In this document: positions 1 to 64,000 of the stretch, one piece after another | Layout of the letters: every line of letters begins with the position of its first letter | How positions within the stretch are numbered: the stretch's first letter is position 1 | IMG/VR virus record: IMGVR_UViG_3300037515_000764 | Source of the DNA: an uncultured virus (IMG/VR IMGVR_UViG_3300037515_000764) | Taxonomy: Duplodnaviria > Heunggongvirae > Uroviricota > Caudoviricetes | Reading direction: 5' to 3' (one strand) | DNA length: 64,000 nt | The notes under the pieces: model-generated | The model's input: the letters and a program-made list of their open reading frames with translations, nothing else | Told to the model about the DNA's origin: nothing | Database searches by the model: none | Translations under genes and position numbers: made by a program

Positions 1-127
1 AGTAGTTAACTAGAGAACGTTCAACTTGAAAGCCCTGTTTATCGCAAATTTCAACACACTCAGTATTTGAATAACCAGAGACTAAAAGTTCAATTAGATA
101 CTCTTTTTCAAAGTCCTCTAATTTCAT
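1..127 (-). CDS. Partial CDS (runs off left edge), possible terminase small subunit
   Basis: Not in ORF track. ATG at 127 with GGAGG upstream, reads MKLEDFEKEYLIELLVSGYSNTECVEICDKQGFQVERSLVNY. The HTH-like pattern recalls DUF2280-type small terminases, and it sits on the same strand as the virion module. Confidence 0.35.
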   Translation of the reverse strand, partial: MKLEDFEKEYLIELLVSGYSNTECVEICDKQGFQVERSLVNY

Positions 128-443
128 CCTGCGCCTCCCTTATTAGGTGCTCGTTTGCGAAATACATATCATCGAAGTCTAAAATAATTTGTTGAGATAT
201 TAGTTGAGGGTCAAAAGAAGTAATAAAAAGTCCATTCACCAATATTAAGTATCCACCATTATAAGGAGTCAATAAATTAATAATTGTTGATAAATCATCG
301 TTCTTCGGTCTAGCTTTTCCAACTGGTTTAAATTTATTCTCTCGAAAGAAAATAGCTTTTTCAGTAGGGCGATGAACGGACTTTGGAGATAAATCATCTA
401 ATAACTTAATCGCTTTTTTTATTTGATTGTCATTAGGCGGCAA
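108..443 (-). CDS. Hypothetical protein
   Basis: 111-aa ORF, TTG start with AGGAGG RBS, downstream of the promoter at 502-530. Confidence 0.75.
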   Translation of the reverse strand: MPPNDNQIKKAIKLLDDLSPKSVHRPTEKAIFFRENKFKPVGKARPKNDDLSTIINLLTPYNGGYLILVNGLFITSFDPQLISQQIILDFDDMYFANEHLIREAQDEIRGL

Positions 444-501
444 ATAAAACCTCCTATTTGAAACGTAAAAAAAGCTCCTTTGAGTTTTAATAATATACTA
501 T

Positions 502-545
502 ATTATATCATATATTTTGCTAATAGTCAACACTGAAACGGATGT
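502..545 (-). promoter_or_regulatory. Sigma70-type promoter with upstream ACAC-N8-ATGT box
   Basis: Minus strand TTGACT-17-TATAAT with extended -10 TG. Box ACACTGAAACGGATGT at 530-545 abuts the -35. Confidence 0.7.
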
Positions 546-549
546 AATA

Positions 550-816
550 TTATTTTGATAGTTTAGGGTTAGTTAAAACTAGTTCGCCAATTATTTCATA
601 ACCTAATATTTCATAACAACCGCGTAGCATTCGTATTTCTGTTAGCATATACCATTTATTATTGATTTTATTATAACCTATTCGAAAGGGACTTTCATGT
701 ACGTCGTCAAAATTTATAAGAATATTTAAGTATTGTTTTTCACCTTGCAAAAATTCCAAAATGTCAATTACACTTAATATCTTTCCCCCTATCTCTATTT
801 TAAAGTTTTCTTCCAT
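550..816 (-). CDS. Hypothetical protein
   Basis: 88-aa ORF with AAGGA RBS. Confidence 0.7.
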   Translation of the reverse strand: MEENFKIEIGGKILSVIDILEFLQGEKQYLNILINFDDVHESPFRIGYNKINNKWYMLTEIRMLRGCYEILGYEIIGELVLTNPKLSK

Positions 817-849
817 TTTTAAAAAATCCTTTTAATTAATTTATTTTAG

Positions 850-1302
850 TTAAAATAGATTTGTAAATTTTACAAAGTTAATAAAAAATACAAGAAAAAT
901 AACTAAAACCGTTAAAGTAAAAAATCTTGAATAAATATATTTCAAAAGAAACCATCTTAGTTCATCTAAGTAACTTCTTTGTAAAATTCTTATTAATTTT
1001 CTTTGTCGTCTTCTATCTCTCCTTAATTTTGAATCGTATTCGCATAAAATATTTACAACGAGCCTAGAATCTTTTCGTTTATTAATTGAAAACCATTCTA
1101 GGCGGTCATCTATTCGGCAATGTTTTATTTCGTTATGTATTCTAGTCTCACAAGTAAAATCTCTATTGCGAGTATTAAATGAATCGACTAGTTCTAAACT
1201 GTGCGGATTACCGGTGCGAAGATTCTTGAATCTCTTTTTAACATCGCCAGCAACACCGATTTTAAGATTGCCGAATCTATCTTTAATCAGATAAACCGCC
1301 AT
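850..1302 (-). CDS. T5orf172/MUG113-like GIY-YIG domain protein with C-terminal hydrophobic helix
   Basis: VYLI...LKIG...VKKRFKNLRTGNP...ETRIH...EWF motifs. Start moved to ATG 1302 (AAGGAG RBS). Confidence 0.75.
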   Translation of the reverse strand: MAVYLIKDRFGNLKIGVAGDVKKRFKNLRTGNPHSLELVDSFNTRNRDFTCETRIHNEIKHCRIDDRLEWFSINKRKDSRLVVNILCEYDSKLRRDRRRQRKLIRILQRSYLDELRWFLLKYIYSRFFTLTVLVIFLVFFINFVKFTNLF

Positions 1303-1312
1303 TCTTTCTCCT

Positions 1313-1651
1313 TTACCAATCGTATTTAAATTTCCTCTCAACAGTATAACTGGAATATTGGAAATCTATTAAACAAGTAGCCTCCATATTAGTTTCTATA
1401 ATACAATCAAAAACTATAGGAGGCATTAATCCTCTAATAAAACCTCTAAACTTCACGGTAATAGTTTTTCCGCGAAAATTGTAGTCGTATGTGCTGTCAT
1501 AAACAGTTACGTAATCTTTTTTATAATGGCTGTTTTCAAGGAATGCAGCGCTGGTTACTTGGCTCGATTTCTTTACAGTGTTTGCAGAGAAAATCAGAAG
1601 GATTAATGGAATCAACAGAAACAACAGAACAAAGTTCCTCATGAACTTCAT
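1313..1651 (-). CDS. Hypothetical membrane-anchored protein
   Basis: N-terminal hydrophobic segment FVLLFLLIPLILLIFS. Start uncertain; overlaps the upstream gene. Confidence 0.55.
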   Translation of the reverse strand: MKFMRNFVLLFLLIPLILLIFSANTVKKSSQVTSAAFLENSHYKKDYVTVYDSTYDYNFRGKTITVKFRGFIRGLMPPIVFDCIIETNMEATCLIDFQYSSYTVERKFKYDW

Positions 1652-1949
1652 ATTCCAAAAAGTAGAGAATGCACAAGTAATTAATTGCATCAACGATTGT
1701 ATCCCTTTTGCTTTCATCCATTACCTGTTGTTCAGAATCAAACATCAAAGTTTTAATTCTAGAAATTTTGTCGAGTATTCTTATAATAACACCGAGTCTA
1801 GCGTCAACGCCTAGAGCTTCGATACTTTTAATATTGCGAAGAGGGTCTTCATTAGACGAATAATCATTTCTTTTTCTCTTCATAATATCCGCTGCATCAG
1901 AGAACATTTCTTGTTGCAGTTTATCACACTGTTGGGTTGTTAACGACAA
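1536..1949 (-). CDS. Nucleotide-modification-associated (DUF1599/Nmad1-like) all-alpha NTP pyrophosphatase-like protein
   Basis: KRNDYS..DPLRN...RILDKISR...DESKRDTIVDAINY pattern. Confidence 0.7.
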   Translation of the reverse strand: MSLTTQQCDKLQQEMFSDAADIMKRKRNDYSSNEDPLRNIKSIEALGVDARLGVIIRILDKISRIKTLMFDSEQQVMDESKRDTIVDAINYLCILYFLEYEVHEELCSVVSVDSINPSDFLCKHCKEIEPSNQRCIP

Positions 1950-2127
1950 TGCTATTTCCTCCGAATTCTATATGCGGTTTCGTATTTGTTTGTCTGACTA
2001 GGAAAATAGGTGTTATTATGTAATTATCATTTAAGATTCCTGAGAATTCTATTATTGTTTCTCTATCTTCAAAAACAAACTTTTGTCCATCTTCAAAAGT
2101 CGCTAAATACTTTTTTTCGTATATCAT
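1924..2127 (-). CDS. Hypothetical protein
   Basis: 67-aa ORF in a tightly packed operon. Confidence 0.6.
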   Translation of the reverse strand: MIYEKKYLATFEDGQKFVFEDRETIIEFSGILNDNYIITPIFLVRQTNTKPHIEFGGNSIVVNNPTV

Positions 2128-2163
2128 TTAAAAGCACTTTCTAATTAATATATTTCGCAGTCG

Positions 2164-2340
2164 CTATTCTTCGATTGGAAGTGTCGTATCAATCGCCACA
2201 ATATCTATACACCCTTCGCCTGATAGTCTAATAAATTCGCTCATACATTCTGGTCGAGTATCGTATCCCCAATCTACATCGACTACTTCTCCTTCTGAAT
2301 TAGTATAACGAATGATTTTGTATCTTTTACTTGTACTCAT
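2164..2340 (-). CDS. Hypothetical protein (58 aa, not in track)
   Basis: MSTSKRYKIIRYTNSEGEVVDVDWGYD... fills the gap; GAAGGA RBS. Confidence 0.6.
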   Translation of the reverse strand: MSTSKRYKIIRYTNSEGEVVDVDWGYDTRPECMSEFIRLSGEGCIDIVAIDTTLPIEE

Positions 2341-2602
2341 AAAAATTTTCCTTCTTTAGTTCTTTCGCTAGTGCATTATTCGCTTTAATAAGTAAATCCA
2401 TTTCTTTTAACATAGAACGACTTTGCGATTTTAACTCTTTCAACTCTCTTTGATATTCTATTACTATTTCCATTAAATCATTATTCTGTTTTTCTAGAAC
2501 TTCACATCTTCTCTGATAATATAATAGTTCATTTATAAAGAAATCGCCGTTTTCTATCTTCTTTAATCTCAATCTAAATAGGAACTTATTTATTATATTC
2601 AT
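2327..2602 (-). CDS. Hypothetical coiled-coil protein
   Basis: 91 aa, heptad E/K/L pattern. Confidence 0.65.
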   Translation of the reverse strand: MNIINKFLFRLRLKKIENGDFFINELLYYQRRCEVLEKQNNDLMEIVIEYQRELKELKSQSRSMLKEMDLLIKANNALAKELKKENFYEYK

Positions 2603-3230
2603 CTGAAATACTCTTTGCTATATTGAATAAATCATCCCATTGTTCTTCTGTTAACGATATTTCAACATCTTCTGTCTCTTCAGCAATACATTTTAGTATT
2701 ACTATTGGTGGCGCTACGCCGGCTTGAAATTCAATTGCAGCTTTAATGGATATTGTTAGAAAATCTTCAGTAAAAACATAAGGGGAATTTTCAAGAGTAT
2801 ATAAAGCGCCCAATGCCAAATCTTTACCGGAACCTATTGAAGCGTAATTCCTATCATGAACCACAACAGAAAAATCGCTTTGCACTTCATATATTTCGTT
2901 TCTATAAACAATAAAAAAATTGCCACCTAGTTCTTCATTGTTATTTATAGTAGAAAAACCGTATTCTTTAAAAAAATCTCTTATTGATTCTATGACGAAA
3001 GAGATAATATATTCTAAGTCATTTTTTGCGCAAGACCTATTAGGTGGCGTATATAGGAATTCTAATATTTGCCCCATTCTAAGAGAACCACATATGCCAA
3101 AAAATAGTTCGCCGTTTTGAAAAATCTTAGGCATTTTTGCCCTTGTTTGCTCGCCCCAAGGGTTTGTAACTGCACTATCCGAAGCCAAATAAACTGTATC
3201 ATCATTCTTATAAGCTAATACGCAAGTCAT
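2586..3230 (-). CDS. HslV/proteasome-beta-like Ntn-hydrolase (Thr peptidase)
   Basis: N-terminal M-T-C-V-L-A, ASDS, PKIF, GICGS and SIGSG..ALGAL motifs. Confidence 0.8.
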   Translation of the reverse strand: MTCVLAYKNDDTVYLASDSAVTNPWGEQTRAKMPKIFQNGELFFGICGSLRMGQILEFLYTPPNRSCAKNDLEYIISFVIESIRDFFKEYGFSTINNNEELGGNFFIVYRNEIYEVQSDFSVVVHDRNYASIGSGKDLALGALYTLENSPYVFTEDFLTISIKAAIEFQAGVAPPIVILKCIAEETEDVEISLTEEQWDDLFNIAKSISDEYNK

Positions 3231-3399
3231 TCGATTTCCTTATAAAAGAATCTTTCAATGTGTCTTAAACAAATAAAATCTTGGTTTATTTGTAACAGTG
3301 AATTGTTAACGGATAAGTTTAAAATTAAATTTTGCAAATCTTCGTTAGAGCAAATAACAGAATATTCTTGTCCACTGTTAAAAAAGAAAGTTATTATAA

Positions 3400-3588
3400 T
3401 CACGGTTTAGGAAGTAACTCTTCATATTTTTCAGATATTAGTTGCTGTTGCATTTGAGAGCAATTCGGCTGCCACAGTGTTACTAAATCACCTAACATCT
3501 GCATTTTTAGACAGTTCAAATCATACACTTGAACGTTTAAATCGTTTAGCTCTTCGCGCAAAATTCGTCTAGCTATTCTTTTAAGCAT
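3400..3588 (-). CDS. Hypothetical protein
   Basis: 62-aa ORF coupled to the upstream gene. Confidence 0.6.
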   Translation of the reverse strand: MLKRIARRILREELNDLNVQVYDLNCLKMQMLGDLVTLWQPNCSQMQQQLISEKYEELLPKP

Positions 3589-3808
3589 ATTCTAACCTTT
3601 CGGGTAATAATGTAAGTAGTTCGTCGCGCAAATCAGAGATTTCTAATAGTAACTGTCGTTGTGTTTCTAACAACCTTTCCTTTTTAGATTCATTACTTCG
3701 AATATCTCTTTCGACCTCTTCTAAAGTTGTATTCGCAAGAGCTAACTTTTCGCATATTTCCGTTACTCTTTCTGAGTTCTTTGGTTCTTTGAAATATTGA
3801 GCTTCCAA
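3581..3808 (-). CDS. Hypothetical coiled-coil protein
   Basis: 75 aa, first gene after the promoter at 3840-3868. Confidence 0.65.
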   Translation of the reverse strand: MEAQYFKEPKNSERVTEICEKLALANTTLEEVERDIRSNESKKERLLETQRQLLLEISDLRDELLTLLPERLEYA

Positions 3809-3839
3809 AATCTCTAATCTTCCACTAATCTTTTATTCT

Positions 3840-3883
3840 ATTATCTCATATAAAAAACCAATTGTAAACACCACTTTTAGGGC
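3840..3883 (-). promoter_or_regulatory. Leftward promoter with degenerate ACAC-N8 box
   Basis: Minus strand TTTACA-17-GATAAT with TG. ACACCACTTTTAGGGC at 3868-3883. Confidence 0.55.
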
Positions 3884-3924
3884 GACTTTTCAAAAATGCT
3901 AAAAATGTATTTGTACAATCGTAT

Positions 3925-4620
3925 ATATTAGTCAACCCTATTACCCAAATATTAGCGAGATTTGATACCAACCTATTAGCAATCGGTATACCGGCCCTAT
4001 TAGTGAAGTCTATTAGCTATACTCTTAGCTGTGCTTATTACATTCATTATTAATGTTAATTGTTAGTGAAGCATATTATCCGCGCAGTATTAATATTAAC
4101 AGTTACGTTGTACCAACATGATAGCGCTATTAACATTAATAATTACCCTGCGCTATTAATGAAGCCTATTAAACGCACTATTAATGTGTCATATTGGTTG
4201 TCCTATTGATACCGGCTAATACGTGAACTCTTAATATTGCCTAATAACTGCGCTATTACCGGTGCTTATTAGTTGTCTAGGCGCAGGAGTGCTAACAGTG
4301 GCGCTAATGATGGAGCCAACCGAGGCGCTAATCGTTGCTAATAGTGGTGTGTTGTTATGGTGGCTAATGGTGGAGCTAGTCGTTGCTAATAGTGGTGTGT
4401 TAGTGTGGGGGTGATAGTTGTATGCGCAACTAATATTAATAGATTTTTTCTTAGACTATCATTCTGTTTTAGTTTTTAATGTTGCTTTAATGTAGCGCTA
4501 ATCTTGCTCTAATGTAGCTAAGCTATACTAAGTGTAGATGAAGGTAACTTAACTTGAGGATGACAACATGGCGCTATTAGCTCTATTCTGTGTAAGTGGT
4601 CAATTAATGGGATTAATAAT
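3925..4620. repeat. Degenerate ~12-13-bp-period repeat array with polarity inversion
   Basis: CTATTAG/CTATTAA-like cores on the left, GCTAAT(AG) cores on the right. TCGTTGCTAATAGTGGTGTGTT repeated at 4332 and 4380. No ORF >=60 aa. Confidence 0.75.
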
Positions 4621-4650
4621 GGGGTTGTATTTGTCCCAAATGTTTAGCAA

Positions 4651-4916
4651 ATAACACCCTAATTATTAGGGGTTGGCAATTCGGATAACAAGTGATATAA
4701 TTGCATTATAACGATAAAGGATAAAGGTTAAATCAAATGACAATTTATCAACTAGCAATCGGACTAACACAAACTTTCGCATCAATCGCTTTCGTTTCTC
4801 TATTAGTTCGTTTCTACATGGCAATTTATAACATCGAATAACACCCCAATAATTAGGGGTTGAAAAGACAAGCAACAAGTGCTATAATTGTTTTATAACG
4901 ATAAAGGATAAAGGTT
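4651..4916 (+). promoter_or_regulatory. Two tandem duplicated promoter/RBS cassettes (187-bp period)
   Basis: TTGGCA-17-TATAAT (4673-4701) and TTGAAA-17-TATAAT (4860-4888), both with extended -10, each followed by identical TTATAACGATAAAGGATAAAGGTT. Confidence 0.8.
4737..4841 (+). CDS. 34-aa hydrophobic micropeptide
   Basis: MTIYQLAIGLTQTFASIAFVSLLVRFYMAIYNIE, with its own promoter and RBS. Confidence 0.6.
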   Translation: MTIYQLAIGLTQTFASIAFVSLLVRFYMAIYNIE

Positions 4917-4922
4917 GTCCCA

Positions 4923-5021
4923 ATGACTAACAAATTGTACGCTCTATCAATCGCTTTTCTAATCGGTATTCTAGCCGGTGAAATAAGTCTACTATTATTC
5001 GGTGTTTGGTTAGTAGTCTAA
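4923..5021 (+). CDS. 32-aa hydrophobic micropeptide
   Basis: MTNKLYALSIAFLIGILAGEISLLLFGVWLVV, with its own promoter and RBS. Confidence 0.6.
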   Translation: MTNKLYALSIAFLIGILAGEISLLLFGVWLVV

Positions 5022-5100
5022 TTTTATTCAATACTTAAATTTATTTACGGCTATTTTTTAGCAAACAAACAAAATACAAATACAAAAGGATTAAAACACA

Positions 5101-5481
5101 ATGTCAACAGTAGCAATCAAAAGCACTCTTTTAAATGAAAGTTTTGATATTGTTCTCGAAACAAACGAAACTTTGCCACCCCGTACCTTGCAAAACCTTA
5201 ATCCTACGCCGGTTATCGAAACCACGTTAACGCTTAAGTTTGACGGCTTCCAATTAACTTCTGATAAGAACGATGCAGAAGCACGACAAGCGGAAAAGGA
5301 ACAATTGGTAGATGCTTTGTTCAACGAAGCGGTTAAGATGTTTGAGCAAGCAACCGACCAACAAATTGAAACCGTAGTAGGTTCAATTTATCGCAATTCT
5401 AGCCCGCGCTATGTTGCAACCGTTAACGCTGATTACAGCGGTTTAATTCAAATGGTCAACAATGAAGCTAAAGTTTCTTAG
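5101..5481 (+). CDS. Hypothetical early protein
   Basis: 126 aa, AAAGGA RBS after an A-rich leader, followed by a terminator. Confidence 0.8.
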   Translation: MSTVAIKSTLLNESFDIVLETNETLPPRTLQNLNPTPVIETTLTLKFDGFQLTSDKNDAEARQAEKEQLVDALFNEAVKMFEQATDQQIETVVGSIYRNSSPRYVATVNADYSGLIQMVNNEAKVS

Positions 5482-5488
5482 TTAAATT

Positions 5489-5518
5489 GGGGAGTGCAAT
5501 GCTCCCCTAAACTTTTTT
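5489..5518 (+). terminator. Intrinsic terminator
   Basis: GGGGAG..CTCCCC stem followed by a slightly offset T-tract. Confidence 0.6.
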
Positions 5519-5627
5519 CTGTTTGTCCGGTGGTTTAAAATCCCAATGGGAAAATACTTAACAAATTAATATTATTAGACCACCGGATTATTTTTGAAAC
5601 TTTTAAAAGATATTGGAAAAGAAAAAA

Positions 5628-5903
5628 ATGAAAAACAAAATTGAACACAACGGATTAGAATTGGCCGAATTTTGGAAAGAACTATGCGAGAACGAAAAAA
5701 ATAATTTCATCCAAGTTGAAAGCTTTTCTAGTCGTAATCCGCTCGGCATGAAAAAATGGACTAACATTCAAAAAATAATTTTGCCTAGTGGCGAAACTTT
5801 AATAAGTGAATATCAAGAAACTTTTTTCAATGGCGAAACAACAAGCGAATTTATTTCAATTGAATTTGAAAATGAAATATGGGAAGGGTATATAATCCGA
5901 TGA
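5628..5903 (+). CDS. Hypothetical protein
   Basis: ORF; ATG 5628 preferred. Confidence 0.7.
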   Translation: MKNKIEHNGLELAEFWKELCENEKNNFIQVESFSSRNPLGMKKWTNIQKIILPSGETLISEYQETFFNGETTSEFISIEFENEIWEGYIIR

Positions 5904-6235
5904 ATTTTGAAAAACACGTAAATAAAAGCGATTGTCAATGTGCTAAATGTTCCGGCAAACGTGCAATTGAAAAACGTGAAAAGCGTTTTGAACTAATTAG
6001 CGAATATGGGATAGGTGGTTCTGATATTAACCGTCTTTTGAAAAAGTTTGGCGATTATTACACTGTGGAAACTGCATTAATTAATTCTCGCAAACAACAT
6101 ATGCTAGTTAATATTGAAATTCATAATGCAATCGTTGAAATTTCCAATATTATAGAACGTGGTAACGGATTAAACTACACAATTGTAGATTTATTGCGCA
6201 TTACGGAAAAAATCGAAAACATTAAAGGGTTATAA
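5900..6235 (+). CDS. Hypothetical protein (CxCxxC)
   Basis: ATGA overlap with the upstream gene; CQCAKC motif. Confidence 0.7.
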   Translation: MNFEKHVNKSDCQCAKCSGKRAIEKREKRFELISEYGIGGSDINRLLKKFGDYYTVETALINSRKQHMLVNIEIHNAIVEISNIIERGNGLNYTIVDLLRITEKIENIKGL

Positions 6236-6240
6236 AAAAA

Positions 6241-6330
6241 ATGAAAAACAAAATTGATTTAATTCCGATAATCTTTTTATATCTATTCTGCATTTTCTGG
6301 ATATGGGCGGTCTTAAATGTACTCTTTTAA
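6241..6330 (+). CDS. 29-aa hydrophobic micropeptide
   Basis: MKNKIDLIPIIFLYLFCIFWIWAVLNVLF fills the gap between genes. Confidence 0.55.
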   Translation: MKNKIDLIPIIFLYLFCIFWIWAVLNVLF

Positions 6331-6517
6331 TAAGCAAAAACTTCATGCTGATGGCTACTATTCCGAACTAAAAGAAAATGGAATTTTGCACTATTTTAGT
6401 TTAATGCCTAATAGAAAAAATATGCTTTTAGTAAATCTGTTAAGCGACAAAAAAGTAATCAAAAGTTTTATTAGTCACCCCGATATGCTGGCAATAACGA
6501 TAGAGGAATTATTTTAA
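6317..6517 (+). CDS. Hypothetical protein
   Basis: 66-aa ORF, coupled. Confidence 0.65.
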   Translation: MYSFNKQKLHADGYYSELKENGILHYFSLMPNRKNMLLVNLLSDKKVIKSFISHPDMLAITIEELF

Positions 6518-6858
6518 TGGACGTTCAAAAAGCTCTAAAAGATTTGCATAAAAGTTTAGCTAAAAAGAATAACACAAACATGCTTAAAAACTTTGAAAAA
6601 CCAATGCCAATTAATCGTGTAAAATACGACAGTATGCGAAAAGTTTTTAATGAGGAAACAAAAAACCGTTTTTGTGACTGGGGTTCAGAAAACATCGAAG
6701 ATGAACAAATAATCAGAATATGGAATAATGTATATTCTGAACAAAGTGAATTGTTTTACACAGCTATAGAAATATTAGATTATGAAGATGGATTAGAACA
6801 AAAAATTATCATAGCGGAATTTGAAAATTTTGCTATATTTTCCTCTGAAAGTATCTAA
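6517..6858 (+). CDS. Hypothetical protein
   Basis: 113-aa ORF, AGAGGA RBS. Confidence 0.75.
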   Translation: MDVQKALKDLHKSLAKKNNTNMLKNFEKPMPINRVKYDSMRKVFNEETKNRFCDWGSENIEDEQIIRIWNNVYSEQSELFYTAIEILDYEDGLEQKIIIAEFENFAIFSSESI

Positions 6859-6860
6859 AA

Positions 6861-7259
6861 GTGAATAAGAAAACATTTGCACAAGAAATAGAAGAAAATT
6901 TGCGAAACTTTAAAGCCGAATGCGAAAATCAAAGAGATGCAGTTTTAACTTTAGCAGAACTGTTATGGGACATTTCAAAAACAGATTATTATCGTTTTGA
7001 TGCTTTAAACGAATTTTATCGTTATTCAAATGGCGGTGCTGATAGTGAAACTATTTTGATGTGCAAAGAAGATTATAACGATACCGAAGATACTTTAAAA
7101 GGATATTGTAAAGACGCTTTTTGTCTATCTGTATATTGCAACAGTTTTTTGCCGAAAAGACTTTTAAAACCGGTCTTAGAATATCTAAAAACTTTTGGTA
7201 AGTTAGATGTATCTTTAGATGATATTCGCAAATACAAATTCATTGTTGACAACGATTAA
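6861..7259 (+). CDS. Hypothetical protein
   Basis: 132-aa ORF. Confidence 0.75.
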   Translation: MNKKTFAQEIEENLRNFKAECENQRDAVLTLAELLWDISKTDYYRFDALNEFYRYSNGGADSETILMCKEDYNDTEDTLKGYCKDAFCLSVYCNSFLPKRLLKPVLEYLKTFGKLDVSLDDIRKYKFIVDND

Positions 7260-7274
7260 AAACAGTGTTATAGT
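7246..7274 (+). promoter_or_regulatory. Sigma70-type promoter
   Basis: TTGACA-17-TATAGT with TG. Confidence 0.7.
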
Positions 7275-7305
7275 ATACCTAAACAAATAAAAAGGAATTG
7301 GAAAA

Positions 7306-7860
7306 ATGAACAAAAAAGAATTAAATTCAAAAGTACAACAACAATTTGAAAACAGAGTACATGTTAATAAAATTGTTGAACGTGATGGGAATGTTGAAAA
7401 ATTTACAGCGTTCTTTGATGATAGTGAATTACATGGCATTTTTGGTGCTTGCGTCTTTGAATATGAAAATGGAAATATCTATTTTGAAAACTCAGAAGAA
7501 AAATTAGAAAATGTAATTGCATGGTATTATTCAATGAATAAACACCTAGCACAAATTGACTACTTCGCAAATTTTATCCCCGAAAGTTACTTTGTTTTTG
7601 CCGAAAAACAATTCGAGGAAGCTAAAAAACACGGTTTGCGCTATATGTGGACGGCTAATTCTTTCCCGATTATGGGTTGTCTATTTGTCATCGCAACAAC
7701 CGTTTTTCATAAAGCTTTTAAAGAAACAATAACAGAACTCCCGTTTTTCGACTGGAACAATTTGGCTCTCATGTTAACTTTAGGTTTAACATTCTCCGTA
7801 ATTTTGCCCTATATCGGTTTGCCACTTACACAACTATATCGTAAAGTCAAAGGAAAGTAA
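7306..7860 (+). CDS. Hypothetical membrane protein (2 C-terminal TM helices)
   Basis: 184 aa, two hydrophobic segments near the C-terminus. Confidence 0.75.
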   Translation: MNKKELNSKVQQQFENRVHVNKIVERDGNVEKFTAFFDDSELHGIFGACVFEYENGNIYFENSEEKLENVIAWYYSMNKHLAQIDYFANFIPESYFVFAEKQFEEAKKHGLRYMWTANSFPIMGCLFVIATTVFHKAFKETITELPFFDWNNLALMLTLGLTFSVILPYIGLPLTQLYRKVKGK

Positions 7861-7956
7861 AAAAATGATTAAAATAATTTCAGAGATGCTTCTATGGATG
7901 TCAGGCGCTAAGGTTTGGGGGTTTATTTTAGATGGTCTATTTGGGAGCAAGAAAAA

Positions 7957-8202
7957 ATGAACTACGCAGAAGCGAGATTAATAGCGAAAAACGTTACAGA
8001 AATGAAAAAACTACTAAACGTCGATGATGAACAACTCTTAGAATTAGAGAGCCAATTCTATTTAGAGGAAAGTAAGAAAAAATCTCATTGGCGTTTAGAG
8101 AAAAACAAAAAAAATGTCGATTGGGATATTCTGAGGGATTTTTCAAAAGAGTTTGGCGAAAAAGTTTTAGATTATCCCAGTTTTAAAATTGAGGAAAAGT
8201 AA
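7957..8202 (+). CDS. Hypothetical protein
   Basis: ATG 7957 with GGGAG RBS. Confidence 0.65.
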   Translation: MNYAEARLIAKNVTEMKKLLNVDDEQLLELESQFYLEESKKKSHWRLEKNKKNVDWDILRDFSKEFGEKVLDYPSFKIEEK

Positions 8203-8204
8203 AA

Positions 8205-8558
8205 ATGTGTGATTGTATTTACTGCAAACATATTCGAGAAAAGAAAACATATCAACAGTCTGTCGAAGAAATAAAAGAAATACTAGGGAAAAAGAAAATG
8301 TCATATTGCTTAGATTGCGGAATTGATTTAACATGTGAAGAAAAAATTTGTTCTTTGCAATATGAACAAATTTTATTAGAGGAAATGTTTGATGCTATTA
8401 ATGAAACAAACAAAATTTATATAGATTTGAATGAGCAAACTCTTTGTATAGCAAGAAATGAAAACTTGAAAATCTTAATTCACAATGAAACAAACGATAG
8501 ATATTATCAAACAGATTTAATTGATTTGTTTGATAAGCTTAAGCTGTTCTCGTTATAG
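8205..8558 (+). CDS. Hypothetical Cys-containing protein
   Basis: CDCIYC and CLDC motifs; could be two fused small genes. Confidence 0.65.
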   Translation: MCDCIYCKHIREKKTYQQSVEEIKEILGKKKMSYCLDCGIDLTCEEKICSLQYEQILLEEMFDAINETNKIYIDLNEQTLCIARNENLKILIHNETNDRYYQTDLIDLFDKLKLFSL

Positions 8559-8590
8559 AAAAACAAAAAAGCCCTCAATTAAGAGGGCTA
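8559..8590 (-). terminator. Terminator between convergent genes
   Basis: AGCCCTC..GAGGGCT stem with an A-tract on the left (U-tract on the minus strand). Confidence 0.7.
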
Positions 8591-8594
8591 ACGC

Positions 8595-9035
8595 CTAACC
8601 TTCTATATTATTTTCGCGGGGAGGCGGAAAAGCATTATTTAAATCTGAAAAAGAACAAATATCATTATATTCACAAATACCCTGAATAAAAGTAGTTCCA
8701 ACAGAAGGGCCAATTATTGCTCTAAAATATTCAAAATAAGTATTACTATCCGATAAACCGCCGAAAAGAACCATAACATTAAACTGATAAGATGTTAGGA
8801 CGACAGGAATTGCACTTTCTAAATACCATTCAGAATAACATTCATCCGAAACATCTCTTGAAGTATAATCTCTAACGGCGTAAGTGTATTCTAGTAAATC
8901 GTCGTTAGCTCTCATTAAATCAACAGACTGTCTTAAAATTGCACTAGGAATAACGCAAGGTTCTTCTTGAGCGCTAACGTTGGTGGGAATAGCGAAAGCC
9001 AAGAGAACGAAAACAGCGAAAATTAATCTAAACAT
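8595..9035 (-). CDS. Secreted protein with signal peptide
   Basis: MFRLIFAVFVLLAFAIPTNVSA signal peptide, 4 Cys; own promoter and terminator. Confidence 0.75.
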   Translation of the reverse strand: MFRLIFAVFVLLAFAIPTNVSAQEEPCVIPSAILRQSVDLMRANDDLLEYTYAVRDYTSRDVSDECYSEWYLESAIPVVLTSYQFNVMVLFGGLSDSNTYFEYFRAIIGPSVGTTFIQGICEYNDICSFSDLNNAFPPPRENNIEG

Positions 9036-9068
9036 CAGTAATCCTTGTAATTAATAAACGTTACTCTT

Positions 9069-9112
9069 AGGATAGCATGTTTGGAAAAAATAGTAAACAC
9101 TAAAAAGAGTGT
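9069..9112 (-). promoter_or_regulatory. Leftward promoter with ACAC-N8-GTGT box
   Basis: Minus strand TTTACT-17-TATCCT with TG. Box ACACTAAAAAGAGTGT at 9097-9112. Confidence 0.6.
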
Positions 9113-9167
9113 TTTTCTAATTTCGCATTAATGTTGGTATGTTATAATAGATAAAAGGAAAAGAAAG

Positions 9168-9371
9168 ATGTATAACCGAAACACATATTCTGAAACGAAA
9201 TACTTTTATATTATTATAGAAGCAAATGGCTTAAGTGAAAGTGAAGAAGAAAAACTTTCCAGATTTAAGCGTTTTTTCTATAGTTCAGTTGAAAGCGCGA
9301 AATATTCAATAGATACTTTTATCCGTTTGAATAAACTTCAAGGTAAAATCAAATATACTATTCATAACTAG
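9168..9371 (+). CDS. Hypothetical protein
   Basis: 67 aa, AAAAGGA RBS, TGTTATAAT upstream. Confidence 0.7.
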   Translation: MYNRNTYSETKYFYIIIEANGLSESEEEKLSRFKRFFYSSVESAKYSIDTFIRLNKLQGKIKYTIHN

Positions 9372-9381
9372 AGGTTAAGAA

Positions 9382-9606
9382 ATGTTAAAATTAGTAGAAT
9401 ACATAGAAGAAAAATACAAAGCTGATTTTTCCGGTAAAGTATTTGGACAATGGAAAACGGTTTATATAGGCCAATTGTTTTATTCGGAAATTAAAGCCCT
9501 TTATAATAAATACGGCAATTCGATGTACTTTGAATTTCACTTTGAAGATAATTATGCCTATTTCATTTATCACGGAATATATTTCGATATTGTAATTGGA
9601 AACTAA
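9382..9606 (+). CDS. Hypothetical protein
   Basis: 74 aa, GAGG RBS. Confidence 0.7.
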   Translation: MLKLVEYIEEKYKADFSGKVFGQWKTVYIGQLFYSEIKALYNKYGNSMYFEFHFEDNYAYFIYHGIYFDIVIGN

Positions 9607-9607
9607 T

Positions 9608-9880
9608 ATGAAAGTGGTAGATGTCTTTAATAATACTGAAACAAAAAAGCCCTTAAAGGAATTTAATAAGGAATTTCAAGATTTATATAAGCAATTACGT
9701 AAAGAATACAAGGGCTTATATATAATCGAAATGAATTACAAAAATCATAGTGAATACGCTTTCATTTGGAAGAAACTAAAAAGCAACTATTTTACAATGG
9801 AAAATCCAAGATTTTATTTCTTTTTTGAGGGTAAAAAACAAAATATTAATAAAATTAGCTCGACAGGAGGAAAATTGTGA
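9608..9880 (+). CDS. Hypothetical protein
   Basis: ATG 9608 preferred. Confidence 0.7.
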   Translation: MKVVDVFNNTETKKPLKEFNKEFQDLYKQLRKEYKGLYIIEMNYKNHSEYAFIWKKLKSNYFTMENPRFYFFFEGKKQNINKISSTGGKL

Positions 9881-9939
9881 TAATCGGAATTATTTTTATT
9901 ATTCTAGTAGCTTTAATCTTAGCAGGTTATTGGATGTAA
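9877..9939 (+). CDS. 20-aa hydrophobic micropeptide
   Basis: GTG start after AGGAGG; MIIGIIFIILVALILAGYWM. Confidence 0.55.
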   Translation: MIIGIIFIILVALILAGYWM

Positions 9940-9943
9940 AAAA

Positions 9944-10171
9944 ATGAAAGTTAATTTAAATGATTTAGTCGAAGATTTGAAAACACTAAATAGAATACCG
10001 CGTCTAATAATTGCGGGAAATCTAATAAAACATTTAGATAAAGGTTTAAATGGTAAAGAAGATACCTATTTAACTATTCTGATAGACGAAATAGTTAAAA
10101 TTAGATGGAACAGCTATACTTCAAATGAATTGTTAATGATAAAAGAAAAATTAGAGGAATTAGTAAAATGA
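9944..10171 (+). CDS. Hypothetical protein
   Basis: 75-aa ORF. Confidence 0.7.
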   Translation: MKVNLNDLVEDLKTLNRIPRLIIAGNLIKHLDKGLNGKEDTYLTILIDEIVKIRWNSYTSNELLMIKEKLEELVK

Positions 10172-10317
10172 CAAATGAACAGATTTTTGTATTGACAACG
10201 CTTATATCTTTTTTAATCATTTTTTCGTTAGAAACCGGTGGTTTATTTACCACTATAACGGCTTTTATCTTATTTAACATTTTAATTGCATTTGCTTTGA
10301 AAATGGGAGAAAAATGA
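10168..10317 (+). CDS. 49-aa two-helix membrane protein
   Basis: ATGA overlap; MTNEQIFVLTTLISFLIIFSLETGGLFTTITAFILFNILIAFALKMGEK. Confidence 0.6.
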   Translation: MTNEQIFVLTTLISFLIIFSLETGGLFTTITAFILFNILIAFALKMGEK

Positions 10318-10318
10318 A

Positions 10319-10621
10319 ATGAATTTTGAGAAGTTTTATAACGACCCAATGGAACTATCTTGGCAAATTGTTAGCGCGGGTTATATAGCACCCGAAGAAA
10401 CAAAATTAATTCGGGAGTTAGGCAAAGAAACCTGTTTGTGGTTAATTGCCGCTTTAACTGAATTAGGTTTGTTACGTGGCGTTTACAACGATACATATTA
10501 TTTTTGTAAAACAACGTATAAAATAGACAGCTTTGAAAGATTGATGTTTATGAAGCCTTATACTGAAAAATACAACGACAGTTTAGCCGATAAAACACTA
10601 TTGCATGAGGAGTTAAAATGA
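10319..10621 (+). CDS. Hypothetical protein
   Basis: 100 aa, GGGAG RBS. Confidence 0.75.
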   Translation: MNFEKFYNDPMELSWQIVSAGYIAPEETKLIRELGKETCLWLIAALTELGLLRGVYNDTYYFCKTTYKIDSFERLMFMKPYTEKYNDSLADKTLLHEELK

Positions 10622-10773
10622 CAAAAATTCACTTAACAATTAAAGGGCAAGAAAACGGAAATTACGTTCAAATTGAAGCAAATTTTGATAGTCAAAAGCA
10701 GGCTGAAGATTTTATTCTACAACAGCCAATTACTTTGAATATCGACAAGGTAATTTTTAGCGACGTAACCTAG
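10618..10773 (+). CDS. Hypothetical protein (51 aa, not in track)
   Basis: GAGGAG RBS, ATGA overlap. Confidence 0.6.
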   Translation: MTKIHLTIKGQENGNYVQIEANFDSQKQAEDFILQQPITLNIDKVIFSDVT

Positions 10774-10848
10774 TCTATTTTAGACGTTTTATAGTTAAAT
10801 GATTAGTAAGACCTTTAGCAAAAAATAGAGCCTTTAAGGGGTCATAAA

Positions 10849-11109
10849 ATGAGCGCCACAGAAGCACAAAAAAACGGTTATGCGATTACAATGGATTTTC
10901 ACTATTTACGAATGGATTACAGCGTTAAAAAAGTTATCCGTTTAGACTGGCTTTTGAAATTAGGATTTATCGAAGATTATCATAACTTTGATAACGAATA
11001 TCTGATTGCTAAAATTGATAGTGACGGTGAAGATATAGAATATTCAGAAGAAATGTTAGACGACTGGTTTGCTAGTATTTGCGATAGAATTTACGAGGGA
11101 TTAGAATAA
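10849..11109 (+). CDS. Hypothetical acidic protein
   Basis: 86 aa, AAGGGG RBS. Confidence 0.7.
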   Translation: MSATEAQKNGYAITMDFHYLRMDYSVKKVIRLDWLLKLGFIEDYHNFDNEYLIAKIDSDGEDIEYSEEMLDDWFASICDRIYEGLE

Positions 11110-11354
11110 TGAACTGTGAAATTTTGTATTTGAAGAAAGTTGATGATTTTTGGAACGTCGAAGAAAAAATCTTAATGAAACATGAAACAGATACCGATTT
11201 AGATGAAAAAATCGAAGAGCTAATGGAAAAGCACAAAATTGATTTGCATAAAGCTTATTTCATCGACGAAGATTGCAATTTTCTTCGTTCCTATACAAAC
11301 TTAGCCGATGATAAACTAATTGTAGCTTTTCGTGAAGGCGATTATGTATATTAA
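11109..11354 (+). CDS. Hypothetical protein
   Basis: 81 aa, coupled. Confidence 0.7.
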   Translation: MNCEILYLKKVDDFWNVEEKILMKHETDTDLDEKIEELMEKHKIDLHKAYFIDEDCNFLRSYTNLADDKLIVAFREGDYVY

Positions 11355-11358
11355 ATAC

Positions 11359-11386
11359 TTGACAAAGAACAACTTTCTGCTATGAT
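11359..11386 (+). promoter_or_regulatory. Sigma70-type promoter
   Basis: TTGACA-16-TATGAT with TG. Confidence 0.6.
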
Positions 11387-11413
11387 AGAATATATAAACT
11401 AAGGGGAATAAAA

Positions 11414-11521
11414 ATGGAAGAGCAATTTTGTTTAGAATGTGATAACGAATACGAAAACGAAAAAAGTAATTTTTGTTCTGATAATTGTTTCGAAACAATT
11501 TTATATGAAAGAAGCAATTGA
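11414..11521 (+). CDS. 35-aa zinc-finger micropeptide (CxxC...FCSxxC)
   Basis: MEEQFCLECDNEYENEKSNFCSDNCFETILYERSN; AAGGGGA RBS. Confidence 0.65.
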   Translation: MEEQFCLECDNEYENEKSNFCSDNCFETILYERSN

Positions 11522-11666
11522 AAATGATTTTCTTAGTTTATCTATCATAGACGGTTATACTGTTTATTTTACAGGTAACGACGAATGGGAAATTATTTAT
11601 GAGGATAACGGTACATATAAGTACATAACGGACTTGCACGATTACTGTTTGAATAAAAGGTGGTAA
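11505..11666 (+). CDS. Hypothetical protein
   Basis: 3' part of track ORF 11439-11666. Confidence 0.55.
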   Translation: MKEAIENDFLSLSIIDGYTVYFTGNDEWEIIYEDNGTYKYITDLHDYCLNKRW

Positions 11667-11669
11667 AAA

Positions 11670-11867
11670 ATGAAAATGTTACTACAAGAGGAAACGCTTG
11701 AAAAAATCTATAACAGTCTAAAAGAAGAGTGTTTAGTTGTAAACTTTAACGGCGAAATTGCTTTCGATCTTCAAAATAAAACAGTTTACCTAATCCATGA
11801 CGAACAAACGATTGATTTGTATAGCTTAGATGGGTTAGTAATTTTAACGGAAATTCGGAAAGAGTAA
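11670..11867 (+). CDS. Hypothetical protein
   Basis: 65 aa, AGGTGG RBS. Confidence 0.65.
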   Translation: MKMLLQEETLEKIYNSLKEECLVVNFNGEIAFDLQNKTVYLIHDEQTIDLYSLDGLVILTEIRKE

Positions 11868-11869
11868 AC

Positions 11870-12262
11870 TATTAGTTTGAAAAAGCCTCCCGTGGCGACT
11901 GAACGGGCTTGCGGCGCTTGAGCGTGGAACGGAACACACAAAAATAATTTACAACACAGTTTAGGTTACAAAACAACCCAACTGTTTACAAAAAGACAAA
12001 AGCTTTTAAATACTTACGTAGTAATAGACCTACATTACCGCGCTATTAGTGGGCTACTGGATTTGAAATCTTAGTTTTGCTAACATTGGGGCTATTAGCT
12101 ACACTAGACAGGTTACTATTCTGTACCCTAACAACACGGGTGTGGGTTTATTACGAACGTCAGTGAGACTTGTTTTACTAAACCCACAGCCCCTTATACT
12201 GGTTCACTATTAAGTTTTGCGGCGAAAATGCGATTTTATTAGTTTTTCCGCAAAAAATGAAA
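11870..12262. other. Structured non-coding region (origin-like or ncRNA)
   Basis: ~400 bp ORF-free gap with several inverted repeats (ACAGTT/AACTGT, TGTGGGTTTA/TAAACCCACA, TTTTGCGG/CCGCAAAA). Confidence 0.5.
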
Positions 12263-12275
12263 AGGAGATTTAACA

Positions 12276-12521
12276 ATGCGACTATTAAAAGGACAACTAA
12301 TTTACCGAATGCAAGAGGATTTTTATCCTGAAAACCGTAACATGGAGAACCTAATTCACGAATTTAACGTATTGTCTATTAGAATTGAAACAGTCAAACA
12401 TTTTGATTATCTTTTAGATGATTTAACCATATACTATTCTTTGCCCTACGAAGACCGCGAAAAGTTCTTAGAAGATGTTTTAGATGAACTTATTAGCTCT
12501 TCGCGCAAAATTGGGGAATAA
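12276..12521 (+). CDS. Hypothetical protein
   Basis: 81 aa, AAGGAG RBS. Confidence 0.75.
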   Translation: MRLLKGQLIYRMQEDFYPENRNMENLIHEFNVLSIRIETVKHFDYLLDDLTIYYSLPYEDREKFLEDVLDELISSSRKIGE

Positions 12522-12523
12522 AA

Positions 12524-12679
12524 ATGAATAAAAAAGAAGCAACATTACACACAATAAAAATGCACAAAGAATTTTTGCGCGAAGAAATTATAAAACGCGG
12601 CAAATTAAGCCCTAACGCAGATTTTCATCGTAAAGAAATAGAAAAATATGAGGAGATATTAAACAATGAAAGTTTATAG
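12524..12679 (+). CDS. Hypothetical protein (51 aa, not in track)
   Basis: GGGGA RBS; fills the gap. Confidence 0.55.
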   Translation: MNKKEATLHTIKMHKEFLREEIIKRGKLSPNADFHRKEIEKYEEILNNESL

Positions 12680-13136
12680 TGCATTTACTGTTGAACCATT
12701 TTTCGATATTCACTTAATTGCTGATAGCGTAGAACATGCCCGTGAAATTGTCGATAAACGCTTAGAACAATTATGGCTAGAAGAACCAGTCGAATATGAA
12801 ATCGAATTAGTTCGTTTAAATATGGAATTTTTGGAGAATATTTCTATGAAGATTAAAATTGTTCTGTTGGAAGGTGTACCTTTGGCTCTATTTATCGGTA
12901 CTGAAAATCAATGCTTTTCGCCAAATTGTATTATGTCTTATTCTCGTTATGGACAACACGGCGAAGCTAATAAAATTCTATTAAATTTAGAACCTGTTGC
13001 AGTTCAATTAGGCAAAACAGTATTTTTTGAAAACTACGAGGTTTGTGATTTAATTGAAGAATTAGGAAACATTTATGGTAAACTAGAAATTGAACCAAAA
13101 TATTTTGAAAATCAAGATTTTATGAAAGGTTTTTAA
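12666..13136 (+). CDS. Hypothetical protein
   Basis: 156 aa, GAGGAG RBS; internal RBS suggests a two-gene fusion. Confidence 0.7.
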   Translation: MKVYSAFTVEPFFDIHLIADSVEHAREIVDKRLEQLWLEEPVEYEIELVRLNMEFLENISMKIKIVLLEGVPLALFIGTENQCFSPNCIMSYSRYGQHGEANKILLNLEPVAVQLGKTVFFENYEVCDLIEELGNIYGKLEIEPKYFENQDFMKGF

Positions 13137-13423
13137 TGAACTATAAAGAATTACTATCAACCCTAGAAGAGCATGAAAACACAGAAGAAACCAGTTTTAT
13201 TTTCGTTCATAGCTGTTCCGAAGATGTTTTTGAAATGCTTTGGTTTCTTTTAACGTCTAAGTTAGAAGTTAGTGAGCATTTAACTTGCCTACACGCCCAA
13301 GATTATTTAGAAAATTATCGCATTGTATTAGATAAATTTGATAATGAAATTTATGCTACCTTATACGGTAAAAATATCGGTCAATATGATATGCGCCGTT
13401 ATACATTTTTAAAGGACAAATAA
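13136..13423 (+). CDS. Hypothetical protein
   Basis: 95 aa, coupled. Confidence 0.7.
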   Translation: MNYKELLSTLEEHENTEETSFIFVHSCSEDVFEMLWFLLTSKLEVSEHLTCLHAQDYLENYRIVLDKFDNEIYATLYGKNIGQYDMRRYTFLKDK

Positions 13424-13424
13424 A

Positions 13425-13919
13425 ATGAATACTTTTCATCAAATTAATGTTTCAGAAGAACGTATTAATGAATTGCGAGAATTGCGCGAACAAGGCGAAG
13501 AATACGAGGCTCTAAAAGTTCTTTTAAATGAGCTAGGTTTCTTCTTGCATTACAATAAAATGGGTATTCGTAATAAAGAAGGTTGGGGAAAACAACTCGT
13601 TATTCATTATGTTGCAAGATTGTGGCGAGTTGTTGGTAAAGAAAATAACAGAAATTCTAGTTTCAAAACCCGCTATTATGCCGGTTTAGCCTATGAAAAT
13701 GAACCTCCAAGCATTGTCGATTTTGTTAGTAATATTATATCCGATTCGATAACATGGGAAAACCATGCTGATGCAGAAGAATTTGCCAGCGAGTTTGTAA
13801 TTAAATTACCGTTAGCACAAAAATATTATAAAATAATGGGCGAAAATCGTCTTAATTTTCTAGAAAAATTTGGTGCTGATGTTTATAATCTACTTGTCGA
13901 ATTTTCAGAAGGAGTTTAA
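13425..13919 (+). CDS. Hypothetical protein
   Basis: 164 aa, AAGGA RBS. Confidence 0.75.
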   Translation: MNTFHQINVSEERINELRELREQGEEYEALKVLLNELGFFLHYNKMGIRNKEGWGKQLVIHYVARLWRVVGKENNRNSSFKTRYYAGLAYENEPPSIVDFVSNIISDSITWENHADAEEFASEFVIKLPLAQKYYKIMGENRLNFLEKFGADVYNLLVEFSEGV

Positions 13920-13921
13920 CA

Positions 13922-14122
13922 ATGTATTTCATTAAAAAACGTTCTCGAATTGAAAATATTCCTTATACTGGTATTTCTTGTAATGATGCTGGAATAGAAA
14001 AAGGCTTATATTACGAAAATTTAGATGATGCCGTTAATGATGCTAAAGAATTGTCATGTGTTAACGGCGTTGGTTGGGATATTGTCGAAATTAAATACGA
14101 AACGGTTTTAACGATACTATGA
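13922..14122 (+). CDS. Hypothetical protein
   Basis: 66 aa, AAGGAG RBS. Confidence 0.7.
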   Translation: MYFIKKRSRIENIPYTGISCNDAGIEKGLYYENLDDAVNDAKELSCVNGVGWDIVEIKYETVLTIL

Positions 14123-14640
14123 CCTACTGCGATTGTTCCACACCACAAGTAAATTGTCGTAAATGTAAAAATGTTAAAAAGTTTGCAACACATTGCATTT
14201 GTCGTTATTGCAACGAGTGGGTCGAAATTAAGCAACATCGTTTCGGCAAAAAGATAGTTAATTCATTTTACATTCGACACTCTTGGAAAAAACAAGATGA
14301 AATTCTAACACCTAAAAATGAATTTTCCTCTGTCGTTTGTCGTAGCTGTTTCGACAAAGTAAGTCTAAAAGAAAAGGTGTGCGTAATATGTAATACTAAT
14401 AAGCCCAAAATGGAGCGAAAATTAGTTTGTGGCGAATGTCTAAATGATTATTTCTATTTTTGCGAAGAACATCTGTTTTTCTATCGCAAAGGTTTAGATT
14501 GTCCTAGTTGTTGGTTTATTACAGATAATCTAACCGAAAAAAATCAAGAAATCGTAGTTTCATCTAACGCTTCTAGATGGGATTATGCGCGTTGGGAAAA
14601 TTCGGTAGAACAATTAGAGTTAGGAATTTGGAGAGATTAA
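14119..14640 (+). CDS. Cys-rich multi-zinc-ribbon protein
   Basis: Six or more CxxC pairs. Confidence 0.7.
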   Translation: MTYCDCSTPQVNCRKCKNVKKFATHCICRYCNEWVEIKQHRFGKKIVNSFYIRHSWKKQDEILTPKNEFSSVVCRSCFDKVSLKEKVCVICNTNKPKMERKLVCGECLNDYFYFCEEHLFFYRKGLDCPSCWFITDNLTEKNQEIVVSSNASRWDYARWENSVEQLELGIWRD

Positions 14641-14641
14641 A

Positions 14642-14821
14642 ATGAGCAAATGGACAACTGAACAAGAGGACTTTCTATTTGATTATTATGGTCGTATAAG
14701 CCAACGTGAGTTATGCCACTGGTTGGGAAAATCTATAGGCGCTATTCAAAGTAAGGCTTTCAGGTTGGGAATTATTGCAAGTGAAAACTTAAAAGAGAAG
14801 GGCGCTGTTGAAAAAACCTAA
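14642..14821 (+). CDS. Small HTH (Myb/GcrA-like) DNA-binding protein, 59 aa, not in track
   Basis: MSKWTTEQEDFL...ELCHWLGKSIGAIQSKAFRLGI; GGAGAG RBS. Confidence 0.65.
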   Translation: MSKWTTEQEDFLFDYYGRISQRELCHWLGKSIGAIQSKAFRLGIIASENLKEKGAVEKT

Positions 14822-14823
14822 CA

Positions 14824-14852
14824 TTGACTTTGTTTTAGTTTTTTGTTATAAT
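14824..14852 (+). promoter_or_regulatory. Sigma70-type promoter
   Basis: TTGACT-17-TATAAT with TG. Confidence 0.75.
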
Positions 14853-14879
14853 TGAGTTATAATATAAAAGGAGATTTTA

Positions 14880-15527
14880 ATGAACGAAATCGACGTTAGA
14901 AATATTATTGAAGATAATTTAGAATATATTGAAGACCTTGGTTGTTATGAGGGCGCAGCAGAAGCTAAAGCTTTTCTAGATAATTTAGATTTGCAAAATA
15001 TTAGCATCTCTAATTATGATTGGGCTATTTCGCATGGTCTAGTCGAAAGTTCAATCATAGAAGAATATTTCAATAAATGGTTAAATGATGAAGATTTGCC
15101 GATTTTTGTCGAATGGCTTTTTGGCGAAGACCATATTATAGATGCAATAGTTGAAAATTACCCAGAATTAATTGCGGATAGTGAAAAATTATATAATCAC
15201 AGTTATTGGAGTGTTCGCTCAAATTGGGCTGAAATTACAAAAAACGAAGAACTAATAAAACAACGTTTTTTTGTTGAAGAAGACGCTTATGTTTTTGGAA
15301 TTTTATTTGATAAACTAGATTTAAAAGGTGAAATAGTCGATTGCGATTTTTCCAAAGGTTATATTTCATCTTTCGATTATCGCTACTTTAATGGAAAACG
15401 TTTTGTTACTGATACTTTCGATAATTTTGATGATGATGTTTTGTCGTTATCAGATGATATAATTGGCGAAATGAAATATCTGTCTGTCGAAGATTTAAGA
15501 ATTATTTATAAATATATTGGAGGCTAA
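14880..15527 (+). CDS. Hypothetical highly acidic protein
   Basis: 215 aa, D/E-rich, AAGGAG RBS. Confidence 0.8.
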   Translation: MNEIDVRNIIEDNLEYIEDLGCYEGAAEAKAFLDNLDLQNISISNYDWAISHGLVESSIIEEYFNKWLNDEDLPIFVEWLFGEDHIIDAIVENYPELIADSEKLYNHSYWSVRSNWAEITKNEELIKQRFFVEEDAYVFGILFDKLDLKGEIVDCDFSKGYISSFDYRYFNGKRFVTDTFDNFDDDVLSLSDDIIGEMKYLSVEDLRIIYKYIGG

Positions 15528-15528
15528 G

Positions 15529-15939
15529 ATGTTTGAAGTTGGAAAATACTATTATATCAGCGATTTTGACGGATATAAAAAGTGGTACAAAGAAAACAGT
15601 GGTAGTTTTATGTTTTTATGCGACGAAACAGACGTCTTTCTTTGCGGTGACAGTAGTTTAGAAGGCGTGAATACATCAGTTGGAATATTTCTTGGTGCGA
15701 GAGAAAAGGATTATTCAAAGTTTTTTAGTGAGTTTTCTGGCTTTAAACGTTCTAAAACTTACAGTTTGATAGACGTTTTTGGCTTTCAAGAATTCTTTGT
15801 GAAACATTTTCACGATATTAAATTTGAAAACGATTTTGATAATGTCGAAAGCAATGTCGATTTTGCTATCAGTTATGCCGTTGAAAAAGGCGATATTGAG
15901 TTGCAAGCAAAACTTTATAATTTTTTTGAGGAGGTCTAA
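15529..15939 (+). CDS. Hypothetical protein
   Basis: ATG 15529, GGAGG RBS. Confidence 0.75.
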   Translation: MFEVGKYYYISDFDGYKKWYKENSGSFMFLCDETDVFLCGDSSLEGVNTSVGIFLGAREKDYSKFFSEFSGFKRSKTYSLIDVFGFQEFFVKHFHDIKFENDFDNVESNVDFAISYAVEKGDIELQAKLYNFFEEV

Positions 15940-15940
15940 A

Positions 15941-16108
15941 ATGGATAAGAGTTTTTGGGTGACGGTTTCGGGCGTAGACAAGGTAAACGGAAAATCTTTT
16001 TCTGAAGAAGAACTTTTAACTTCTCCTGAAGATGAAATTCTTTTACGTAGAAACTATAGAATGGCAGGTTATACTGTTTTAAAAGTTGTAAAGAATGAAC
16101 AAGAATAG
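15941..16108 (+). CDS. Hypothetical protein
   Basis: ATG 15941, GAGGAGG RBS. Confidence 0.65.
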   Translation: MDKSFWVTVSGVDKVNGKSFSEEELLTSPEDEILLRRNYRMAGYTVLKVVKNEQE

Positions 16109-16259
16109 TATATTAATCGGCGCTAAGTTTGCCTTTAACGATAAAGTTTATACACTAAAATATACGCTTTACACTAAAATCGTTTTGATAGACGAAAACG
16201 GAAAAGAAATCGAATTAGATTATGCCACTTTTCTAGATAACTTTGAGAGGATTTAAAAA

Positions 16260-16802
16260 ATGCCTAATTGGGTAACTACTGAAGAGCTTTTAGATGTTTT
16301 TATTAATATTCCATCAATCGGAATTTTCGCCGGTTTTAAAGGAATGACGGAAGAACAAGAACAATCTTGCATCGAAGCCGCTTATGCAATTATGGACTAC
16401 TGTGAAGATACTGGGACAGCATTAATGATTGGCGGTACTTTTAGCCCCTTAACAGAAGCTATGATTAATTATTATAACAATAATAACCTTGAATTTGAAT
16501 TTTTCGGCATTGTTCCACAAGTTGGTATCGAATACGCTATTGATTTTCCTAAGTCTGTTCTAATCGGAAAAGAATGGGGCGATGATAGCGGTTTGTTTAC
16601 ATACCTAGTAGATGAAAGCTGGTTTATTAATGGTGGCGAAATTTGCCTAAATGAATTTCATTTATCCGTTAATAACCGCCGTCGTGTAGTGGTTGTTGGA
16701 ACTGGCCGTTTAGCTGATGAATTGTATGGCAAAGAAAATTTAGTTGGTTATAATACTTCTTTCGTTGATGTAAACGATGTTAGAAAGTTTTTGAATGTCT
16801 GA
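16260..16802 (+). CDS. SLOG-superfamily protein (LSDAT_prok / TRPM-like SLOG)
   Basis: MIGGT, FGIVP, EWGDDS, INGGEI and VVV-GTGRLADEL motifs in the order typical of this family. Confidence 0.7.
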   Translation: MPNWVTTEELLDVFINIPSIGIFAGFKGMTEEQEQSCIEAAYAIMDYCEDTGTALMIGGTFSPLTEAMINYYNNNNLEFEFFGIVPQVGIEYAIDFPKSVLIGKEWGDDSGLFTYLVDESWFINGGEICLNEFHLSVNNRRRVVVVGTGRLADELYGKENLVGYNTSFVDVNDVRKFLNV

Positions 16803-17157
16803 TGTTATAGCCTGTTTAGAGCAAGGGTTTTTATTTATATTACCCTCTTCATTTAAAGAATTAGTAGAAAAATCTAATCTCGGTTATGTTTTGGAAGAAT
16901 ATAAAACTTTAGAAGAGGCTGTAAAAAGATTTCCAACAGCAGTCTTTTATGACGAAGCCGTTCTTTTGTCCATGTATAAAAGAGGTTTTAATATAATCTA
17001 TGATTACAATGGATTAATCGTTCACGAAAAAACACCTAGCGAAAATTTAATCCAAACCTTTTATACTCTAGAAGATTATTTCGGGTCGAATACCAAAGTT
17101 TGTTTTGTTCTAAAATGGAGAGAGCTTATAGGAGATAGAATCATATGGGCAAATTAA
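16795..17157 (+). CDS. Hypothetical protein
   Basis: 120 aa, coupled. Confidence 0.7.
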   Translation: MSDVIACLEQGFLFILPSSFKELVEKSNLGYVLEEYKTLEEAVKRFPTAVFYDEAVLLSMYKRGFNIIYDYNGLIVHEKTPSENLIQTFYTLEDYFGSNTKVCFVLKWRELIGDRIIWAN

Positions 17158-17456
17158 TAGAAAATCCAAAAATACCCCTTTCTAAAAGTGTTTGGTATAA
17201 TGCTGATGAAATTTGCTCAATTTTAGATATTACTATTCAAAATTTTCATTATCATCTAAGAGACATTAAAGATACTTTAGATGACAGTTACGTATTGTAC
17301 ATAAAGAAAGAAATTACTGGCAAACAAGGTAGGCAAATGATTTATTTTCATGAGCTACTTCTGTTTTTGCTAACAGTCAAAACAATGAGGAATAACAACT
17401 ATTCGCGCAAAAACGTAAGAAATATGTTAAAAAAACTAAAAGGCTTTTACTACTAG
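17145..17456 (+). CDS. Putative HTH DNA-binding protein
   Basis: WYNADEICSILDITIQNFHYHLRDI HTH-like segment. Confidence 0.55.
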   Translation: MGKLIENPKIPLSKSVWYNADEICSILDITIQNFHYHLRDIKDTLDDSYVLYIKKEITGKQGRQMIYFHELLLFLLTVKTMRNNNYSRKNVRNMLKKLKGFYY

Positions 17457-17461
17457 GAAAT

Positions 17462-17505
17462 ACACCAAAAAAGGTGTTGTGTTGCTAGTTGGGATGTTAT
17501 ATAAT
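17462..17505 (+). promoter_or_regulatory. Promoter with ACAC-N8-GTGT box
   Basis: ACACCAAAAAAGGTGT (17462-17477) overlapping TTGTGT-17-TATAAT. Confidence 0.65.
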
Positions 17506-17511
17506 AATATA

Positions 17512-17596
17512 TAGAACGCAGAAAAAGTCGTTCTAGTCCCTCCTCCTCAATACCTTTTCCTTTTGTGCCTTTAGTTAATTCTAGAGGCACTTTTTT
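17512..17596 (+). ncRNA. Candidate ~85-nt sRNA/leader with anti-SD tracts and intrinsic terminator
   Basis: 5' hairpin TAGAACG/CGTTCTA, then CCCTCCTCCTCAA and CCTTTTCCTTTTG, then terminator GTGCCTTTAG/CTAGAGGCAC-T6. Confidence 0.6.
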
Positions 17597-17619
17597 GTTT
17601 ATATTAGGAGAGAACTAAA

Positions 17620-17841
17620 ATGAAAAAATATGCAGTAACTTTAGAACATCAAAAATATCCACATTATACTTTTGTTCTAATTGTATCTTGCCAAAAACGC
17701 TCGGATGTTGTGCCCGAAATAGATAGGTTTTTAGCAATGGAAGAACGTTCCATAAAAGATTTCAATCTAAACTATGAATTACTAAATGAAGATGAAAACG
17801 GTGTTATATTTTCTAAGTTTATTTATCAAGAGGTTAATTAA
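17620..17841 (+). CDS. Hypothetical protein
   Basis: 73 aa, AGGAG RBS. Confidence 0.7.
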   Translation: MKKYAVTLEHQKYPHYTFVLIVSCQKRSDVVPEIDRFLAMEERSIKDFNLNYELLNEDENGVIFSKFIYQEVN

Positions 17842-17842
17842 A

Positions 17843-18877
17843 ATGAATAACGCTCCTGTAACAATCGAAATTATCGAAACTGTTCGAAATCATCCAAATG
17901 CTGATAGATTAGACATCGCAACAGTTCGTCGTTTAAATTATAATTTTATTGTTCAACGTGATTTGTATTCTGTTGGCGATAAGGTTGTTTATATTCCAAT
18001 TGATTCTATCGTGCCTGATGAAATTTTAGCGAAAATAGGCTTAGATGGAAAACTAAAAAACAATCGGGTTAGAACGATTAAATTGCGTGGTTTAGTATCT
18101 CAGGGTTTAGTCGCTCATGTTAGTGATTTTGAAGAACTAAATTTAGATATGGAAGAAGGTTTGGAAGTCCAAGAACTTTTAGGAATCATAAAACACGAAG
18201 AACCACCAGAACTAATTAAAAATGGCGAACTACATCAATTACCGGCTTTTGTTGGTCGTTATGAACTAGCAAATGCTCAACAATACCCCGAAATAATTGA
18301 CGGTATTATTGACGGCGAAGTCTATGTTACTGAAAAATTAGAAGGCTCAAATTGGTGGGCTTCTTGGGATTCTGTTAATGAAAAATACATGGTTGGTCAA
18401 AGAAATTTTGAAATAATCATGGAAGAAGGAAAAACTCATACTTGGATTTCTGCTGCTGAAAAGATAAACGCTGAAAATAAATTGAAATACATAGCCAATT
18501 TATACAAAGCAAAAAGTGTTACTTTGCGTGGTGAAATCTTAGGTCCTAAAATTCAAGGAAACATCTATAAGTTAGATGAACATAAAATTTATATCTTTGA
18601 TATTGAGATTGACGGTGTTCCTTTGAATGCTGAAGACTTTTTTGAACTTTGTTCTGAATTACACATCGAAACTGTTCCAATTATCTACATTGGTTACGAT
18701 TTCAAAGAATTTATCGGTAACAAAACAGTTTTGGAATTTGCGGATGGGTTTTCAAAGATTAATAACGATGTTTTGCGCGAAGGTATAGTCATCAAACCGT
18801 TAATCGAACAATATTCTTATAAATTAGGTCGTTTAGCAGTTAAAGTTAAATCAACTGAGTATTTATCAAAGGAGTAA
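17843..18877 (+). CDS. RNA ligase (Rnl2 / DRB0094 family) with N-terminal OB-like domain
   Basis: HPNADRL, motif I TEKLEGSN, GEILGPKIQGN, FDI, REGIVIKP, VKVKS. Confidence 0.88.
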   Translation: MNNAPVTIEIIETVRNHPNADRLDIATVRRLNYNFIVQRDLYSVGDKVVYIPIDSIVPDEILAKIGLDGKLKNNRVRTIKLRGLVSQGLVAHVSDFEELNLDMEEGLEVQELLGIIKHEEPPELIKNGELHQLPAFVGRYELANAQQYPEIIDGIIDGEVYVTEKLEGSNWWASWDSVNEKYMVGQRNFEIIMEEGKTHTWISAAEKINAENKLKYIANLYKAKSVTLRGEILGPKIQGNIYKLDEHKIYIFDIEIDGVPLNAEDFFELCSELHIETVPIIYIGYDFKEFIGNKTVLEFADGFSKINNDVLREGIVIKPLIEQYSYKLGRLAVKVKSTEYLSKE

Positions 18878-18880
18878 TAG

Positions 18881-19249
18881 ATGTTTACTAAAGAAGAACG
18901 AGAAATAATTGAAAAATATGCTTTTGTATCTGATGCAAATTCTAGAGCAACTAAAACTTGGGAAAAGGACGGTCTATTCTACGAAATCGTTTTTAGGGAA
19001 GTTTTGGGTTTTGGTAATTATTATTGCGGATATGTAACAATACCACAAAGCACTTTTTTGCAAAGAGAAGAATTTGAAGATGTCGATGTTCATTGGGGCT
19101 TAACTTATATTAAATTATACGAAGATTGCATGAAATTTGGCTTTGATTGCGCTCACTTCGGCGATTCGGGATTGTCCTACACACGAGATTTGAATTGGTT
19201 AACTAAAGAGTGTGAACGAATGGGCGAACAGATAGCCGAACTAATTTAA
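18881..19249 (+). CDS. Conserved phage hypothetical protein
   Basis: YYCGYV, DVHWGLTY, FGFDCAH motifs common in phage proteins. Confidence 0.75.
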   Translation: MFTKEEREIIEKYAFVSDANSRATKTWEKDGLFYEIVFREVLGFGNYYCGYVTIPQSTFLQREEFEDVDVHWGLTYIKLYEDCMKFGFDCAHFGDSGLSYTRDLNWLTKECERMGEQIAELI

Positions 19250-19311
19250 AAATAAAAAAAGCTAACCGTTATCTCATTTCGCGGTTAGCTTTAAAGTCTC
19301 ATTTCGACCTT
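19250..19311 (-). ncRNA. Candidate ~60-nt sRNA with two CGAAAUGAGA loops
   Basis: Two hairpins sharing a 10-nt motif (TCTCATTTCG at 19272 and 19297 on plus), ending in a U-tract on the minus strand; promoter immediately upstream. Confidence 0.6.
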
Positions 19312-19317
19312 ATACTT

Positions 19318-19361
19318 ATTATACCAAATATTAATAACACATACAACACTAAAAAGGGTGT
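19318..19361 (-). promoter_or_regulatory. Leftward promoter with ACAC-N8-GTGT box
   Basis: Minus strand TTGTAT-17-TATAAT with TG. Box ACACTAAAAAGGGTGT at 19346-19361. Confidence 0.65.
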
Positions 19362-19364
19362 AAA

Positions 19365-20252
19365 ATGAATATCCAAACTGTTAATCTTTTAGCAGAAGAA
19401 ACAATTAAAGATATAATTATGCGTGGCTTAAGAAAATTAGCAGATAAACGTGGTTCAAAAGTTTCTGACCCTTCGCGTTTGTATCCTTCTTCTCTTCACT
19501 GCGTTGAACGTAAAGGTGTTTTGCAAAGTTTAACGAATACACGAGGCGGACGTTCTTCAAAAGCCGGTACTTTATATTTCATGGGTGAAATTGGTCAAAA
19601 GGTTCACGAAATTTTGCAAGATGCAATCAACGAAGACGAAAAAGCCGTTTTCTTCGAATTTCATACGCAAAACATCAAACATGCTAATATCGGCGGTTAT
19701 TTAGACGGATTAATTATTGTTGGTGGGTTGTTATACGTCTTAGAAATTAAGAGTTGCCAAAGTTTACCGCCCAAAGTTAAAAAGCCGCACGATAAGCAAA
19801 CTGATTTTTATTCGGCTTACTGCGGATTACCGGTTTTGACAATTTATCAGGTAAATAATGGTCAAACTAAGATGTATTTAGATGAAGATGAATTAGAAAT
19901 GTCATTTTTTATCAAAGAATACGACGAAGAAAACGCTTTTAATATCATGAAACAGATTTTCTTAACAAAGATTTTACAAGAAGCTCAAATTGTGCCGCCT
20001 ATTCCGCCTAAGTTTTCGGAAAATCAATGCAAAAACGTTTATCGTTGTAAATTATTTTATCATTGCCGTTCAGATAAGTTTTTAGTACCGCAAGTTGTAC
20101 CTGAAAGTTTAGAGGAACTGGCTGAAAAACGTGCTGAAAAATTTATTAATGACATGCCGCAACGTCGTAATGGTTCTTTGCGCCACTGTGTTAATGTTAA
20201 TAGGAATGCCGCAAAACTCCTAAAGAATAGAAATTGGGAAGAATTATTTTAA
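19365..20252 (+). CDS. Cas4-like / PD-(D/E)XK exonuclease
   Basis: PSSLHC, GQKVHE, GYLDG, LEIKS, QxxxY, and C-terminal C..C..C (Fe-S-type Cys layout). Confidence 0.8.
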   Translation: MNIQTVNLLAEETIKDIIMRGLRKLADKRGSKVSDPSRLYPSSLHCVERKGVLQSLTNTRGGRSSKAGTLYFMGEIGQKVHEILQDAINEDEKAVFFEFHTQNIKHANIGGYLDGLIIVGGLLYVLEIKSCQSLPPKVKKPHDKQTDFYSAYCGLPVLTIYQVNNGQTKMYLDEDELEMSFFIKEYDEENAFNIMKQIFLTKILQEAQIVPPIPPKFSENQCKNVYRCKLFYHCRSDKFLVPQVVPESLEELAEKRAEKFINDMPQRRNGSLRHCVNVNRNAAKLLKNRNWEELF

Positions 20253-20327
20253 TGCAACGTTAATGCTGAAAAGTACAAAACTATGATACAATATATGTAT
20301 ATCAAATTGAAAAGAGGAGAATAAAAA

Positions 20328-21506
20328 ATGGCTTCAAACGTTTATAACCTTTTAGCAGTAAAAACTTCATCGCGTCGTCAAATTCAAATTTTATTTTGGG
20401 AAAAAATGCCCGAATTTATCACTGATGGTTATACAGACCATTTTAGTAATGATAAATTTCAAGAATTTGAAGAAGGCGAGCTAATCGAATTCGGTCTTTT
20501 CCAAGCAGGTACGACGCGCCGAATTGACGTTGATAATCCGCCTCATGTTTATAATGGAAACATTGAACAATGGGAACGTGATAATCGTCACCTCTTTGAA
20601 GAGGTAAAATTTTCGACACAAGGTTTAATTTTCGATGACATTATTGAACAAGAAGAATCTCTTGAAATTAACGGCGTTATCTTAGAACCATATCTCGTTT
20701 CCGTTATTAAGCAATTAGAGCGAACACGCGATTACTTTGTAGATATTCAAGGCGATATTGAAGCCTTAAACGACTACGAACCTTTTAACCCATTTTTAAT
20801 CGGCGAACAAGGCGTTGGAAAGTCTAAAATCTTATACGCTATCGCTGATTATCTCGGTTATGACATTGTAGAAATTGATTGTTCTGGTATTAAATACTCT
20901 TGGCAGTTTTTATATACAATGGGATTTGACGAAAACAATAATCTTGTTAAAGAACCAACCGATTTTATTAAAAAGCTGGAAAACCCAAACACACTTTTTA
21001 TCTTTGAAGAACTACGGCGGGTTGATAGCACTTTCGCGCTAAATTCGCTCTTATCTATTTTAGATTGGCGACGTTCAATTACAATTAAAGAGTTCGGCGA
21101 AACTCTAACAATGCACCCGTCTTCTTTAATTATCGCTTCTGGTAATGAAAATATTGAAGGCGATTCAAACTTTTCTGGCAATGTCTTTTTAGACGATGCT
21201 GTTAGTTCGCGTTTTACGCCAATTGTAATTAAAAATCTTTCACCTGAATACCAAGTAGAATTACTAACTCGAACTTTTGGCGAAGAGCAATTAATTACAA
21301 AGATTGTTGAAATTTCCGAACAAGCACGTAAAGAAAAATTGCTACCTATTAAACCTAACGTTCGCCAACTTAAGCGCGTTTGTTTTGCTCATTTTATCGG
21401 AAAACGGTCTTTGCGAAACGCATTTCTTTTAGAATTTTTCGGAACAACGCATATTAATCATCGAAATTCACGTTTCAACCAAATTCTAAATGCTCATTTA
21501 AGTTAG
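20328..21506 (+). CDS. MoxR/CobS-like AAA+ ATPase
   Basis: Walker A GEQGVGKS, Walker B FIFEE, IASGN, LDDAVSSRF. Confidence 0.85.
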   Translation: MASNVYNLLAVKTSSRRQIQILFWEKMPEFITDGYTDHFSNDKFQEFEEGELIEFGLFQAGTTRRIDVDNPPHVYNGNIEQWERDNRHLFEEVKFSTQGLIFDDIIEQEESLEINGVILEPYLVSVIKQLERTRDYFVDIQGDIEALNDYEPFNPFLIGEQGVGKSKILYAIADYLGYDIVEIDCSGIKYSWQFLYTMGFDENNNLVKEPTDFIKKLENPNTLFIFEELRRVDSTFALNSLLSILDWRRSITIKEFGETLTMHPSSLIIASGNENIEGDSNFSGNVFLDDAVSSRFTPIVIKNLSPEYQVELLTRTFGEEQLITKIVEISEQARKEKLLPIKPNVRQLKRVCFAHFIGKRSLRNAFLLEFFGTTHINHRNSRFNQILNAHLS

Positions 21507-21514
21507 GAGCAAAT

Positions 21515-23338
21515 ATGAACTTTTATGATTTAATCGAAATTTGTGATGTTTCAAAGGATGTAGTAGAGAAGGATTTCGGAGAGTTTTCCGAAGTTCTTCA
21601 GTTACTACCGACATTTAGCAGTTTCTCTAAGAATATTCTAGGAGATGTTGAAATTTCTTTTGTTAACGACAAATTTAATTCATCTTCTTCTAGCATATCT
21701 AAGAAATCTAACGGTGAAATAAAGCGAAAAAGAATTTTTATTAGTTCGGCTTATTTTTCGAATGAGCACTTTTCGCAGTTTTGGAAAAATTCAAAGGTTC
21801 CCGTATTCAAATACAAATATCTTTCAGCCGCTGCTATCTTTGGCTTAATTATTCGGGAAACAATGAGGCTAACATCTGGTTATAACTCTTTGGATAGTAC
21901 AAGACACCTAGATATTTCTAAGCGACTTTCAACGAAAACAATAAACTTTGATGCGATTCGTGAAATGGTTGAAGATTTGTATATTTTCGGTTTAGTTGCT
22001 GAAACTATGCCTGAAAACTACATTTATTTGGACATTCTAAATGCCTACCATGTCAACGAAGGACGCTACGAAGTAATTTATAATAGCGAAAATCCAAAAT
22101 ATAAAGTCGCTTTGATGTTCTATGCGACACTTTTAGAAGAACGTTCGATTTTGGACGACTCAACTGAGTCTTCTTATATTTATAAGTTACTTTTAGAAGC
22201 AAAAGAAAAAAATAGTACGTTTATGTTTCGTGATATTGTTGCATCTAAAATTGATGTTATTTTTACTGAAAAATATGGTAGACAATTTTTAGAACCATAT
22301 TCCCCGTTTGATTTTCGGTTAGAAAACGATTATGATGCAAATATTGAACATATCGACGTTGACGAAATAAATAGAATACTAGAAGAATTTGTAGAGGAAG
22401 TCGAAGAAGAGCAGACAGAAGAAATTGATTTTTTCGAAGAGGAATTCGAAGTTCCCAATGCAGAAAATTTCACGAAAAGCGTTTTATCTGATATTAATTC
22501 TAATCGACGCGGTGATGATATTACAGTTAACTTTGTTGATTTCGAAAAGCATTTTCAATATATCGAACATCATCAGTTAACAACAAGTTCAGAGTGGCTT
22601 GAATTTGGACGAAATTTACGTTCTAAGATTTCTTTATTGAATTCAATGCGTAAAAATACTCTAATGGGTTATGAAATTGACGAAATGGCTTATAACTATA
22701 ATCGCTTTGTAGATTACGAATTTATGTTAGAAGATAATTTGAATCTTCAAAGTATGTTGCCGCAATTAATCTTTCTTTTGGATTTTAGTGGTTCAATGCG
22801 TGGTGATTCGATGTCTGAAGTTGCTGAAGCCGCTTATAACGCTTTTATTGGATTATCAACAACCGATATTCCTGCGTTATTTGTAGCACACACAACAAAG
22901 CGCGAAAACAGATGGGACAATTATGGAAATGTTATCTTATCTGTAATTGGTGGCACTCGACATTTTGGCAAAGATGTATTTAAAACTCGCTCTAATTTCG
23001 AACGGATTCCGTCTATTCAGAATTTAGATTTTAATGCAGATGGAATTGCAATTCAAGAAGTTTGTAAAATGTTTTTACCTACACAACACGCTAAAACTCT
23101 TGTTGTCCTATCAGATGGACGACCAAACTATACACCTGCTACTAATTACGAAGATAGCGAGTTGCATACACGCTTTGCAATTAGTGAACAGCGTCAAAAC
23201 GGAATTTCGGTAAAAGCTATGAGTTTGCGACCAGAAGTTGTTCAAACTAATAATAAACTTTACGGTAAAAGTAACAATATTTTAGCTTACAACGGGATGT
23301 TAAATCGTAGTTTACAAGAAGTTATCAATGAGTTTTAG
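21515..23338 (+). CDS. vWA-domain protein (CobT/NorD-like partner of the AAA+ ATPase)
   Basis: MIDAS LLDFSGSM, VVLSDGRP, acidic linker. Confidence 0.85.
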   Translation: MNFYDLIEICDVSKDVVEKDFGEFSEVLQLLPTFSSFSKNILGDVEISFVNDKFNSSSSSISKKSNGEIKRKRIFISSAYFSNEHFSQFWKNSKVPVFKYKYLSAAAIFGLIIRETMRLTSGYNSLDSTRHLDISKRLSTKTINFDAIREMVEDLYIFGLVAETMPENYIYLDILNAYHVNEGRYEVIYNSENPKYKVALMFYATLLEERSILDDSTESSYIYKLLLEAKEKNSTFMFRDIVASKIDVIFTEKYGRQFLEPYSPFDFRLENDYDANIEHIDVDEINRILEEFVEEVEEEQTEEIDFFEEEFEVPNAENFTKSVLSDINSNRRGDDITVNFVDFEKHFQYIEHHQLTTSSEWLEFGRNLRSKISLLNSMRKNTLMGYEIDEMAYNYNRFVDYEFMLEDNLNLQSMLPQLIFLLDFSGSMRGDSMSEVAEAAYNAFIGLSTTDIPALFVAHTTKRENRWDNYGNVILSVIGGTRHFGKDVFKTRSNFERIPSIQNLDFNADGIAIQEVCKMFLPTQHAKTLVVLSDGRPNYTPATNYEDSELHTRFAISEQRQNGISVKAMSLRPEVVQTNNKLYGKSNNILAYNGMLNRSLQEVINEF

Positions 23339-23957
23339 AATTTTAGATTTATTCAGCGGAGCGGGTATAGGCATGTACTATGCCCGTGTTTTTACAAAAG
23401 ATATTACGGGTGTCGATATTAAATATCAAAAAAGATACCCGTATTATTTCATAAAAGAAGACGCTTTAAAGTTTCTAAAAGAGTTTGGACATAAATATGA
23501 TTTCATTTGGGCTAGTCCGCCATGCCAAAAATATTCTAGAACTCAAAGCTTGCAGGGCAATACGCACCCAGATTACATTCCAATTTTGCGCGAAGTGCTT
23601 TTAGAATTGGGTAAACCTTTTGTTATCGAAAATGTTGTTGGCGCTCCGTTGTTGAATCCTACTAGCTTGTGCGGTTGTATGTTTAATTTACTTGTTTATA
23701 AAGAAAGACTTTTTGAAACAAGTTTTCCGGTTGACCAATTGAAGCACAAAGAGCATACAAAGAGGGTTGTGGATTTAGGTAGACCACCACGGCGTTATGT
23801 CCAAAACCAATGTACAGTTGGTAACTTTTCGGATGTCGAATATGGCAGAGAAGCTATGGGGTTGAAAAATACGAAGTTTACTCAGAAAGAACTTGCCGAA
23901 GGAATACCACCCATCTATGTTTATTATATATTAAAGGAGTTTTTGAAAAATGTTTAG
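23328..23957 (+). CDS. C5 cytosine DNA methyltransferase (short phage type)
   Basis: ILDLFSGAG, WASPPCQ, VIENV, RLFE. Confidence 0.85.
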   Translation: MSFRILDLFSGAGIGMYYARVFTKDITGVDIKYQKRYPYYFIKEDALKFLKEFGHKYDFIWASPPCQKYSRTQSLQGNTHPDYIPILREVLLELGKPFVIENVVGAPLLNPTSLCGCMFNLLVYKERLFETSFPVDQLKHKEHTKRVVDLGRPPRRYVQNQCTVGNFSDVEYGREAMGLKNTKFTQKELAEGIPPIYVYYILKEFLKNV

Positions 23958-24207
23958 TACAACACAAATAGAAGGCGTAATTGCGCGAACTTACCGTGAT
24001 GGTTCAAACAGGCCAAAAGATGCTAAAAAGGAAGAAAATTATAAATATGATTTGGTCGGTTATATGGAAAATGATGGTTCCGTTAGAATTGACTATGAAT
24101 ACTTTTCGAAAAAGCGTTTCGGTTGGAAGCGCGGCAAAGAGCAACTTTTAGCGCGTATTAGCCATACTAACTCTTCAGAAATTGCTAAAGAATTTTTTGG
24201 ATATTAA
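23950..24207 (+). CDS. Hypothetical protein
   Basis: 85 aa, AAGGAG RBS. Confidence 0.7.
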   Translation: MFSTTQIEGVIARTYRDGSNRPKDAKKEENYKYDLVGYMENDGSVRIDYEYFSKKRFGWKRGKEQLLARISHTNSSEIAKEFFGY

Positions 24208-24209
24208 TT

Positions 24210-24545
24210 ATGTTTTTATATCAAAACGAAAACGAATTCAAATGTACTCTTTGTGGGCAATCTAAGTATTTAGAAGATTTGTGTGATGGAGAAAATTCTG
24301 AATATATTTCGGAAAATTACGGTGATGTTTGCAAAGCCTGCTATGATTATCACTTCAAAGATTTTAGTTTGGAAGAGATGCAAGCCGTTAGTGAAAGCAA
24401 AGACATGCTAAGTTATATTTTTGGCGTTCTTCCGTTTAATGAAATTAATTTTGTAGATGAAGAAACAGGTGAACAGACAACTTTTACTAGATATGATGAA
24501 GAAGACGATGTTGATTTAGATGAAGATTTGTGGGGGAATTGGTAA
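24210..24545 (+). CDS. Hypothetical zinc-ribbon protein with acidic tail
   Basis: CTLC...CKAC. Confidence 0.7.
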   Translation: MFLYQNENEFKCTLCGQSKYLEDLCDGENSEYISENYGDVCKACYDYHFKDFSLEEMQAVSESKDMLSYIFGVLPFNEINFVDEETGEQTTFTRYDEEDDVDLDEDLWGNW

Positions 24546-24778
24546 TGGCAAAATATAAAAAGAAAGCAATGCTAAATATACATTCGGTCACTGTTGTCCA
24601 AAATGGCGTTTTTTGGCGAACTTTTACGGATATTGATTTAGATGATTTGATAGAACAAGAACCTTTATTTGAAATATACAAAGAAGCTTTTGATGAAGCC
24701 GTTAAAGAAAGTCATTCGTCGGTTAACAACATAGACTTCTATTACGATAAAAATACAAAGTTTCTAACCTTCCTCTAA
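24545..24778 (+). CDS. Hypothetical protein
   Basis: ATG 24545, coupled. Confidence 0.7.
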   Translation: MAKYKKKAMLNIHSVTVVQNGVFWRTFTDIDLDDLIEQEPLFEIYKEAFDEAVKESHSSVNNIDFYYDKNTKFLTFL

Positions 24779-24779
24779 T

Positions 24780-24866
24780 TTGACTTTTAAAGGAATAAGT
24801 GAGATAATATATATACAAACAAAAGAACAGCGTCGAACTTGGTACTCGTGTTAGTCTGTTCTTTTT
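24780..24866 (+). promoter_or_regulatory. Promoter followed by leader hairpin with T-tract
   Basis: TTGACT-17-GATAAT; AAAAGAACAG...CTGTTCTTTTT. Confidence 0.6.
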
Positions 24867-24887
24867 AGAATAAATAGGAGATTTCAA

Positions 24888-25331
24888 ATGAATTTAAATG
24901 AACGTATGGTAATTGATATTGCGAATTCTTTTAATATTTTATCTTTGTTAGATAGAGAAAAAGCAACACAACTTGTAAATTTTGTTCGCGAATCCGGCGT
25001 TAACGGTAATCGTCGAACTTTTCAGAAAATTTTCAATCCATTTGTTTGGCAGCGCCCCGAAGAATTTGAACATTCTTATTTAGAATTTCGTTCTAATGCA
25101 GAATTAGCCGATTTTGTTGAAAGTAACGAAGATTTTTTTGTTGAGTTTGTAAGTGAAGTAGACGAAATTACTAAAGAAACTGGTCATAGTGGCGCTACTT
25201 TTTCGATGCTAACTGGTTCAATCTACTTGCTAATGTGTATTTTAACAGATGAACAAATTTTTTCTGGGATTATGACACCAAAACAGGCACACAATTATTT
25301 GTTCAATAGTGATTGGGAAACGGCAAAATGA
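24888..25331 (+). CDS. Hypothetical protein
   Basis: 147 aa, AGGAG RBS, GHSGATF motif. Confidence 0.75.
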   Translation: MNLNERMVIDIANSFNILSLLDREKATQLVNFVRESGVNGNRRTFQKIFNPFVWQRPEEFEHSYLEFRSNAELADFVESNEDFFVEFVSEVDEITKETGHSGATFSMLTGSIYLLMCILTDEQIFSGIMTPKQAHNYLFNSDWETAK

Positions 25332-25504
25332 AAGTATTGTTTTCTTTAGCTTATATAATTTTCTTTTTATATTATGTCGTTGTCTCTTTAATCTTCCGTT
25401 TTACACATGTCGAATTTACCGAAACGCAACTTTTTTTACACTGGCTACCGCATGTTGCAATTTTATTTGCTTCTTCAATTATTATTACTCTTTGGAGTGA
25501 TTAG
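25328..25504 (+). CDS. Small membrane protein
   Basis: ATGA overlap, two hydrophobic helices. Confidence 0.65.
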   Translation: MKVLFSLAYIIFFLYYVVVSLIFRFTHVEFTETQLFLHWLPHVAILFASSIIITLWSD

Positions 25505-25505
25505 T

Positions 25506-25637
25506 ATGTGGTATCTATATGCACACGGTATCGGCGTTTATCCTTTCAAAAGTCGCATTAGTTTACATCAAAAAATTAGCGAGTTACGCGAAAAGAATAA
25601 ACATTTGACTTTTACTGTTATAAAGAGGAATAAATGA
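25506..25637 (+). CDS. Hypothetical protein
   Basis: GGAG RBS, ATG 25506. Confidence 0.55.
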   Translation: MWYLYAHGIGVYPFKSRISLHQKISELREKNKHLTFTVIKRNK

Positions 25638-26032
25638 TGAAAAAAGTACAACAAGTAGAGAAAATAGTTTGTGATAATTGTAGTCGCGATATTGATACTA
25701 AAAAACATTATTTACATAACGAATACGGTGATTTTTGTATAAAGTGCAAATTTTTTCAATGTTGGCAATGCAACAAAGATGTTATATGTTCAAGTGAAGA
25801 TTTCGATGGTTTCTGTGGTGAAGAATGTTCTAAAAAATATCAAATTGAAAAAAGCACATATATAGCGACTGTTGGTGGAATAGAAATAAACCAAACAGCG
25901 AATGGCAGTTTTTATTTTACTGGCTATGAAGATGAAATTTTTACAATAGCTCACGGATGGAATTATGAACTTGAGATCGGTTGTTTCGAAGAACTTCTAG
26001 TTAGATTAAATGAACTATTAGAGGATAGATAA
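25634..26032 (+). CDS. Zinc-ribbon protein
   Basis: Four Cys pairs in the N-terminal half. Confidence 0.7.
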   Translation: MMKKVQQVEKIVCDNCSRDIDTKKHYLHNEYGDFCIKCKFFQCWQCNKDVICSSEDFDGFCGEECSKKYQIEKSTYIATVGGIEINQTANGSFYFTGYEDEIFTIAHGWNYELEIGCFEELLVRLNELLEDR

Positions 26033-26227
26033 ATGTCTTTTATAACTTTTGCTAAAAATGATATTTTACGCGAACTTGGAAAAGATAGAGAAGATGAAGT
26101 TTATTATGATGAACTAATTGGTTCTCTAATAAAGTATTTTCGTAGTGAATATCCGACGATAAAAGATGTAATGTTAGATGGGTATTTCGAACTTTTAAGA
26201 GACTATGCGGTTTCGGAGGAAAAATGA
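26033..26227 (+). CDS. Hypothetical protein
   Basis: 64 aa, GAGGA RBS. Confidence 0.65.
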   Translation: MSFITFAKNDILRELGKDREDEVYYDELIGSLIKYFRSEYPTIKDVMLDGYFELLRDYAVSEEK

Positions 26228-26631
26228 CAAAGATTGAAGAGATGTTTCCCCAAATTGTTCTCATTTGCGATAAATGCGGAAAAAAGAGGGTTCTTACACA
26301 AGCTTTCAATTGGCTTTCTTCTGGTGACGAACATTTTTGTGATAATTGTTATGTTAAGACGTGCTTTGTTTGCGGCTTAAAAGATGATTTAAAAGTATCC
26401 AAAAATGTTTATGGCCGCTATGTTTGTCGTCCTTTGTTTAATGACTGTGCAAATAAATATTATCGTTCTTTAGGACGAGTTGTTTTTACATTCAAAGATT
26501 CAGAAATAATTTTACATGAAAATAGCGAATTAAGTATTGGTTATGATGGCGAACTTTACGATTTGTTAAGTGGCGAAGGAATAGACGAAAGACAGTTAAC
26601 GGTGTTTTTGAAGGAGCTATTAGAAGAGTAA
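26224..26631 (+). CDS. Zinc-ribbon protein (paralogue of 25634-26032)
   Basis: Same Cys spacing and similar C-terminus. Confidence 0.7.
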   Translation: MTKIEEMFPQIVLICDKCGKKRVLTQAFNWLSSGDEHFCDNCYVKTCFVCGLKDDLKVSKNVYGRYVCRPLFNDCANKYYRSLGRVVFTFKDSEIILHENSELSIGYDGELYDLLSGEGIDERQLTVFLKELLEE

Positions 26632-26726
26632 TGAAAAAAATACGATTGTTTGTTGACGAAAGTAGGTTTTATTTTTAACAATAGATTGGCATAAGGAACA
26701 CTACCCGTCTATATGTATTTTCATAT

Positions 26727-26755
26727 TTGACAAATATTTTAAGTTGTATTATAAT
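26727..26755 (+). promoter_or_regulatory. Consensus sigma70 promoter for the tRNA cluster
   Basis: TTGACA-17-TATAAT. Confidence 0.8.
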
Positions 26756-26761
26756 AAAAAT

Positions 26762-26840
26762 AGGCGTGTAACCCGAACAACCTTCTAAGTTGTTATCGGT
26801 AACGGAGTTGAAAATGTGGATTCGAATTCCACCGCGCCTG
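26762..26840 (+). tRNA. Non-canonical tRNA-like RNA, UCU (Arg) loop, no canonical D-arm
   Basis: Acceptor AGGCGTG/CGCGCCT, T-arm GTGGA-TTCGAAT-TCCAC, AACAAC-CTTCTAA-GTTGTT. Confidence 0.65.
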
Positions 26841-26872
26841 CAACTTTTTTATTTGAAAATGAAGGAAACTAA

Positions 26873-26986
26873 ATGCCAAGATATGATTTTTGTGAATGCG
26901 GAAAAAGAAAAAGGTCAAAATCTAATTGGTTCTCCTATTATTTAAAAAACCTCGTTGGCTCAATCGGCGGAGCGTTTGCTTACTAG
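26873..26986 (+). pseudogene. Possible truncated gene remnant (CECG zinc-knuckle start) between tRNAs
   Basis: GAAGGA RBS, MPRYDFCECGKRKRSKS..., frame runs into the next tRNA. Confidence 0.3.
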
Positions 26987-27020
26987 CAAATTATCACTAG
27001 TTCGAATCTAGTACGAGGTT
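26949..27020 (+). tRNA. tRNA with 6-nt anticodon loop (probably Val-UAC derived)
   Basis: ACCTCGT/ACGAGGT, GCTC/GAGC, TTTGC-TTACTA-GCAAA, ACTAG-TTCGAAT-CTAGT. Confidence 0.65.
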
Positions 27021-27023
27021 CAA

Positions 27024-27208
27024 GCTAAAATCTGCTAGCAAGGTTTTAGTGGCACTTTAAGCCATGTGTAGTTGGCTAGCGTTATTCGGTTGATTAACGT
27101 GAACGGTTTAGCGAAATCGTTAGTGGATTACAATGCCATTCGTTAGCATGTTCGTTTGCGGAATATAGGCTGTGCTGTTAACTACCATCGAGGTACAGTC
27201 TATATTTT
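27024..27208 (+). ncRNA. Candidate structured RNA downstream of tRNA
   Basis: Consecutive stems with G-U pairs favouring the plus strand; 14-bp terminal hairpin whose loop is complementary to GTAGTTGGC upstream. Confidence 0.5.
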
Positions 27209-27231
27209 TATTATTCAAAAGGAAAAGAAAA

Positions 27232-27492
27232 ATGGAATGTAAATTTTGCGGAAAACAAATTGAAAATAATGATTTCTGTGACAATTATTGTTCTTGGCAA
27301 TTCGCAATGTTTGATTATGTTTATCCAAATGGAGAAAGTAAAGTTGTTAAAGTGGTCGATGTTAACTTAACTGCTTATATTTTAGAAGACGGCGTAGTTA
27401 TTTTAACTAAAGACGATGACAATGAAACTGTTTTGTGGAGAATAAGTGATTGGGCTGAACATGTTAATATTCTTAGAAGTTTTGATATATAA
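27232..27492 (+). CDS. Small zinc-finger protein
   Basis: MECKFC...FCDNYC; ATG 27232. Confidence 0.7.
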   Translation: MECKFCGKQIENNDFCDNYCSWQFAMFDYVYPNGESKVVKVVDVNLTAYILEDGVVILTKDDDNETVLWRISDWAEHVNILRSFDI

Positions 27493-27893
27493 TGCAAACA
27501 TTTCTACCCTATTCCGATTTCGAAAAGTCTGCTAAATGTTTGGACTATAGACGTTTGGGAAAACAGCGCGTCGAAGCAATGCAGTTAGTAAAAGCTTTAA
27601 CAGATGAAAATTATGGTTGGCAAAATCACCCGATAACTAATATGTGGCGCGGTTATGTCGAAGCTTTAAAACTTTATCACAATATTATGATTTATGAATG
27701 GCAATTACGCGGCTATAATAACATGATGCTTAAATATGCTACAATTCAAAATCCGCCAATGCCAGAGTGGTTAGGAAGCGAAGAATTTCACGAATCACAC
27801 CGAAGAAAACTTTTATGGAAAAGCCCTAAATGGTATAACCAATTTGATTGGGGCGAAGTTCCGTTAGAAGAACCTAAATATGTTTGGTTTTAA
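27492..27893 (+). CDS. Pyrimidine-dimer DNA glycosylase-like protein (MSMEG_6728 family)
   Basis: MQTFLPY.DF..SA..LD..RLGKQRVEA.Q, W.NHP...MWRGY, FHESHR..LL.K. Confidence 0.85.
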   Translation: MQTFLPYSDFEKSAKCLDYRRLGKQRVEAMQLVKALTDENYGWQNHPITNMWRGYVEALKLYHNIMIYEWQLRGYNNMMLKYATIQNPPMPEWLGSEEFHESHRRKLLWKSPKWYNQFDWGEVPLEEPKYVWF

Positions 27894-27896
27894 CAG

Positions 27897-27925
27897 TTGA
27901 CATTCTCTCTATTTTATGATATTAT
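27897..27925 (+). promoter_or_regulatory. Promoter for second tRNA group
   Basis: TTGACA-17-TATTAT with TG. Confidence 0.7.
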
Positions 27926-27936
27926 TATATATAAAT

Positions 27937-27996
27937 GGCTAGGTGGTGAAGTGATTTGCAAAACCGTTATCAACAGTTCGAATCTGTTTCTAGCCT
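27937..27996 (+). pseudogene. tRNA-Cys(GCA) with internal deletion
   Basis: Acceptor GGCTAGG/TCTAGCC and T-arm intact, TTGCAAA loop present; 3' D-strand and 5' anticodon strand missing (60 nt). Confidence 0.65.
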
Positions 27997-28004
27997 AGAA
28001 AAAT

Positions 28005-28077
28005 TGAGCCGTAGTTCAAATGGTAAGAACGCCGTTCTTATAAAGCGGTAATCCTAGTTCAATTCTAGGCGGCTCAA
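28005..28077 (+). tRNA. tRNA-Ile(UAU)
   Basis: Full cloverleaf: TGAGCCG/CGGCTCA, GTTC/GAAC, CCGTT-CTTATAA-AGCGG, CCTAG-TTCAATT-CTAGG. Confidence 0.9.
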
Positions 28078-28202
28078 CAGGAAGCTAAATGAACGCGGCT
28101 TCTAAAATTATAGCGTTAAACTAATATATTTTTAAAGGGCTGTTTAGGTTATTTAACTAGCAGCCCAAATTTCTATCATATAACATAAGGAGCATTACAA
28201 AA

Positions 28203-28931
28203 ATGGGATTAGTATTACAAGAAACTAAAAATGTAGGTGAAAAGAAAGATTATAAGAGTCCGTTTGTTCCAGCTTTGCCTAGTGGAACTACTAGCTTCGT
28301 CGCTTTGGCAGATATGGGCGACACTGAACGTTTCCAATGGACAGTAAAAGGTTATTCGTATTACATTAATAACAAGCGAGATGAAAGCTTTGTTTTGCCT
28401 GTTTTTGAAGATAATTCAGACCTTAACCCAGAACTTTTAGCAATGGCTGAAGCTGGCAATCTTCCTAAACACTGGTGTGAATATATCGACGATTATGAGG
28501 AAAAGGAAGGCGAACGCCGCGACGGAACAGTCTACCAATACCGTCGTTACGCTAAATGGTATCCGAAAAGTTTCATCTATCTTCCAGTAATTTACTCAAC
28601 TGATGGTTCAAATTGGGAAAACGGTGTTCTCTTAGTTAAGAATTCTATTTTCAAAGTTTTGAAGCACAAGAAAAATTGGAGAGGGTTACACTTCCACATT
28701 CATCGTTCCGGTAGTGGTTTGAATACTGAATATGCTTTTGAAGTTGATGAAGAAACTCCGCGTTGGGATGAAGAAATGCTTGAAGAACACGAACCAACTA
28801 ATGTTTTAGAACACATTGCGGCTACTCGTGATGCACAACGGGCTATGGTTTTCTACAAGTGGGGTGTTGTTACTCCGTTGCAAGAAAATGATACTCCGCA
28901 AGCAGGTATTGATTTCGAAGCAACCCAATAA
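28203..28931 (+). CDS. Putative single-stranded DNA-binding protein (gp32-like)
   Basis: IHRSGSGLNTEY motif, acidic C-terminus, heads the replication region. Confidence 0.6.
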   Translation: MGLVLQETKNVGEKKDYKSPFVPALPSGTTSFVALADMGDTERFQWTVKGYSYYINNKRDESFVLPVFEDNSDLNPELLAMAEAGNLPKHWCEYIDDYEEKEGERRDGTVYQYRRYAKWYPKSFIYLPVIYSTDGSNWENGVLLVKNSIFKVLKHKKNWRGLHFHIHRSGSGLNTEYAFEVDEETPRWDEEMLEEHEPTNVLEHIAATRDAQRAMVFYKWGVVTPLQENDTPQAGIDFEATQ

Positions 28932-28946
28932 GAATCGGAGTTCATA

Positions 28947-29513
28947 ATGATTAACAAGACGTTTGACCAACAACTCATAGCACAATTAGGCAAAAATAAT
29001 GCTACAGCTAAATGCAATAAGTGTTTGGGTTTTGGACATTATGAACTCCCTTCATTTTTCGCTGGTAATTTTCAAGCTGAAATTGTGTTTATTGAATCCT
29101 TTAATTTTGCTTCTGATGAATTAGTAATACCCGAAGAAACACCAGAGTTCTTCAAAAATTCATTGAAAGCGGAAATGTATTTGACTGTTTCCGGTAAAAG
29201 AGAGATTTTAAACAAAATTTTACCGGAAACTCTTAAATACGGCATCCCGAAGTGGATGTTTACAAGTGCCGTTAAGTGCTTCCAAAAAGAAGGTCGAATT
29301 CCATCGGCTCAACAAATTGAAAATTGCAAAACGTGGAAACCTTTCTTGGAAAACGGTTTGACATATGTTTTATGCGGCTCAATTGCCAAAGAATATTATG
29401 GCTTTTTTGATGCCGAGAACTACTTCAAGATAAAGAGGGACGGAACAACTTATATCTGTGTCGAAGATTTACTCGAAATAGATATTGAAAGGCTAAAAAA
29501 ACTCCTTGTCTGA
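28947..29513 (+). CDS. Uracil-DNA glycosylase family 4-like protein (divergent)
   Basis: CxxC, GNFQAEIVFI, TSAVKC, RIPS..QIENC, VLCGSIA. Confidence 0.7.
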   Translation: MINKTFDQQLIAQLGKNNATAKCNKCLGFGHYELPSFFAGNFQAEIVFIESFNFASDELVIPEETPEFFKNSLKAEMYLTVSGKREILNKILPETLKYGIPKWMFTSAVKCFQKEGRIPSAQQIENCKTWKPFLENGLTYVLCGSIAKEYYGFFDAENYFKIKRDGTTYICVEDLLEIDIERLKKLLV

Positions 29514-30732
29514 AAATTACTCATATGATGTTGTTGTAGTTGGTGGCGGTTTAACGGGTCTTTATATAAAAGAAAAGCTATCCGATACATTTGATACTTG
29601 TGTTATTTCATCGACTGTATTAGGTAAGGCAAATGATTATACCGTTGGCAGTTTACATCTAAATTCACACGTTTACGAAAGACCAAACAAACTCTTCGAA
29701 ACCTATATAAGAAAATTTGGCAAAGTCATTAAACATTCGGCGAAAATTGGCAGTTTAGATTTCCCAACTTTCTTAGAAGATTATGCGCAGTTGCGTTTAA
29801 TTCTTGGTTACGAAGATGAAACAAGTCCTAAAGATTCAGCCCATCGAAATTTTAGAGAGCGAACGCAACAAAGATTTGGCGAATTATTTACTGATACTTG
29901 GTTGTATTCTTTTATGGCGAAAAAATGGGGCGGTTTAAATCCTTTCGACGATTTAGAAGGAATAGAGCTACCGCTAGTCCAAGAAGAACTTTACAGAATC
30001 GACATTGATAAATATACAAGGCAAATTGCTACACAAAAGATTTTAAAAGACACTGTTACAGAGGTTCATAAACCGATTGATAAAATTCGCGGTTATGTGA
30101 TAACTCAAACGGGTCATAAAATCTTTTTCAAATATCTTATTAATACAACTGACATACGAAACTTGTTTATGTTGGAGGATTTAAATTTCAATCTCTTAAG
30201 ACAAATGCACCGAAGAACAGTTGGTGTTCGTTTCGATAAAAGATTAAAGACTAAATTTACAACGGAAGTTTCCAACATAGACAAAAAGGTTACTATTGTA
30301 GAATATGACGGTAATACGGCGCGTTTTCATTATGATTATGCACCGCCTTTAACTGGTTTGCCATATTATCTAAACGTAGATTCTAAATCGTGGTCGCGTA
30401 TTAACAATAGTTTAATAGTTTCGGCTATTCCACCTGAAAGCTTAGTGAATGTTTTCGATGATTCGCACTTTCACACAGACGGCAAAATAGAAGATACCGC
30501 CTTATACGACTATCCGCTAACACCGATACCACTCAGAAAAACGAAAGATGAAGTTAGCAGAATCAAGAAAAATCTTTTCTCTTCATCTATTTTTTCGGTT
30601 GGCAAGTGGGGAAGCTTTAAACCCTACGGCCTAGTAGAAAGTTTAATGGATGCGGAAAATCTTTGCGATATTCTTTTAGGCCAAGGAGATAATTTCCATA
30701 AAGAGCTATATTTTAATGGAATTGATAGTTGA
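29506..30732 (+). CDS. FAD-dependent oxidoreductase (UDP-galactopyranose mutase/amine oxidase-like fold)
   Basis: VVVGGGLTG, KKWG, LINT, and C-terminal VGKWGSF. Confidence 0.65.
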   Translation: MSENYSYDVVVVGGGLTGLYIKEKLSDTFDTCVISSTVLGKANDYTVGSLHLNSHVYERPNKLFETYIRKFGKVIKHSAKIGSLDFPTFLEDYAQLRLILGYEDETSPKDSAHRNFRERTQQRFGELFTDTWLYSFMAKKWGGLNPFDDLEGIELPLVQEELYRIDIDKYTRQIATQKILKDTVTEVHKPIDKIRGYVITQTGHKIFFKYLINTTDIRNLFMLEDLNFNLLRQMHRRTVGVRFDKRLKTKFTTEVSNIDKKVTIVEYDGNTARFHYDYAPPLTGLPYYLNVDSKSWSRINNSLIVSAIPPESLVNVFDDSHFHTDGKIEDTALYDYPLTPIPLRKTKDEVSRIKKNLFSSSIFSVGKWGSFKPYGLVESLMDAENLCDILLGQGDNFHKELYFNGIDS

Positions 30733-31511
30733 GCAGTTACAAAAGGATTGACAAAAACCAAAAAGAGATAGTCGAAAAGTTGCGTAAGTGGGGGTTGTCT
30801 GTGACCTCCACTGCTACAATTCATAAAGGTTTCCCAGACATTATTGTTGGTTTTTCTAATCTCAATCTTCTTGTTGAAATAAAAGCCGATAAAAATTCCA
30901 AACTTACCCCGCATCAAATAGATTTTCATAGAGAATGGAAAGGAGAGATAATGGTTGCAACTACAGCAGAAGAGATTTTGTTGAGATATTTCGAGCTTCA
31001 AAAAATAAATTCATCTTTAGTATATATTTTCGAGGGAGCTTCTGGTATTGGCAAAAGCTTTATCGTCGATTATTTGAAGTTAAATGAGCCTGAAACAAAA
31101 ATAACCCGTTTTGAATTCTTTAATGAAGAAGACTATGGTTTAGATTATAACTCAATGGTTCGTTTTTTAGCTGAAAAAGTTATCGGAAGTCATCGTAAAT
31201 TAATTTTCTTTGACGGTTTTCATTTAACTGCTCTAGCCTTAAACAGAATAACGCAAGAAGAATTCGATATGTTACAAGGCTTTTTAGATGTTGCAAATAG
31301 TCTAACTCTTCTTCTTACAATGAACAAAGAAATGCACGAGAAGTTTGATAATAATAGATTAAAACATTCGACTGGTTGTACACAGGAAATGTTATCTGAA
31401 ATTGAATGCAAAAAAGAAGATGTTTACTTTGAAGACCAATTTGACGTTAACGATTTTATCGGGAGACTTTTACTTGAGATGAAGAATAGCGATGAATTAT
31501 GGTTGTTTTAA
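30729..31511 (+). CDS. VRR-NUC/Holliday-junction resolvase-like nuclease fused to P-loop NMP-kinase-like domain
   Basis: RIDKNQKEIV..GFPDIIVG..LVEIK..LTPHQ..F..W, then IFEGASGIGKS. Confidence 0.75.
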   Translation: MSSYKRIDKNQKEIVEKLRKWGLSVTSTATIHKGFPDIIVGFSNLNLLVEIKADKNSKLTPHQIDFHREWKGEIMVATTAEEILLRYFELQKINSSLVYIFEGASGIGKSFIVDYLKLNEPETKITRFEFFNEEDYGLDYNSMVRFLAEKVIGSHRKLIFFDGFHLTALALNRITQEEFDMLQGFLDVANSLTLLLTMNKEMHEKFDNNRLKHSTGCTQEMLSEIECKKEDVYFEDQFDVNDFIGRLLLEMKNSDELWLF

Positions 31512-32017
31512 GTTCTAATAACGGCGATATGGTTTTTAAATCAATTAAACAGTTTGATATTCTTTTTAAGAATTTTGGATATGGCGATATTAGACATTTA
31601 AGACATGGACACGCCGAAATTGATGATAATGACATTCTTATAAGGCTTAGAAAATTCGAAGATATAGAATACGAAATGTTTTTTTGGTTTTACGCCGGAA
31701 CAGTTTTGCGCAAAAATATTAGATTTGAAATAAGAGAACACTTTGAAAAGCCCGAATTCGAAACATTTGAACTTCTAGGCGATAGTTTTAGCCAACACAA
31801 GATTTTGCGTGAAGCTTGCCGCAATGTTGATTTCGTTGATAAGTTTAGATATTTTTTGAACGAGTTGAATATTGGTTGGAAGGATTTAGCGTTATTTCAT
31901 TTCTGTGTTCATTCAAATTCAATCGGAAGACATTTAGAATATAATTCCTTTTCAAAAGAAATAGAGATAAAATGTTTAAAAGAGAAACTGAGATTAATTA
32001 CTGGTCTGAGATATTAA
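31499..32017 (+). CDS. Hypothetical protein
   Basis: 172 aa, coupled. Confidence 0.7.
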   Translation: MVVLSSNNGDMVFKSIKQFDILFKNFGYGDIRHLRHGHAEIDDNDILIRLRKFEDIEYEMFFWFYAGTVLRKNIRFEIREHFEKPEFETFELLGDSFSQHKILREACRNVDFVDKFRYFLNELNIGWKDLALFHFCVHSNSIGRHLEYNSFSKEIEIKCLKEKLRLITGLRY

Positions 32018-32113
32018 AATTAATTAAAGCGTGTAAAGAAGCCGAAAGTGAAGATGAAAAAGAAACCATTTTGGAAAGAATCAACGTTTTGTACATTAAA
32101 GGAACATTAGAAA

Positions 32114-32470
32114 ATGGATAAACTAATTTCCTCTATAATAAGACTATTTTTGAAGTTTCATATAAACCAAGAAGAACTTATTTTGGGATTAGAAAAACGT
32201 GTTAGAGAAATAGAAACGGATTTGGCACTAGAAGTCACTACGTTTAACGGCTTCGAATATAACGAAGATACTTTAAATACAAATATAATTAGAACTCTAA
32301 CAGATTTGTTGTTGCTTCTAATTGTTCGAGAATGCGACATTGATAAGTCTTGTGAAATTTTTGCGGAAGAGCTAAACAAAATAAGTTTAGAAACACACTC
32401 TTTTCGAAGAGGAAGGTTTTTAAAGAATTCAAAAGACGATTATCCGAATATAACCGGAGGTATTCTTTAG
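32114..32470 (+). CDS. Hypothetical protein
   Basis: 118 aa, AAGGA RBS. Confidence 0.7.
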   Translation: MDKLISSIIRLFLKFHINQEELILGLEKRVREIETDLALEVTTFNGFEYNEDTLNTNIIRTLTDLLLLLIVRECDIDKSCEIFAEELNKISLETHSFRRGRFLKNSKDDYPNITGGIL

Positions 32471-32749
32471 ATGGAGAAAGTTTTATTTTGCGGACTTTTA
32501 TTTGTTATTGTTTTGTTATCTGCTACTTTTTACTTTCAGCATCAAACAATTGAGAATAGCTACTCGCGCCAAGAATCAATAGAAGATGAACAGGTGATTT
32601 TAATCAACGCCTATTACGATTCCGAAACAATTGAACAAAGAAAATTCGCCGTTGAACGCTTAGAAGATATGTGTTTTGAATATGGCAAAAATAAGATGCT
32701 AAGACAAGCTCAAGTTATTTTATCTAACGAGGATGCGTTATGTCGTTAA
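32471..32749 (+). CDS. Membrane-anchored protein
   Basis: N-terminal TM helix, GGAGG RBS. Confidence 0.7.
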   Translation: MEKVLFCGLLFVIVLLSATFYFQHQTIENSYSRQESIEDEQVILINAYYDSETIEQRKFAVERLEDMCFEYGKNKMLRQAQVILSNEDALCR

Positions 32750-33129
32750 GTAATTTTGATAAACTAAAAGCGATGTTTGAATTTTATGAACAATTTGAAA
32801 ATTTAAAAAGAATCGAAATTGATGACGATTATACATGCCTTTTGTATAGTAAAATTGGTCAGTTGTTTATTATAAACGAATTCTATTCAATCTCTGTTTA
32901 TAATAAAAATTCAAAAAAGCTTTTATATGAAAATTCAGTTGGCTATATGACTTTCGATTCTAAACTTGAATTGCGCGACTGTGAATTTGAAGATTATGAA
33001 ACTTTTTATTATGTTTTCCAAAAAGTTTATGAGATATACGAAAATGATTTAGCTTTCGAAAATGAAAGAAATAAAAAGAAAATCGAAGGAATCAAAAAGT
33101 TTATGGGAGAGAATTTTGTAGATGATTAA
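32740..33129 (+). CDS. Hypothetical protein
   Basis: 129 aa. Confidence 0.7.
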   Translation: MSLSNFDKLKAMFEFYEQFENLKRIEIDDDYTCLLYSKIGQLFIINEFYSISVYNKNSKKLLYENSVGYMTFDSKLELRDCEFEDYETFYYVFQKVYEIYENDLAFENERNKKKIEGIKKFMGENFVDD

Positions 33130-33445
33130 CAAACTTTGGCAATCAACTAAAGATTTTCATGGCAAATGGGATTTCAAAGCGCTAACGGCAAAAGGTGTCA
33201 AACGTGCTTTTTTGGAAGAAGTTGATGAAGTTATAGAGGAATTAGAAAAAGAGGTTTTAGATTTAGATGCGCTTTGCGAAGAAATGGTTGATGTATTAGT
33301 TACATTACTCGGAATTTGTATCTATTATAATATAAGTTTGTTTCGGTTTAGCGGTTTCATTGATAAAGTCTGCAATAAAAATGATGCTAAAAATCACGAA
33401 ACGCACTACTTAGATAAGAAAACCTCAAAAATAACAAGACGCTAA
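33122..33445 (+). CDS. MazG-like nucleotide pyrophosphohydrolase
   Basis: EEVDE...EEMVD acidic motif. Confidence 0.75.
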   Translation: MINKLWQSTKDFHGKWDFKALTAKGVKRAFLEEVDEVIEELEKEVLDLDALCEEMVDVLVTLLGICIYYNISLFRFSGFIDKVCNKNDAKNHETHYLDKKTSKITRR

Positions 33446-33457
33446 TAATCCTCTAAC

Positions 33458-33502
33458 TTGAATAGACTAGCAGACGATGATATAATAAACTTATATCATC
33501 GT
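33458..33502 (+). promoter_or_regulatory. Promoter of replication operon overlapped by 12-bp inverted repeat
   Basis: TTGAAT-17-TATAAT; ACGATGATATAA-N5-TTATATCATCGT. Confidence 0.65.
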
Positions 33503-33528
33503 TTTATGCTATTAAAGGAGAAATAAAT

Positions 33529-33753
33529 ATGTATCTTAAACATGCAAATGAAATTTTAAAGTCGGATATGGTTTTTGCTTTACAGATTGGACAAACGGGG
33601 ATTTTAAAGCTAAAACCAATTAAAAATCGTTTTCAGGAAGCGGCGTTTGATGTAAATGTCGAGATAGATTTAAACGAGGAGTATCTACTGCTTTGCAAGA
33701 GAGATAATATGTATGTACTCATTGTAGAGCCAAAATCAGATGTTGAAGTTTAA
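33529..33753 (+). CDS. Hypothetical protein
   Basis: 74 aa, AAGGAG RBS. Confidence 0.7.
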   Translation: MYLKHANEILKSDMVFALQIGQTGILKLKPIKNRFQEAAFDVNVEIDLNEEYLLLCKRDNMYVLIVEPKSDVEV

Positions 33754-33772
33754 TAAAGAAAGGAAATACTAA

Positions 33773-36634
33773 ATGTGCAATCATCCTAGTTTACATACTC
33801 ATAGTACATTCGGCTTTTCAGACGGTGCAGATTCGCCTTATGACTTAGCCAAAAATGCCGCTAAACTTGGTGCGACTGCTTTAGCTATAACTGAACACGG
33901 TACACTAGGCTCAATGGTTGCCCACGAAAAAGCATGTAAATCATTCGGCCTAAAACATATCTTTGGTAACGAAATGTATATTTTAATTGATGAAGAACGT
34001 TACCATTTAACAGTTTTGGCGCAAAATCAAGTTGGTGTTGAAAACCTTATTAGAATTAATAATCTTTCGCATTTAAACAGATTTAAAAATAGACCATGTT
34101 TAACCTACGAACAATTATTTGAGCATAACGAAGGATTGATTGTTCTTTCAGGTTGTATAGCGTCACCGTTTCAGGCGATGTCAGAAGATGATTCATTTAA
34201 GTTGGCTGAAGAGTTTGTAAATGTTTTTAATGATAGATTTTACGCAGAAACGATGCTTTTCAACAGAGATAGTCAGCATTATAATCGCGCTGTAGATTTA
34301 TCTAAAAGATTTAATATCAAACCAGTTTTTACAAATGACGTTCACCGTGTAGATAAGCAATTTGCCGATGAACACTACGAATTTTGTAGAATTAATTCAG
34401 GTTTTGCTTACGATGTTAGCCAACTGTATATGAAAACAGACGATGAATTGCTTGACTTAGCGAACGGTCTAGGAATTGATTTAAGTGAACCTATTCGAAA
34501 TGCTAAACTTTTAGCTGATAGCATCGAACAAACGACTATTTTACGCGAACCAGTTTTGCCAAAAGTTGATGATGCTAAAAAGAAATTGTCTATCAAAACT
34601 TTTAAATGGTTAAATAAAGAATTCCCGTTTGAAAGCGAAGAAAAGAAAAAATATAAAGAGCGGTTAAATAAGGAATTAAGTGTAATAGATGAAATGGGAA
34701 CAAATTCTTATTTCATTTTGTTAGACGAAATGTTAGAGTATTGTCGCGAAAACGGCATTAAAACAGGGTTTGGAAGAGGTTCCGGCGTGGGGTCGTTAAC
34801 ACTTTTTGCGCTAGGTGCTACTAAAGTTGACCCATTTGGACATGGCTTAATCTTTGAACGTTTTATGCACAAGCAGCGCGAAGGTTTACCCGATGTAGAT
34901 ACGGATATTCCAAATGATAGACGCGATGAATTTTTAGATTGGGTTAAGACGAAATATAATGCTGAACAAATTGCAACGCATTCTCATTATTCTTTTGCTA
35001 GTTGTATACAATATATATCACGCAATTTTGGTTTCTCTAAGGAGTTAGAAAATAGTCTAAAAATGTTAGGCGGTTTGTCACAGGATGAAATGTACGAACA
35101 TCCAACTTGGTTAGAAGCTTGCAAAAAAGAGCCGCGTTTACCGCGTTTATTCGAATTTATGATTGATAAAGTTAAAGGTTTAGGGCAACATGCAGGTGGT
35201 ATCGTTTTACTACCAGACGGTTTATTGCTACCAATTGAATCAACGGCAGATAAAAAAGGTTTGCAAATAGCTTTCGACAAAAAAGACGTTGAAGATGCAG
35301 GCGGGGTTAAGTTTGATTTCTTAGGCGTTAAAAACATGGCGTTAATAGCACTTTGCGAAAAATTGACGGGCGTAGAAGCCCCACATCCGTTAGATATACA
35401 AAAAGATGACCCAATGTGGGAACAGTTCGCAAACGGTCAAACAAGCGGTGTTTTTCAGTTATCTACACCAACTGCAATCGAGCTTTGTAAAAATGTAAAA
35501 CCAACAACTGTAGACGAATTAGCTGAAATTTCCGCATTGAATAGACCATCGGCTTTAGGTTCGGGGTTAGCTAGCGAATATCATATTTTAAAGTCTAATC
35601 CGCGCAAATTCGGTCATGCTTTAGTTGATGATATTTTGAAAACAACAGGCGGAATTATTCTTTTTGAAGAACAAATGATGTCAATTGTTCAGTGTTTCAC
35701 GGGCGGTGATTTTTCCGATGCGGATATGGCGCGTAGGTTAGTTACGAAGTTTTATAACTTTAAAGGCGAGAAAAAAGGCGAAGCGGTTAAGCAAATTGAA
35801 GAACTCAGAAATAGATTTGTTGAAGGAGCTTTTGCGCAAGGCGTTTCACGTAGTATTTCAATGGCTGTTTGGGAAGACATTCAAAACTATGTTAGATACG
35901 GTTTTAATAAATCTCATGCAACGGCTTATGCTTACAACAGTACAGTGAACGCTTGGTATCGTTATTATCATCCAGTGGAATTCTTTACAGCTTGTATGAA
36001 CATTGATGACAAAGTTAACGCGGTGCAGTATATTTTTGATGCAATTAATATGGGCGTTGAAGTTAAACCTCCGAATATTTTAAATCCGTCTGATTCTTGG
36101 ACAACTGATGGCGAAACTATCTTTGCGCCTTTAACTTCAGTTAAGTTTTTGTCAGAAAAAGCTGTTGAAGATATTATGGAAAATGCGCCATTCGAAAACA
36201 AAAAAGATTTCAATGACAGAACAACAACTCGATTGACAAATAAGAGAATTAAGAAATCTTTGTTTATGGTCGGCGCGTTAGCTGATTTGGAAGGTGATTA
36301 TTCAGATTTGGGTTTAAAGGATAAAGATTTCGAGGATTGCCGTTTTGAAATTGGAAGTTTTAAGGCAAGGCAAATGTTTATGAACGAAGTAATTCCGACT
36401 AAAAACGTTGTTAAGTGGATACAAGAATATAGTGGAATAGCTGGTATTGTTACGAAGGTTAAAAAGAAGAAGTCTGATTATGGCGCGTATCGTTCTTATC
36501 TAACTACACCGCATACTGATATGGGCGTTTGGATGCGCGAAACAGATGGACTTTTAGAGGTTGGAGATTGTGTTAGATTGAATCTGAAGAAAGATAACAA
36601 TAAGATTTTATCTTTTGAACATTATGGAGAGTAA
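33773..36634 (+). CDS. dnaE: DNA polymerase III alpha subunit (family C)
   Basis: PHP LHTHS..SDG, ITEHG; GRGSGVGS; catalytic PDVDTD; HAGG; KFDFLG; YGFNKSHA. Confidence 0.95.
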   Translation: MCNHPSLHTHSTFGFSDGADSPYDLAKNAAKLGATALAITEHGTLGSMVAHEKACKSFGLKHIFGNEMYILIDEERYHLTVLAQNQVGVENLIRINNLSHLNRFKNRPCLTYEQLFEHNEGLIVLSGCIASPFQAMSEDDSFKLAEEFVNVFNDRFYAETMLFNRDSQHYNRAVDLSKRFNIKPVFTNDVHRVDKQFADEHYEFCRINSGFAYDVSQLYMKTDDELLDLANGLGIDLSEPIRNAKLLADSIEQTTILREPVLPKVDDAKKKLSIKTFKWLNKEFPFESEEKKKYKERLNKELSVIDEMGTNSYFILLDEMLEYCRENGIKTGFGRGSGVGSLTLFALGATKVDPFGHGLIFERFMHKQREGLPDVDTDIPNDRRDEFLDWVKTKYNAEQIATHSHYSFASCIQYISRNFGFSKELENSLKMLGGLSQDEMYEHPTWLEACKKEPRLPRLFEFMIDKVKGLGQHAGGIVLLPDGLLLPIESTADKKGLQIAFDKKDVEDAGGVKFDFLGVKNMALIALCEKLTGVEAPHPLDIQKDDPMWEQFANGQTSGVFQLSTPTAIELCKNVKPTTVDELAEISALNRPSALGSGLASEYHILKSNPRKFGHALVDDILKTTGGIILFEEQMMSIVQCFTGGDFSDADMARRLVTKFYNFKGEKKGEAVKQIEELRNRFVEGAFAQGVSRSISMAVWEDIQNYVRYGFNKSHATAYAYNSTVNAWYRYYHPVEFFTACMNIDDKVNAVQYIFDAINMGVEVKPPNILNPSDSWTTDGETIFAPLTSVKFLSEKAVEDIMENAPFENKKDFNDRTTTRLTNKRIKKSLFMVGALADLEGDYSDLGLKDKDFEDCRFEIGSFKARQMFMNEVIPTKNVVKWIQEYSGIAGIVTKVKKKKSDYGAYRSYLTTPHTDMGVWMRETDGLLEVGDCVRLNLKKDNNKILSFEHYGE

Positions 36635-36636
36635 AA

Positions 36637-37041
36637 ATGACAATAGTTAAAACGACTAGAACAACATATACTTTGAATTGCCCTGTTTGTGGTTTTGACA
36701 GTGACCCAATAGAAGATGTATCCAAAGTTGATGGTTGGGTAATTAAAGGTAAAGAATGTTTTCATGAAGAGTGTGCGCCTAGATGCAAAATAGACGGATG
36801 CGAAGCGTTTACAAAAAGTTTAAATTATTCTTACTGTGGAAATAACCATGAGAACAAGGCCGCATTTTACCATGAAGATGCCGTAACAGTTCTAAAACTA
36901 AATAAATGTATTATTAAAGATTGTAAAGATGAATATACCGGAGCAGATTTCTATATCGGGCGTTATCGTGGCGAAGAAACTTATCGCTTTTTAGAAGACG
37001 CTTATGATGTAATAAGTTTTATTAATGGTGCTTTGAAATGA
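36637..37041 (+). CDS. Zinc-ribbon protein
   Basis: CPVC...C.HEEC...C...C...YC. Confidence 0.7.
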   Translation: MTIVKTTRTTYTLNCPVCGFDSDPIEDVSKVDGWVIKGKECFHEECAPRCKIDGCEAFTKSLNYSYCGNNHENKAAFYHEDAVTVLKLNKCIIKDCKDEYTGADFYIGRYRGEETYRFLEDAYDVISFINGALK

Positions 37042-37232
37042 TACCTAACTATAAAAGAAAATTTGTGGCGGTTGTTTTCTATCTAAACTTCAAATGGAAA
37101 GTCGCCACTACAAAAACTAAACAATTCGAAACAAGAGAAGAAGCCGAAAAATGGGCTAACGAATTCTTAGCTGATAAGATTGGTTTTATTAAAGAAATAC
37201 GCAGAAAGGAAATAACAGACATTGTTGACTAA
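37038..37232 (+). CDS. Small AP2-like/Arm DNA-binding protein
   Basis: KTKQFETREEAEKW motif. Confidence 0.5.
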   Translation: MIPNYKRKFVAVVFYLNFKWKVATTKTKQFETREEAEKWANEFLADKIGFIKEIRRKEITDIVD

Positions 37233-38541
37233 TCAACTATTAAGCTCTATTCTTAGACGGGAAGACGGTGTTAAATTTTTTGTAGATAATTTCCCGATGA
37301 AAGAGATAGAAACCTTTGATTTACAAGATTCGTCTTTTTTATCTGTTGCTCTTTTCATAAACCAATTTTATCAGCAATATAACTTTTACCCAGATGTTAA
37401 AGATTTTCTAGGTGAGAGATTGGAAGACGAAGATGAATATGAAAAACGACAAGAGATATTTGGTTTCATTGAAGACTTTTCATCTAATAATGATTTCGAC
37501 AACGATTCTCTAACTGAAATTAAGAGGGAATTTTACGCACATAAACATCAATATCTTTTAAAGAATATTGTTGATGAAATGTCTGTCAGAATTGCTGATG
37601 GAATGCCGATTGATAAGACACAAGCCTTGCAGATTTTACGACAAGCTTATGTTGAAGGCTTAGGCGCACAAAGAAACTTTGGGTCTGTCGATGGAACAGA
37701 TTATAAAAAAGGCGTTTCGCGTATTGTTTTTCCGATGTCTACTTTGGATTCGGCAACCGGTTCATTTTACGGCGAAGAGTTGTTCATTCTAGCGGGCGCA
37801 ACTGGTTCTGGTAAAACTTTCCAGCTAATAGATATTGGCGTAAAATGCGCTTTCATGGGATATAAGGTTCTGTTACTATCCTTTGAAATGTCTTGGGATG
37901 ATTTAAATTTAAGAGCACTTTCTTGCATTGGCGAATTTTCTACTTTAGGCGTTCGGAAGAGAATTGAAAAAGATATTACAGCTTCATCTGTTGCTCGATT
38001 AATCTATAATGAAACGTGTGTTGGTGTTTTGGATATGCCAGACGATTATTTTGATAATATGCAACAGGTCGAAGATTTAATTCTTTCTAATGACTACGAT
38101 TTAATTTTATTAGACTCGCCTTATTTGGCTTCTCAAAAACAAGATAAAAATACACAGGGTTGGGAAGCTAAAGATGATTTAGTTAAGAATTTGAAGAAGT
38201 TGGCTAGACGTACCAAAAAGCCGATTTTATGCACTATGCAAGTTTCCGGTAGTAAGATGAACGGTTTAGATATTGATAATGTTAGCAAAGAAGATTTAGC
38301 TTTTGCTAAAAGCATGACGTTTCACGCAGATTTCGTTGGGATTATGGTCAAAGAAAGTTTTGAAGATAAGCCAATTCATTTAATGCGAACTAAATTTGTT
38401 AAGAATCGACATGGCGAAGAAAATTTAATTATCGAAGCCGAAGCCAATTTTGCGCAAGGCAATATAATCTACGAAAATGAAAAGAGATATTCAGAATTCC
38501 TAAGAGAATTACCTAAAGAGAGGAGAGCTTTATGCCTTTAG
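37222..38541 (+). CDS. dnaB: DnaB-like replicative helicase
   Basis: GATGSGKT, SFEM, ILLDS, KNRHG. Confidence 0.88.
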   Translation: MLTNQLLSSILRREDGVKFFVDNFPMKEIETFDLQDSSFLSVALFINQFYQQYNFYPDVKDFLGERLEDEDEYEKRQEIFGFIEDFSSNNDFDNDSLTEIKREFYAHKHQYLLKNIVDEMSVRIADGMPIDKTQALQILRQAYVEGLGAQRNFGSVDGTDYKKGVSRIVFPMSTLDSATGSFYGEELFILAGATGSGKTFQLIDIGVKCAFMGYKVLLLSFEMSWDDLNLRALSCIGEFSTLGVRKRIEKDITASSVARLIYNETCVGVLDMPDDYFDNMQQVEDLILSNDYDLILLDSPYLASQKQDKNTQGWEAKDDLVKNLKKLARRTKKPILCTMQVSGSKMNGLDIDNVSKEDLAFAKSMTFHADFVGIMVKESFEDKPIHLMRTKFVKNRHGEENLIIEAEANFAQGNIIYENEKRYSEFLRELPKERRALCL

Positions 38542-39419
38542 TTTTTAAAGATTATTCTAAAAAACCACAGAGTTATGACCCTAAAGCTCTCGGATTATTC
38601 GTTGGTGCGATTATGGACGACGGAAAGTTCAAAGTTCGTTGTCCTTTTCACCATGATAATAACCCTTCGGCGATTTTCTATTCTAAGACGGGTATTTTAA
38701 AATGCTTTAAATGTTCGCCCGAAGGAAGAGATTTTTATATTTTAAAAGAAATCCTAGAAGAAACAAATGGTGAAATAATTGACGGCGGTGAAGTTACTGA
38801 GATTATAAAAGAGGAAATTGATTTAAAAAATTTTCTTAAGAATCCACTGGCTTTCGGCAACGAATATTTGAAAGAGCGCTTGGTAACAGATGAACAAGTA
38901 GAAGAATTTGCAATTCGGGAAGACAAAGAGAACATTTACTTGACATTCGATAACGGTTGTGATATAATAGGATATAAGGCGCGAACACTAGTAGGAAGAA
39001 AACCTAAGTATTTGTTGTTCGGTGAACCACCTTTAATATATCCTATGAATATAGATTTCGAGAAGACGGCTATTTTTGTCGAAGGTGAATTTGGCGCGTT
39101 ACGTGGTCGCTTATACGGTTATAATACATATGCCGTTATGGGTGCTGGTAATTTCCGCTCTAAACGTTTTTTAAATCTATTGCAACGCTTTAAACAAGCT
39201 TTTATTTTAGCCGATTATGATGTTGCGGGTTATGAATCAATTTATAGGATTTTTAATAAGGTTCCCATGAATACTAGGTTTTTATTTTTCGAAAATTGCC
39301 CTGATGAAATGCTACAGGAGGATTGGTCTCATGCGTTAAATAATGTTTTGCCTAGTAAGGGGAAAATTAAAAATGTATTACAGATTTTACGCAATATCGA
39401 AAATATTAATAATAGTTAG
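38532..39419 (+). CDS. dnaG: DNA primase (CHC2 zinc finger + TOPRIM)
   Basis: CPFHHDNNPS..CFKC, VEGEFG, DYDVAG. Confidence 0.85.
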   Translation: MPLVFKDYSKKPQSYDPKALGLFVGAIMDDGKFKVRCPFHHDNNPSAIFYSKTGILKCFKCSPEGRDFYILKEILEETNGEIIDGGEVTEIIKEEIDLKNFLKNPLAFGNEYLKERLVTDEQVEEFAIREDKENIYLTFDNGCDIIGYKARTLVGRKPKYLLFGEPPLIYPMNIDFEKTAIFVEGEFGALRGRLYGYNTYAVMGAGNFRSKRFLNLLQRFKQAFILADYDVAGYESIYRIFNKVPMNTRFLFFENCPDEMLQEDWSHALNNVLPSKGKIKNVLQILRNIENINNS

Positions 39420-39533
39420 TTTAATAGCTATTCTTAATAATATTGTTTTTCTTCAACAAGCAAGTTTTCTTATGAATTCATTTGTTTTTACTGTTAGCAC
39501 GATTTATATAAGAATATACGAAAGAGGTTAAAT

Positions 39534-40553
39534 TTGGGATTACAGACAGACGACTTTATTGAAGTTTTAATTGAGGAAGAGATAGGCGAAAAACCAACCA
39601 AAGAATCCTTGAAAGAACAGGGGATAGGACAAAGAAACTGGCTTTATACTGTTTCAGATGTAATTGTTAATTTTACATCGGTTTTATTTCTTGTTCTTTC
39701 TGAGGTTTTGCAAAGCGTTGGTGTTTTTATATTGTTAGGTTTTTTTGCTGTTGTCGAAGGGCTTAGAATTTTTAGTGGTTCGATGGCTTTAGGACAAAGT
39801 GAAGAGGTCTCTATTCTTTTCGCTATTGCATTAGTTTCCTTTAATATATGGGAAGCTAATAATGCGGGGCGTGAAATCAAGGGCGATTTTATAACCTACA
39901 TGACTTTTACGTTACGCGGATTTGCTGAAAGCGTTTTAGCTTTTATTTTTGGAAAATCAAAAGAGCAAAAACGTAGCGTATATTCGACTTCTCTGGGTAA
40001 GAACGCTAGCGCCATTATCTTTATGGCAACTGTTCTCTTCTCAATCTTTGACTTAGTTTTTCCAATTATTCAAAAAATATCTGAAGATGGAGATGCTTGG
40101 TACGTTGGCATTGGAAAGTTCTTAACCGAATCAACTGCTGAAGAGTTCTTTCTTTTAGCGCAAGGCACAATGGCAAGTTTCGGCGCGGTATTAGTTTTGC
40201 GTTATGTATCTTGGATTATGGCCCAACGTGGCAACCGTGAAAAACCAGTTGACGTTAATACTGTTTTGAAAGAGGAAGTCTCTAAATACGAACAAAGCCG
40301 CAAAGAAATAGAAAAGAAATTACTCTCTGCATCAAATAACGTATTTTATGACGATTTGAATACAGATGGAAAACCATTTGCCATCGTTTTAGATAACGAG
40401 GTTAAGAATTATAGTACACCTAGAGGTATGAAGAGAGCTATTAAGCCATTAGACCAAATGCTTGAAAAGGGTATGATAACAGAACAAGAGCACAAAATTA
40501 TGAAGCATAAGATTTTAAATGCGGAAAGAATGTTAGAAGATGAAATGGAATAA
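39534..40553 (+). CDS. Multi-pass membrane protein
   Basis: 339 aa with ~4-5 hydrophobic segments. Confidence 0.75.
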   Translation: MGLQTDDFIEVLIEEEIGEKPTKESLKEQGIGQRNWLYTVSDVIVNFTSVLFLVLSEVLQSVGVFILLGFFAVVEGLRIFSGSMALGQSEEVSILFAIALVSFNIWEANNAGREIKGDFITYMTFTLRGFAESVLAFIFGKSKEQKRSVYSTSLGKNASAIIFMATVLFSIFDLVFPIIQKISEDGDAWYVGIGKFLTESTAEEFFLLAQGTMASFGAVLVLRYVSWIMAQRGNREKPVDVNTVLKEEVSKYEQSRKEIEKKLLSASNNVFYDDLNTDGKPFAIVLDNEVKNYSTPRGMKRAIKPLDQMLEKGMITEQEHKIMKHKILNAERMLEDEME

Positions 40554-40755
40554 CATAGGAGATAAATTATATAAGGCGCGGTTAGAAAAAGGGATGTCTC
40601 AAATAGATGTCTCTTACGCCGCTGGTCTTGGTAAAAACACTTACCCAAACATAGAAAATCATTTTTTAAATACAGGTGAGTTACGAGGTAATTTCAAAAC
40701 AATAATGAAGATAGCGAATGCTTTAGAAGTAGAGGTTCATTTTGAAAAACCTTGA
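40540..40755 (+). CDS. XRE-family HTH transcriptional regulator
   Basis: LYKARLEKGMSQ..V...AGL......IEN...TIMKIANALEV. Confidence 0.85.
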   Translation: MKWNNIGDKLYKARLEKGMSQIDVSYAAGLGKNTYPNIENHFLNTGELRGNFKTIMKIANALEVEVHFEKP

Positions 40756-40892
40756 GGAAGAACTTATTAGATTGTCTAAAGAATACAATTTAGAAATAGT
40801 TAAAACTAAGATTTATCATTTTAACGGTAAACCTTGGGTAGAAGTATTAGGTTTTGTAATAGATGAATTCAAAATCAATACAAAATAAAAAG

Positions 40893-40929
40893 AAAAACTA
40901 GTAGCTAAATTAATAGCTACTAGTTTTTT
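40893..40929. terminator. Bidirectional terminator between replication and virion modules
   Basis: AAAAACTAGTAGCTA-N6-TAGCTACTAGTTTTT. Confidence 0.8.
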
Positions 40930-40934
40930 GTTAT

Positions 40935-41264
40935 CTATTCAGTTTTTTCTAAAATTTTAAGAATTATATTTGCAACTAAATCTTTCAAATATTCCTTTTG
41001 TTCTACTGTTAAATCTAACTCAACATCAATACCGATTTGACGCTCTATAAATGCCTCAACCTCTTCATCAATTACGTCGTAAAAGCTATCAAAGAAAATT
41101 TCAACAGCATCTAACAAAAATGTTTCTAAACCGAAATACAAAAGAGTACCTACCGCTAACAAAGTCGGAACCATGTATTCCCTGTAAGGCTCTAAATCGG
41201 GTACAACTTGTATGATGAATGCCACAATAAACATAGAAATATTTAATAAACGTTCTTTAGTCAT
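40935..41264 (-). CDS. Holin-like small membrane protein
   Basis: Two N-terminal hydrophobic helices; last gene of the tail operon. Confidence 0.45.
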   Translation of the reverse strand: MTKERLLNISMFIVAFIIQVVPDLEPYREYMVPTLLAVGTLLYFGLETFLLDAVEIFFDSFYDVIDEEVEAFIERQIGIDVELDLTVEQKEYLKDLVANIILKILEKTE

Positions 41265-41267
41265 TTT

Positions 41268-42200
41268 TTACCTCGTTCTAATAGTTGCTTGTAAATGTCT
41301 GTGTGAGAAAACCCAGCGCCAATCAATTGATGGGTTTGTTGTTGCTGTACCTGTTGCTGTTATATTAAATGAATAATTAATTGTTCCATTACCAGTTGCG
41401 ATGAAGTTCTTACCTATAAAAATATCGGCGTTATCTCTCAAATTGCCACAACCGATTGTCTTATTAACAGCACCTGTTAAAACGATTTGCATTGTAACGG
41501 AATCTACTGGATTAGTCGCAAAAGCGTATTGGTCGATATAATATTGGAGAAGACCGCGTACATCTACTTCATCTCCAATTGAAACAGTTAAAGGTGTATC
41601 GCCCGATGTTGCTGTACCAGAAGAATAAAGAATACCCGAAGCAACAGATGTAGAGACAGGTGTTTGACCATTAACAATTAGGTTTGTTTTGTTAACTACA
41701 TCTTGGATAGCAACTCTAACTGTGCCACTTTGAGAAAACCAATTTAAGCCCGAATCATCAGTTTCATAAAAAGCACCCGTAGACCTAATTCCTACTAAAG
41801 CATGGTCTGAAATATTGCCACTAAACAAAGCTAAAAGTTCGGCATTAGTCGGATTTTGGTCGTCAACAAAGTTACTCGAAAGGCCAGTTCTATATTCTAA
41901 ATTCCCTGAGAATGGCTCCCAGACCCCATTATTATTTCTAACATAGAGTTCATTAATAGTTCCATCTACGTTTAAAAGAACTTGTATGTCTCCGCATTCA
42001 GGCTCACAACCCGTTATTGTTTGCCAATTGGAATCATCAATAGTCGAGCCGCTAGCCGTACAAACTATTTCTTCGAAGCAATTTTCGCAGAGATAGGTTA
42101 AGATGTCTACTATTGCTTGGCCTAAAAGATGATTTTGACAGTTGATAGATAAGAGTTCATCTGCATCAATTGTTGAAACATTTTCACAAACTACAGCCAT
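41268..42200 (-). CDS. Tail fibre/receptor-binding-like protein
   Basis: Position; shares N-terminus and an internal repeat with 42212-44629. Confidence 0.55.
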   Translation of the reverse strand: MAVVCENVSTIDADELLSINCQNHLLGQAIVDILTYLCENCFEEIVCTASGSTIDDSNWQTITGCEPECGDIQVLLNVDGTINELYVRNNNGVWEPFSGNLEYRTGLSSNFVDDQNPTNAELLALFSGNISDHALVGIRSTGAFYETDDSGLNWFSQSGTVRVAIQDVVNKTNLIVNGQTPVSTSVASGILYSSGTATSGDTPLTVSIGDEVDVRGLLQYYIDQYAFATNPVDSVTMQIVLTGAVNKTIGCGNLRDNADIFIGKNFIATGNGTINYSFNITATGTATTNPSIDWRWVFSHRHLQATIRTR

Positions 42201-42211
42201 ATTCTATCTCC

Positions 42212-44629
42212 TTAATCGTTTATTGCAATATCAACTTCATCAGCACCAGCAGCAACAGCCGAAGCACCAGTTAGTGCATAAATGCTATTTGTTGTGGAGA
42301 AGCCGACATTTTTATTCGCTGTTAAACTATAGCCGTTTCTGACTGTTATGTTTGCTAAAGTTCCTTGATTGCTATTTCCCGTAATTGTACCTGTATTTTG
42401 TGCGATTATATTGTTCATAGAACCAGTAACAGCAACATTAGAAAAAGTTATGCTAGAATTATTTTCAGCTACTAAGTTTGATAACGAAGACGGCGACGAA
42501 GAGCCTAGAGCAATATTTGAATTATTTATAGCTCTTACGCCGTTGAAATTGGTTAATAACGTTGCAGCACCAGCGTTTATTATACTCTTTGTATGTGCAA
42601 TCCACCCCCACATAACAGCCGGAACACCACCAGAAGCCGAACTAGCACCTGTTAAAGCTATGAAACTGTTCGCTTTTGCTTCGAAATTACGAATAGTCAA
42701 ATCTGAACAGGTTTCCACTTCAATAGATGAATCTTGAGAAATAATGCAACTATTTACAACACAGCCAATACTTTCGTTCGCATTGATATTTCCATCAATT
42801 AGATTACAATTTGAAACATTTAAATCGTCAGCTTCATCAAAAACGATAAAAGCTTCTTCTCTTAGATTGTTATTATCTATAGTCAAATCGTTATATTGGT
42901 CAACAGCGTTTTCGATATAAGACGAATCAGATAGAAAGTTATTGCTAATTATTCTGTTATCAAGTGTTGTCATACCATTTAAAGTTATATAAGATAATTT
43001 TCTCAGGTCGTTGGAATCTAAAATCGCATAAACACTTGCTATATTAACAGTTGAATTTCGTACTAACGTGTTACTAGAGAAGGAACCTAAAAAGCCAGCG
43101 CCATTAATAGTAGAACCTTGTTTTACAATATTACTAACTGCTAAAGCGCCTGTCAAACATCCACTAAAATCAACGGAAACTTGGCCTGTATATACATTGT
43201 CTCTCGATATAAAGCCGTCACAGTTCGTATAATCTACATCTGAAAAATATTTAATAGTATCAGAATGAGACCGTATATTATTACTTCCACTGGTGTCAAA
43301 CGTACTACCTTCATCAATATATAGACCTTCGATTTCGCCTGCTACTCCAAGTGTTACTGTGGCTCCTGTTAAAATTTTCGAATCGCTTAGGGCCAAACCG
43401 CTTGCACCGGAACCAATAACAGTACCGGAAATAGAACATTGGTTGATACTGCCAGTCCAACCGCCTGATAAAGTTATTGTTGCACCTCTAAAATCGTTGT
43501 TTCTAATTGTTCCACCGGAAGCATTTATAGTTATATCACTATCATAAACTTGGTTGCTGAAGAAATTGCTGCCAGCTAATGCGCCAACACTAAAAGCTAA
43601 TAAAACACTTTCTTCGTTGATAGTATTTCCATGCCAGTCGGAATTAAACCATAGAAACTCTTCGATATTTGAAGAACCGGCTACATCATTGCCAGCATCG
43701 TCCCAAAGTCTAACAACGTTATTAGTATTTACGTCATAAATTGCTTTAAATGTTTCGCCTGTTGGAGCGAGTACATACCCAGACGCATTAATAAAATCTG
43801 TATCAATTGCCTGAAAAATATAGGTAGAACCTGCTAAATCACCTGTTGCTAAATTTACAACGTCAGTAATTTCATATAAACAATTGATTGATAAGTCACT
43901 TGCACCTGCTAAAATCACAACACTGGCATATGTAGCTGATGTCAAACCACACGTCGAAATAGAAATACTGTTCCAAGTTGCACCGTCAAATGTGTAGTAA
44001 AAAGTATCATTACACGGATTATAAACGAAAGCACTTTGACTTGGCGTACTATCGGGAAATAAATCATTTAGTTCTGAATCAGTTGGATTATTTGGGTCAA
44101 CAAAAGTCGTTGCACAATCAGAAGAATCTATCGTTCTAAATTCTGTTTGAGAACCTACCATGTTCCAATTTGCGCCATTGACTGTTGCATAAAAAGAACC
44201 AGTGTTAGTATCAACAACTAAAGCATTTGTATTTGGTACGCCGCTTGTAAATAAAGCATTTAAATTTGCATCACTAGGCGATGTAACCGATGTATCTATG
44301 CTTCTAAACTCATTATTAAACGCGATTTGTGTCCAATTTGTTCCGCCGTTGCAAGTTATCCAAAGCGTAGGATTTGGACTATCTAATCTATAAACAACTG
44401 CGTATGTATCCGGCGTTGAACCATCAAAAAAGCCATTGAAATTTGCTGTTGGCTCACTATCCGGTACACATCTAAGGTTATTTGAGGTTGTCGTAATACC
44501 ACTACAAATAACTTCTGCTAAATATATTAAAGCCGTTTGAGTAGTGAAAATACTACAAGAATCAAGCGGCAAAATACCTTCATCTATTAGGCCATAAGCC
44601 CCGTCTGAATTTGTACAATCTAAAGGCAT
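42212..44629 (-). CDS. Tail fibre/spike with beta-helix-like C-terminus
   Basis: 805 aa, N/S/I/G-rich short repeats; downstream of the baseplate genes. Confidence 0.65.
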   Translation of the reverse strand: MPLDCTNSDGAYGLIDEGILPLDSCSIFTTQTALIYLAEVICSGITTTSNNLRCVPDSEPTANFNGFFDGSTPDTYAVVYRLDSPNPTLWITCNGGTNWTQIAFNNEFRSIDTSVTSPSDANLNALFTSGVPNTNALVVDTNTGSFYATVNGANWNMVGSQTEFRTIDSSDCATTFVDPNNPTDSELNDLFPDSTPSQSAFVYNPCNDTFYYTFDGATWNSISISTCGLTSATYASVVILAGASDLSINCLYEITDVVNLATGDLAGSTYIFQAIDTDFINASGYVLAPTGETFKAIYDVNTNNVVRLWDDAGNDVAGSSNIEEFLWFNSDWHGNTINEESVLLAFSVGALAGSNFFSNQVYDSDITINASGGTIRNNDFRGATITLSGGWTGSINQCSISGTVIGSGASGLALSDSKILTGATVTLGVAGEIEGLYIDEGSTFDTSGSNNIRSHSDTIKYFSDVDYTNCDGFISRDNVYTGQVSVDFSGCLTGALAVSNIVKQGSTINGAGFLGSFSSNTLVRNSTVNIASVYAILDSNDLRKLSYITLNGMTTLDNRIISNNFLSDSSYIENAVDQYNDLTIDNNNLREEAFIVFDEADDLNVSNCNLIDGNINANESIGCVVNSCIISQDSSIEVETCSDLTIRNFEAKANSFIALTGASSASGGVPAVMWGWIAHTKSIINAGAATLLTNFNGVRAINNSNIALGSSSPSSLSNLVAENNSSITFSNVAVTGSMNNIIAQNTGTITGNSNQGTLANITVRNGYSLTANKNVGFSTTNSIYALTGASAVAAGADEVDIAIND

Positions 44630-44647
44630 ATTGTATTCCTTTCTTTA

Positions 44648-46207
44648 TTAAGTATTCGTAAATAACCATGTAACTGAAATTGTTTCATTATCTGCTATCG
44701 TCCAATCTGAAGCACCAGAACCAGAAACGCAAAGAACGTGGTCTAAACCTACATTGCCTAATTGAACTAAATCGACTTCTAAAGTCGCATCAATAGAGGT
44801 TATGGTTACGATAGCATTTGTTGAACCTGCTGGTGCTGTTGGTGTATCAAAAGTAAATGTTTTTCCTAATGTGCCTGAAGATAAAACGCAATCGCTTGCA
44901 GAATTAAAATTATTTACTGTTACGGTTGCAGTCCCTAAAACTCCAATGGTAGTTGCACCTGCTCCAACATTGTCATCAAATCTCGTATTCGTTTCTAGTT
45001 TTCTATTTATTATTTCGAATTCATCAAAAACATCGGCTTCTTGTTTAGAGGTTAATTCTAGTTCATATAAGAGTTTCGGTATTTCAACTCCTATTTCGCT
45101 TTTAGTTTCATATCGTTCATTGAATGATGCTTTAATTCCAACAAGCTTCAACCAAGTTTCCAATTCGAAAGTTTTAACAAAATCTATTTGGCCTGTTAAA
45201 TCATCTTTTATAGATTCATAAGCGCTTCCTTCGAAATAAAACTTTTCGTGTAATAACGGTGAAGAATCAACTGAAACTTGAACTGTTAAGTTGTAATAAG
45301 GTTCTGATTCTTCCATATCTCTAACGGCTTTGCGATAAAGGGCTAACGCAGCTTGGTTTAATTCGGCTTGGCTTGGTGTTGTATCATTTTCAGTTTTAAT
45401 AACGCTGTAAGAACGTCGTAAAGAACAACCTGTAGCTCTCGTATTATTAACAATTGATTCACCGACAATCTGAAAATCTTGTGTTGGCGAAGATAAAGTT
45501 GGGTCGATATTTAAAGCATCTAATAGCGAAACCGGTAAGTCGATTGATTCACCACTAACAGGAAATAATTTCTTTAATGGTTCCGTTGTCTGTGCTGAAA
45601 ATCTCGGTGCATTTATAATATTGTTTCCTAATATAGCGTATTGGGAATTTATTTTTCTGTCAAACGAACCTATGTCCAAAAGATGATTTGTACCGTCGAA
45701 ACCGCCATATCTTAAAAATGTAGGCGTTCGCATATTTTGAATAATCTCTTGTATCTGTGAAAACAAGTTCTCCTTTGAGCGCAAATCCAATGTAATTTGA
45801 ATATCCGAAAGAGTCGATGTATCGTTTAAAACCCAATTAGTGCCACTGGATGATAGCAAAGTAGCAATTGCAACTGAACCAAGTGTATCTTGGAAGTGAA
45901 AAAGTTGTGATTCTACGCAAACTAATCTTCCAAAGTTATCGTCACATTTTAGTTTTGTTAAAAGTGGATGACTGTTCTCATTTTGAAAATCTGGTATCGC
46001 TAAAGAAGTTTTTATTAGACCAGATATTATTTGAAATCCATTAGAAGCAACAGAAATATCTAATTGATATAAATCCGTATTACCGATGTCTAAAATGTCT
46101 CTTGTAGGTACAACTAAATCAAAAGTTCCAACCTGTCTTTGTCTTAAATTCATTGAAAAAGAAGAAACTTCAACACCTTTGCCGTTGATAATTGCGCGAA
46201 GTGTCAT
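44648..46207 (-). CDS. Baseplate hub/minor tail protein (Tal-like)
   Basis: Second tail gene after the tape measure, 519 aa. Confidence 0.55.
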   Translation of the reverse strand: MTLRAIINGKGVEVSSFSMNLRQRQVGTFDLVVPTRDILDIGNTDLYQLDISVASNGFQIISGLIKTSLAIPDFQNENSHPLLTKLKCDDNFGRLVCVESQLFHFQDTLGSVAIATLLSSSGTNWVLNDTSTLSDIQITLDLRSKENLFSQIQEIIQNMRTPTFLRYGGFDGTNHLLDIGSFDRKINSQYAILGNNIINAPRFSAQTTEPLKKLFPVSGESIDLPVSLLDALNIDPTLSSPTQDFQIVGESIVNNTRATGCSLRRSYSVIKTENDTTPSQAELNQAALALYRKAVRDMEESEPYYNLTVQVSVDSSPLLHEKFYFEGSAYESIKDDLTGQIDFVKTFELETWLKLVGIKASFNERYETKSEIGVEIPKLLYELELTSKQEADVFDEFEIINRKLETNTRFDDNVGAGATTIGVLGTATVTVNNFNSASDCVLSSGTLGKTFTFDTPTAPAGSTNAIVTITSIDATLEVDLVQLGNVGLDHVLCVSGSGASDWTIADNETISVTWLFTNT

Positions 46208-47412
46208 TAGAGTCTCCTAAACCAATGTATAGCAGCTTGGTGAATTTTATTCGTATTGTTTCTAAAGTTCAATATATTTTGAGCAGGTAAAAGTTGGCCC
46301 CACCAAGCTCCTCCACCTGTTTTAATAGCACTTGCCGCATAAAGTCGAGTGGCTAAAGTTTCGGAATTTATAACTCTAGCATGGCCTTCAATATCTCCCA
46401 AAATTAGTATGTCTGTTATTTTTGGCGTTAAGCCGTTTTCTTTATAGAGAGAATTTAAAACATCCCAATCTATTTCGTGTGTTAATTCTCTTAGTGTTAA
46501 AGAGCTAGCTTGTTTTATATCCAAAAAGCTTTTGCCAGATGGAATGACATATTGAATTGAATCTACTTCATCTCTATCAGATAAATCTTCAACAATTTCT
46601 TTTCTTACGAAGCGATAAAGGTAAATGCTTTGAGGTGGTGCAGACCATCTGTACTCATTAACTCTTAGATTAAAATAGCTTTCAGCACCAGTTGACCATC
46701 CCTGAGTTTTACCGATTTCAAAATCATCACCTTCAGCACAGTTCATAAGTCCGCAAACTACATCCAAGTTCAACATCCAATTATAATTTTTAAAATAATT
46801 CTTTTTGAAGTGCTTGCAATCCTTGCAGTCTAAATTTGAACAAGAGGGGAAGATAGAACAATATTTTCTGTGATTTAGTACGTCGAATTCTTCGCATTGT
46901 AAACTTTGTAGAGAATCGCCACCCCATTGCCACATATATTTATTCATTCCGCGCCAATAGTCAGAGAAAGAAATTGTAATATCTATCTCATAATCGTCGG
47001 CATTATTATTATTTACAAGAGTTATTGACTCTATCCGACCAGTTGTTTCGTACCAGTTGTAACTGCATTTTCCACAGCAACATCTATAGCAACAATCATT
47101 TGGAACAGCTTTTAACGGATTAGATATTTCATAGGCTAAAAAGCTTGTAATTTTTCCGATATGTCGATAAAGTCTTTGTAAAGTTTGACCAGCAGTAAAA
47201 TAAGTATCCCAGAGTTTAACGCGCCAAGTTTCACTTCTTGGTTTTGAAATAATTTCGGAAGTGCTAACCAAAGTTCTATAAGAATCTTGTAATTGTACAT
47301 TTGAGCCTATTGGACTAACTGCGCGACTAGGGAAACCAACTGTAAAAGCATTAGTTTGTATATCGCCCACCTGATATAAATGTAAAACGTGTGCGGGAAA
47401 AGGCATTGACAC
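46207..47412 (-). CDS. Distal-tail-like minor tail protein, Cys-rich
   Basis: Position after the tape measure; AAGGAGG RBS. Confidence 0.5.
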   Translation of the reverse strand: MSMPFPAHVLHLYQVGDIQTNAFTVGFPSRAVSPIGSNVQLQDSYRTLVSTSEIISKPRSETWRVKLWDTYFTAGQTLQRLYRHIGKITSFLAYEISNPLKAVPNDCCYRCCCGKCSYNWYETTGRIESITLVNNNNADDYEIDITISFSDYWRGMNKYMWQWGGDSLQSLQCEEFDVLNHRKYCSIFPSCSNLDCKDCKHFKKNYFKNYNWMLNLDVVCGLMNCAEGDDFEIGKTQGWSTGAESYFNLRVNEYRWSAPPQSIYLYRFVRKEIVEDLSDRDEVDSIQYVIPSGKSFLDIKQASSLTLRELTHEIDWDVLNSLYKENGLTPKITDILILGDIEGHARVINSETLATRLYAASAIKTGGGAWWGQLLPAQNILNFRNNTNKIHQAAIHWFRRL

Positions 47413-47434
47413 CTCCTTTCTTTTGTGTTATAAT
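47406..47434 (+). promoter_or_regulatory. Consensus promoter antisense to tail operon
   Basis: TTGACA-17-TATAAT with TG. Confidence 0.75.
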
Positions 47435-47454
47435 TTATAATAAAGGAGTTTTTT

Positions 47455-48096
47455 ATGGATGAAGAGAATCACGAAAAAGATTCACCAAATTATTTTTATA
47501 ATTTAAATCCCTTTGAAAATGTAAATGAAAAATTAAATTATGAAGAAATAAGAGACAGTTTAAGAAAACAGATGGAAGAAGAGTTAAAAACCTCCTCTCA
47601 CATTTGGTCTTTAAGAATACCACCACATGAAAGCGATTATAGGAAATTAATCACGGGCGAATGGGTTTCTGAAGAACACGAACCTAAACTATTTGAAACC
47701 GGTTACGTAACTGAAGAATATATAAGAGAAAGATTATTATTTTGCCCAAAAGAACTCTTAGAAAAGTATTACGATTTAAAAGATAAATTAATTAACGAAT
47801 TAAAATACTTTGAATTGTTTTTAAGATCTAAGAATATCGAAAGTGCTTGTGGAATTATTTATTCTCATATTATATTTAAAAATAAAGACGAACCAGTAAC
47901 AGAGGAAGAATTAGTAGAACTCTTAAAGAGTTTTTCTGTTAGCTTTGAAATTAAAAAAGAAGACCTCGAAGAGCTAACAGAGTTCCTAGAAAACTTAGAG
48001 GTTGATGCTTTCATTAGTTCAATTGGCGAGACTAATGAAAGCACCTTTGACAAAAGTTTTTGGTATTTAAAAGTATTAGTTCTTGTTTCTAATTAA
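47455..48096 (+). CDS. Hypothetical acidic protein, moron-like insertion
   Basis: 213 aa, AAGGAG RBS, own promoter, opposite strand to flanking genes. Confidence 0.75.
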   Translation: MDEENHEKDSPNYFYNLNPFENVNEKLNYEEIRDSLRKQMEEELKTSSHIWSLRIPPHESDYRKLITGEWVSEEHEPKLFETGYVTEEYIRERLLFCPKELLEKYYDLKDKLINELKYFELFLRSKNIESACGIIYSHIIFKNKDEPVTEEELVELLKSFSVSFEIKKEDLEELTEFLENLEVDAFISSIGETNESTFDKSFWYLKVLVLVSN

Positions 48097-51000
48097 AGTT
48101 TCGATTTCTAATCTGTGGTGGATTATCCCTAACCCAACTATCTAAAGCATTTCTTACAACATCGGGGGAAACATTCGTAACTTCAGGCGGTATATTTAAA
48201 TGTATATCGCCGAAACTTACTTCTGTTGTATTCCGATTATTTGTAATGCTAGATGTATTACTAACGGGTGTGATGAAACCATTTTCATTTGGTATTAAGA
48301 ATTGGTCTCCACTAGCTGTTGTTAAAAGTTCGGGTTGGTTGCGCTCGTTGACTTGAAATACTGTATTCTTTGAAACATAACCGCCGTCAGCACGTCCACC
48401 ACCAAACGGTAATAATGGTGGAATAGAACCTCCGCCAATTCCTCCTAGAGAATCATTTAAGAGGTTGATTGTACCTATGGTTGCATCTAAATTTGCAACT
48501 AGTGAAATCAGTTGTCCTTCGATACTCGCCAAAGAATTTTGCATTATTGCTGAAGCTGAAACCATTGCATTTGCTGCACGTCCAAAACTATCTTGCACTA
48601 TTAAAGCAAAGAGATTAACAATTTCATTTGTTCTATCTAATCTTTGTTCAACAAGAGCTAACGAGAAATCAAATAATGGTAAGTTTTCTGTTATACCTAA
48701 AACTAATCCATTAACAATATCTCTACCGAAGCCTTGGAAAACAGTTGAAGGTGAAAAAATGCCGGCAATAGTTTGAAAAGCAGAACGGTAAGTTTCGAAT
48801 AATGCAGTCGAGCTTTGTCTAGCCGATTCTTCGCCTTCAGTTAAACCCTCGTTTGTACCAGCGCTAAGGTCGCGTCCGAATTGTTTAAATTTATCTATGT
48901 TTTCTTGAACTTTCAAGTCACTGAAGAATTCTAAATCGCCTTCAGTTAAACCTTCTTCGAAACCGCCACTGAAACCTTCTGCTGCACCAGCGCCAACTTG
49001 TCTAGTAAATTCATCTAAATCGGCTTCATTAGCACCATCTATAAATGATTGTGGTATTTGACCACCTAATTCCTCAAAAGTATTTAAGGTTTCTTGTGGT
49101 ATTTCTACACCCTCAGTTGATATTTGTTCGAGAAAAAGTCCGATAAAATCTAAATCTGTTTCAGAAAAAGTAGCGTTTTCATCGGTTAAACTGTCATTTA
49201 TTTGGTCTAAAAAGAATTGTCCGAGTCCTTCGGGTATTAAATCCGCTAAAGTTTCGGGGTCTAATTGAAGGAAATCTATTCCGAAAAGTGCATTAGCTAA
49301 GAAATTTGGTAAATCGGTTGTTAAACCTTCTAAAATTTCAGTATTTTCTGAGAAGTCTAATAGTTCAGCAACTAAAGCATCTATTTCGTCTTTCGTTACA
49401 TCCAAATCTTTTGCTAGTTGTAGTTTATCTGCTTCACTTAGATTGAATAGATTCTCTCTGAAGAATGATGCTAAATCCGCATCTTCTGATAACCTAGATA
49501 ACAAAGCATCAAAATTTAAATCGCCTGTTAGACCTTCTTCAAGTGCATCTTCTAAAATTTCTTGGAACGGAATTTCTTGTAATTGTCGTTCTAATTCTGC
49601 TAGTCTTTCTTCTTCTAAGGTTGTATCAATATCTAATTCTAAATCTGGTAATTTGAAATCTATTCCTAAGAAATCTAAAGCCTCTTGGCTAAGACCTTCT
49701 AGGAAGCGAAACGGGGAAGATATAGTATTAATAAAATCTTCCATAACAGGTGCTAGAGTTATTGATGCTTTTAAGAAAGCTATTTGAAGTCTTAAAAAGA
49801 AAGCAGGTAAGAAATCAACGAAATCATTTACTAAGTTTTTGAAACCTTGTAAAGCACCGCGTATTTCATCAGAATCCAAAGCGTCTAAGAAGAATATCAT
49901 ATCGTCTAAGAAAGTTAAATCTGTATCTGAAACACCCAGCAATAAAAGAACTTCTTTTATGAACTCTAAAAAGCTTGCTCCAACATCGGTACTTAATTCA
50001 CCCGCCGCAACAATGAAATCTTCTAAGCTTTCGAAAACGGAAGCCAAATCACCAGCGCCGCTTCCCAATGCTATTAGACTATTTATAAAACCACCAAATT
50101 CTTCTATTAATTTAGAAACCTCTGGTGCGTTGTCAGCTAACAGTAATGCGAAACCAGCTATCAAACCAATAGCTAAAATTAATGGCGCTAAAGCTATTGC
50201 AGCTACAACGAAAGCACTAATTGCAGCAAAATTAATTGCTATTCCTAAAGCAGTAAAAGCTAAAGCTAATCCAAGAATACCGGTTTTCAAATCATCATTT
50301 TCGGCAACTTTTACTAGTTCAGTATTTATTGTTGATAGGTTTTGAGTTAACGGTGCTATTATTCGATTTAAACCTTCGAACAAAGGTATCAACCCTTGAA
50401 CGGCGAAAGCAATAGTTTCAAAAGCAACCGCTAAAACGCCAACAGCTAAAATTCCTATCAATTTACCAACTTCAATTACTAAATTCCCAACATTAGTTAT
50501 TAAATCTTTAAACTCTTGCGAACCAAAAGCTTTCTCTAATTCTTCAGCTATCTTTGTTGCATTTTCAGTTATTCCAACGAAATCAAAAATTTCTTCTAGT
50601 TCTTTTAACGCATCGGAAAGTTCTGGGTTTTCGCTAAGAGCATTAGATAAATCGTTAGCAATATTTGTTAAAGCTGTTCCAAAATCTATATCGCCACCTA
50701 AAACACCAATGGCATTTTCAACAGCGGAACCAACTCCGACTCCTAAAACATTACCGATTTCAGATAGCAAAGTTCCAATTTCTTTTATGGCATCTATTCC
50801 TAGAATCTGTCCAAGAATTATTGGTAAATTTGCAAAAGAGTTATTAAAGATTTGCTCTACGATAAAACCGATAGCATCACTGAAAACGCTTCTGTTATCA
50901 ACTAATAAGTCGATAAAGTTAGTGAACATATCTCTAAATGCAACAAATAATGCACCTGATAAATTACCTTCTGAAAGTTTGTCTGTAATATTCTCTGATA

Positions 51001-54000
51001 AGAAACCGTCGCCAAATAGATTTGAAAATAGTTTATCGAATTGTAAAATAATTTGACTTATCGCTAATTCTATATTTCTAAATCCAGCGCGAACATCACC
51101 TGAGAAAATCTGTCTTACGCCCTCAGTTATTCCTAAAAAGCTGGCTTTAACTTGGTTAAATGTATCAACTAATACAGTTGCAAAGTTAACCGCTCTATCA
51201 ATTGCATCGTCACCTTCACCAAAAAGAAACTTAAATAAATCTGTTTCGGCAAAACGACTTTCTATTATATTTCTAACTAAGCGCGAATTTCTATCCGCTT
51301 CAGATAAAAGTTTGTTTCTTTCAATTTGATTTAATTTTGTATCAATGGGGAAATCTAAAAGTTCTTCGTTTAAATCCGCTATTTCTGCATCTAAATCAGT
51401 GAAATCACCAGTAACATCAACAATTAATTCGTCACCCGTAAAAATAAGATTTGGGTCTTCAATTTGCGGGTTAAGTTTGAGCAATTCATCAACGGTTGTT
51501 CCTAAATCAATGGCTAATTGACTTAAAGTATCACCCGATTTTATTGTTATGGTCTCAGTTGATTGTCCGAATCCTTCAACAGAATCCGTAATTTCTGCTA
51601 TTTTTGCATCTACTTCCGTAGTATCAGCGCCAAACTTAATCTGAAAATCTCTTTGTGATTGCAGCTTTTTCAGTTCGTCATTAATAGCAACAAGTTCATC
51701 TCTTCGTTCTAAAAGCGCCTTTCTATCAGAATCTTCTATTAACGGAATATCTATTTGAGGTTCTTGTATTTGAAGTTGTAGGAATTCGAAGAACAATTGA
51801 AGTTCTTGAAAAGTTTTCGTTAAACCTTTTACTTTTTCTGTTATTCTATCAATTACACCAGCTATTATACTCTCAGAACCTTCAGCGCCATTAAAAACAT
51901 CAGAAACACCGATAACAGCAGCTATTAATTGCAAGAAGCTGTTGATTAATGGCTGCGTTACTTTGGAAAGTTCGTTAAAAGCTTGGCCTAGTCTTTCGCC
52001 TGATTTTCTTATTTCTTCAGTATTATTTCTAAAATCATTTATAATTGCAATAACAGCCGTAAAAGCAACAGCCGCCCCAGTAGCAAATGCCGCAAAAATT
52101 CCAGCTAAAACTAGTAAACCTCCGCCTAATGCCACAACAGCCGCAATTAATCCAGCGGGGTTAGTAATAACAAATATTAATGCGCTAAAAGCAAAACTAG
52201 CCGCGATTATTCCAACGCCTATTTGTTGTAATAGTATACCGGATAGTAAAAGAAAAACACCGCTTAATGTTGTAACAATGGCAACTAAAGCTCCTATTGC
52301 AGCGGAAATTGCTAAGAATTCGTCTGGCAAATTGCCTAAGAATTTTAATAGTTCGGCAACAGCTTTTAGTAATGGATGTAAAGCAAAATCTACTAATGGT
52401 CGCAAAGCCTTGAAAGTTAAAGCTTGAGCAGCCGAAGTAATTTGATTAAACGTGCCACGTAAACTCTCACCAATAGCAAGAGCAGCTTCTTCAGCAGTTA
52501 AAGCATCATCCAAAGATTGTCTATATTCGGCAAATGCCAATGTTCCATCATCAGTAGTTTCGATTAGGTTAAGGAAACCGGCAATTGCACGTTGGTCGCC
52601 TAATGCCGAAAGTTGTTCGATAATTTCAACATCCGATAAACCTTCTTTTCTGAAATTTTCTAAGACAGGTATAAATTGAGACATAACATCTTCAAAGGAT
52701 TTAGTATTGCCCTCCGCATCAGTTAAGCCGATATTATATAAGTCTAAGAATTTTCTTGCTTCGTTAGTTGGATTAATCAACGAACTAAAAACAGAACGCA
52801 AAGCCGTACCTGCTCTAGCTCCATCAATACCTCTATCAGCTAAGAAAGCAACAGCGGCGGAAACATCTTCTAGTGAAAATCCAGCAGCCGAAGCTATTGG
52901 TGCGACAAACGATAAAGCTTGTCCAACTGATTCAATCGAACTTACCGAAATGTCAGCAGCACCCGTTAGCGTATTAACAATTTGGGTTGTATTTTCAACT
53001 TCTAAGCCGAAACCATTCATAATTTGAATAACAAGTTCAGACGTTGAACCAAGTTCTATTTGACCAGCAGTTGCTAAATCCAAAACATCTTTAAGAGCCA
53101 ATTGAGAATCGGCAAGTGATAAACCGGCTTTTTGTAGTTCTAGGAAACCAGCAGCGATTTCAACAGGAACAAAAGCAGAATTAGTTCCTAAATCCAAAAT
53201 AGATTCTTCGATTAATTTAATTTCGCTAACTGTTGCTCCGCCGAACACTTGAATTTGTGAGATAAGAGCATCAAAATTAGCAAATTCATTTAACTGTTTG
53301 CCTTGTAGTAAACTAAATAGACCACCAGTCGCAATTAACTGTGTACCTAATCGAGAAATATCTCTACCAAAGTTTAGTAAATCTCTGCCTGTTTCTCTTA
53401 ATCTTCTAGAAGCTTGAGTTGTAAAGAAGCGTATTGCATCATCTAAACGCCCAAGCGTATTTTCAATTAAGAATTTGAACGGTTTTTCAAAGGCCGTCGT
53501 AAATGCTTCGGCTAATGTTTCGCCCAAACCGCCGAACAGTGTTGTAAAACCTAAAATCGTATCGGTAAAGCCAGTAGCAGTTAATCTTGCAATACTCGCC
53601 ATAACTCTAGAAGGCGAAGCGATTCCCAAAGTTTGTTTAACCGAATTTATAAAGGCGTTAGCTATATTTTTGCCGGAAGTTGCTAATTGTGTTCCTAAAT
53701 CTTTAAACGAAAAACCGTCAGCTATTGATTGTCTGATTTGTTTAAATTCACCGACTAGAAAATCGAAATCTAAAGTTTTAGCAGTTTTGCGCAAACCTAA
53801 TAGTTCGTCTTCTAGGCCGTCTAATTTTATTTTCTCTAGTTGCTTTAATGATACGACAGCCGTATCTGCTTTTCTAGAGAGTGCGTCAAAACCTCCGCCT
53901 AATTGCGGTTTAGTTATTTGTTCTATACTTATTGCAGTTTTTTGAGCACTTACTGAAACTTGTTTTAATTCTGTATTTGTTTCATCTAATTCCGAATTGA

Positions 54001-55831
54001 ATCTGTCTACTGAAACACCGCGAAATGTAAAAGCATCAGAAGCAGATGTTTTGAATAGTAAGACCGTTTTTGTTAATTCTTTTAATTTCTGGTCGAAGTT
54101 TTCTAATTCTACAGTAGTTCCTTTTTCGAGAATATTAAAATCGAAGTTTTGTCCACCCAGAATATTTTTTACTCTATTCAAACCAGCAGTTAAAGCAGAA
54201 ACTATTACATTTATAAAAGAATCTTCGCCCGTGAAAAGACTTTTTATTTGTCTAGCTAAAAACTTAAAAGTTGTTATTAAACCCTGAAAAGCTAATTTCG
54301 CTGCTGGAATAACCAAACGAGTAAATGCAGTACCTAATGCTTTAGCAAAACCAGTTGCAAAGCTTAAAGCTATTTCAAAGTTACTTCGTGCAAAAGAACC
54401 TTTAGCAGACTTAGTTATAACGTCAAAAATTCTCGGCAAATCTCTTTGTAAATCGTTGCCTATTTGACCTAAATTACCCGTTGAAAGTTTTTCTAATCTC
54501 TCTAAGGCTTTGGCTAAATTGTCGATACCAACAGAGAACTTTCTAAATTCATCTACATCTGGTATATCTTTTAATATTTTACTTATGCCAGAAACAAAGA
54601 CTCTTAATGCGGGAATTAGTTTATTGTTAACATCTGCTGCAAATTTATTAATTGTAGATATTTGTACAGAACCACCAGTTCCAAAAATTCCAGAAAAGAG
54701 TTTTCCTATAAAGCTCGTTCTTTCGTTTCTATTAACCGTAGTAAAAGTATCTGTTTGGTCTGTAATTGTGGCAACAGATTGAATGAAACGGGGCAAGAAG
54801 TTTCCAAGTACCGATAGACTCTGTGAAACAGAATTCAATCTTTCCGGTGATATTTTAACAGACTCAAATGCGTTTATAGAATTCGCTAATTGTTGAAAAA
54901 TTAGAGGGAGATTCTTAAGAGCACCTGTTATCTCCAAGGCTCTTTTGCCAAATAGAATAAATCTTTTTGCTCCCGTTGCAGAAACGGATTGCTCTAATAT
55001 AGTAATAATATTAGGTAGTGTTTTAAAGAAAGTTCCCAGACCGGCAAATGTTTCACCGATTTCGCGTAAACCTCTTACATCAGGTATAGATTCAAATCTT
55101 TTAAGAGATTTAACTAATACTCTTATAACAGCATCGAAACCTTCGAAATCCTTAACGAAATCCCTAAAACCCGAAACTTCCAAATCGGCTTTTTTAGCTA
55201 CATCTTGAAATTTTCTGAAAGTTTCTATTATTTTAGAAATAGCCGTTAAAGCTTCTGCTGAATTTCTGATAACTTGAGTATCTGCAATTTTATCAAAGCT
55301 GGCAAGAGACGAAGCTAATATCGGAACTACTTTTTGCATCTCTTTTGCTATCATTGAAACAAAAACTAATGCCTCACCAAAACCTTGATTGAAATCACTA
55401 CTTATTTCATTTTTAATTCCCTTTGATAACTCGAAAAAAGAATTAAAGAAACCACTAAACGAATTTAAGAACTGAGATAAATTTCTGAATAAATCTTCTC
55501 TGCCAATAACAGATAATCTATTGATTGAATCTACAATTGCATCGGCAAATTTTGTTAAGCCAGAAAAATCTTCGGTATTAAATTTAGTAAAGTTTTTTAA
55601 ATCGATATCGAAAGAATTAAATAAGTTTTTAAAATTAGTTGTAGCGACACTAGAAATCTTTGAAATTCTTGCTAATTTTTGTTCAAAAGCATCGAAAGCC
55701 TTATCTGCTCTCTGTAAAGTCCCATCTAAGTTTGCAATTAAAGGTTCCAATTTTTCAACTTGGTCTATAAATTCAGTTAGACCAGTTATACGAATCTCAA
55801 AACCACCTGATGCAGTTGGGTTATCTGCCAT
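48089..55831 (-). CDS. Tape measure protein with TP901-type core and internal LysM domain
   Basis: 2580 aa helical; GIDGARAGTALR core; TM segments; LysM IKSGDTLSQLA..LNPQIEDPNLI; C-terminal RADGG. Confidence 0.92.
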   Translation of the reverse strand: MADNPTASGGFEIRITGLTEFIDQVEKLEPLIANLDGTLQRADKAFDAFEQKLARISKISSVATTNFKNLFNSFDIDLKNFTKFNTEDFSGLTKFADAIVDSINRLSVIGREDLFRNLSQFLNSFSGFFNSFFELSKGIKNEISSDFNQGFGEALVFVSMIAKEMQKVVPILASSLASFDKIADTQVIRNSAEALTAISKIIETFRKFQDVAKKADLEVSGFRDFVKDFEGFDAVIRVLVKSLKRFESIPDVRGLREIGETFAGLGTFFKTLPNIITILEQSVSATGAKRFILFGKRALEITGALKNLPLIFQQLANSINAFESVKISPERLNSVSQSLSVLGNFLPRFIQSVATITDQTDTFTTVNRNERTSFIGKLFSGIFGTGGSVQISTINKFAADVNNKLIPALRVFVSGISKILKDIPDVDEFRKFSVGIDNLAKALERLEKLSTGNLGQIGNDLQRDLPRIFDVITKSAKGSFARSNFEIALSFATGFAKALGTAFTRLVIPAAKLAFQGLITTFKFLARQIKSLFTGEDSFINVIVSALTAGLNRVKNILGGQNFDFNILEKGTTVELENFDQKLKELTKTVLLFKTSASDAFTFRGVSVDRFNSELDETNTELKQVSVSAQKTAISIEQITKPQLGGGFDALSRKADTAVVSLKQLEKIKLDGLEDELLGLRKTAKTLDFDFLVGEFKQIRQSIADGFSFKDLGTQLATSGKNIANAFINSVKQTLGIASPSRVMASIARLTATGFTDTILGFTTLFGGLGETLAEAFTTAFEKPFKFLIENTLGRLDDAIRFFTTQASRRLRETGRDLLNFGRDISRLGTQLIATGGLFSLLQGKQLNEFANFDALISQIQVFGGATVSEIKLIEESILDLGTNSAFVPVEIAAGFLELQKAGLSLADSQLALKDVLDLATAGQIELGSTSELVIQIMNGFGLEVENTTQIVNTLTGAADISVSSIESVGQALSFVAPIASAAGFSLEDVSAAVAFLADRGIDGARAGTALRSVFSSLINPTNEARKFLDLYNIGLTDAEGNTKSFEDVMSQFIPVLENFRKEGLSDVEIIEQLSALGDQRAIAGFLNLIETTDDGTLAFAEYRQSLDDALTAEEAALAIGESLRGTFNQITSAAQALTFKALRPLVDFALHPLLKAVAELLKFLGNLPDEFLAISAAIGALVAIVTTLSGVFLLLSGILLQQIGVGIIAASFAFSALIFVITNPAGLIAAVVALGGGLLVLAGIFAAFATGAAVAFTAVIAIINDFRNNTEEIRKSGERLGQAFNELSKVTQPLINSFLQLIAAVIGVSDVFNGAEGSESIIAGVIDRITEKVKGLTKTFQELQLFFEFLQLQIQEPQIDIPLIEDSDRKALLERRDELVAINDELKKLQSQRDFQIKFGADTTEVDAKIAEITDSVEGFGQSTETITIKSGDTLSQLAIDLGTTVDELLKLNPQIEDPNLIFTGDELIVDVTGDFTDLDAEIADLNEELLDFPIDTKLNQIERNKLLSEADRNSRLVRNIIESRFAETDLFKFLFGEGDDAIDRAVNFATVLVDTFNQVKASFLGITEGVRQIFSGDVRAGFRNIELAISQIILQFDKLFSNLFGDGFLSENITDKLSEGNLSGALFVAFRDMFTNFIDLLVDNRSVFSDAIGFIVEQIFNNSFANLPIILGQILGIDAIKEIGTLLSEIGNVLGVGVGSAVENAIGVLGGDIDFGTALTNIANDLSNALSENPELSDALKELEEIFDFVGITENATKIAEELEKAFGSQEFKDLITNVGNLVIEVGKLIGILAVGVLAVAFETIAFAVQGLIPLFEGLNRIIAPLTQNLSTINTELVKVAENDDLKTGILGLALAFTALGIAINFAAISAFVVAAIALAPLILAIGLIAGFALLLADNAPEVSKLIEEFGGFINSLIALGSGAGDLASVFESLEDFIVAAGELSTDVGASFLEFIKEVLLLLGVSDTDLTFLDDMIFFLDALDSDEIRGALQGFKNLVNDFVDFLPAFFLRLQIAFLKASITLAPVMEDFINTISSPFRFLEGLSQEALDFLGIDFKLPDLELDIDTTLEEERLAELERQLQEIPFQEILEDALEEGLTGDLNFDALLSRLSEDADLASFFRENLFNLSEADKLQLAKDLDVTKDEIDALVAELLDFSENTEILEGLTTDLPNFLANALFGIDFLQLDPETLADLIPEGLGQFFLDQINDSLTDENATFSETDLDFIGLFLEQISTEGVEIPQETLNTFEELGGQIPQSFIDGANEADLDEFTRQVGAGAAEGFSGGFEEGLTEGDLEFFSDLKVQENIDKFKQFGRDLSAGTNEGLTEGEESARQSSTALFETYRSAFQTIAGIFSPSTVFQGFGRDIVNGLVLGITENLPLFDFSLALVEQRLDRTNEIVNLFALIVQDSFGRAANAMVSASAIMQNSLASIEGQLISLVANLDATIGTINLLNDSLGGIGGGSIPPLLPFGGGRADGGYVSKNTVFQVNERNQPELLTTASGDQFLIPNENGFITPVSNTSSITNNRNTTEVSFGDIHLNIPPEVTNVSPDVVRNALDSWVRDNPPQIRNRNFN

Positions 55832-55846
55832 ATTTTACCTCCTTCC

Positions 55847-56395
55847 TTATTTGATAATACTAACAGTTATGTTAGTCAAACCAGCAATACCGTTCTGTTG
55901 CAAATCACTATTTATTTCGTCTTGGACAACCTGAGTGAAATTACGTGCTTTCATACCTTTTCTTGTTTGTCCGGCACGTATCCACGTTGTAGCTTGAACT
56001 TCACCAGCAGGTTTAATATTAAAAGTACCAGAAGATGTTCTATCCGGTTTCCGAATATCAAAATAGGGTGAATTCTTTGTGAAAACAGTATCACTAGTGC
56101 CTTCGTCTAACCATTTATAAAGTCTATGAGGGTCTTTAGTTCCAGCAACCACAACGGCAAATTTAATTACGATTTCTATTTGTTTTCCGACAATTTTAAA
56201 GTCGAAATCTAAATCTAATTCTGGTTCGCCGAATTGTTCTTTATTTACTATTTGAAATATCTCTGAATAAAAACCCTCAAAACGACTTTTCAAGTTTCTT
56301 CTGATAGTTTCTTTTTGTTCTTCATTTAGAGAAGCAACAACAAATCTATCTTTTATTTTCCTAAAACTGCTAAGAATACTTTTATATTTAGCCAC
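55847..56395 (-). CDS. Tail completion/neck protein (HK97 gp10-like)
   Basis: YKWLDEGT and GMKARNF motifs. Confidence 0.55.
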   Translation of the reverse strand: MAKYKSILSSFRKIKDRFVVASLNEEQKETIRRNLKSRFEGFYSEIFQIVNKEQFGEPELDLDFDFKIVGKQIEIVIKFAVVVAGTKDPHRLYKWLDEGTSDTVFTKNSPYFDIRKPDRTSSGTFNIKPAGEVQATTWIRAGQTRKGMKARNFTQVVQDEINSDLQQNGIAGLTNITVSIIK

Positions 56396-56756
56396 TATTC
56401 TTAGCCTTTCTTACTTCTTCTTTTTGCAATTGCGCGTGTCTATCTAAAATTGATAACATATTCTTAATTTGATAAATAGTTACCCATTTAGCTTGTTCCT
56501 CTAAAGATAGACTATCCCAAATTTCTGTTAAATTCATATCCAAAGCCGCCCTTAGAACAACATATTCAGTCGGGGATTTTGTTATTTTAACATCGCCAAA
56601 AAGTTTGGCTGTATATTCAGGGCTATGAGAGGCGAAATACATAACAGCATCGTAACGAGTTTTTAAATCATATTCGTCGTAAGCATACTCGACTGTTGGC
56701 TGTAAACGCCTCATCCAAATCATCATCCAATCGTTAAGACTGAAAGTTGTTATCAT
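56388..56756 (-). CDS. Putative tail assembly chaperone (second ORF)
   Basis: Between tail tube and tape measure; WDSLSLEEQAKW pattern. Confidence 0.5.
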   Translation of the reverse strand: MITTFSLNDWMMIWMRRLQPTVEYAYDEYDLKTRYDAVMYFASHSPEYTAKLFGDVKITKSPTEYVVLRAALDMNLTEIWDSLSLEEQAKWVTIYQIKNMLSILDRHAQLQKEEVRKAKNSG

Positions 56757-57348
56757 CTACGCTATCAAGCGCCCCTGCTAAAATCTTGCTAAAAAGCTGA
56801 GAAGCTAATAACTGTATTTCATTTCCAAATTGGGGGTTGTCATTGGTTAGTGTTTCAATAACTGCTAATTTGCGTTCAAGTGGGTGGAATCTATTTAAAC
56901 TTGGAAGAGGGGGTAAAAGATTTTCAATTCTTCGCGAATTAGCCTGTTTTCTATCCCAAAAATTATCAGGGATTTTAACTTCTATTTCTTCGTTTGTAAA
57001 TTCTATACTTTTTGATTTAAAATTAGAATTTAAAAGTGCAAGAATAAAAGCTTGACCTCGTGTTTCGCGTTCAAATCTTTCGTGTTCGTTTCTAACAATA
57101 GTTATTAAACCATCGACAAGTTCTTCTGTAGCTGCGGGGGATTCATCGGCTAAACCGTTCTCTTTGGCATAGGCCGCTAAAAGTATAACGTCTCGGTGTG
57201 CAGCATTAATGTTTGAGGTGATATCTCTTGAGGAAAGTAGTGCATCTGAAAAATCTGTGAATAATTTTCCAGTCTTTTCATTCAGAGATAAGATTAATGA
57301 CCCTCCTCCATCAAGTACCAATTCCTTTTTGATATTTATGGAAGCCAT
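56734..57348 (-). CDS. Putative tail assembly chaperone
   Basis: Directly after the tail tube gene; AAGGAG RBS. Confidence 0.5.
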   Translation of the reverse strand: MASINIKKELVLDGGGSLILSLNEKTGKLFTDFSDALLSSRDITSNINAAHRDVILLAAYAKENGLADESPAATEELVDGLITIVRNEHERFERETRGQAFILALLNSNFKSKSIEFTNEEIEVKIPDNFWDRKQANSRRIENLLPPLPSLNRFHPLERKLAVIETLTNDNPQFGNEIQLLASQLFSKILAGALDSVDDNNFQS

Positions 57349-57408
57349 TAAAAATTTCTCCTTGTTAGTTTGCCCCGCTTTTACACGGGGCTATTAGTTA
57401 ATTAATTA

Positions 57409-58875
57409 TTAAGCGTTGGGGAATCTTGGTGAAGCAATAACGAGTTCGCCTGCATCAGTACCGGCAACAATCCAAAAACGTTGCAAAGAGGTATCAATGC
57501 CTTGAATGTCTGTGTAATCACCTGCAATAGTCGTTGAACCATCACGGGCAACAACTTCTTTCCATTGTCGCGAAGAACAAGGGTCGGAACGGTAAATAGA
57601 ACTACCAATAGCGGCATAAACTTCATAAGCATCACCTGCAAGGTAAGTATCGCCAGAAGCAGGCAACAGACGGTCACTCCAAATTGAGAAATCATCTGAT
57701 TCAGTATAGAAGTTAACACCAGCAACAGCAACCCAATTATCGCGGCTATGAATGTCAGTAATAGCTTGAGCAGCAGCAGTTGAAACACTAGCAGTAATAT
57801 CAATAATAACTTGGATATTGCTGTTGTAAGTTAAAACTACACCCGCACCGCCATCAACACCACCAATTAAGAAGATACTTTGGTCTTCAAAATATTCGAT
57901 AGTATAGAAATCAGCAGTAGCTGCAACAGTATTTGATACAGCAGTGAAAGAAGCAAGCGTATTACTTTGAGCAATATTACCGTCAGAACCAACAGCAACA
58001 TAAGTACCACCTGCAAAAGCCACATCAAAGAAAGCTTCAACGGGAGCATTGCCAGCGGTTGAAAGGTCGGTAAATGTAGTACCAGCATCAGCCGAAACAG
58101 CAATACCACCAGTTGTAGCGGTAGCGGGGTCTACATCATCAGCATAAGTAATAACAATGTTGTTACCATTAACTAAAATATCAGTAACGATTGACAAAGC
58201 AGGCAATGTTGGTGACAAATCTGTACCGCTAACGAAACGGTCAGTCGTAATTTCTAAGTTAAGAGCTTCCCCGCCATAATAGCCGTCCAAGAATCGAACG
58301 GAAGTACAACCAACACATTCTTCTTCTGCCCAAGCAACTGCATGAACGGCATCTTCATTAGTTTGAGCTAAAACGAAATCTGTGTAGTAGTAAGTTAAAT
58401 CTTGGCCTGTTGCCGAAAGGGTCGTTTGGGCTGTTAATGGAGTACCACCACCGTCAGCACCTTCAACAAAAGTACCTTGACGTTGCAAAGAACCTACCGT
58501 AAAATCGGGAATTCTAACAAAGTGATTATATTCGGTACGTTGCGGACACAGATAACAAAGAATCAAATCGCGTCTACATTCGCTTTCGGATAAAACCTGA
58601 ATTTCATTCCAAAGCGTATAACCTTGCGGAATTGTTAATGTCCAGTCAACCTTTTGCACTCTTGCGCCACGCAATGTAATTGTAACAGGTACGAGTTGAC
58701 CGCCTCTAAATTCGACGCAATTAACTTCGATTGGGTCTGATAACGTATAATCTGCATCAGAAAGGGTATAACAGCGCAAATCAATTAAGTCGTCATATGA
58801 ATGTTCAGCACTCATTAACATATGATAACTAAAAGTGTGAAGCGCCGGCCCCCATAATTTTTGAGTTTTTGCCAT
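57409..58875 (-). CDS. Major tail (tube) protein with C-terminal beta-propeller-like extension
   Basis: Position; SADAGTTF BNR-like and YVAVGSDG repeats; followed by GCCCCG/CGGGGC hairpin. Confidence 0.6.
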   Translation of the reverse strand: MAKTQKLWGPALHTFSYHMLMSAEHSYDDLIDLRCYTLSDADYTLSDPIEVNCVEFRGGQLVPVTITLRGARVQKVDWTLTIPQGYTLWNEIQVLSESECRRDLILCYLCPQRTEYNHFVRIPDFTVGSLQRQGTFVEGADGGGTPLTAQTTLSATGQDLTYYYTDFVLAQTNEDAVHAVAWAEEECVGCTSVRFLDGYYGGEALNLEITTDRFVSGTDLSPTLPALSIVTDILVNGNNIVITYADDVDPATATTGGIAVSADAGTTFTDLSTAGNAPVEAFFDVAFAGGTYVAVGSDGNIAQSNTLASFTAVSNTVAATADFYTIEYFEDQSIFLIGGVDGGAGVVLTYNSNIQVIIDITASVSTAAAQAITDIHSRDNWVAVAGVNFYTESDDFSIWSDRLLPASGDTYLAGDAYEVYAAIGSSIYRSDPCSSRQWKEVVARDGSTTIAGDYTDIQGIDTSLQRFWIVAGTDAGELVIASPRFPNA

Positions 58876-58888
58876 TTCTTAAATCCTC

Positions 58889-59227
58889 CTAAAATTTAAT
58901 ATAAGTTGCTAATTTGCTTAAAACTCTTTGCGAGATATTTTTTACTAGGCGCGGATTATCTTCTAAATCTTCTAACGAAAAGAAACCGTTTTCCCAATAA
59001 ATATTATTTAAAAGACCTTTATCGAAACCAGCGAAGAAATCTGATACCTTGGGTAGCAACTTATATTCTTCTGAATAAAAATCTCTTTTTCCTTTTGGAG
59101 CTAATCTCAAATCTCCATTATATTCTACAACATCAGTTGTTTTATAGTTAGCTAAAAAAGAAGCTCTAACATCATGTTTCTTTTTTTCTTTAACTACTTC
59201 TTTTAACTCTTTTACTTCTTCTTCCAT
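58889..59227 (-). CDS. Hypothetical protein
   Basis: 112 aa, coupled. Confidence 0.7.
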   Translation of the reverse strand: MEEEVKELKEVVKEKKKHDVRASFLANYKTTDVVEYNGDLRLAPKGKRDFYSEEYKLLPKVSDFFAGFDKGLLNNIYWENGFFSLEDLEDNPRLVKNISQRVLSKLATYIKF

Positions 59228-60465
59228 TAGAAAGCGTAGCCTCCATCTATAATTCTTAAATTACGTATCGCATCCCAAGCCATAATAGCGCCTCTTCTAA
59301 AACCCCATCTATATGTGTTTTGCATATTGGAGGTCATAAAAACAGCCTCTTCGTTATTAACCATGCCAATATTTGGTTGTCTATAAAAGTGTAGCGGACT
59401 ACATTTACAGGAACAATTTTCACATGGTAATAAGGAAGCAGCCAACCAAGAAATTATTTGAGCACATCTAAAATTCATTCTACCGTTAGATTGTCTTGGA
59501 CAACCTGCAATATAATTAATTGTTAATGTTTTATTTGTACAACATGAGCAGGTTCCACAACCACAACAATCAAATGTGTCTGTTTCTTCATCTAATGTCG
59601 CAATTCTGGTCTCAATTAAACTTAATTTTTTGTTAATCGTATTTGCGCAAAAAGATTCTTGGGAAACAGTACAGCAGCCATTATCACATTGATATGAACC
59701 TGTATTAGTCGTATTTAAAGTTTTAGTGTAAATAGTAAAACGAGTTTCATAAAAATCTAAATCTGTTAGCTCTAAAGCACTCGGATTAGGTATTGTAACT
59801 TCATCTGCTTTTACAATTAAAAAAGATTTTCCACATATATTAATTTGGGTATCATCATTTATAAGTGTTGCCGTTATCGGCTTAACTTCCCATTCGAGAC
59901 ATTCATCATTCTGACAATTATTTTGAACATCAGGGTGGTAAACTAAAACTATTTCATTAGGTAAAGTTCCACTTGGCAAATCGCCTACATCAATTACTAA
60001 ATTAAATTCAGAAAGCGGGTCTATATCAACTGGCAATAAATTAACTTCATTTATTACTCTAGTATAAGTATAAGTTCCTAAACTCTGAATATATTTTCCG
60101 CCTAAAGCCACTCTATGAGCGCAGTTGTGACTATAATATTGTTTACTACTATAGCCACTTCCACGTAAGTAATCTCTAAGAATAAATTCTTCTGTAATTT
60201 CTCTTGGAGCGGGATAATAGCCCGTCTCTTCATAGAACATATGTTCTGCCTGATGAATGGCCCGTTGAATATCGTCTCTAGCTAACTCTTGATTTTGCCA
60301 AAGATATTCGTAAAAAACTTCATCACATTCGTTATCATCAGAAAAGATTGGATTGGTATCTGAAGGGTCAACAGAACTTAATTGATGTAGTTGAAAAGGG
60401 TTTAAACCGATTATATGCGCAAATTCAGTTAATGTTAATAAATTGTCACAATAATGGTTAAGCAT
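59227..60465 (-). CDS. Head-tail connector/adaptor-like protein, very Cys-rich
   Basis: Position; LARDDIQRAIHQAE..YYPAP, INYIAG motifs; about 22 Cys. Confidence 0.55.
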   Translation of the reverse strand: MLNHYCDNLLTLTEFAHIIGLNPFQLHQLSSVDPSDTNPIFSDDNECDEVFYEYLWQNQELARDDIQRAIHQAEHMFYEETGYYPAPREITEEFILRDYLRGSGYSSKQYYSHNCAHRVALGGKYIQSLGTYTYTRVINEVNLLPVDIDPLSEFNLVIDVGDLPSGTLPNEIVLVYHPDVQNNCQNDECLEWEVKPITATLINDDTQINICGKSFLIVKADEVTIPNPSALELTDLDFYETRFTIYTKTLNTTNTGSYQCDNGCCTVSQESFCANTINKKLSLIETRIATLDEETDTFDCCGCGTCSCCTNKTLTINYIAGCPRQSNGRMNFRCAQIISWLAASLLPCENCSCKCSPLHFYRQPNIGMVNNEEAVFMTSNMQNTYRWGFRRGAIMAWDAIRNLRIIDGGYAF

Positions 60466-60779
60466 TAATCTAAAGCTTTCTCTTTAAGTATTAGCGAAAG
60501 GCCAGCAATAGATGTGATAAAAAGAATTTTTTCGAAGATATTTTCACCAAGATAAAAGCCAAAGGGAATCGAAACCCAAACTGAATTGCAATAAAAACAG
60601 TTAAAGATTTCAGAAAATCCTTTGTATTTAACGACTGGTAAACCTGCTGGTGTTTCTGCACCTACTAAAATTCTAATCTTTTGAGACAGGTGTAAAAAAC
60701 CATCTTCATAAACTAATAAGTAAGAAATTCTAAAAACAGCAAACGAACTAAGTATGACGTATAAGAAGTTCTCTAGCAT
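60465..60779 (-). CDS. DUF1360-family membrane protein (CxxC)
   Basis: AVFRISYLLVYEDG...FNCFYCNSVWVS. Confidence 0.75.
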   Translation of the reverse strand: MLENFLYVILSSFAVFRISYLLVYEDGFLHLSQKIRILVGAETPAGLPVVKYKGFSEIFNCFYCNSVWVSIPFGFYLGENIFEKILFITSIAGLSLILKEKALD

Positions 60780-61239
60780 TTTCTATTAACCTTTCTGCAG
60801 ATTTTTTTGAAAGAAAATCAAAATTCTCTGCAAGAAATTCAACACCAACTTTAATAACATCTGTTAAACTTTTGATATTTTTTTCCGAAAGTGCAACGGC
60901 TCTAGTCTCTCCAATGCCATCTAGTTTAGAAAGTTCGTCTAAGATTTCACTAATATCTTTTTCATTTTCGAATTCTAATTGCTTTTCGGCGATTCTGAAA
61001 AAATAATAACGTTCATAATCTTCGTAAGAAACTTGTAATGTATCGCCTCGCGAAAAATATCCGTAAGCATGATTATTAGAACCAACTACTTGAACTCTAC
61101 GGGTGTGATTCGGTTGGAAAACTACAGTGACAGTTTCTTTATCTTCTAAACTAGTTAATATCTGTTCCTCTTTCTCTTTAGCTTTTCGCGCAGCTTCTTC
61201 TCTCATTTTTCTTTTTTGAGCACATTTATTGCAACCCAT
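60748..61239 (-). CDS. Helix-hairpin-helix domain protein
   Basis: LSKLDGIGETRA; N-terminal MGCNKC. Confidence 0.7.
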   Translation of the reverse strand: MGCNKCAQKRKMREEAARKAKEKEEQILTSLEDKETVTVVFQPNHTRRVQVVGSNNHAYGYFSRGDTLQVSYEDYERYYFFRIAEKQLEFENEKDISEILDELSKLDGIGETRAVALSEKNIKSLTDVIKVGVEFLAENFDFLSKKSAERLIENARELLIRHT

Positions 61240-61241
61240 TT

Positions 61242-62624
61242 TTAGTCGCCGTACTCGTAACTAAATTGCTTGTCGGGAACCCATTCGTAATTAATAAATT
61301 TGGCAGCCAAGAACGGGGTAAGCAAGAGAACGCGCCATACGATACGACCACACGCCTTCAGACACCACTTAACCAACTCAATAGCCCAGATGTATTTACC
61401 ATCATCAGACCAAAGCAAATCAGCAACGCGACTACCCAAACCAGCTAATTGTTCTGGCAATTGTGACCAGTCCAAATATTCCAAGTAAGTAGCAGGTGCT
61501 CCGCCGTCATAAGTGATTGGCAAAACAACAATTGGTGAAGAAACACTACCATTTGTAACATTGTCATCGGCGATTTCAAGTCCACGAATCGTTGGGTCTG
61601 CTGAGTTCTTAGACAAGGGAATACCTGTATCTAAAACAACGTCATAGCGATTACCATTTAAGAACAAGAATTTATTTTGAAGCATTTGGTTGCGTTCGCG
61701 TCGAAGCTCATTAGCGTCAAAAAAGATTTGTTGTGACATAGCGCTTTCAGAAGAAGGCTCTTCACAGGTGAGTTCTAAACAGCACGACCATTGCTTAGTT
61801 AATTCCCACCAAGTATAGGGGTGCATGAAAATCTTCCAGAAATTGGGCGCACAAGCTTCACCACGAATAGTCCATTCCATTTCGGCGATAAATAATTCGC
61901 GAATCAAATCACAATCGAGCGGTGCATAGGAGCCTTCGGTATCACCATCAATTACTTGACTATCAACGTCAGGGCATAAGGTGATGCCATCAGTATCAGT
62001 ATAACCAGTTGTTACCCAATTGAGCAAACCGAGTGGTTCTTTGTAGCCAGTACCAACATTGTTAGATGAAGTACCCGTCCAAATAGTTCTCGAAAGTTTT
62101 CTATGAAATAGCTTAGCAACACCAACCATTTCAGAACGAATAACGGTGTTAAGCATATTATTTTGGTCAACAGGAGTTTGTAATGCGCCCATATCGCCAA
62201 TTACACGGCAACGCAAACGCAAGTCTCTTGTATCACCGCGACAGGCATTCATAATAATTCGACCAGCTTCAACAGTATTCATGCACCGTTGCAAGTCACC
62301 GAATTCAGCCGTAATTTTACAAGTTTCCCACAAACCAGTTGGTGCATCTTCACACACAGTTTCTGGTTCAAGCGCTTCGGAATCTTCATTGAAACCAGTT
62401 AAAAGACCGAAGATGGGATTTTCATTTACTGTTGCAAAAGCTTCAATTTCTGCTAAAATGCCAAAAGGGTTAACAAGTGCTGAAACAATGTCACGCTCAA
62501 TACAAGCATCAGAAAACAAGCCTGTTGAACCATGAAATAAAGTTGCTTCATTTTCAGACGCTACAGAAATTGTAACATCCTTATTCGCATCTTGCCCAAG
62601 CTGTAAAACAATCTTATCTTTCAT
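61242..62624 (-). CDS. Major capsid protein
   Basis: 460 aa after protease and scaffold; IWTG...YKEPLGL motif of HK97-fold capsids. Confidence 0.8.
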   Translation of the reverse strand: MKDKIVLQLGQDANKDVTISVASENEATLFHGSTGLFSDACIERDIVSALVNPFGILAEIEAFATVNENPIFGLLTGFNEDSEALEPETVCEDAPTGLWETCKITAEFGDLQRCMNTVEAGRIIMNACRGDTRDLRLRCRVIGDMGALQTPVDQNNMLNTVIRSEMVGVAKLFHRKLSRTIWTGTSSNNVGTGYKEPLGLLNWVTTGYTDTDGITLCPDVDSQVIDGDTEGSYAPLDCDLIRELFIAEMEWTIRGEACAPNFWKIFMHPYTWWELTKQWSCCLELTCEEPSSESAMSQQIFFDANELRRERNQMLQNKFLFLNGNRYDVVLDTGIPLSKNSADPTIRGLEIADDNVTNGSVSSPIVVLPITYDGGAPATYLEYLDWSQLPEQLAGLGSRVADLLWSDDGKYIWAIELVKWCLKACGRIVWRVLLLTPFLAAKFINYEWVPDKQFSYEYGD

Positions 62625-62627
62625 TAT

Positions 62628-63155
62628 CTATTTCCCTCCAAACAGAAGTTCTGTCATGTTTTCCGGTTGTTCATTGTTATTTACATTAGCTTCTGAAGCA
62701 GTTTTAAGTTCTTCTTCGCTAATGGTAAAAAGCCCTTGCGCCCAAGACTTCTTTGAATCTTCAGGGGTTTGACCTAATTCCTTCAAAAGGTTGGCAACTT
62801 CGCCTTCAAGTTTTACAACTCGACTAGATAATTCTTTAACTAAAGTATTGGCAGCTTTAAACTGTTCAATAACCGTGTTAGCAAATTCATCATCATAAAC
62901 GGGCGTTACTTCTTTAACCTCTTCTTCTTCCTCTTCAACAACTTCTTCTTCGGGCGTTAAAAGACCGACGATTTGTTTAAGAGTTTCTAAAACTTCATTT
63001 GATTCTTCGCTCGATTTTTGCGGAAGACCTAATGATTGCCCTGTTACAGAAATCGTTGTAAGGCTATCCGTAAATCCTTTAATATCTTCCGGCGTATAAC
63101 CGGCCTCTAATAGAGCGTTAGCTTGCTCTACAGAAATGTTTTTTACTTCACTCAT
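62628..63155 (-). CDS. Capsid scaffolding-like protein
   Basis: Acidic coiled coil between protease and capsid genes. Confidence 0.6.
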   Translation of the reverse strand: MSEVKNISVEQANALLEAGYTPEDIKGFTDSLTTISVTGQSLGLPQKSSEESNEVLETLKQIVGLLTPEEEVVEEEEEEVKEVTPVYDDEFANTVIEQFKAANTLVKELSSRVVKLEGEVANLLKELGQTPEDSKKSWAQGLFTISEEELKTASEANVNNNEQPENMTELLFGGK

Positions 63156-63728
63156 TTAATTCTCCTTTAAATTAACAAATGTCAGAGTGTTTGCGGCTCT
63201 TTCTAATGGTAGAATAGAAATCTCCCATGAGATATAAGATTTAATAATATTTTTTTCTTTTCTTTGATATATCATCCCATGCGAAACCCCTAATGGTCTT
63301 GGATGTTGGAATAAAAATTTAACAAAACTTTTAGAATCTTCGTTAATAATGCCAGAAGCAAAAGCGACATTGTTTTGTTCGTCGAAACCTAAAATGTCAG
63401 TAGTGCCGATTAAATCAATGTTCTTATTGTGGTGGAAAAGCAGAACAGGGTAGGGTACAATACCAGTATTAACGGCTTTGGCGAATTTGCTATGTGATTC
63501 GGCCGACAAGAATTCACCGTCTCTATCTAAAAAATTGTTAGAGAAAGCTAAGAATAGTCGCAAACTTCCGTCTGACATTTCTTTAAACATGGCGATATTT
63601 TCAGTAGCAGATATGGCGGCTATTTGTCTAGCTGCACCTGCTCTAGTCATATGACAACCGAGACTTTCGTTAGAATTATCCTTAACTACACAGTATTCGT
63701 TTTCTCTTTTAATAATTTCATACGGCAT
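63156..63728 (-). CDS. Prohead maturation protease (HK97 family)
   Basis: DRDGE, LLFHH, GVSHG, EISILP...AAN. Confidence 0.75.
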   Translation of the reverse strand: MPYEIIKRENEYCVVKDNSNESLGCHMTRAGAARQIAAISATENIAMFKEMSDGSLRLFLAFSNNFLDRDGEFLSAESHSKFAKAVNTGIVPYPVLLFHHNKNIDLIGTTDILGFDEQNNVAFASGIINEDSKSFVKFLFQHPRPLGVSHGMIYQRKEKNIIKSYISWEISILPLERAANTLTFVNLKEN

Positions 63729-64000
63729 TTTTTCCCTCTTTACACGATACTACCTTATCTAATTTTTCTTCGACGACGTCCAATCTTTTATAAACACTTC
63801 CTTCAAAAACATCTAATCTTCCATAAATATTTCCTATACTATCTTTTAAATCAGTAACAGCTTCAACCAAGCTTTTCGTAGCAGTTGTTAATTCTTTTTG
63901 GTCTGCTACTATTTGTTGACGTATTAAAGAATCGCTTATTTTTTCATTTGAAAGAATAACAAAAACTTCTTTGAACGCTTCGATTGAATTTTGCGCCGTT
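63718..64000 (-). CDS. Partial CDS, coiled-coil protein
   Basis: Open frame from the right edge to TGA at 63718-63720. Confidence 0.55.
   Translation of the reverse strand, partial: TAQNSIEAFKEVFVILSNEKISDSLIRQQIVADQKELTTATKSLVEAVTDLKDSIGNIYGRLDVFEGSVYKRLDVVEEKLDKVVSCKEGKNAV

Follow-up and report, generated by a model that had tools for sequence, protein, structure and literature searches.

In a tailed phage from sediment we see what seems to be a very small RNA gene that stands alone and displays one ten-letter word in each of two loops; the resulting twin-loop RNA would most likely act as a decoy for a host protein, possibly a nuclease that cuts CRISPR RNA. We infer from the sequence its transcription, the binding of a protein, the host and any anti-CRISPR effect.

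Genomic setting of the unit

The window, by which we mean the whole 64,000-nucleotide stretch analysed, is AT-rich (about 33% GC), with early and middle genes on the plus strand (~5-41 kb) and structural genes on the minus strand (41-64 kb). The small-RNA unit sits wholly between 19249 and 19365, with a 122-aa gene on one side and a Cas4-like gene on the other:

17843..18877, plus strand: RNA ligase (PF09414, phrog_968)
18881..19249, plus strand: 122-aa gene, function not assigned (phrog_2164)
19254..19311, minus strand: predicted small RNA of ~58 nt, with its presumed start at a purine (+7 from the -10 box) and its end in a U-tract
19365..20252, plus strand: Cas4-like PD-(D/E)XK nuclease with four conserved cysteines (phrog_1706)

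An AAA ATPase and a 607-aa gene come after the Cas4-like gene, which stands solo and is the only cas gene among the flanking genes scanned. A phage Cas4-like protein has been linked to host-derived spacers in the accessible text of PMC4283603.

Several other features were recorded along the way. GATC is nearly absent from the coding strands of the whole window (3 observed against 118 expected), a scarcity that points to host restriction at GATC. At 4660-4920 (+) two near-identical strong promoters share a common leader, each followed by a short hydrophobic ORF. At 24780 and 33458 (+) of the window, and likewise at L341:2500, L342:4933 and L357:15418 (-), a terminator-like or long hairpin lies about 60 nt or less behind a promoter and ahead of a gene; these are possibly attenuated leaders.

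Anatomy of the predicted small-RNA unit

The elements of the unit are the following:

19341..19346, minus strand: -35 box TTGTAT, fitting the matrix of the phage's other promoters
19318..19326, minus strand: extended -10 box TG-N-TATAAT (TG at 19326-19325, TATAAT at 19323-19318), after a 17-nt spacer
19293..19311, minus strand: hairpin 1, 6 bp including one G-U pair, with the 7-nt loop GAAAUGA at 19305-19299
19258..19292, minus strand: hairpin 2, the 11-bp stem of an intrinsic terminator, with a 13-nt loop at 19281-19269
19254..19260, minus strand: U7 tract; on the plus strand only UUU follows the stem
19297..19306, minus strand: copy 1 of the 10-mer, in or over the loop of hairpin 1
19272..19281, minus strand: copy 2 of the 10-mer, in the loop of hairpin 2; GAAAUGAGAUAA here is identical to nt 4-15 of the CRISPR repeat of genome G428 (see below)

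The leftward promoter TTGTAT-17-TATAAT named in the preliminary description is indeed present and ranks among the phage's promoters: with a matrix built from 9 hand-picked phage promoters it takes rank 15 of about 128,000 positions and is 6th among sites outside the training set, and the predicted start at 19311 is the first base of hairpin 1. A generic promoter and terminator scan returned neither the promoter of the unit, whose -35 box scores 3/6, nor its terminator, whose loop exceeds 8 nt. Two hairpins with a U-tract had also been described, and they fold on the minus strand as expected (-19.2 kcal/mol, z -4.2, with 0 of 200 shuffles as good). The argument for the minus strand drawn from stem 1 stands only in part: full pairing of that stem is indeed confined to this strand, but the plus strand reaches a lower z (-5.3), and hairpin 2 gains a U-G pair there. 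Since folding does not settle the strand, the orientation rests on the promoter and on the U7 tract, which occurs on the minus strand only.

The ten letters that lie, as had been noted, in or over both loops are CGAAAUGAGA, and the two exact copies are the sole sites in the window. The probability of being unpaired is about 0.9 for both copies, and a C-G pair closes both of the loops that hold GAAAUGAGA. Of 5000 dinucleotide-shuffled versions of the 55-nt core, 5 contained a repeat of 10 nt or longer. Among 22 promoter-to-terminator units from the window and 12 related phages, this is the only one with a 10-nt repeat, the next best having 8 nt; the window itself contains 14 exact repeats of at least 10 nt at a spacing of 10-50 nt. 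The twin repeat is thus unusual for a unit of this kind and not for the window as a whole.

Retention in related strains and searches for homologues

Strain variants were compared on contigs from 4 of the 11 listed runs. In two X2 contigs the 122-aa gene is skipped, with joints running from 18864 and 18873 to 19255, the end of the U-tract; the short sides of these joints measure 24-26 letters, below the length of 30 letters that calls for caution, but a contig of X3, from another study, starts at the same place. Related strains therefore keep the RNA unit while losing the adjacent gene. Within the unit, the differences listed for X2, X3 and X4 are a change of C to G at 19324 (the N of the -10 element) and one base added behind 19317; both spare the promoter boxes. 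A further 460 strain differences lie beyond these, and we therefore make no claim of invariance for the hairpins. The anatomy and this retention make it very probable that the unit is a real small RNA gene, standing alone and oriented antisense as the preliminary description had proposed, whose transcription would start at the leftward promoter.

Viral contigs, genomes, metagenomes and 24 capsid relatives were searched for diverged homologues and yielded none; neither the twin word nor the Cas4-like gene occurs in any of the 24 capsid-related virus records. A twin 10-mer was present in 14 viral-contig stretches and 85 genome stretches, 2 of these 99 passing the fold filter; both survivors are tandem repeats without a U-tract and were rejected as twin-hairpin units. 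Searches for a promoter-anchored twin 8-mer flagged 2 of 77 stretches in viral contigs and 2 of at least 119 in metagenomes, none of them a twin hairpin with a terminator. The pattern of a promoter, GTNGAAATGAG and a T-run gave 43 stretches (23 distinct), in none of which the word lies in the loop of a promoter-terminator unit. The Cas4-like query found no locus in viral and metagenome contigs, although a Cas4-like gene of 58% identity (P0002) is known, and blastn against GenBank phages gave chance short matches only. A search of Rfam, which the preliminary description had asked for, placed the unit in no family.

Other small units were seen during these searches. A prophage unit of about 70 nt (L702) consists of promoter, hairpin and terminator and has GTTGAAATGAG in the stem, not in the loop. 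Antisense promoter-to-terminator units with CU-rich cores lie inside operons of capsid-related phages at L326:4791 (-), of 105 nt, and at L355:5423 (+), of 67 nt. In the window, a second small-RNA candidate at 17477-17596 (+) has the promoter TTGTGT-17-TATAAT, a hairpin, an unpaired CU-rich stretch resembling an anti-SD and a strong terminator; the X2, X4 and X8 contigs diverge directly after 17596. No phage target of this candidate rose above shuffles, and the twin-loop RNA pairs only weakly with it or with the phage tRNAs.

Resemblance to the 5' segment of CRISPR repeats

Genome stretches with three periodic copies of GAAATGAG were collected, and the at least 120 stretches obtained included, among those listed, 35 true CRISPR arrays. 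In 17 of them the repeats, which are 36-37 nt long and end in a 3' stem and handle, carry the word 3-4 nt in from the 5' end; another 17 have it at offset 13-21, in repeats that look like type II repeats in what we take to be reversed orientation; one array belongs to neither class. The repeats with the word near the 5' end, 23 of them distinct, come from records titled Lachnospiraceae, Armatimonadota, Syntrophales, Anaerolineales and others. Type II-like repeats of distant taxa (L364, L368, L397, L439, L516 and others) have CTCATTTC at a similar position, in a set that was chosen by the word.

Among the arrays listed, the closest resemblance is to that of G428, a genome with the record title Anaerolineales in which Omp85 was not found. 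This array lies behind cmr1, csx11/cas10, cmr4, cas6 and cas1, a Cmr-type type III locus whose cas6 scores 56 bits, slightly below the cut-off of 58.65. The Cas6 of L514 is encoded at 14694-15515. Hairpin 1 (copy 1 and the two preceding bases) agrees with nt 1-12 at 11 of 12 positions in the type III-like repeats of both G428 and G1126, and hairpin 2 with nt 4-15 of the G428 repeat at 12 of 12 (GAAAUGAGAUAA). The phage RNA has the crRNA sense of this repeat, which fits the expectation for a mimic. In the window GTNGAAATGA occurs once and GAAATGAG twice, all inside these loops. Four further arrays starting with GTNGAAATGA were found near G428, in 2 of 60 relatives and in 2 of 400 class members, and the one control run with the reversed pattern gave none.

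Several observations limit the weight of this match. It is partly circular because nt 4-11 are the search word. Position 3 is C in both copies of the RNA and never C in the 23 repeats. By hand count, the class of G428 has about 76 genomes with arrays, and in about 3 of these the repeats begin with the word; 5' segments differ widely in this class, so the match may well be due to chance. A Lachnospiraceae repeat contains the identical 12-mer, and type II repeats of Bacteroidaceae contain it in reversed form. The likeness of hairpin 2 to the repeat stem is not significant (P 0.16), a near-complete repeat with cognate stem and cut site is absent from the unit, where only nt 1-12 and 4-15 match, and a search with CRISPR-DR families gave no match there. 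An equally good explanation of the GU ahead of copy 1 is the end of a Shine-Dalgarno sequence; reading frames in other phages begin with this arrangement.

As regards the host, the capsid relatives fall in two bins, and the bin titled Anaerolineales carries Omp85. G025, which holds L201, has the title Anaerolineales and a genome with Omp85, which makes the label or the bin doubtful. In a sample centred on G025, none of whose members recur in the samples centred on G428 and which therefore represents another class, 1 of 401 genomes had a true word-bearing array, of type II. A narrower pattern gave no additional array in 400 phylum members, and atlas and cluster look-ups returned no host taxon. 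The spacer sets searched (476, 360 and 63, overlapping), together with a comparison of window positions 25000-44000 with 5 genomes, yielded no good match to the phage. The best exact spacer match, of 17 nt, joins window positions 58445-58461 (+) to the first bases of spacer 6 in the G428 array; the match begins with base 1 of the spacer and runs antisense to a late gene, and 25 of 41 bases agree overall. None of 300 shuffled spacer sets reached 17 nt, but a 20-nt chance match in a transporter gene shows that spacer matches of this size arise by chance; the 17-nt match was therefore not used as a host call and is probably a chance one.

A proposed decoy model

We tentatively propose that the unit encodes a decoy RNA with two protein sites, about half of our confidence in this falling on Cas6 and the rest on some other protein. 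In this proposal the small RNA gene would be transcribed by the host sigma-70-type polymerase, and GAAAUGAGA, unpaired in two loops, would bind an RNA-binding host protein at two sites. The leading named partner would be Cas6, the crRNA-processing nuclease, of a type III system with repeats starting GUN-GAAAUGAG. With two displayed copies of the single-stranded 5' segment, which might be offered to a Cas6 dimer, the RNA would compete with the pre-crRNA while itself containing neither a cognate stem nor the 8-nt handle. The preliminary description had suggested a decoy or anti-defence mimic in general terms; the 5' segment of type III CRISPR repeats now gives that suggestion a concrete candidate. 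The description had overlooked AUG-AGA-stop, a rival to be taken seriously.

According to the accessible part of PMC3902920, Cas6 enzymes may be dimeric and contain a site at which the single-stranded 5' segment binds, and the available text of PMC9458426 cites nt 1-12 as the binding site of Pyrococcus-type Cas6. For Thermus Cas6A the portion of PMC3902920 at hand describes the stem as indispensable and nt 1-8 as dispensable. The Cas4-like gene adjoining the unit was counted in favour of this proposal. That the RNA would be an anti-CRISPR against type III, made of only two copies of the 5' segment and missed by searches with whole repeats, we regard as rather unlikely.

Codon usage, tRNA elements and mini-ORFs

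The statement that the unit contains no ORF needs amending: it overlaps no gene, but two mini-ORFs had been missed.

19291..19302, minus strand: mini-ORF 1, AUG AGA CUU UAA (MRL*), with AGGU 4 nt upstream
19269..19277, minus strand: mini-ORF 2, AUG AGA UAA (MR*), inside the terminator loop, with no Shine-Dalgarno sequence

AGA and ATA are much commoner in the late genes (40900-64000) than in the early and middle genes (5000-40900). AGA is the most shifted codon, its share of Arg codons rising from 31% in early and middle genes to 59% in late ones (P 1.4e-13), and AUA is third.

A tRNA-like fold lies directly behind a strong promoter at about 26761-26842 (+); it has an acceptor stem, a T-arm and a long arm that ends in the loop CUUCUAA (UCU), lacks a D-arm in the usual place and was called by neither ARAGORN nor Rfam. 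Further along are a tRNA with an anticodon loop of 6 nt at 26949-27021 (+), a Cys-like tRNA without a D-arm at 27937-27996 (+) (Rfam E 0.004) and, at 28005-28078 (+), a tRNA-Ile whose anticodon is the rare UAU.

Alternative explanations

Read as codons, both 10-mer copies give AUG-AGA with a stop 0-1 codons later, and the unit could then be a minigene RNA that drains tRNA-Arg(UCU): ribosomes that initiate at the AUG after AGGU would reach the rare codon AGA and a stop ahead of a stable stem, peptidyl-tRNA would be dropped, perhaps with a restart at the second AUG-AGA-UAA, and the drain would keep the AGA-rich late genes waiting for phage tRNA to accumulate, or would harm the host or rival phages. 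The codon shift described above agrees with this, and so does the presence in the window of tRNA-Ile(UAU) and of the tRNA-like fold with a UCU loop, but phage tRNAs alone explain the shift, and the UCU element is the one that ARAGORN and Rfam did not call. In sampled genes of G428, which is only a stand-in host, 53 of 1268 Arg codons are AGA; in the phage AGA makes up 43% of all Arg codons, so that a sink would slow the phage too. The available text of PMC2490762 reports that AGA close to the start and short minigenes sequester tRNA, and that of PMC8501985 describes CreT as a rare-codon mini-ORF followed by a stem-loop. A stable stem-loop does lie behind the mini-ORF here, its 11-bp stem overlapping the MRL* stop, but each mini-ORF has a single AGA where CreT has two consecutive ones. 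As to efficient initiation, the first AUG has AGGU 4 nt upstream, an arrangement also seen where reading frames open in some other phage records; the leader is of 9 nt only, and the 4-nt Shine-Dalgarno sequence pairs within hairpin 1. No such sequence precedes the second AUG, which lies inside the 11-bp stem, and a minigene does not need the identical CGAA. We consider the minigene an unlikely explanation, and very unlikely its extension to a codon timer, in which an early RNA would drain scarce tRNA-Arg(UCU) and delay AGA-rich late genes until a phage tRNA takes over.

The RNA might instead act by base pairing, either in cis, in the manner of lambda OOP, by forming with the operon mRNA between the ligase and Cas4-like genes a perfect duplex that RNase III would cut, or in trans, where the two loops would serve as a doubled seed for UCUCAUUUC in a host RNA, for example the pre-crRNA repeat of a type II-C system; to this we assign a low probability. 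A leftward promoter, RNA and terminator inside a rightward operon is the oop layout (available text of PMC5869508), the same layout with CU-rich cores is found in 2 of the 12 capsid-related phages fetched (L326 and L355), and in the 17 of 35 listed arrays with offsets 13-21, which look like reversed type II and of which one locus was confirmed by Cas9, the loops could pair over 9-12 nt. Our RNA, however, overlaps no coding or start region, in contrast to oop, which shares 52 nt with cII. With 19252-19311 blocked, the Cas4-like start region costs only 0.44 kcal/mol less to open. Of 98 phage start regions none was a conspicuous trans target (75 and 85 of 100 shuffles were as good), and identical loops are not needed for action in cis. 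Finally, the unit may contain no functional RNA at all, the hairpin being a terminator or mRNA-stabilising element behind the ligase operon, the leftward promoter a roadblock or idle, and the repeat a product of chance or slippage. The stem starts 10 nt or less from the upstream stop codon whichever gene precedes, the plus-strand fold is no worse than shuffles predict, the window holds the 14 comparable repeats, and the searches above found no homologue. This explanation is nevertheless quite improbable: the minus strand alone has the U-tract, the promoter scores like the real promoters of the phage and its predicted start coincides with the first base of hairpin 1, and both copies lie in loops with an identical closing pair. 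The 25-bp spacing would put the two copies, as DNA, on different faces of the helix and so speaks against an operator.

Comparison with known systems

By its defining features the unit lies outside the Racr, CreT and CsrB families; it is decoy-like if our reading is right. As described in the accessible part of PMC10651486 (Camara-Wilpert et al. 2023), Racrs or solitary repeat units are viral, intergenic, transcribed from their own promoter, in repeat sense and proposed to tie up Cas6, and the unit is likewise viral and intergenic with its own promoter; a Racr needs the whole repeat and its stem, whereas the phage RNA has neither, showing only a 9-12 nt 5' segment, twice, in loops. For the subtype of the host, the best spacer match is the 17-nt one (25/41 overall). 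In the portion of the Racr supplement available, the word occurs in at least 5 rows of the SRU table, 4 of which are one type II-C repeat; the repeat set of that paper has 17,823 members. The crRNA-like Cracr RNAs of phages, in the available text of bioRxiv 10.1101/2024.10.29.618823, are also built from CRISPR repeat parts; the unit differs in having no 5' handle and no spacer-length guide, its copies being 25 nt apart.

CreT (PMC8501985) and toxic minigenes (PMC2490762), so far as their accessible texts go, share with the unit an AUG, AGA, an early stop and a stem-loop behind; the unit differs from CreT in having two ORFs with one AGA each, a leader of very short length, an AGA-heavy phage around it and no cas operon among the flanking genes scanned. 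With lambda OOP, in the part of PMC5869508 available, the unit shares a short leftward transcription unit in a rightward operon, with its own opposite-strand promoter and terminator; the overlap of OOP with the coding or start region of its target is absent here, and the twin loops are a further difference.

The minigenes likened here are of the lambda bar type. In CsrB, GGA motifs are presented in loops. The analogy with CsrB and RsmZ made in the preliminary description is useful as logic only, and membership was rejected, the unit having no GGA and no match in Rfam. CsrB/RsmZ RNAs and, in the accessible text of PMC8934654, ANTAR RNAs show one motif in more than one loop, as the unit does; an ANTAR twin hairpin was rejected, the loops being of 7 and 13 nt rather than A1/G4 hexaloops and AAUGAG being flanked by A and A. 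A ToxI mimic was also rejected, as the available part of PMC8860590 describes a need for tandem pseudoknot repeats of ~36 nt and the repeat here is of 10 nt; the ToxN cut motif GAAAU (PMC10853763, available in part) is present in the unit and occurs 208 times in the coding strands against 204 expected. Among the open-access papers listed, none reports a decoy made of part of a repeat or a minigene RNA of such a form in a phage; preprint supplements may list such units.

Simple mutants of the 58-nt RNA carry opposite predictions for a decoy and for a minigene. If it is neither, the unit would be another small antisense unit, of a kind also present in related phages. If it is a minigene sink, a CreT-like RNA would be used by a phage to time its own late genes. 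If the Cas6 decoy is true, it would point at type III, for which the accessible part of the Racr paper (PMC10651486) gives no tests, those it describes being in I-C, I-E, I-F and V-A; and it would show that ten letters of a repeat are enough to build an RNA anti-CRISPR, one that searches for whole solitary repeats would overlook.

Follow-up and report, generated by a model that had tools for sequence, protein, structure and literature searches.

The tape measure gene and its neighbours

The window analysed here, 64,000 nucleotides from an uncultured virus of the Caudoviricetes, carries on its minus strand a giant gene (48089..55831) for a protein of 2580 residues. Profile searches locate a TP901-family core at 52283..53281, with TIGR01760 matching residues 851–1183 (139.8 bits, cut-off 28.8) and PF10145 residues 876–1060 (129.4 bits, cut-off 33.2); judged from these profiles, the product is a TP901-type tape measure protein with a putative role in tail length and in ejection upon infection. 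At the 0.145 nm per residue given in an extract of PMC5099701, it would belong to a long-tailed phage with a tail of up to about 370 nm. A LysM domain free of Tyr is located at 51419..51550 (residues 1428–1471). The gene is the longest of the tail module in the window and at two further loci, L116 and L119; in all three it sits between a chaperone-like pair and tail-tip-like genes, these flanking genes being named by position only.

Counting from the translation gave no Cys, one Trp (residue 2566), two His (1152 and 2544), four Tyr (1032, 1103, 2348 and 2485) and 11 Met. Cys, Trp, His, Tyr and Met together make up 0.70% of the 2580 residues, a value referred to below as the five-residue fraction; Phe occurs 215 times (8.3%). 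The counts, abundant Phe and length in the original prediction were correct, and the first Tyr, placed there about 1000 residues in, is residue 1032. The longest stretch devoid of all five residues spans residues 166–743 (578 residues, 53603..55336, minus strand). The C-terminal 250 residues (48089..48841, minus strand) hold six of the 17 non-initiator Met, Trp, Tyr and His, and no other region is purged so little across the clade described below.

Other virion genes, all on the minus strand, served as controls. The probable major capsid protein (61242..62624, 460 residues; C14 W14 H3 Y12 M10) is unpurged at 11.5%; SU10_MCP, found on 35% of members in some Atlas clusters, is a lead to its identity. 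A Cys-rich virion protein (59227..60465, 22 Cys, 15.5%), a head-tail adaptor by position only, is encoded syntenically in L116 and L119. The probable major tail protein, also named by position (57409..58875), has 9.8%, and its structure model was uninformative (pLDDT 39.8). Two overlapping ORFs of 204 and 122 residues (56388..57348) occupy what by position only is the tail assembly chaperone site, a similar pair being present in L116 and L119, and two tail-tip candidates, again by position (44648..47412), have 15.2% (401 residues) and 5.6% (519 residues). The neighbours had been described as Tyr-rich, which does not hold for all of them; the product of 56734–57348 has one Tyr in 204 residues.

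The tape measure of L116 has a five-residue fraction of 0.9% and that of L119, which has an open end, 0.6%, at GC 0.46–0.47 and with unpurged neighbours. The purge is thus limited to the tape measure in three of three loci over GC 0.35–0.47, the other virion proteins having 3–17%. Capsid Met is low in the three loci (matched or undercut by 0, 0 and 8 of 71 relatives), as is capsid Tyr (by 2, 3 and 25 of 71), the three capsid proteins being phylogenetically non-independent.

Composition across tape measures and within the clade

The comparison set was drawn from 305 proteins of at least 600 residues which, collapsed at 60% identity, gave 221 non-redundant tape measures outside the query's clade; its length filter excluded L211, a 353-residue fragment with a five-residue fraction of 0%. 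The core domain as such had 47,512 hits. The 221 have a minimum of 1.51% and a median of 6.06%. None is as low as the query, which confirms that it lies outside the general range of tape measures. Median rates predict about 24 Trp, 11 His, 31 Tyr and 78 Met per 2580 residues; residue by residue, the query's level is matched or undercut for Trp in five, His in seven, Tyr in two and Met in two of the 221, and its Phe fraction is the highest of 222. Outside the clade, the 21 proteins with 2000 residues or more span 1.9–8.0%. The best GenBank phage matches to the query fall short of 30% identity, none of them spanning 80% of it, so no cultured relative was found there; the capsid protein of the window has no match among GenBank phages. 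Zero Cys is usual for tape measures (179 of the 221; 45 of 54 in another set) and Cys, one of the five residues originally singled out, is therefore not part of the signal.

With TP901-family tape measures (PF10145, TIGR01760) the query shares the core, the gene position, the lack of Cys and a helical make-up rich in Leu, Ala, Ile and Phe. It differs in its length, in a core that begins some 850 residues in, in its central LysM domain and in a five-residue fraction far from the 6.06% median. Phe may replace Trp as the marker in W/F-marked tape repeats, according to extracts of Belcaid 2011 (PMC3271669) and Mahony 2016 (PMC5099701); those extracts treat spacing and mention no case in which Met, Tyr and His are lost together. 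The query differs in being without a demonstrated strict 11-residue repeat: Phe spacing has a weak peak at lag 18 (29 against 17.9 expected) and lag 11 lies outside the top ten, in a test other than the published F/W patterns themselves.

The query belongs to an uncultured clade of 43 giant tape measures with five-residue fractions of 0.4–6.6% (median 3.4%). Exceptional against non-clade proteins, it is only the fourth lowest here; it is not unique but one end of a within-clade continuum. Across the clade tree, Met, Trp, Tyr and His are gained and lost jointly, which is the new result. In 42 contrasts on a tree built with M, W, Y, H and C masked, no other of 3876 four-residue sets correlates as well as these four, and their six pair correlations (r 0.44–0.68) rank 1–5 and 7 of 171. 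They rank 1–6 of 171 in 19 sister pairs; once the three pairs at the extremes are removed, r lies at 0.40–0.73, with p>0.1 for two of the six and p=0.051 for a third. Four of the five residues first proposed thus form the most tightly co-varying set. Purge extremes occupy at least four separate places on the tree; sister pairs of a low and a high member include query/P0071, P0073/P0002, P0007/P0156 and P0001/P0079. The purge is protein-wide, front and back halves correlating at r=0.87, and Met in either half tracks the Trp+Tyr+His content of the opposite half (r=0.58 and 0.61). Pro, which is as rare, is independent of it (r −0.19 to 0.11), and Lys correlates with Met at r=0.44 and with Tyr at r=0.23 (p=0.13; 42 contrasts). 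Block co-variation is absent among the 221 tape measures outside the clade (M–Y 0.03, W–Y −0.17, W–H 0.00, M–W 0.28, Y–H 0.31). The root estimate for the clade is about 2.7%, so that some high values may be regains; the trees, quick IQ-TREE and FastTree reconstructions, disagree on the sister of one member, P0076.

Six low/high pairs were compared over 12,071 aligned columns, full-length clade pairs being 25–42% identical. Met gives way to Leu (72 against 17 in reverse) and Ile (32 against 11), Tyr to Phe (18 against 2) and Trp to Phe (6 against 1), an asymmetry partly built in by the choice of pairs; directional Y/W-to-F change, which the note proposed to look for in homologues, is among these swaps. 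Lys-to-Arg, which had no part in choosing the pairs, is also asymmetric (83 against 29), and control swaps are symmetric (F/L 115/125, I/L 215/227, D/E 101/105, N/D 51/51). The purge extends into the conserved core (1.4% against 4.9%), where Tyr-1103 is kept in 30 of the 43 clade members. Codon footprints of Met-to-Ile or Lys-to-Arg change (ATA, AGR) are seen in the window and absent from L116 and L119. LysM is present in 25 of the 43 clade tape measures. Its lack of Tyr in the query, noted at the outset, is real but weak evidence, since six of the 25 have a Tyr-free copy, three of these at 2.3–4.3%, and P0073, in which the purge is strongest, retains two Tyr in this domain.

Habitat and host

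The query DNA occurs in runs labelled sediment, as judged from the runs with the highest shares; eight runs with shares under 0.2 were left out of this habitat reading. Capsid relatives (31–33%) were found in two of 43 pattern-matching genome contigs, one from an Anaerolineales and one from a Desulfuromonadales assembly, the tape core being absent from both assemblies. In 401 genomes of the phylum of the Anaerolineales assembly, 21 had tape measures, all shorter, and Chloroflexota as host is a weak lead. Single-protein scans of viral contigs gave no matches. There is no host-wide purge, because 44 tape-like proteins from the host-candidate genomes span 0–8.8%. A photosynthetic reaction centre was not found in any of the five genomes tried. 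A gene of the DNA-repair family PF03013 (27492–27893), the MSMEG_6728 family, was rejected as a marker of light; the family has matches in Thermotoga, Lactococcus and Methanosarcina, and the L116 record, which is 62% complete, gave no match to the gene.

Possible causes of the purge and their meaning

The swaps are directional and conservative and the effect is GC-independent and confined to the tape measure, which argues for selection at the protein level. Our best reading, which we hold with evenly balanced confidence, is selection against chemically reactive side chains; the joint movement of residues is suggestive of chemical damage as what is selected against, but falls short of proof. 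Clade-wide selection of varying strength would remove Met, Trp, Tyr and His and, to a lesser degree, Lys (Cys is missing already), and would put inert equivalents (Leu or Ile, Phe, Arg) in their place, the tape measure presumably keeping its ordinary function. The cause may be selective oxidants or electrophiles that the virion encounters when free or within the envelope of its host. Great length, the absence of repair in the particle and the need to slide from the tube would make the tape measure the vulnerable part; a single cross-link or polar adduct on it could block ejection. Its loosely constrained side chains would allow it a loss of residues that capsid and tube could not afford.

Table 6 of PMC4819570 lists Cys, Met, Trp and Tyr, as well as His, as targets shared by singlet oxygen and carbonate radical, with Lys as an additional target of HOCl/HOBr; an extract of PMC8746199 describes di-Tyr and di-Trp cross-links as irreversible. 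The original prediction of selection by oxidation stands in so far as the residue set matches these targets of selective oxidants. Singlet oxygen or light, however, is not singled out, because carbonate radical has the same five targets, the runs are labelled sediment and Lys falls too. Also counter to an oxidant are the high capsid Cys and Trp (70 of 71 relatives have no more) and the lack of any sign of light from the sediment-labelled runs. The proteome of D. radiodurans, in an extract of PMC7705453, resembles the query clade in having less Lys (0.71×), more Arg (1.57×) and less Cys and Met, but has about 1.3× more Trp and Tyr and more His, which speaks against the oxidant reading; an extract of PMC10967345, on animals and prokaryotes, has only Cys generally avoided in oxidative adaptation, Met being sometimes raised. 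In the oxidation-adapted proteomes of these two extracts Trp, Tyr and His rise or stay, proteome-wide, whereas in the query they are near zero in one protein.

We regard as rather doubtful a structural or host-envelope fit, in which Met, Trp, Tyr and His slightly impair tube sliding, chaperone binding or membrane insertion, through interface anchoring or metal or haem ligation, and lineages differ by host or selection efficiency instead of oxidant load. We know of no single structural property that Met, His, Tyr and Trp would share to the exclusion of Phe, Leu and Arg. The total hydrophobic fraction is flat with purge (r=0.08), and tape measure length is no predictor of the purge (r −0.08, −0.05). 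The block co-variation is nevertheless specific to this clade and this protein, any shared mild cost with varying selection efficiency would give the same correlations and, Trp and Phe being interchangeable as tape markers in the extracts of PMC3271669 and PMC5099701, W-to-F change can be structurally neutral. A shortage of these amino acids or their tRNAs in the host, through starvation or tRNA-cutting defence, with the longest gene most prone to stalling, is unlikely. The query costs 22.33 per residue against 22.29 in its unpurged sister, an equality due to the rise in Phe; the high-copy capsid protein is unpurged, the tape gene lacks codon optimisation (100 of its 218 Ile codons are ATA, against 0 of 29 in the capsid gene) and the surviving residues cluster at the C-terminus, where drop-off costs most. 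Consistent with a shortage, Met, Trp, Tyr, His and Cys are rare and costly, an RNA ligase gene is present in both the window and the L116 record, and mean cost per residue drops with purge in 19 pairs (r=0.55, p=0.012; the values are reportedly those of Akashi and Gojobori). Synthesis cost makes a weak case as the cause. Flagellin-like cheap extracellular proteins likewise have few Cys, Trp, His, Tyr and Met and pass a narrow channel; the query differs in being low-copy, in its content of Phe, one of the costliest residues, which is the highest of 222, and in costing the same as its sister.

Neutral drift of a helical protein with internal duplications and little constraint would account for the 0.4–6.6% continuum among pairs 25–42% identical and for some repeat content in relatives. 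It is very unlikely: low GC should favour Tyr and Met codons, the purge occurs at GC 0.35 and 0.47 and in the conserved core with its halves coordinated, and 37 of 40 listed variant sites (604 in total, from close relatives) are synonymous, so that the gene is under purifying selection. The three non-synonymous sites create none of the five residues, against 6.6% under neutrality, in a sample without power. Motif avoidance or an overlapping antisense gene would fit the many opposite-strand ORFs of 60–170 residues in the window, but a DNA-level cause is refuted, as the triplets for these residues are common out of frame in all three genes (TGG, for example, occurs once in frame and 24 and 76 times off) and codon shuffling yields antisense ORFs just as long, the observed maximum being reached in 125 of 200 shuffles. 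Thermophilic adaptation raises Tyr, Trp and charged residues and lowers Asn and Gln; it was rejected, with r=0.02 for charged-versus-polar and r=−0.25 for N+Q, and IVYWREL rises with purge (r=−0.48) via Leu, Ile and Arg only, Tyr and Trp falling. Halophilic adaptation brings acidic excess, low Lys and fewer large hydrophobics; acid excess against purge gave r=−0.38 (p=0.10), both Phe and Leu increase, and the capsid protein of the window is more acidic than all 71 relatives. Avoidance of a host protease, suggested earlier, fits badly because Phe and Leu, which are chymotrypsin-type sites, and Arg rise.

No published description of joint loss of Met, Trp, Tyr and His from tape measures was found in the main texts of a mostly open literature, and the earlier interpretation as a whole is partly supported. 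Extending the reading of selection against reactive side chains, we propose tentatively that tape measures record the oxidant load of the niche, independent lineages having stripped redox-reactive residues to keep particles ejection-competent. The five-residue fraction would then be a sequence-readable marker of chemical stress on virions, and tail jamming would be a main natural route of phage decay; loss of phage infectivity in nature is usually ascribed to damage of genome, capsid or receptor-binding proteins. The repeated, protein-specific purge would mark the ejection machinery as the vulnerable point and would show, with unusual clarity, amino-acid choice governed by side-chain chemistry, opposite to the Trp- and Tyr-keeping pattern of cells. 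If the cause is structural, the purge still identifies the side chains that impede a tape of such length, and the clade offers natural low/high sister pairs.

Composition of the query tape measure

The ORF at 48089-55831 (-) encodes a 2580-aa protein with a LysM domain and a TP901 tape measure core (PF10145, TIGR01760); its domains and position place it in the TP901 tape measure family. It contains no Cys, 1 Trp, 2 His, 4 Tyr, 11 Met and 215 Phe, with the first Tyr at residue 1032. Most neighbours are without a family match and are named from position only. No recognisable sheath gene was found in the surrounding virion module. The phage also encodes DNA polymerase III alpha, DnaB, primase and RNA ligase, and the runs containing most of its DNA carry the label sediment (five with a share >0.2, one possibly the source). 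An acidic 213-aa ORF (47455-48096, +) sits between the query and the next tail gene, on the strand opposite to the query, whose end it overlaps by 8 bases; it has no family match and was not found at the corresponding place in L116, a related locus. An overlapping ORF pair in the tail chaperone position (56388-57348, -) is kept in L116 and a further locus, L119.

As background, homologue-search proteins were pooled with profile-picked tape ORFs from loci, giving 305 proteins of at least 600 aa from outside the query's clade, or 221 after collapse at 60% identity. Their combined Cys/Trp/His/Tyr/Met share has a median of 6.06% and a minimum of 1.51%; none of the 221 lies at or below the query's 0.70%, which confirms the original observation of a protein nearly empty of Trp, His, Tyr and Met. 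Among the non-clade proteins, the 21 with 2000 aa or more have shares of 1.9-8.0%, and the range among 17 loci with GC <=0.42 is 1.8-8.8%. Ranked with 54 core-domain homologues (1428-4342 aa), the query is second lowest of 55. Because these sets were gathered through their similarity to the query, the comparison should be conservative. The absence of Cys, also taken as part of the signal, proved ordinary (179 of the 221 background proteins and 45 of the 54 homologues have none); the background ranges thus mark only the Trp/His/Tyr/Met loss as real and extreme. One unrelated tape measure group (loci L183, L186-L189, L191, L192 and L199) has 3-6 Met, 1-3 Trp and 0-1 His with normal Tyr and high Lys, a different, partial purge.

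Recurrence and co-variation within the clade

A representative search and two contig scans assembled a clade of 43 giant tape measures (1670-3737 aa, core central, LysM in 25), for which no cultured relative was found. The combined share runs from 0.4 to 6.6% (median 3.4%), the query being fourth lowest. Extremes are scattered on both trees, the second of which was built with these residues masked. Sister proteins differ sharply: the query at 0.7% vs P0071 at 5.4% (100*), P0007 at 0.5% vs P0156 at 2.9% (100*), and P0073 at 0.4% vs P0002 at 2.8% (83). A low subgroup includes L116 (0.9%) and L119 (0.6%). With a root estimate of about 2.7%, some of the high values may be regains. L211 (G120:C93:1-1059), a whole 1059-base contig of GC 0.63, encodes 353 aa of TP901-type core from which Cys, Trp, His, Tyr and Met are all missing; the purge is not seen in a rough sample of ORFs from its assembly. 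It may be misbinned, and might be an independent lineage that shares the trait. In four assemblies of one order (G440, G444, G424, G617; L229-L257) we observed up to 10 scattered copies of a ~780-aa PF10145 gene, which may be a repeated small element and not whole prophages.

The four residues move together. Across 19 disjoint pairs drawn from the first tree, the first six places out of 171 all go to the six Met/Trp/Tyr/His correlations (r 0.66-0.84). Dropping the three most extreme pairs leaves r at 0.40-0.73, with two p >0.1 and one p of 0.051. In 42 contrasts on the masked tree they rank 1-5 and 7, and His/Met/Trp/Tyr comes first of 3876 four-residue sets, the next four bringing in Lys. No such block co-variation was seen in the 221 proteins outside the clade. 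The two halves of the protein agree in purge (r=0.87; cross-residue r 0.58 and 0.61), and neither Pro nor length tracks it. Every region is purged, the last 250 residues least, which rules out domain content as the cause. In aligned low/high pairs the swap counts are M>L 72:17, M>I 32:11, H>N 5:0 and, for directional changes to Phe, Y>F 18:2 and W>F 6:1. How the pairs were chosen partly builds in these asymmetries; it does not affect K>R, at 83:29, and control swaps are symmetric.

Confinement to the tape measure protein

The purge is limited to the tape measure and acts on protein. Capsid, Cys-rich, tail and tail-tip proteins of the window, L116 and L119 have combined shares of 5.6-15.9%, and two short proteins of the window have 2.9%. 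Against 71 relatives, the three capsid proteins contain little Met and, in part, little Tyr; their Cys content is high, and so is Trp in two of the three. The window capsid is Cys-richer than 70 of the 71 and more acidic than all 71. Very Cys-rich virion proteins of the window (59227-62624 and 46207-47412, both -) carry 22, 14 and 13 Cys, including Cys-Cys pairs.

A cause at the DNA level is very improbable and fits worse, as the triplets for the missing residues occur commonly in other frames, and codon shuffles give comparable antisense ORFs. Supply or translation also fits worse and seems unlikely. The query gene, with ATA at 100 of 218 Ile codons (capsid gene, 0 of 29), is not tuned for fast translation. 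ATA makes up 0 of 31 Ile codons in the probable tail gene and 34-46% in virion genes of low copy number, the tape measure among them. The window encodes a tRNA-Ile with anticodon TAT (28005-28078, +), a tRNA-like element whose anticodon call is abnormal, at two bases (26949-27021, +), and a gene assigned to the pyrimidine-dimer glycosylase (PF03013)/MSMEG_6728 families whose glycosylase function is putative (27492-27893, +).

Selective oxidants and other candidate explanations

The proposed selection against reactive residues is partly supported. Table 6 of PMC4819570 lists Cys, Met, Trp and Tyr along with His as targets of singlet oxygen, matching the expected set, but those of carbonate radical are identical; HOCl/HOBr adds Lys, and hydroxyl radical attacks all residues. 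The rise in Phe would favour a selective agent. Di-Tyr and di-Trp links are described as irreversible (PMC8746199). Side chains of the tape can in part be dispensed with, TP901-1 reportedly staying infective with an 11-residue tape repeat swapped for alanines (PMC5099701). Few adducts might suffice to disable a chain that is very long, goes unrepaired and has to slide, and the tape measure might shed reactive residues at little cost, as folded shell proteins could not. Against an oxidant mechanism counts the cellular oxidative adaptation described in PMC7705453 and PMC10967345, where Trp, Tyr and His are kept or raised, unlike in the query; nor did a link to habitat or host emerge. The same correlations would arise from a cause in structure or the envelope if selection varied in efficiency; this is the likeliest of the alternatives, at something over one chance in four. 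Drift fits worse and is less probable even than supply or translation.

Trp/Phe interchange in tape repeats is already known (PMC3271669). A literature search covering mainly open-access papers turned up no coordinated, recurrent, protein-specific Met/Trp/Tyr/His purge. The compositional observation is confirmed as a robust and surprising evolutionary pattern, and the clade offers natural test pairs.
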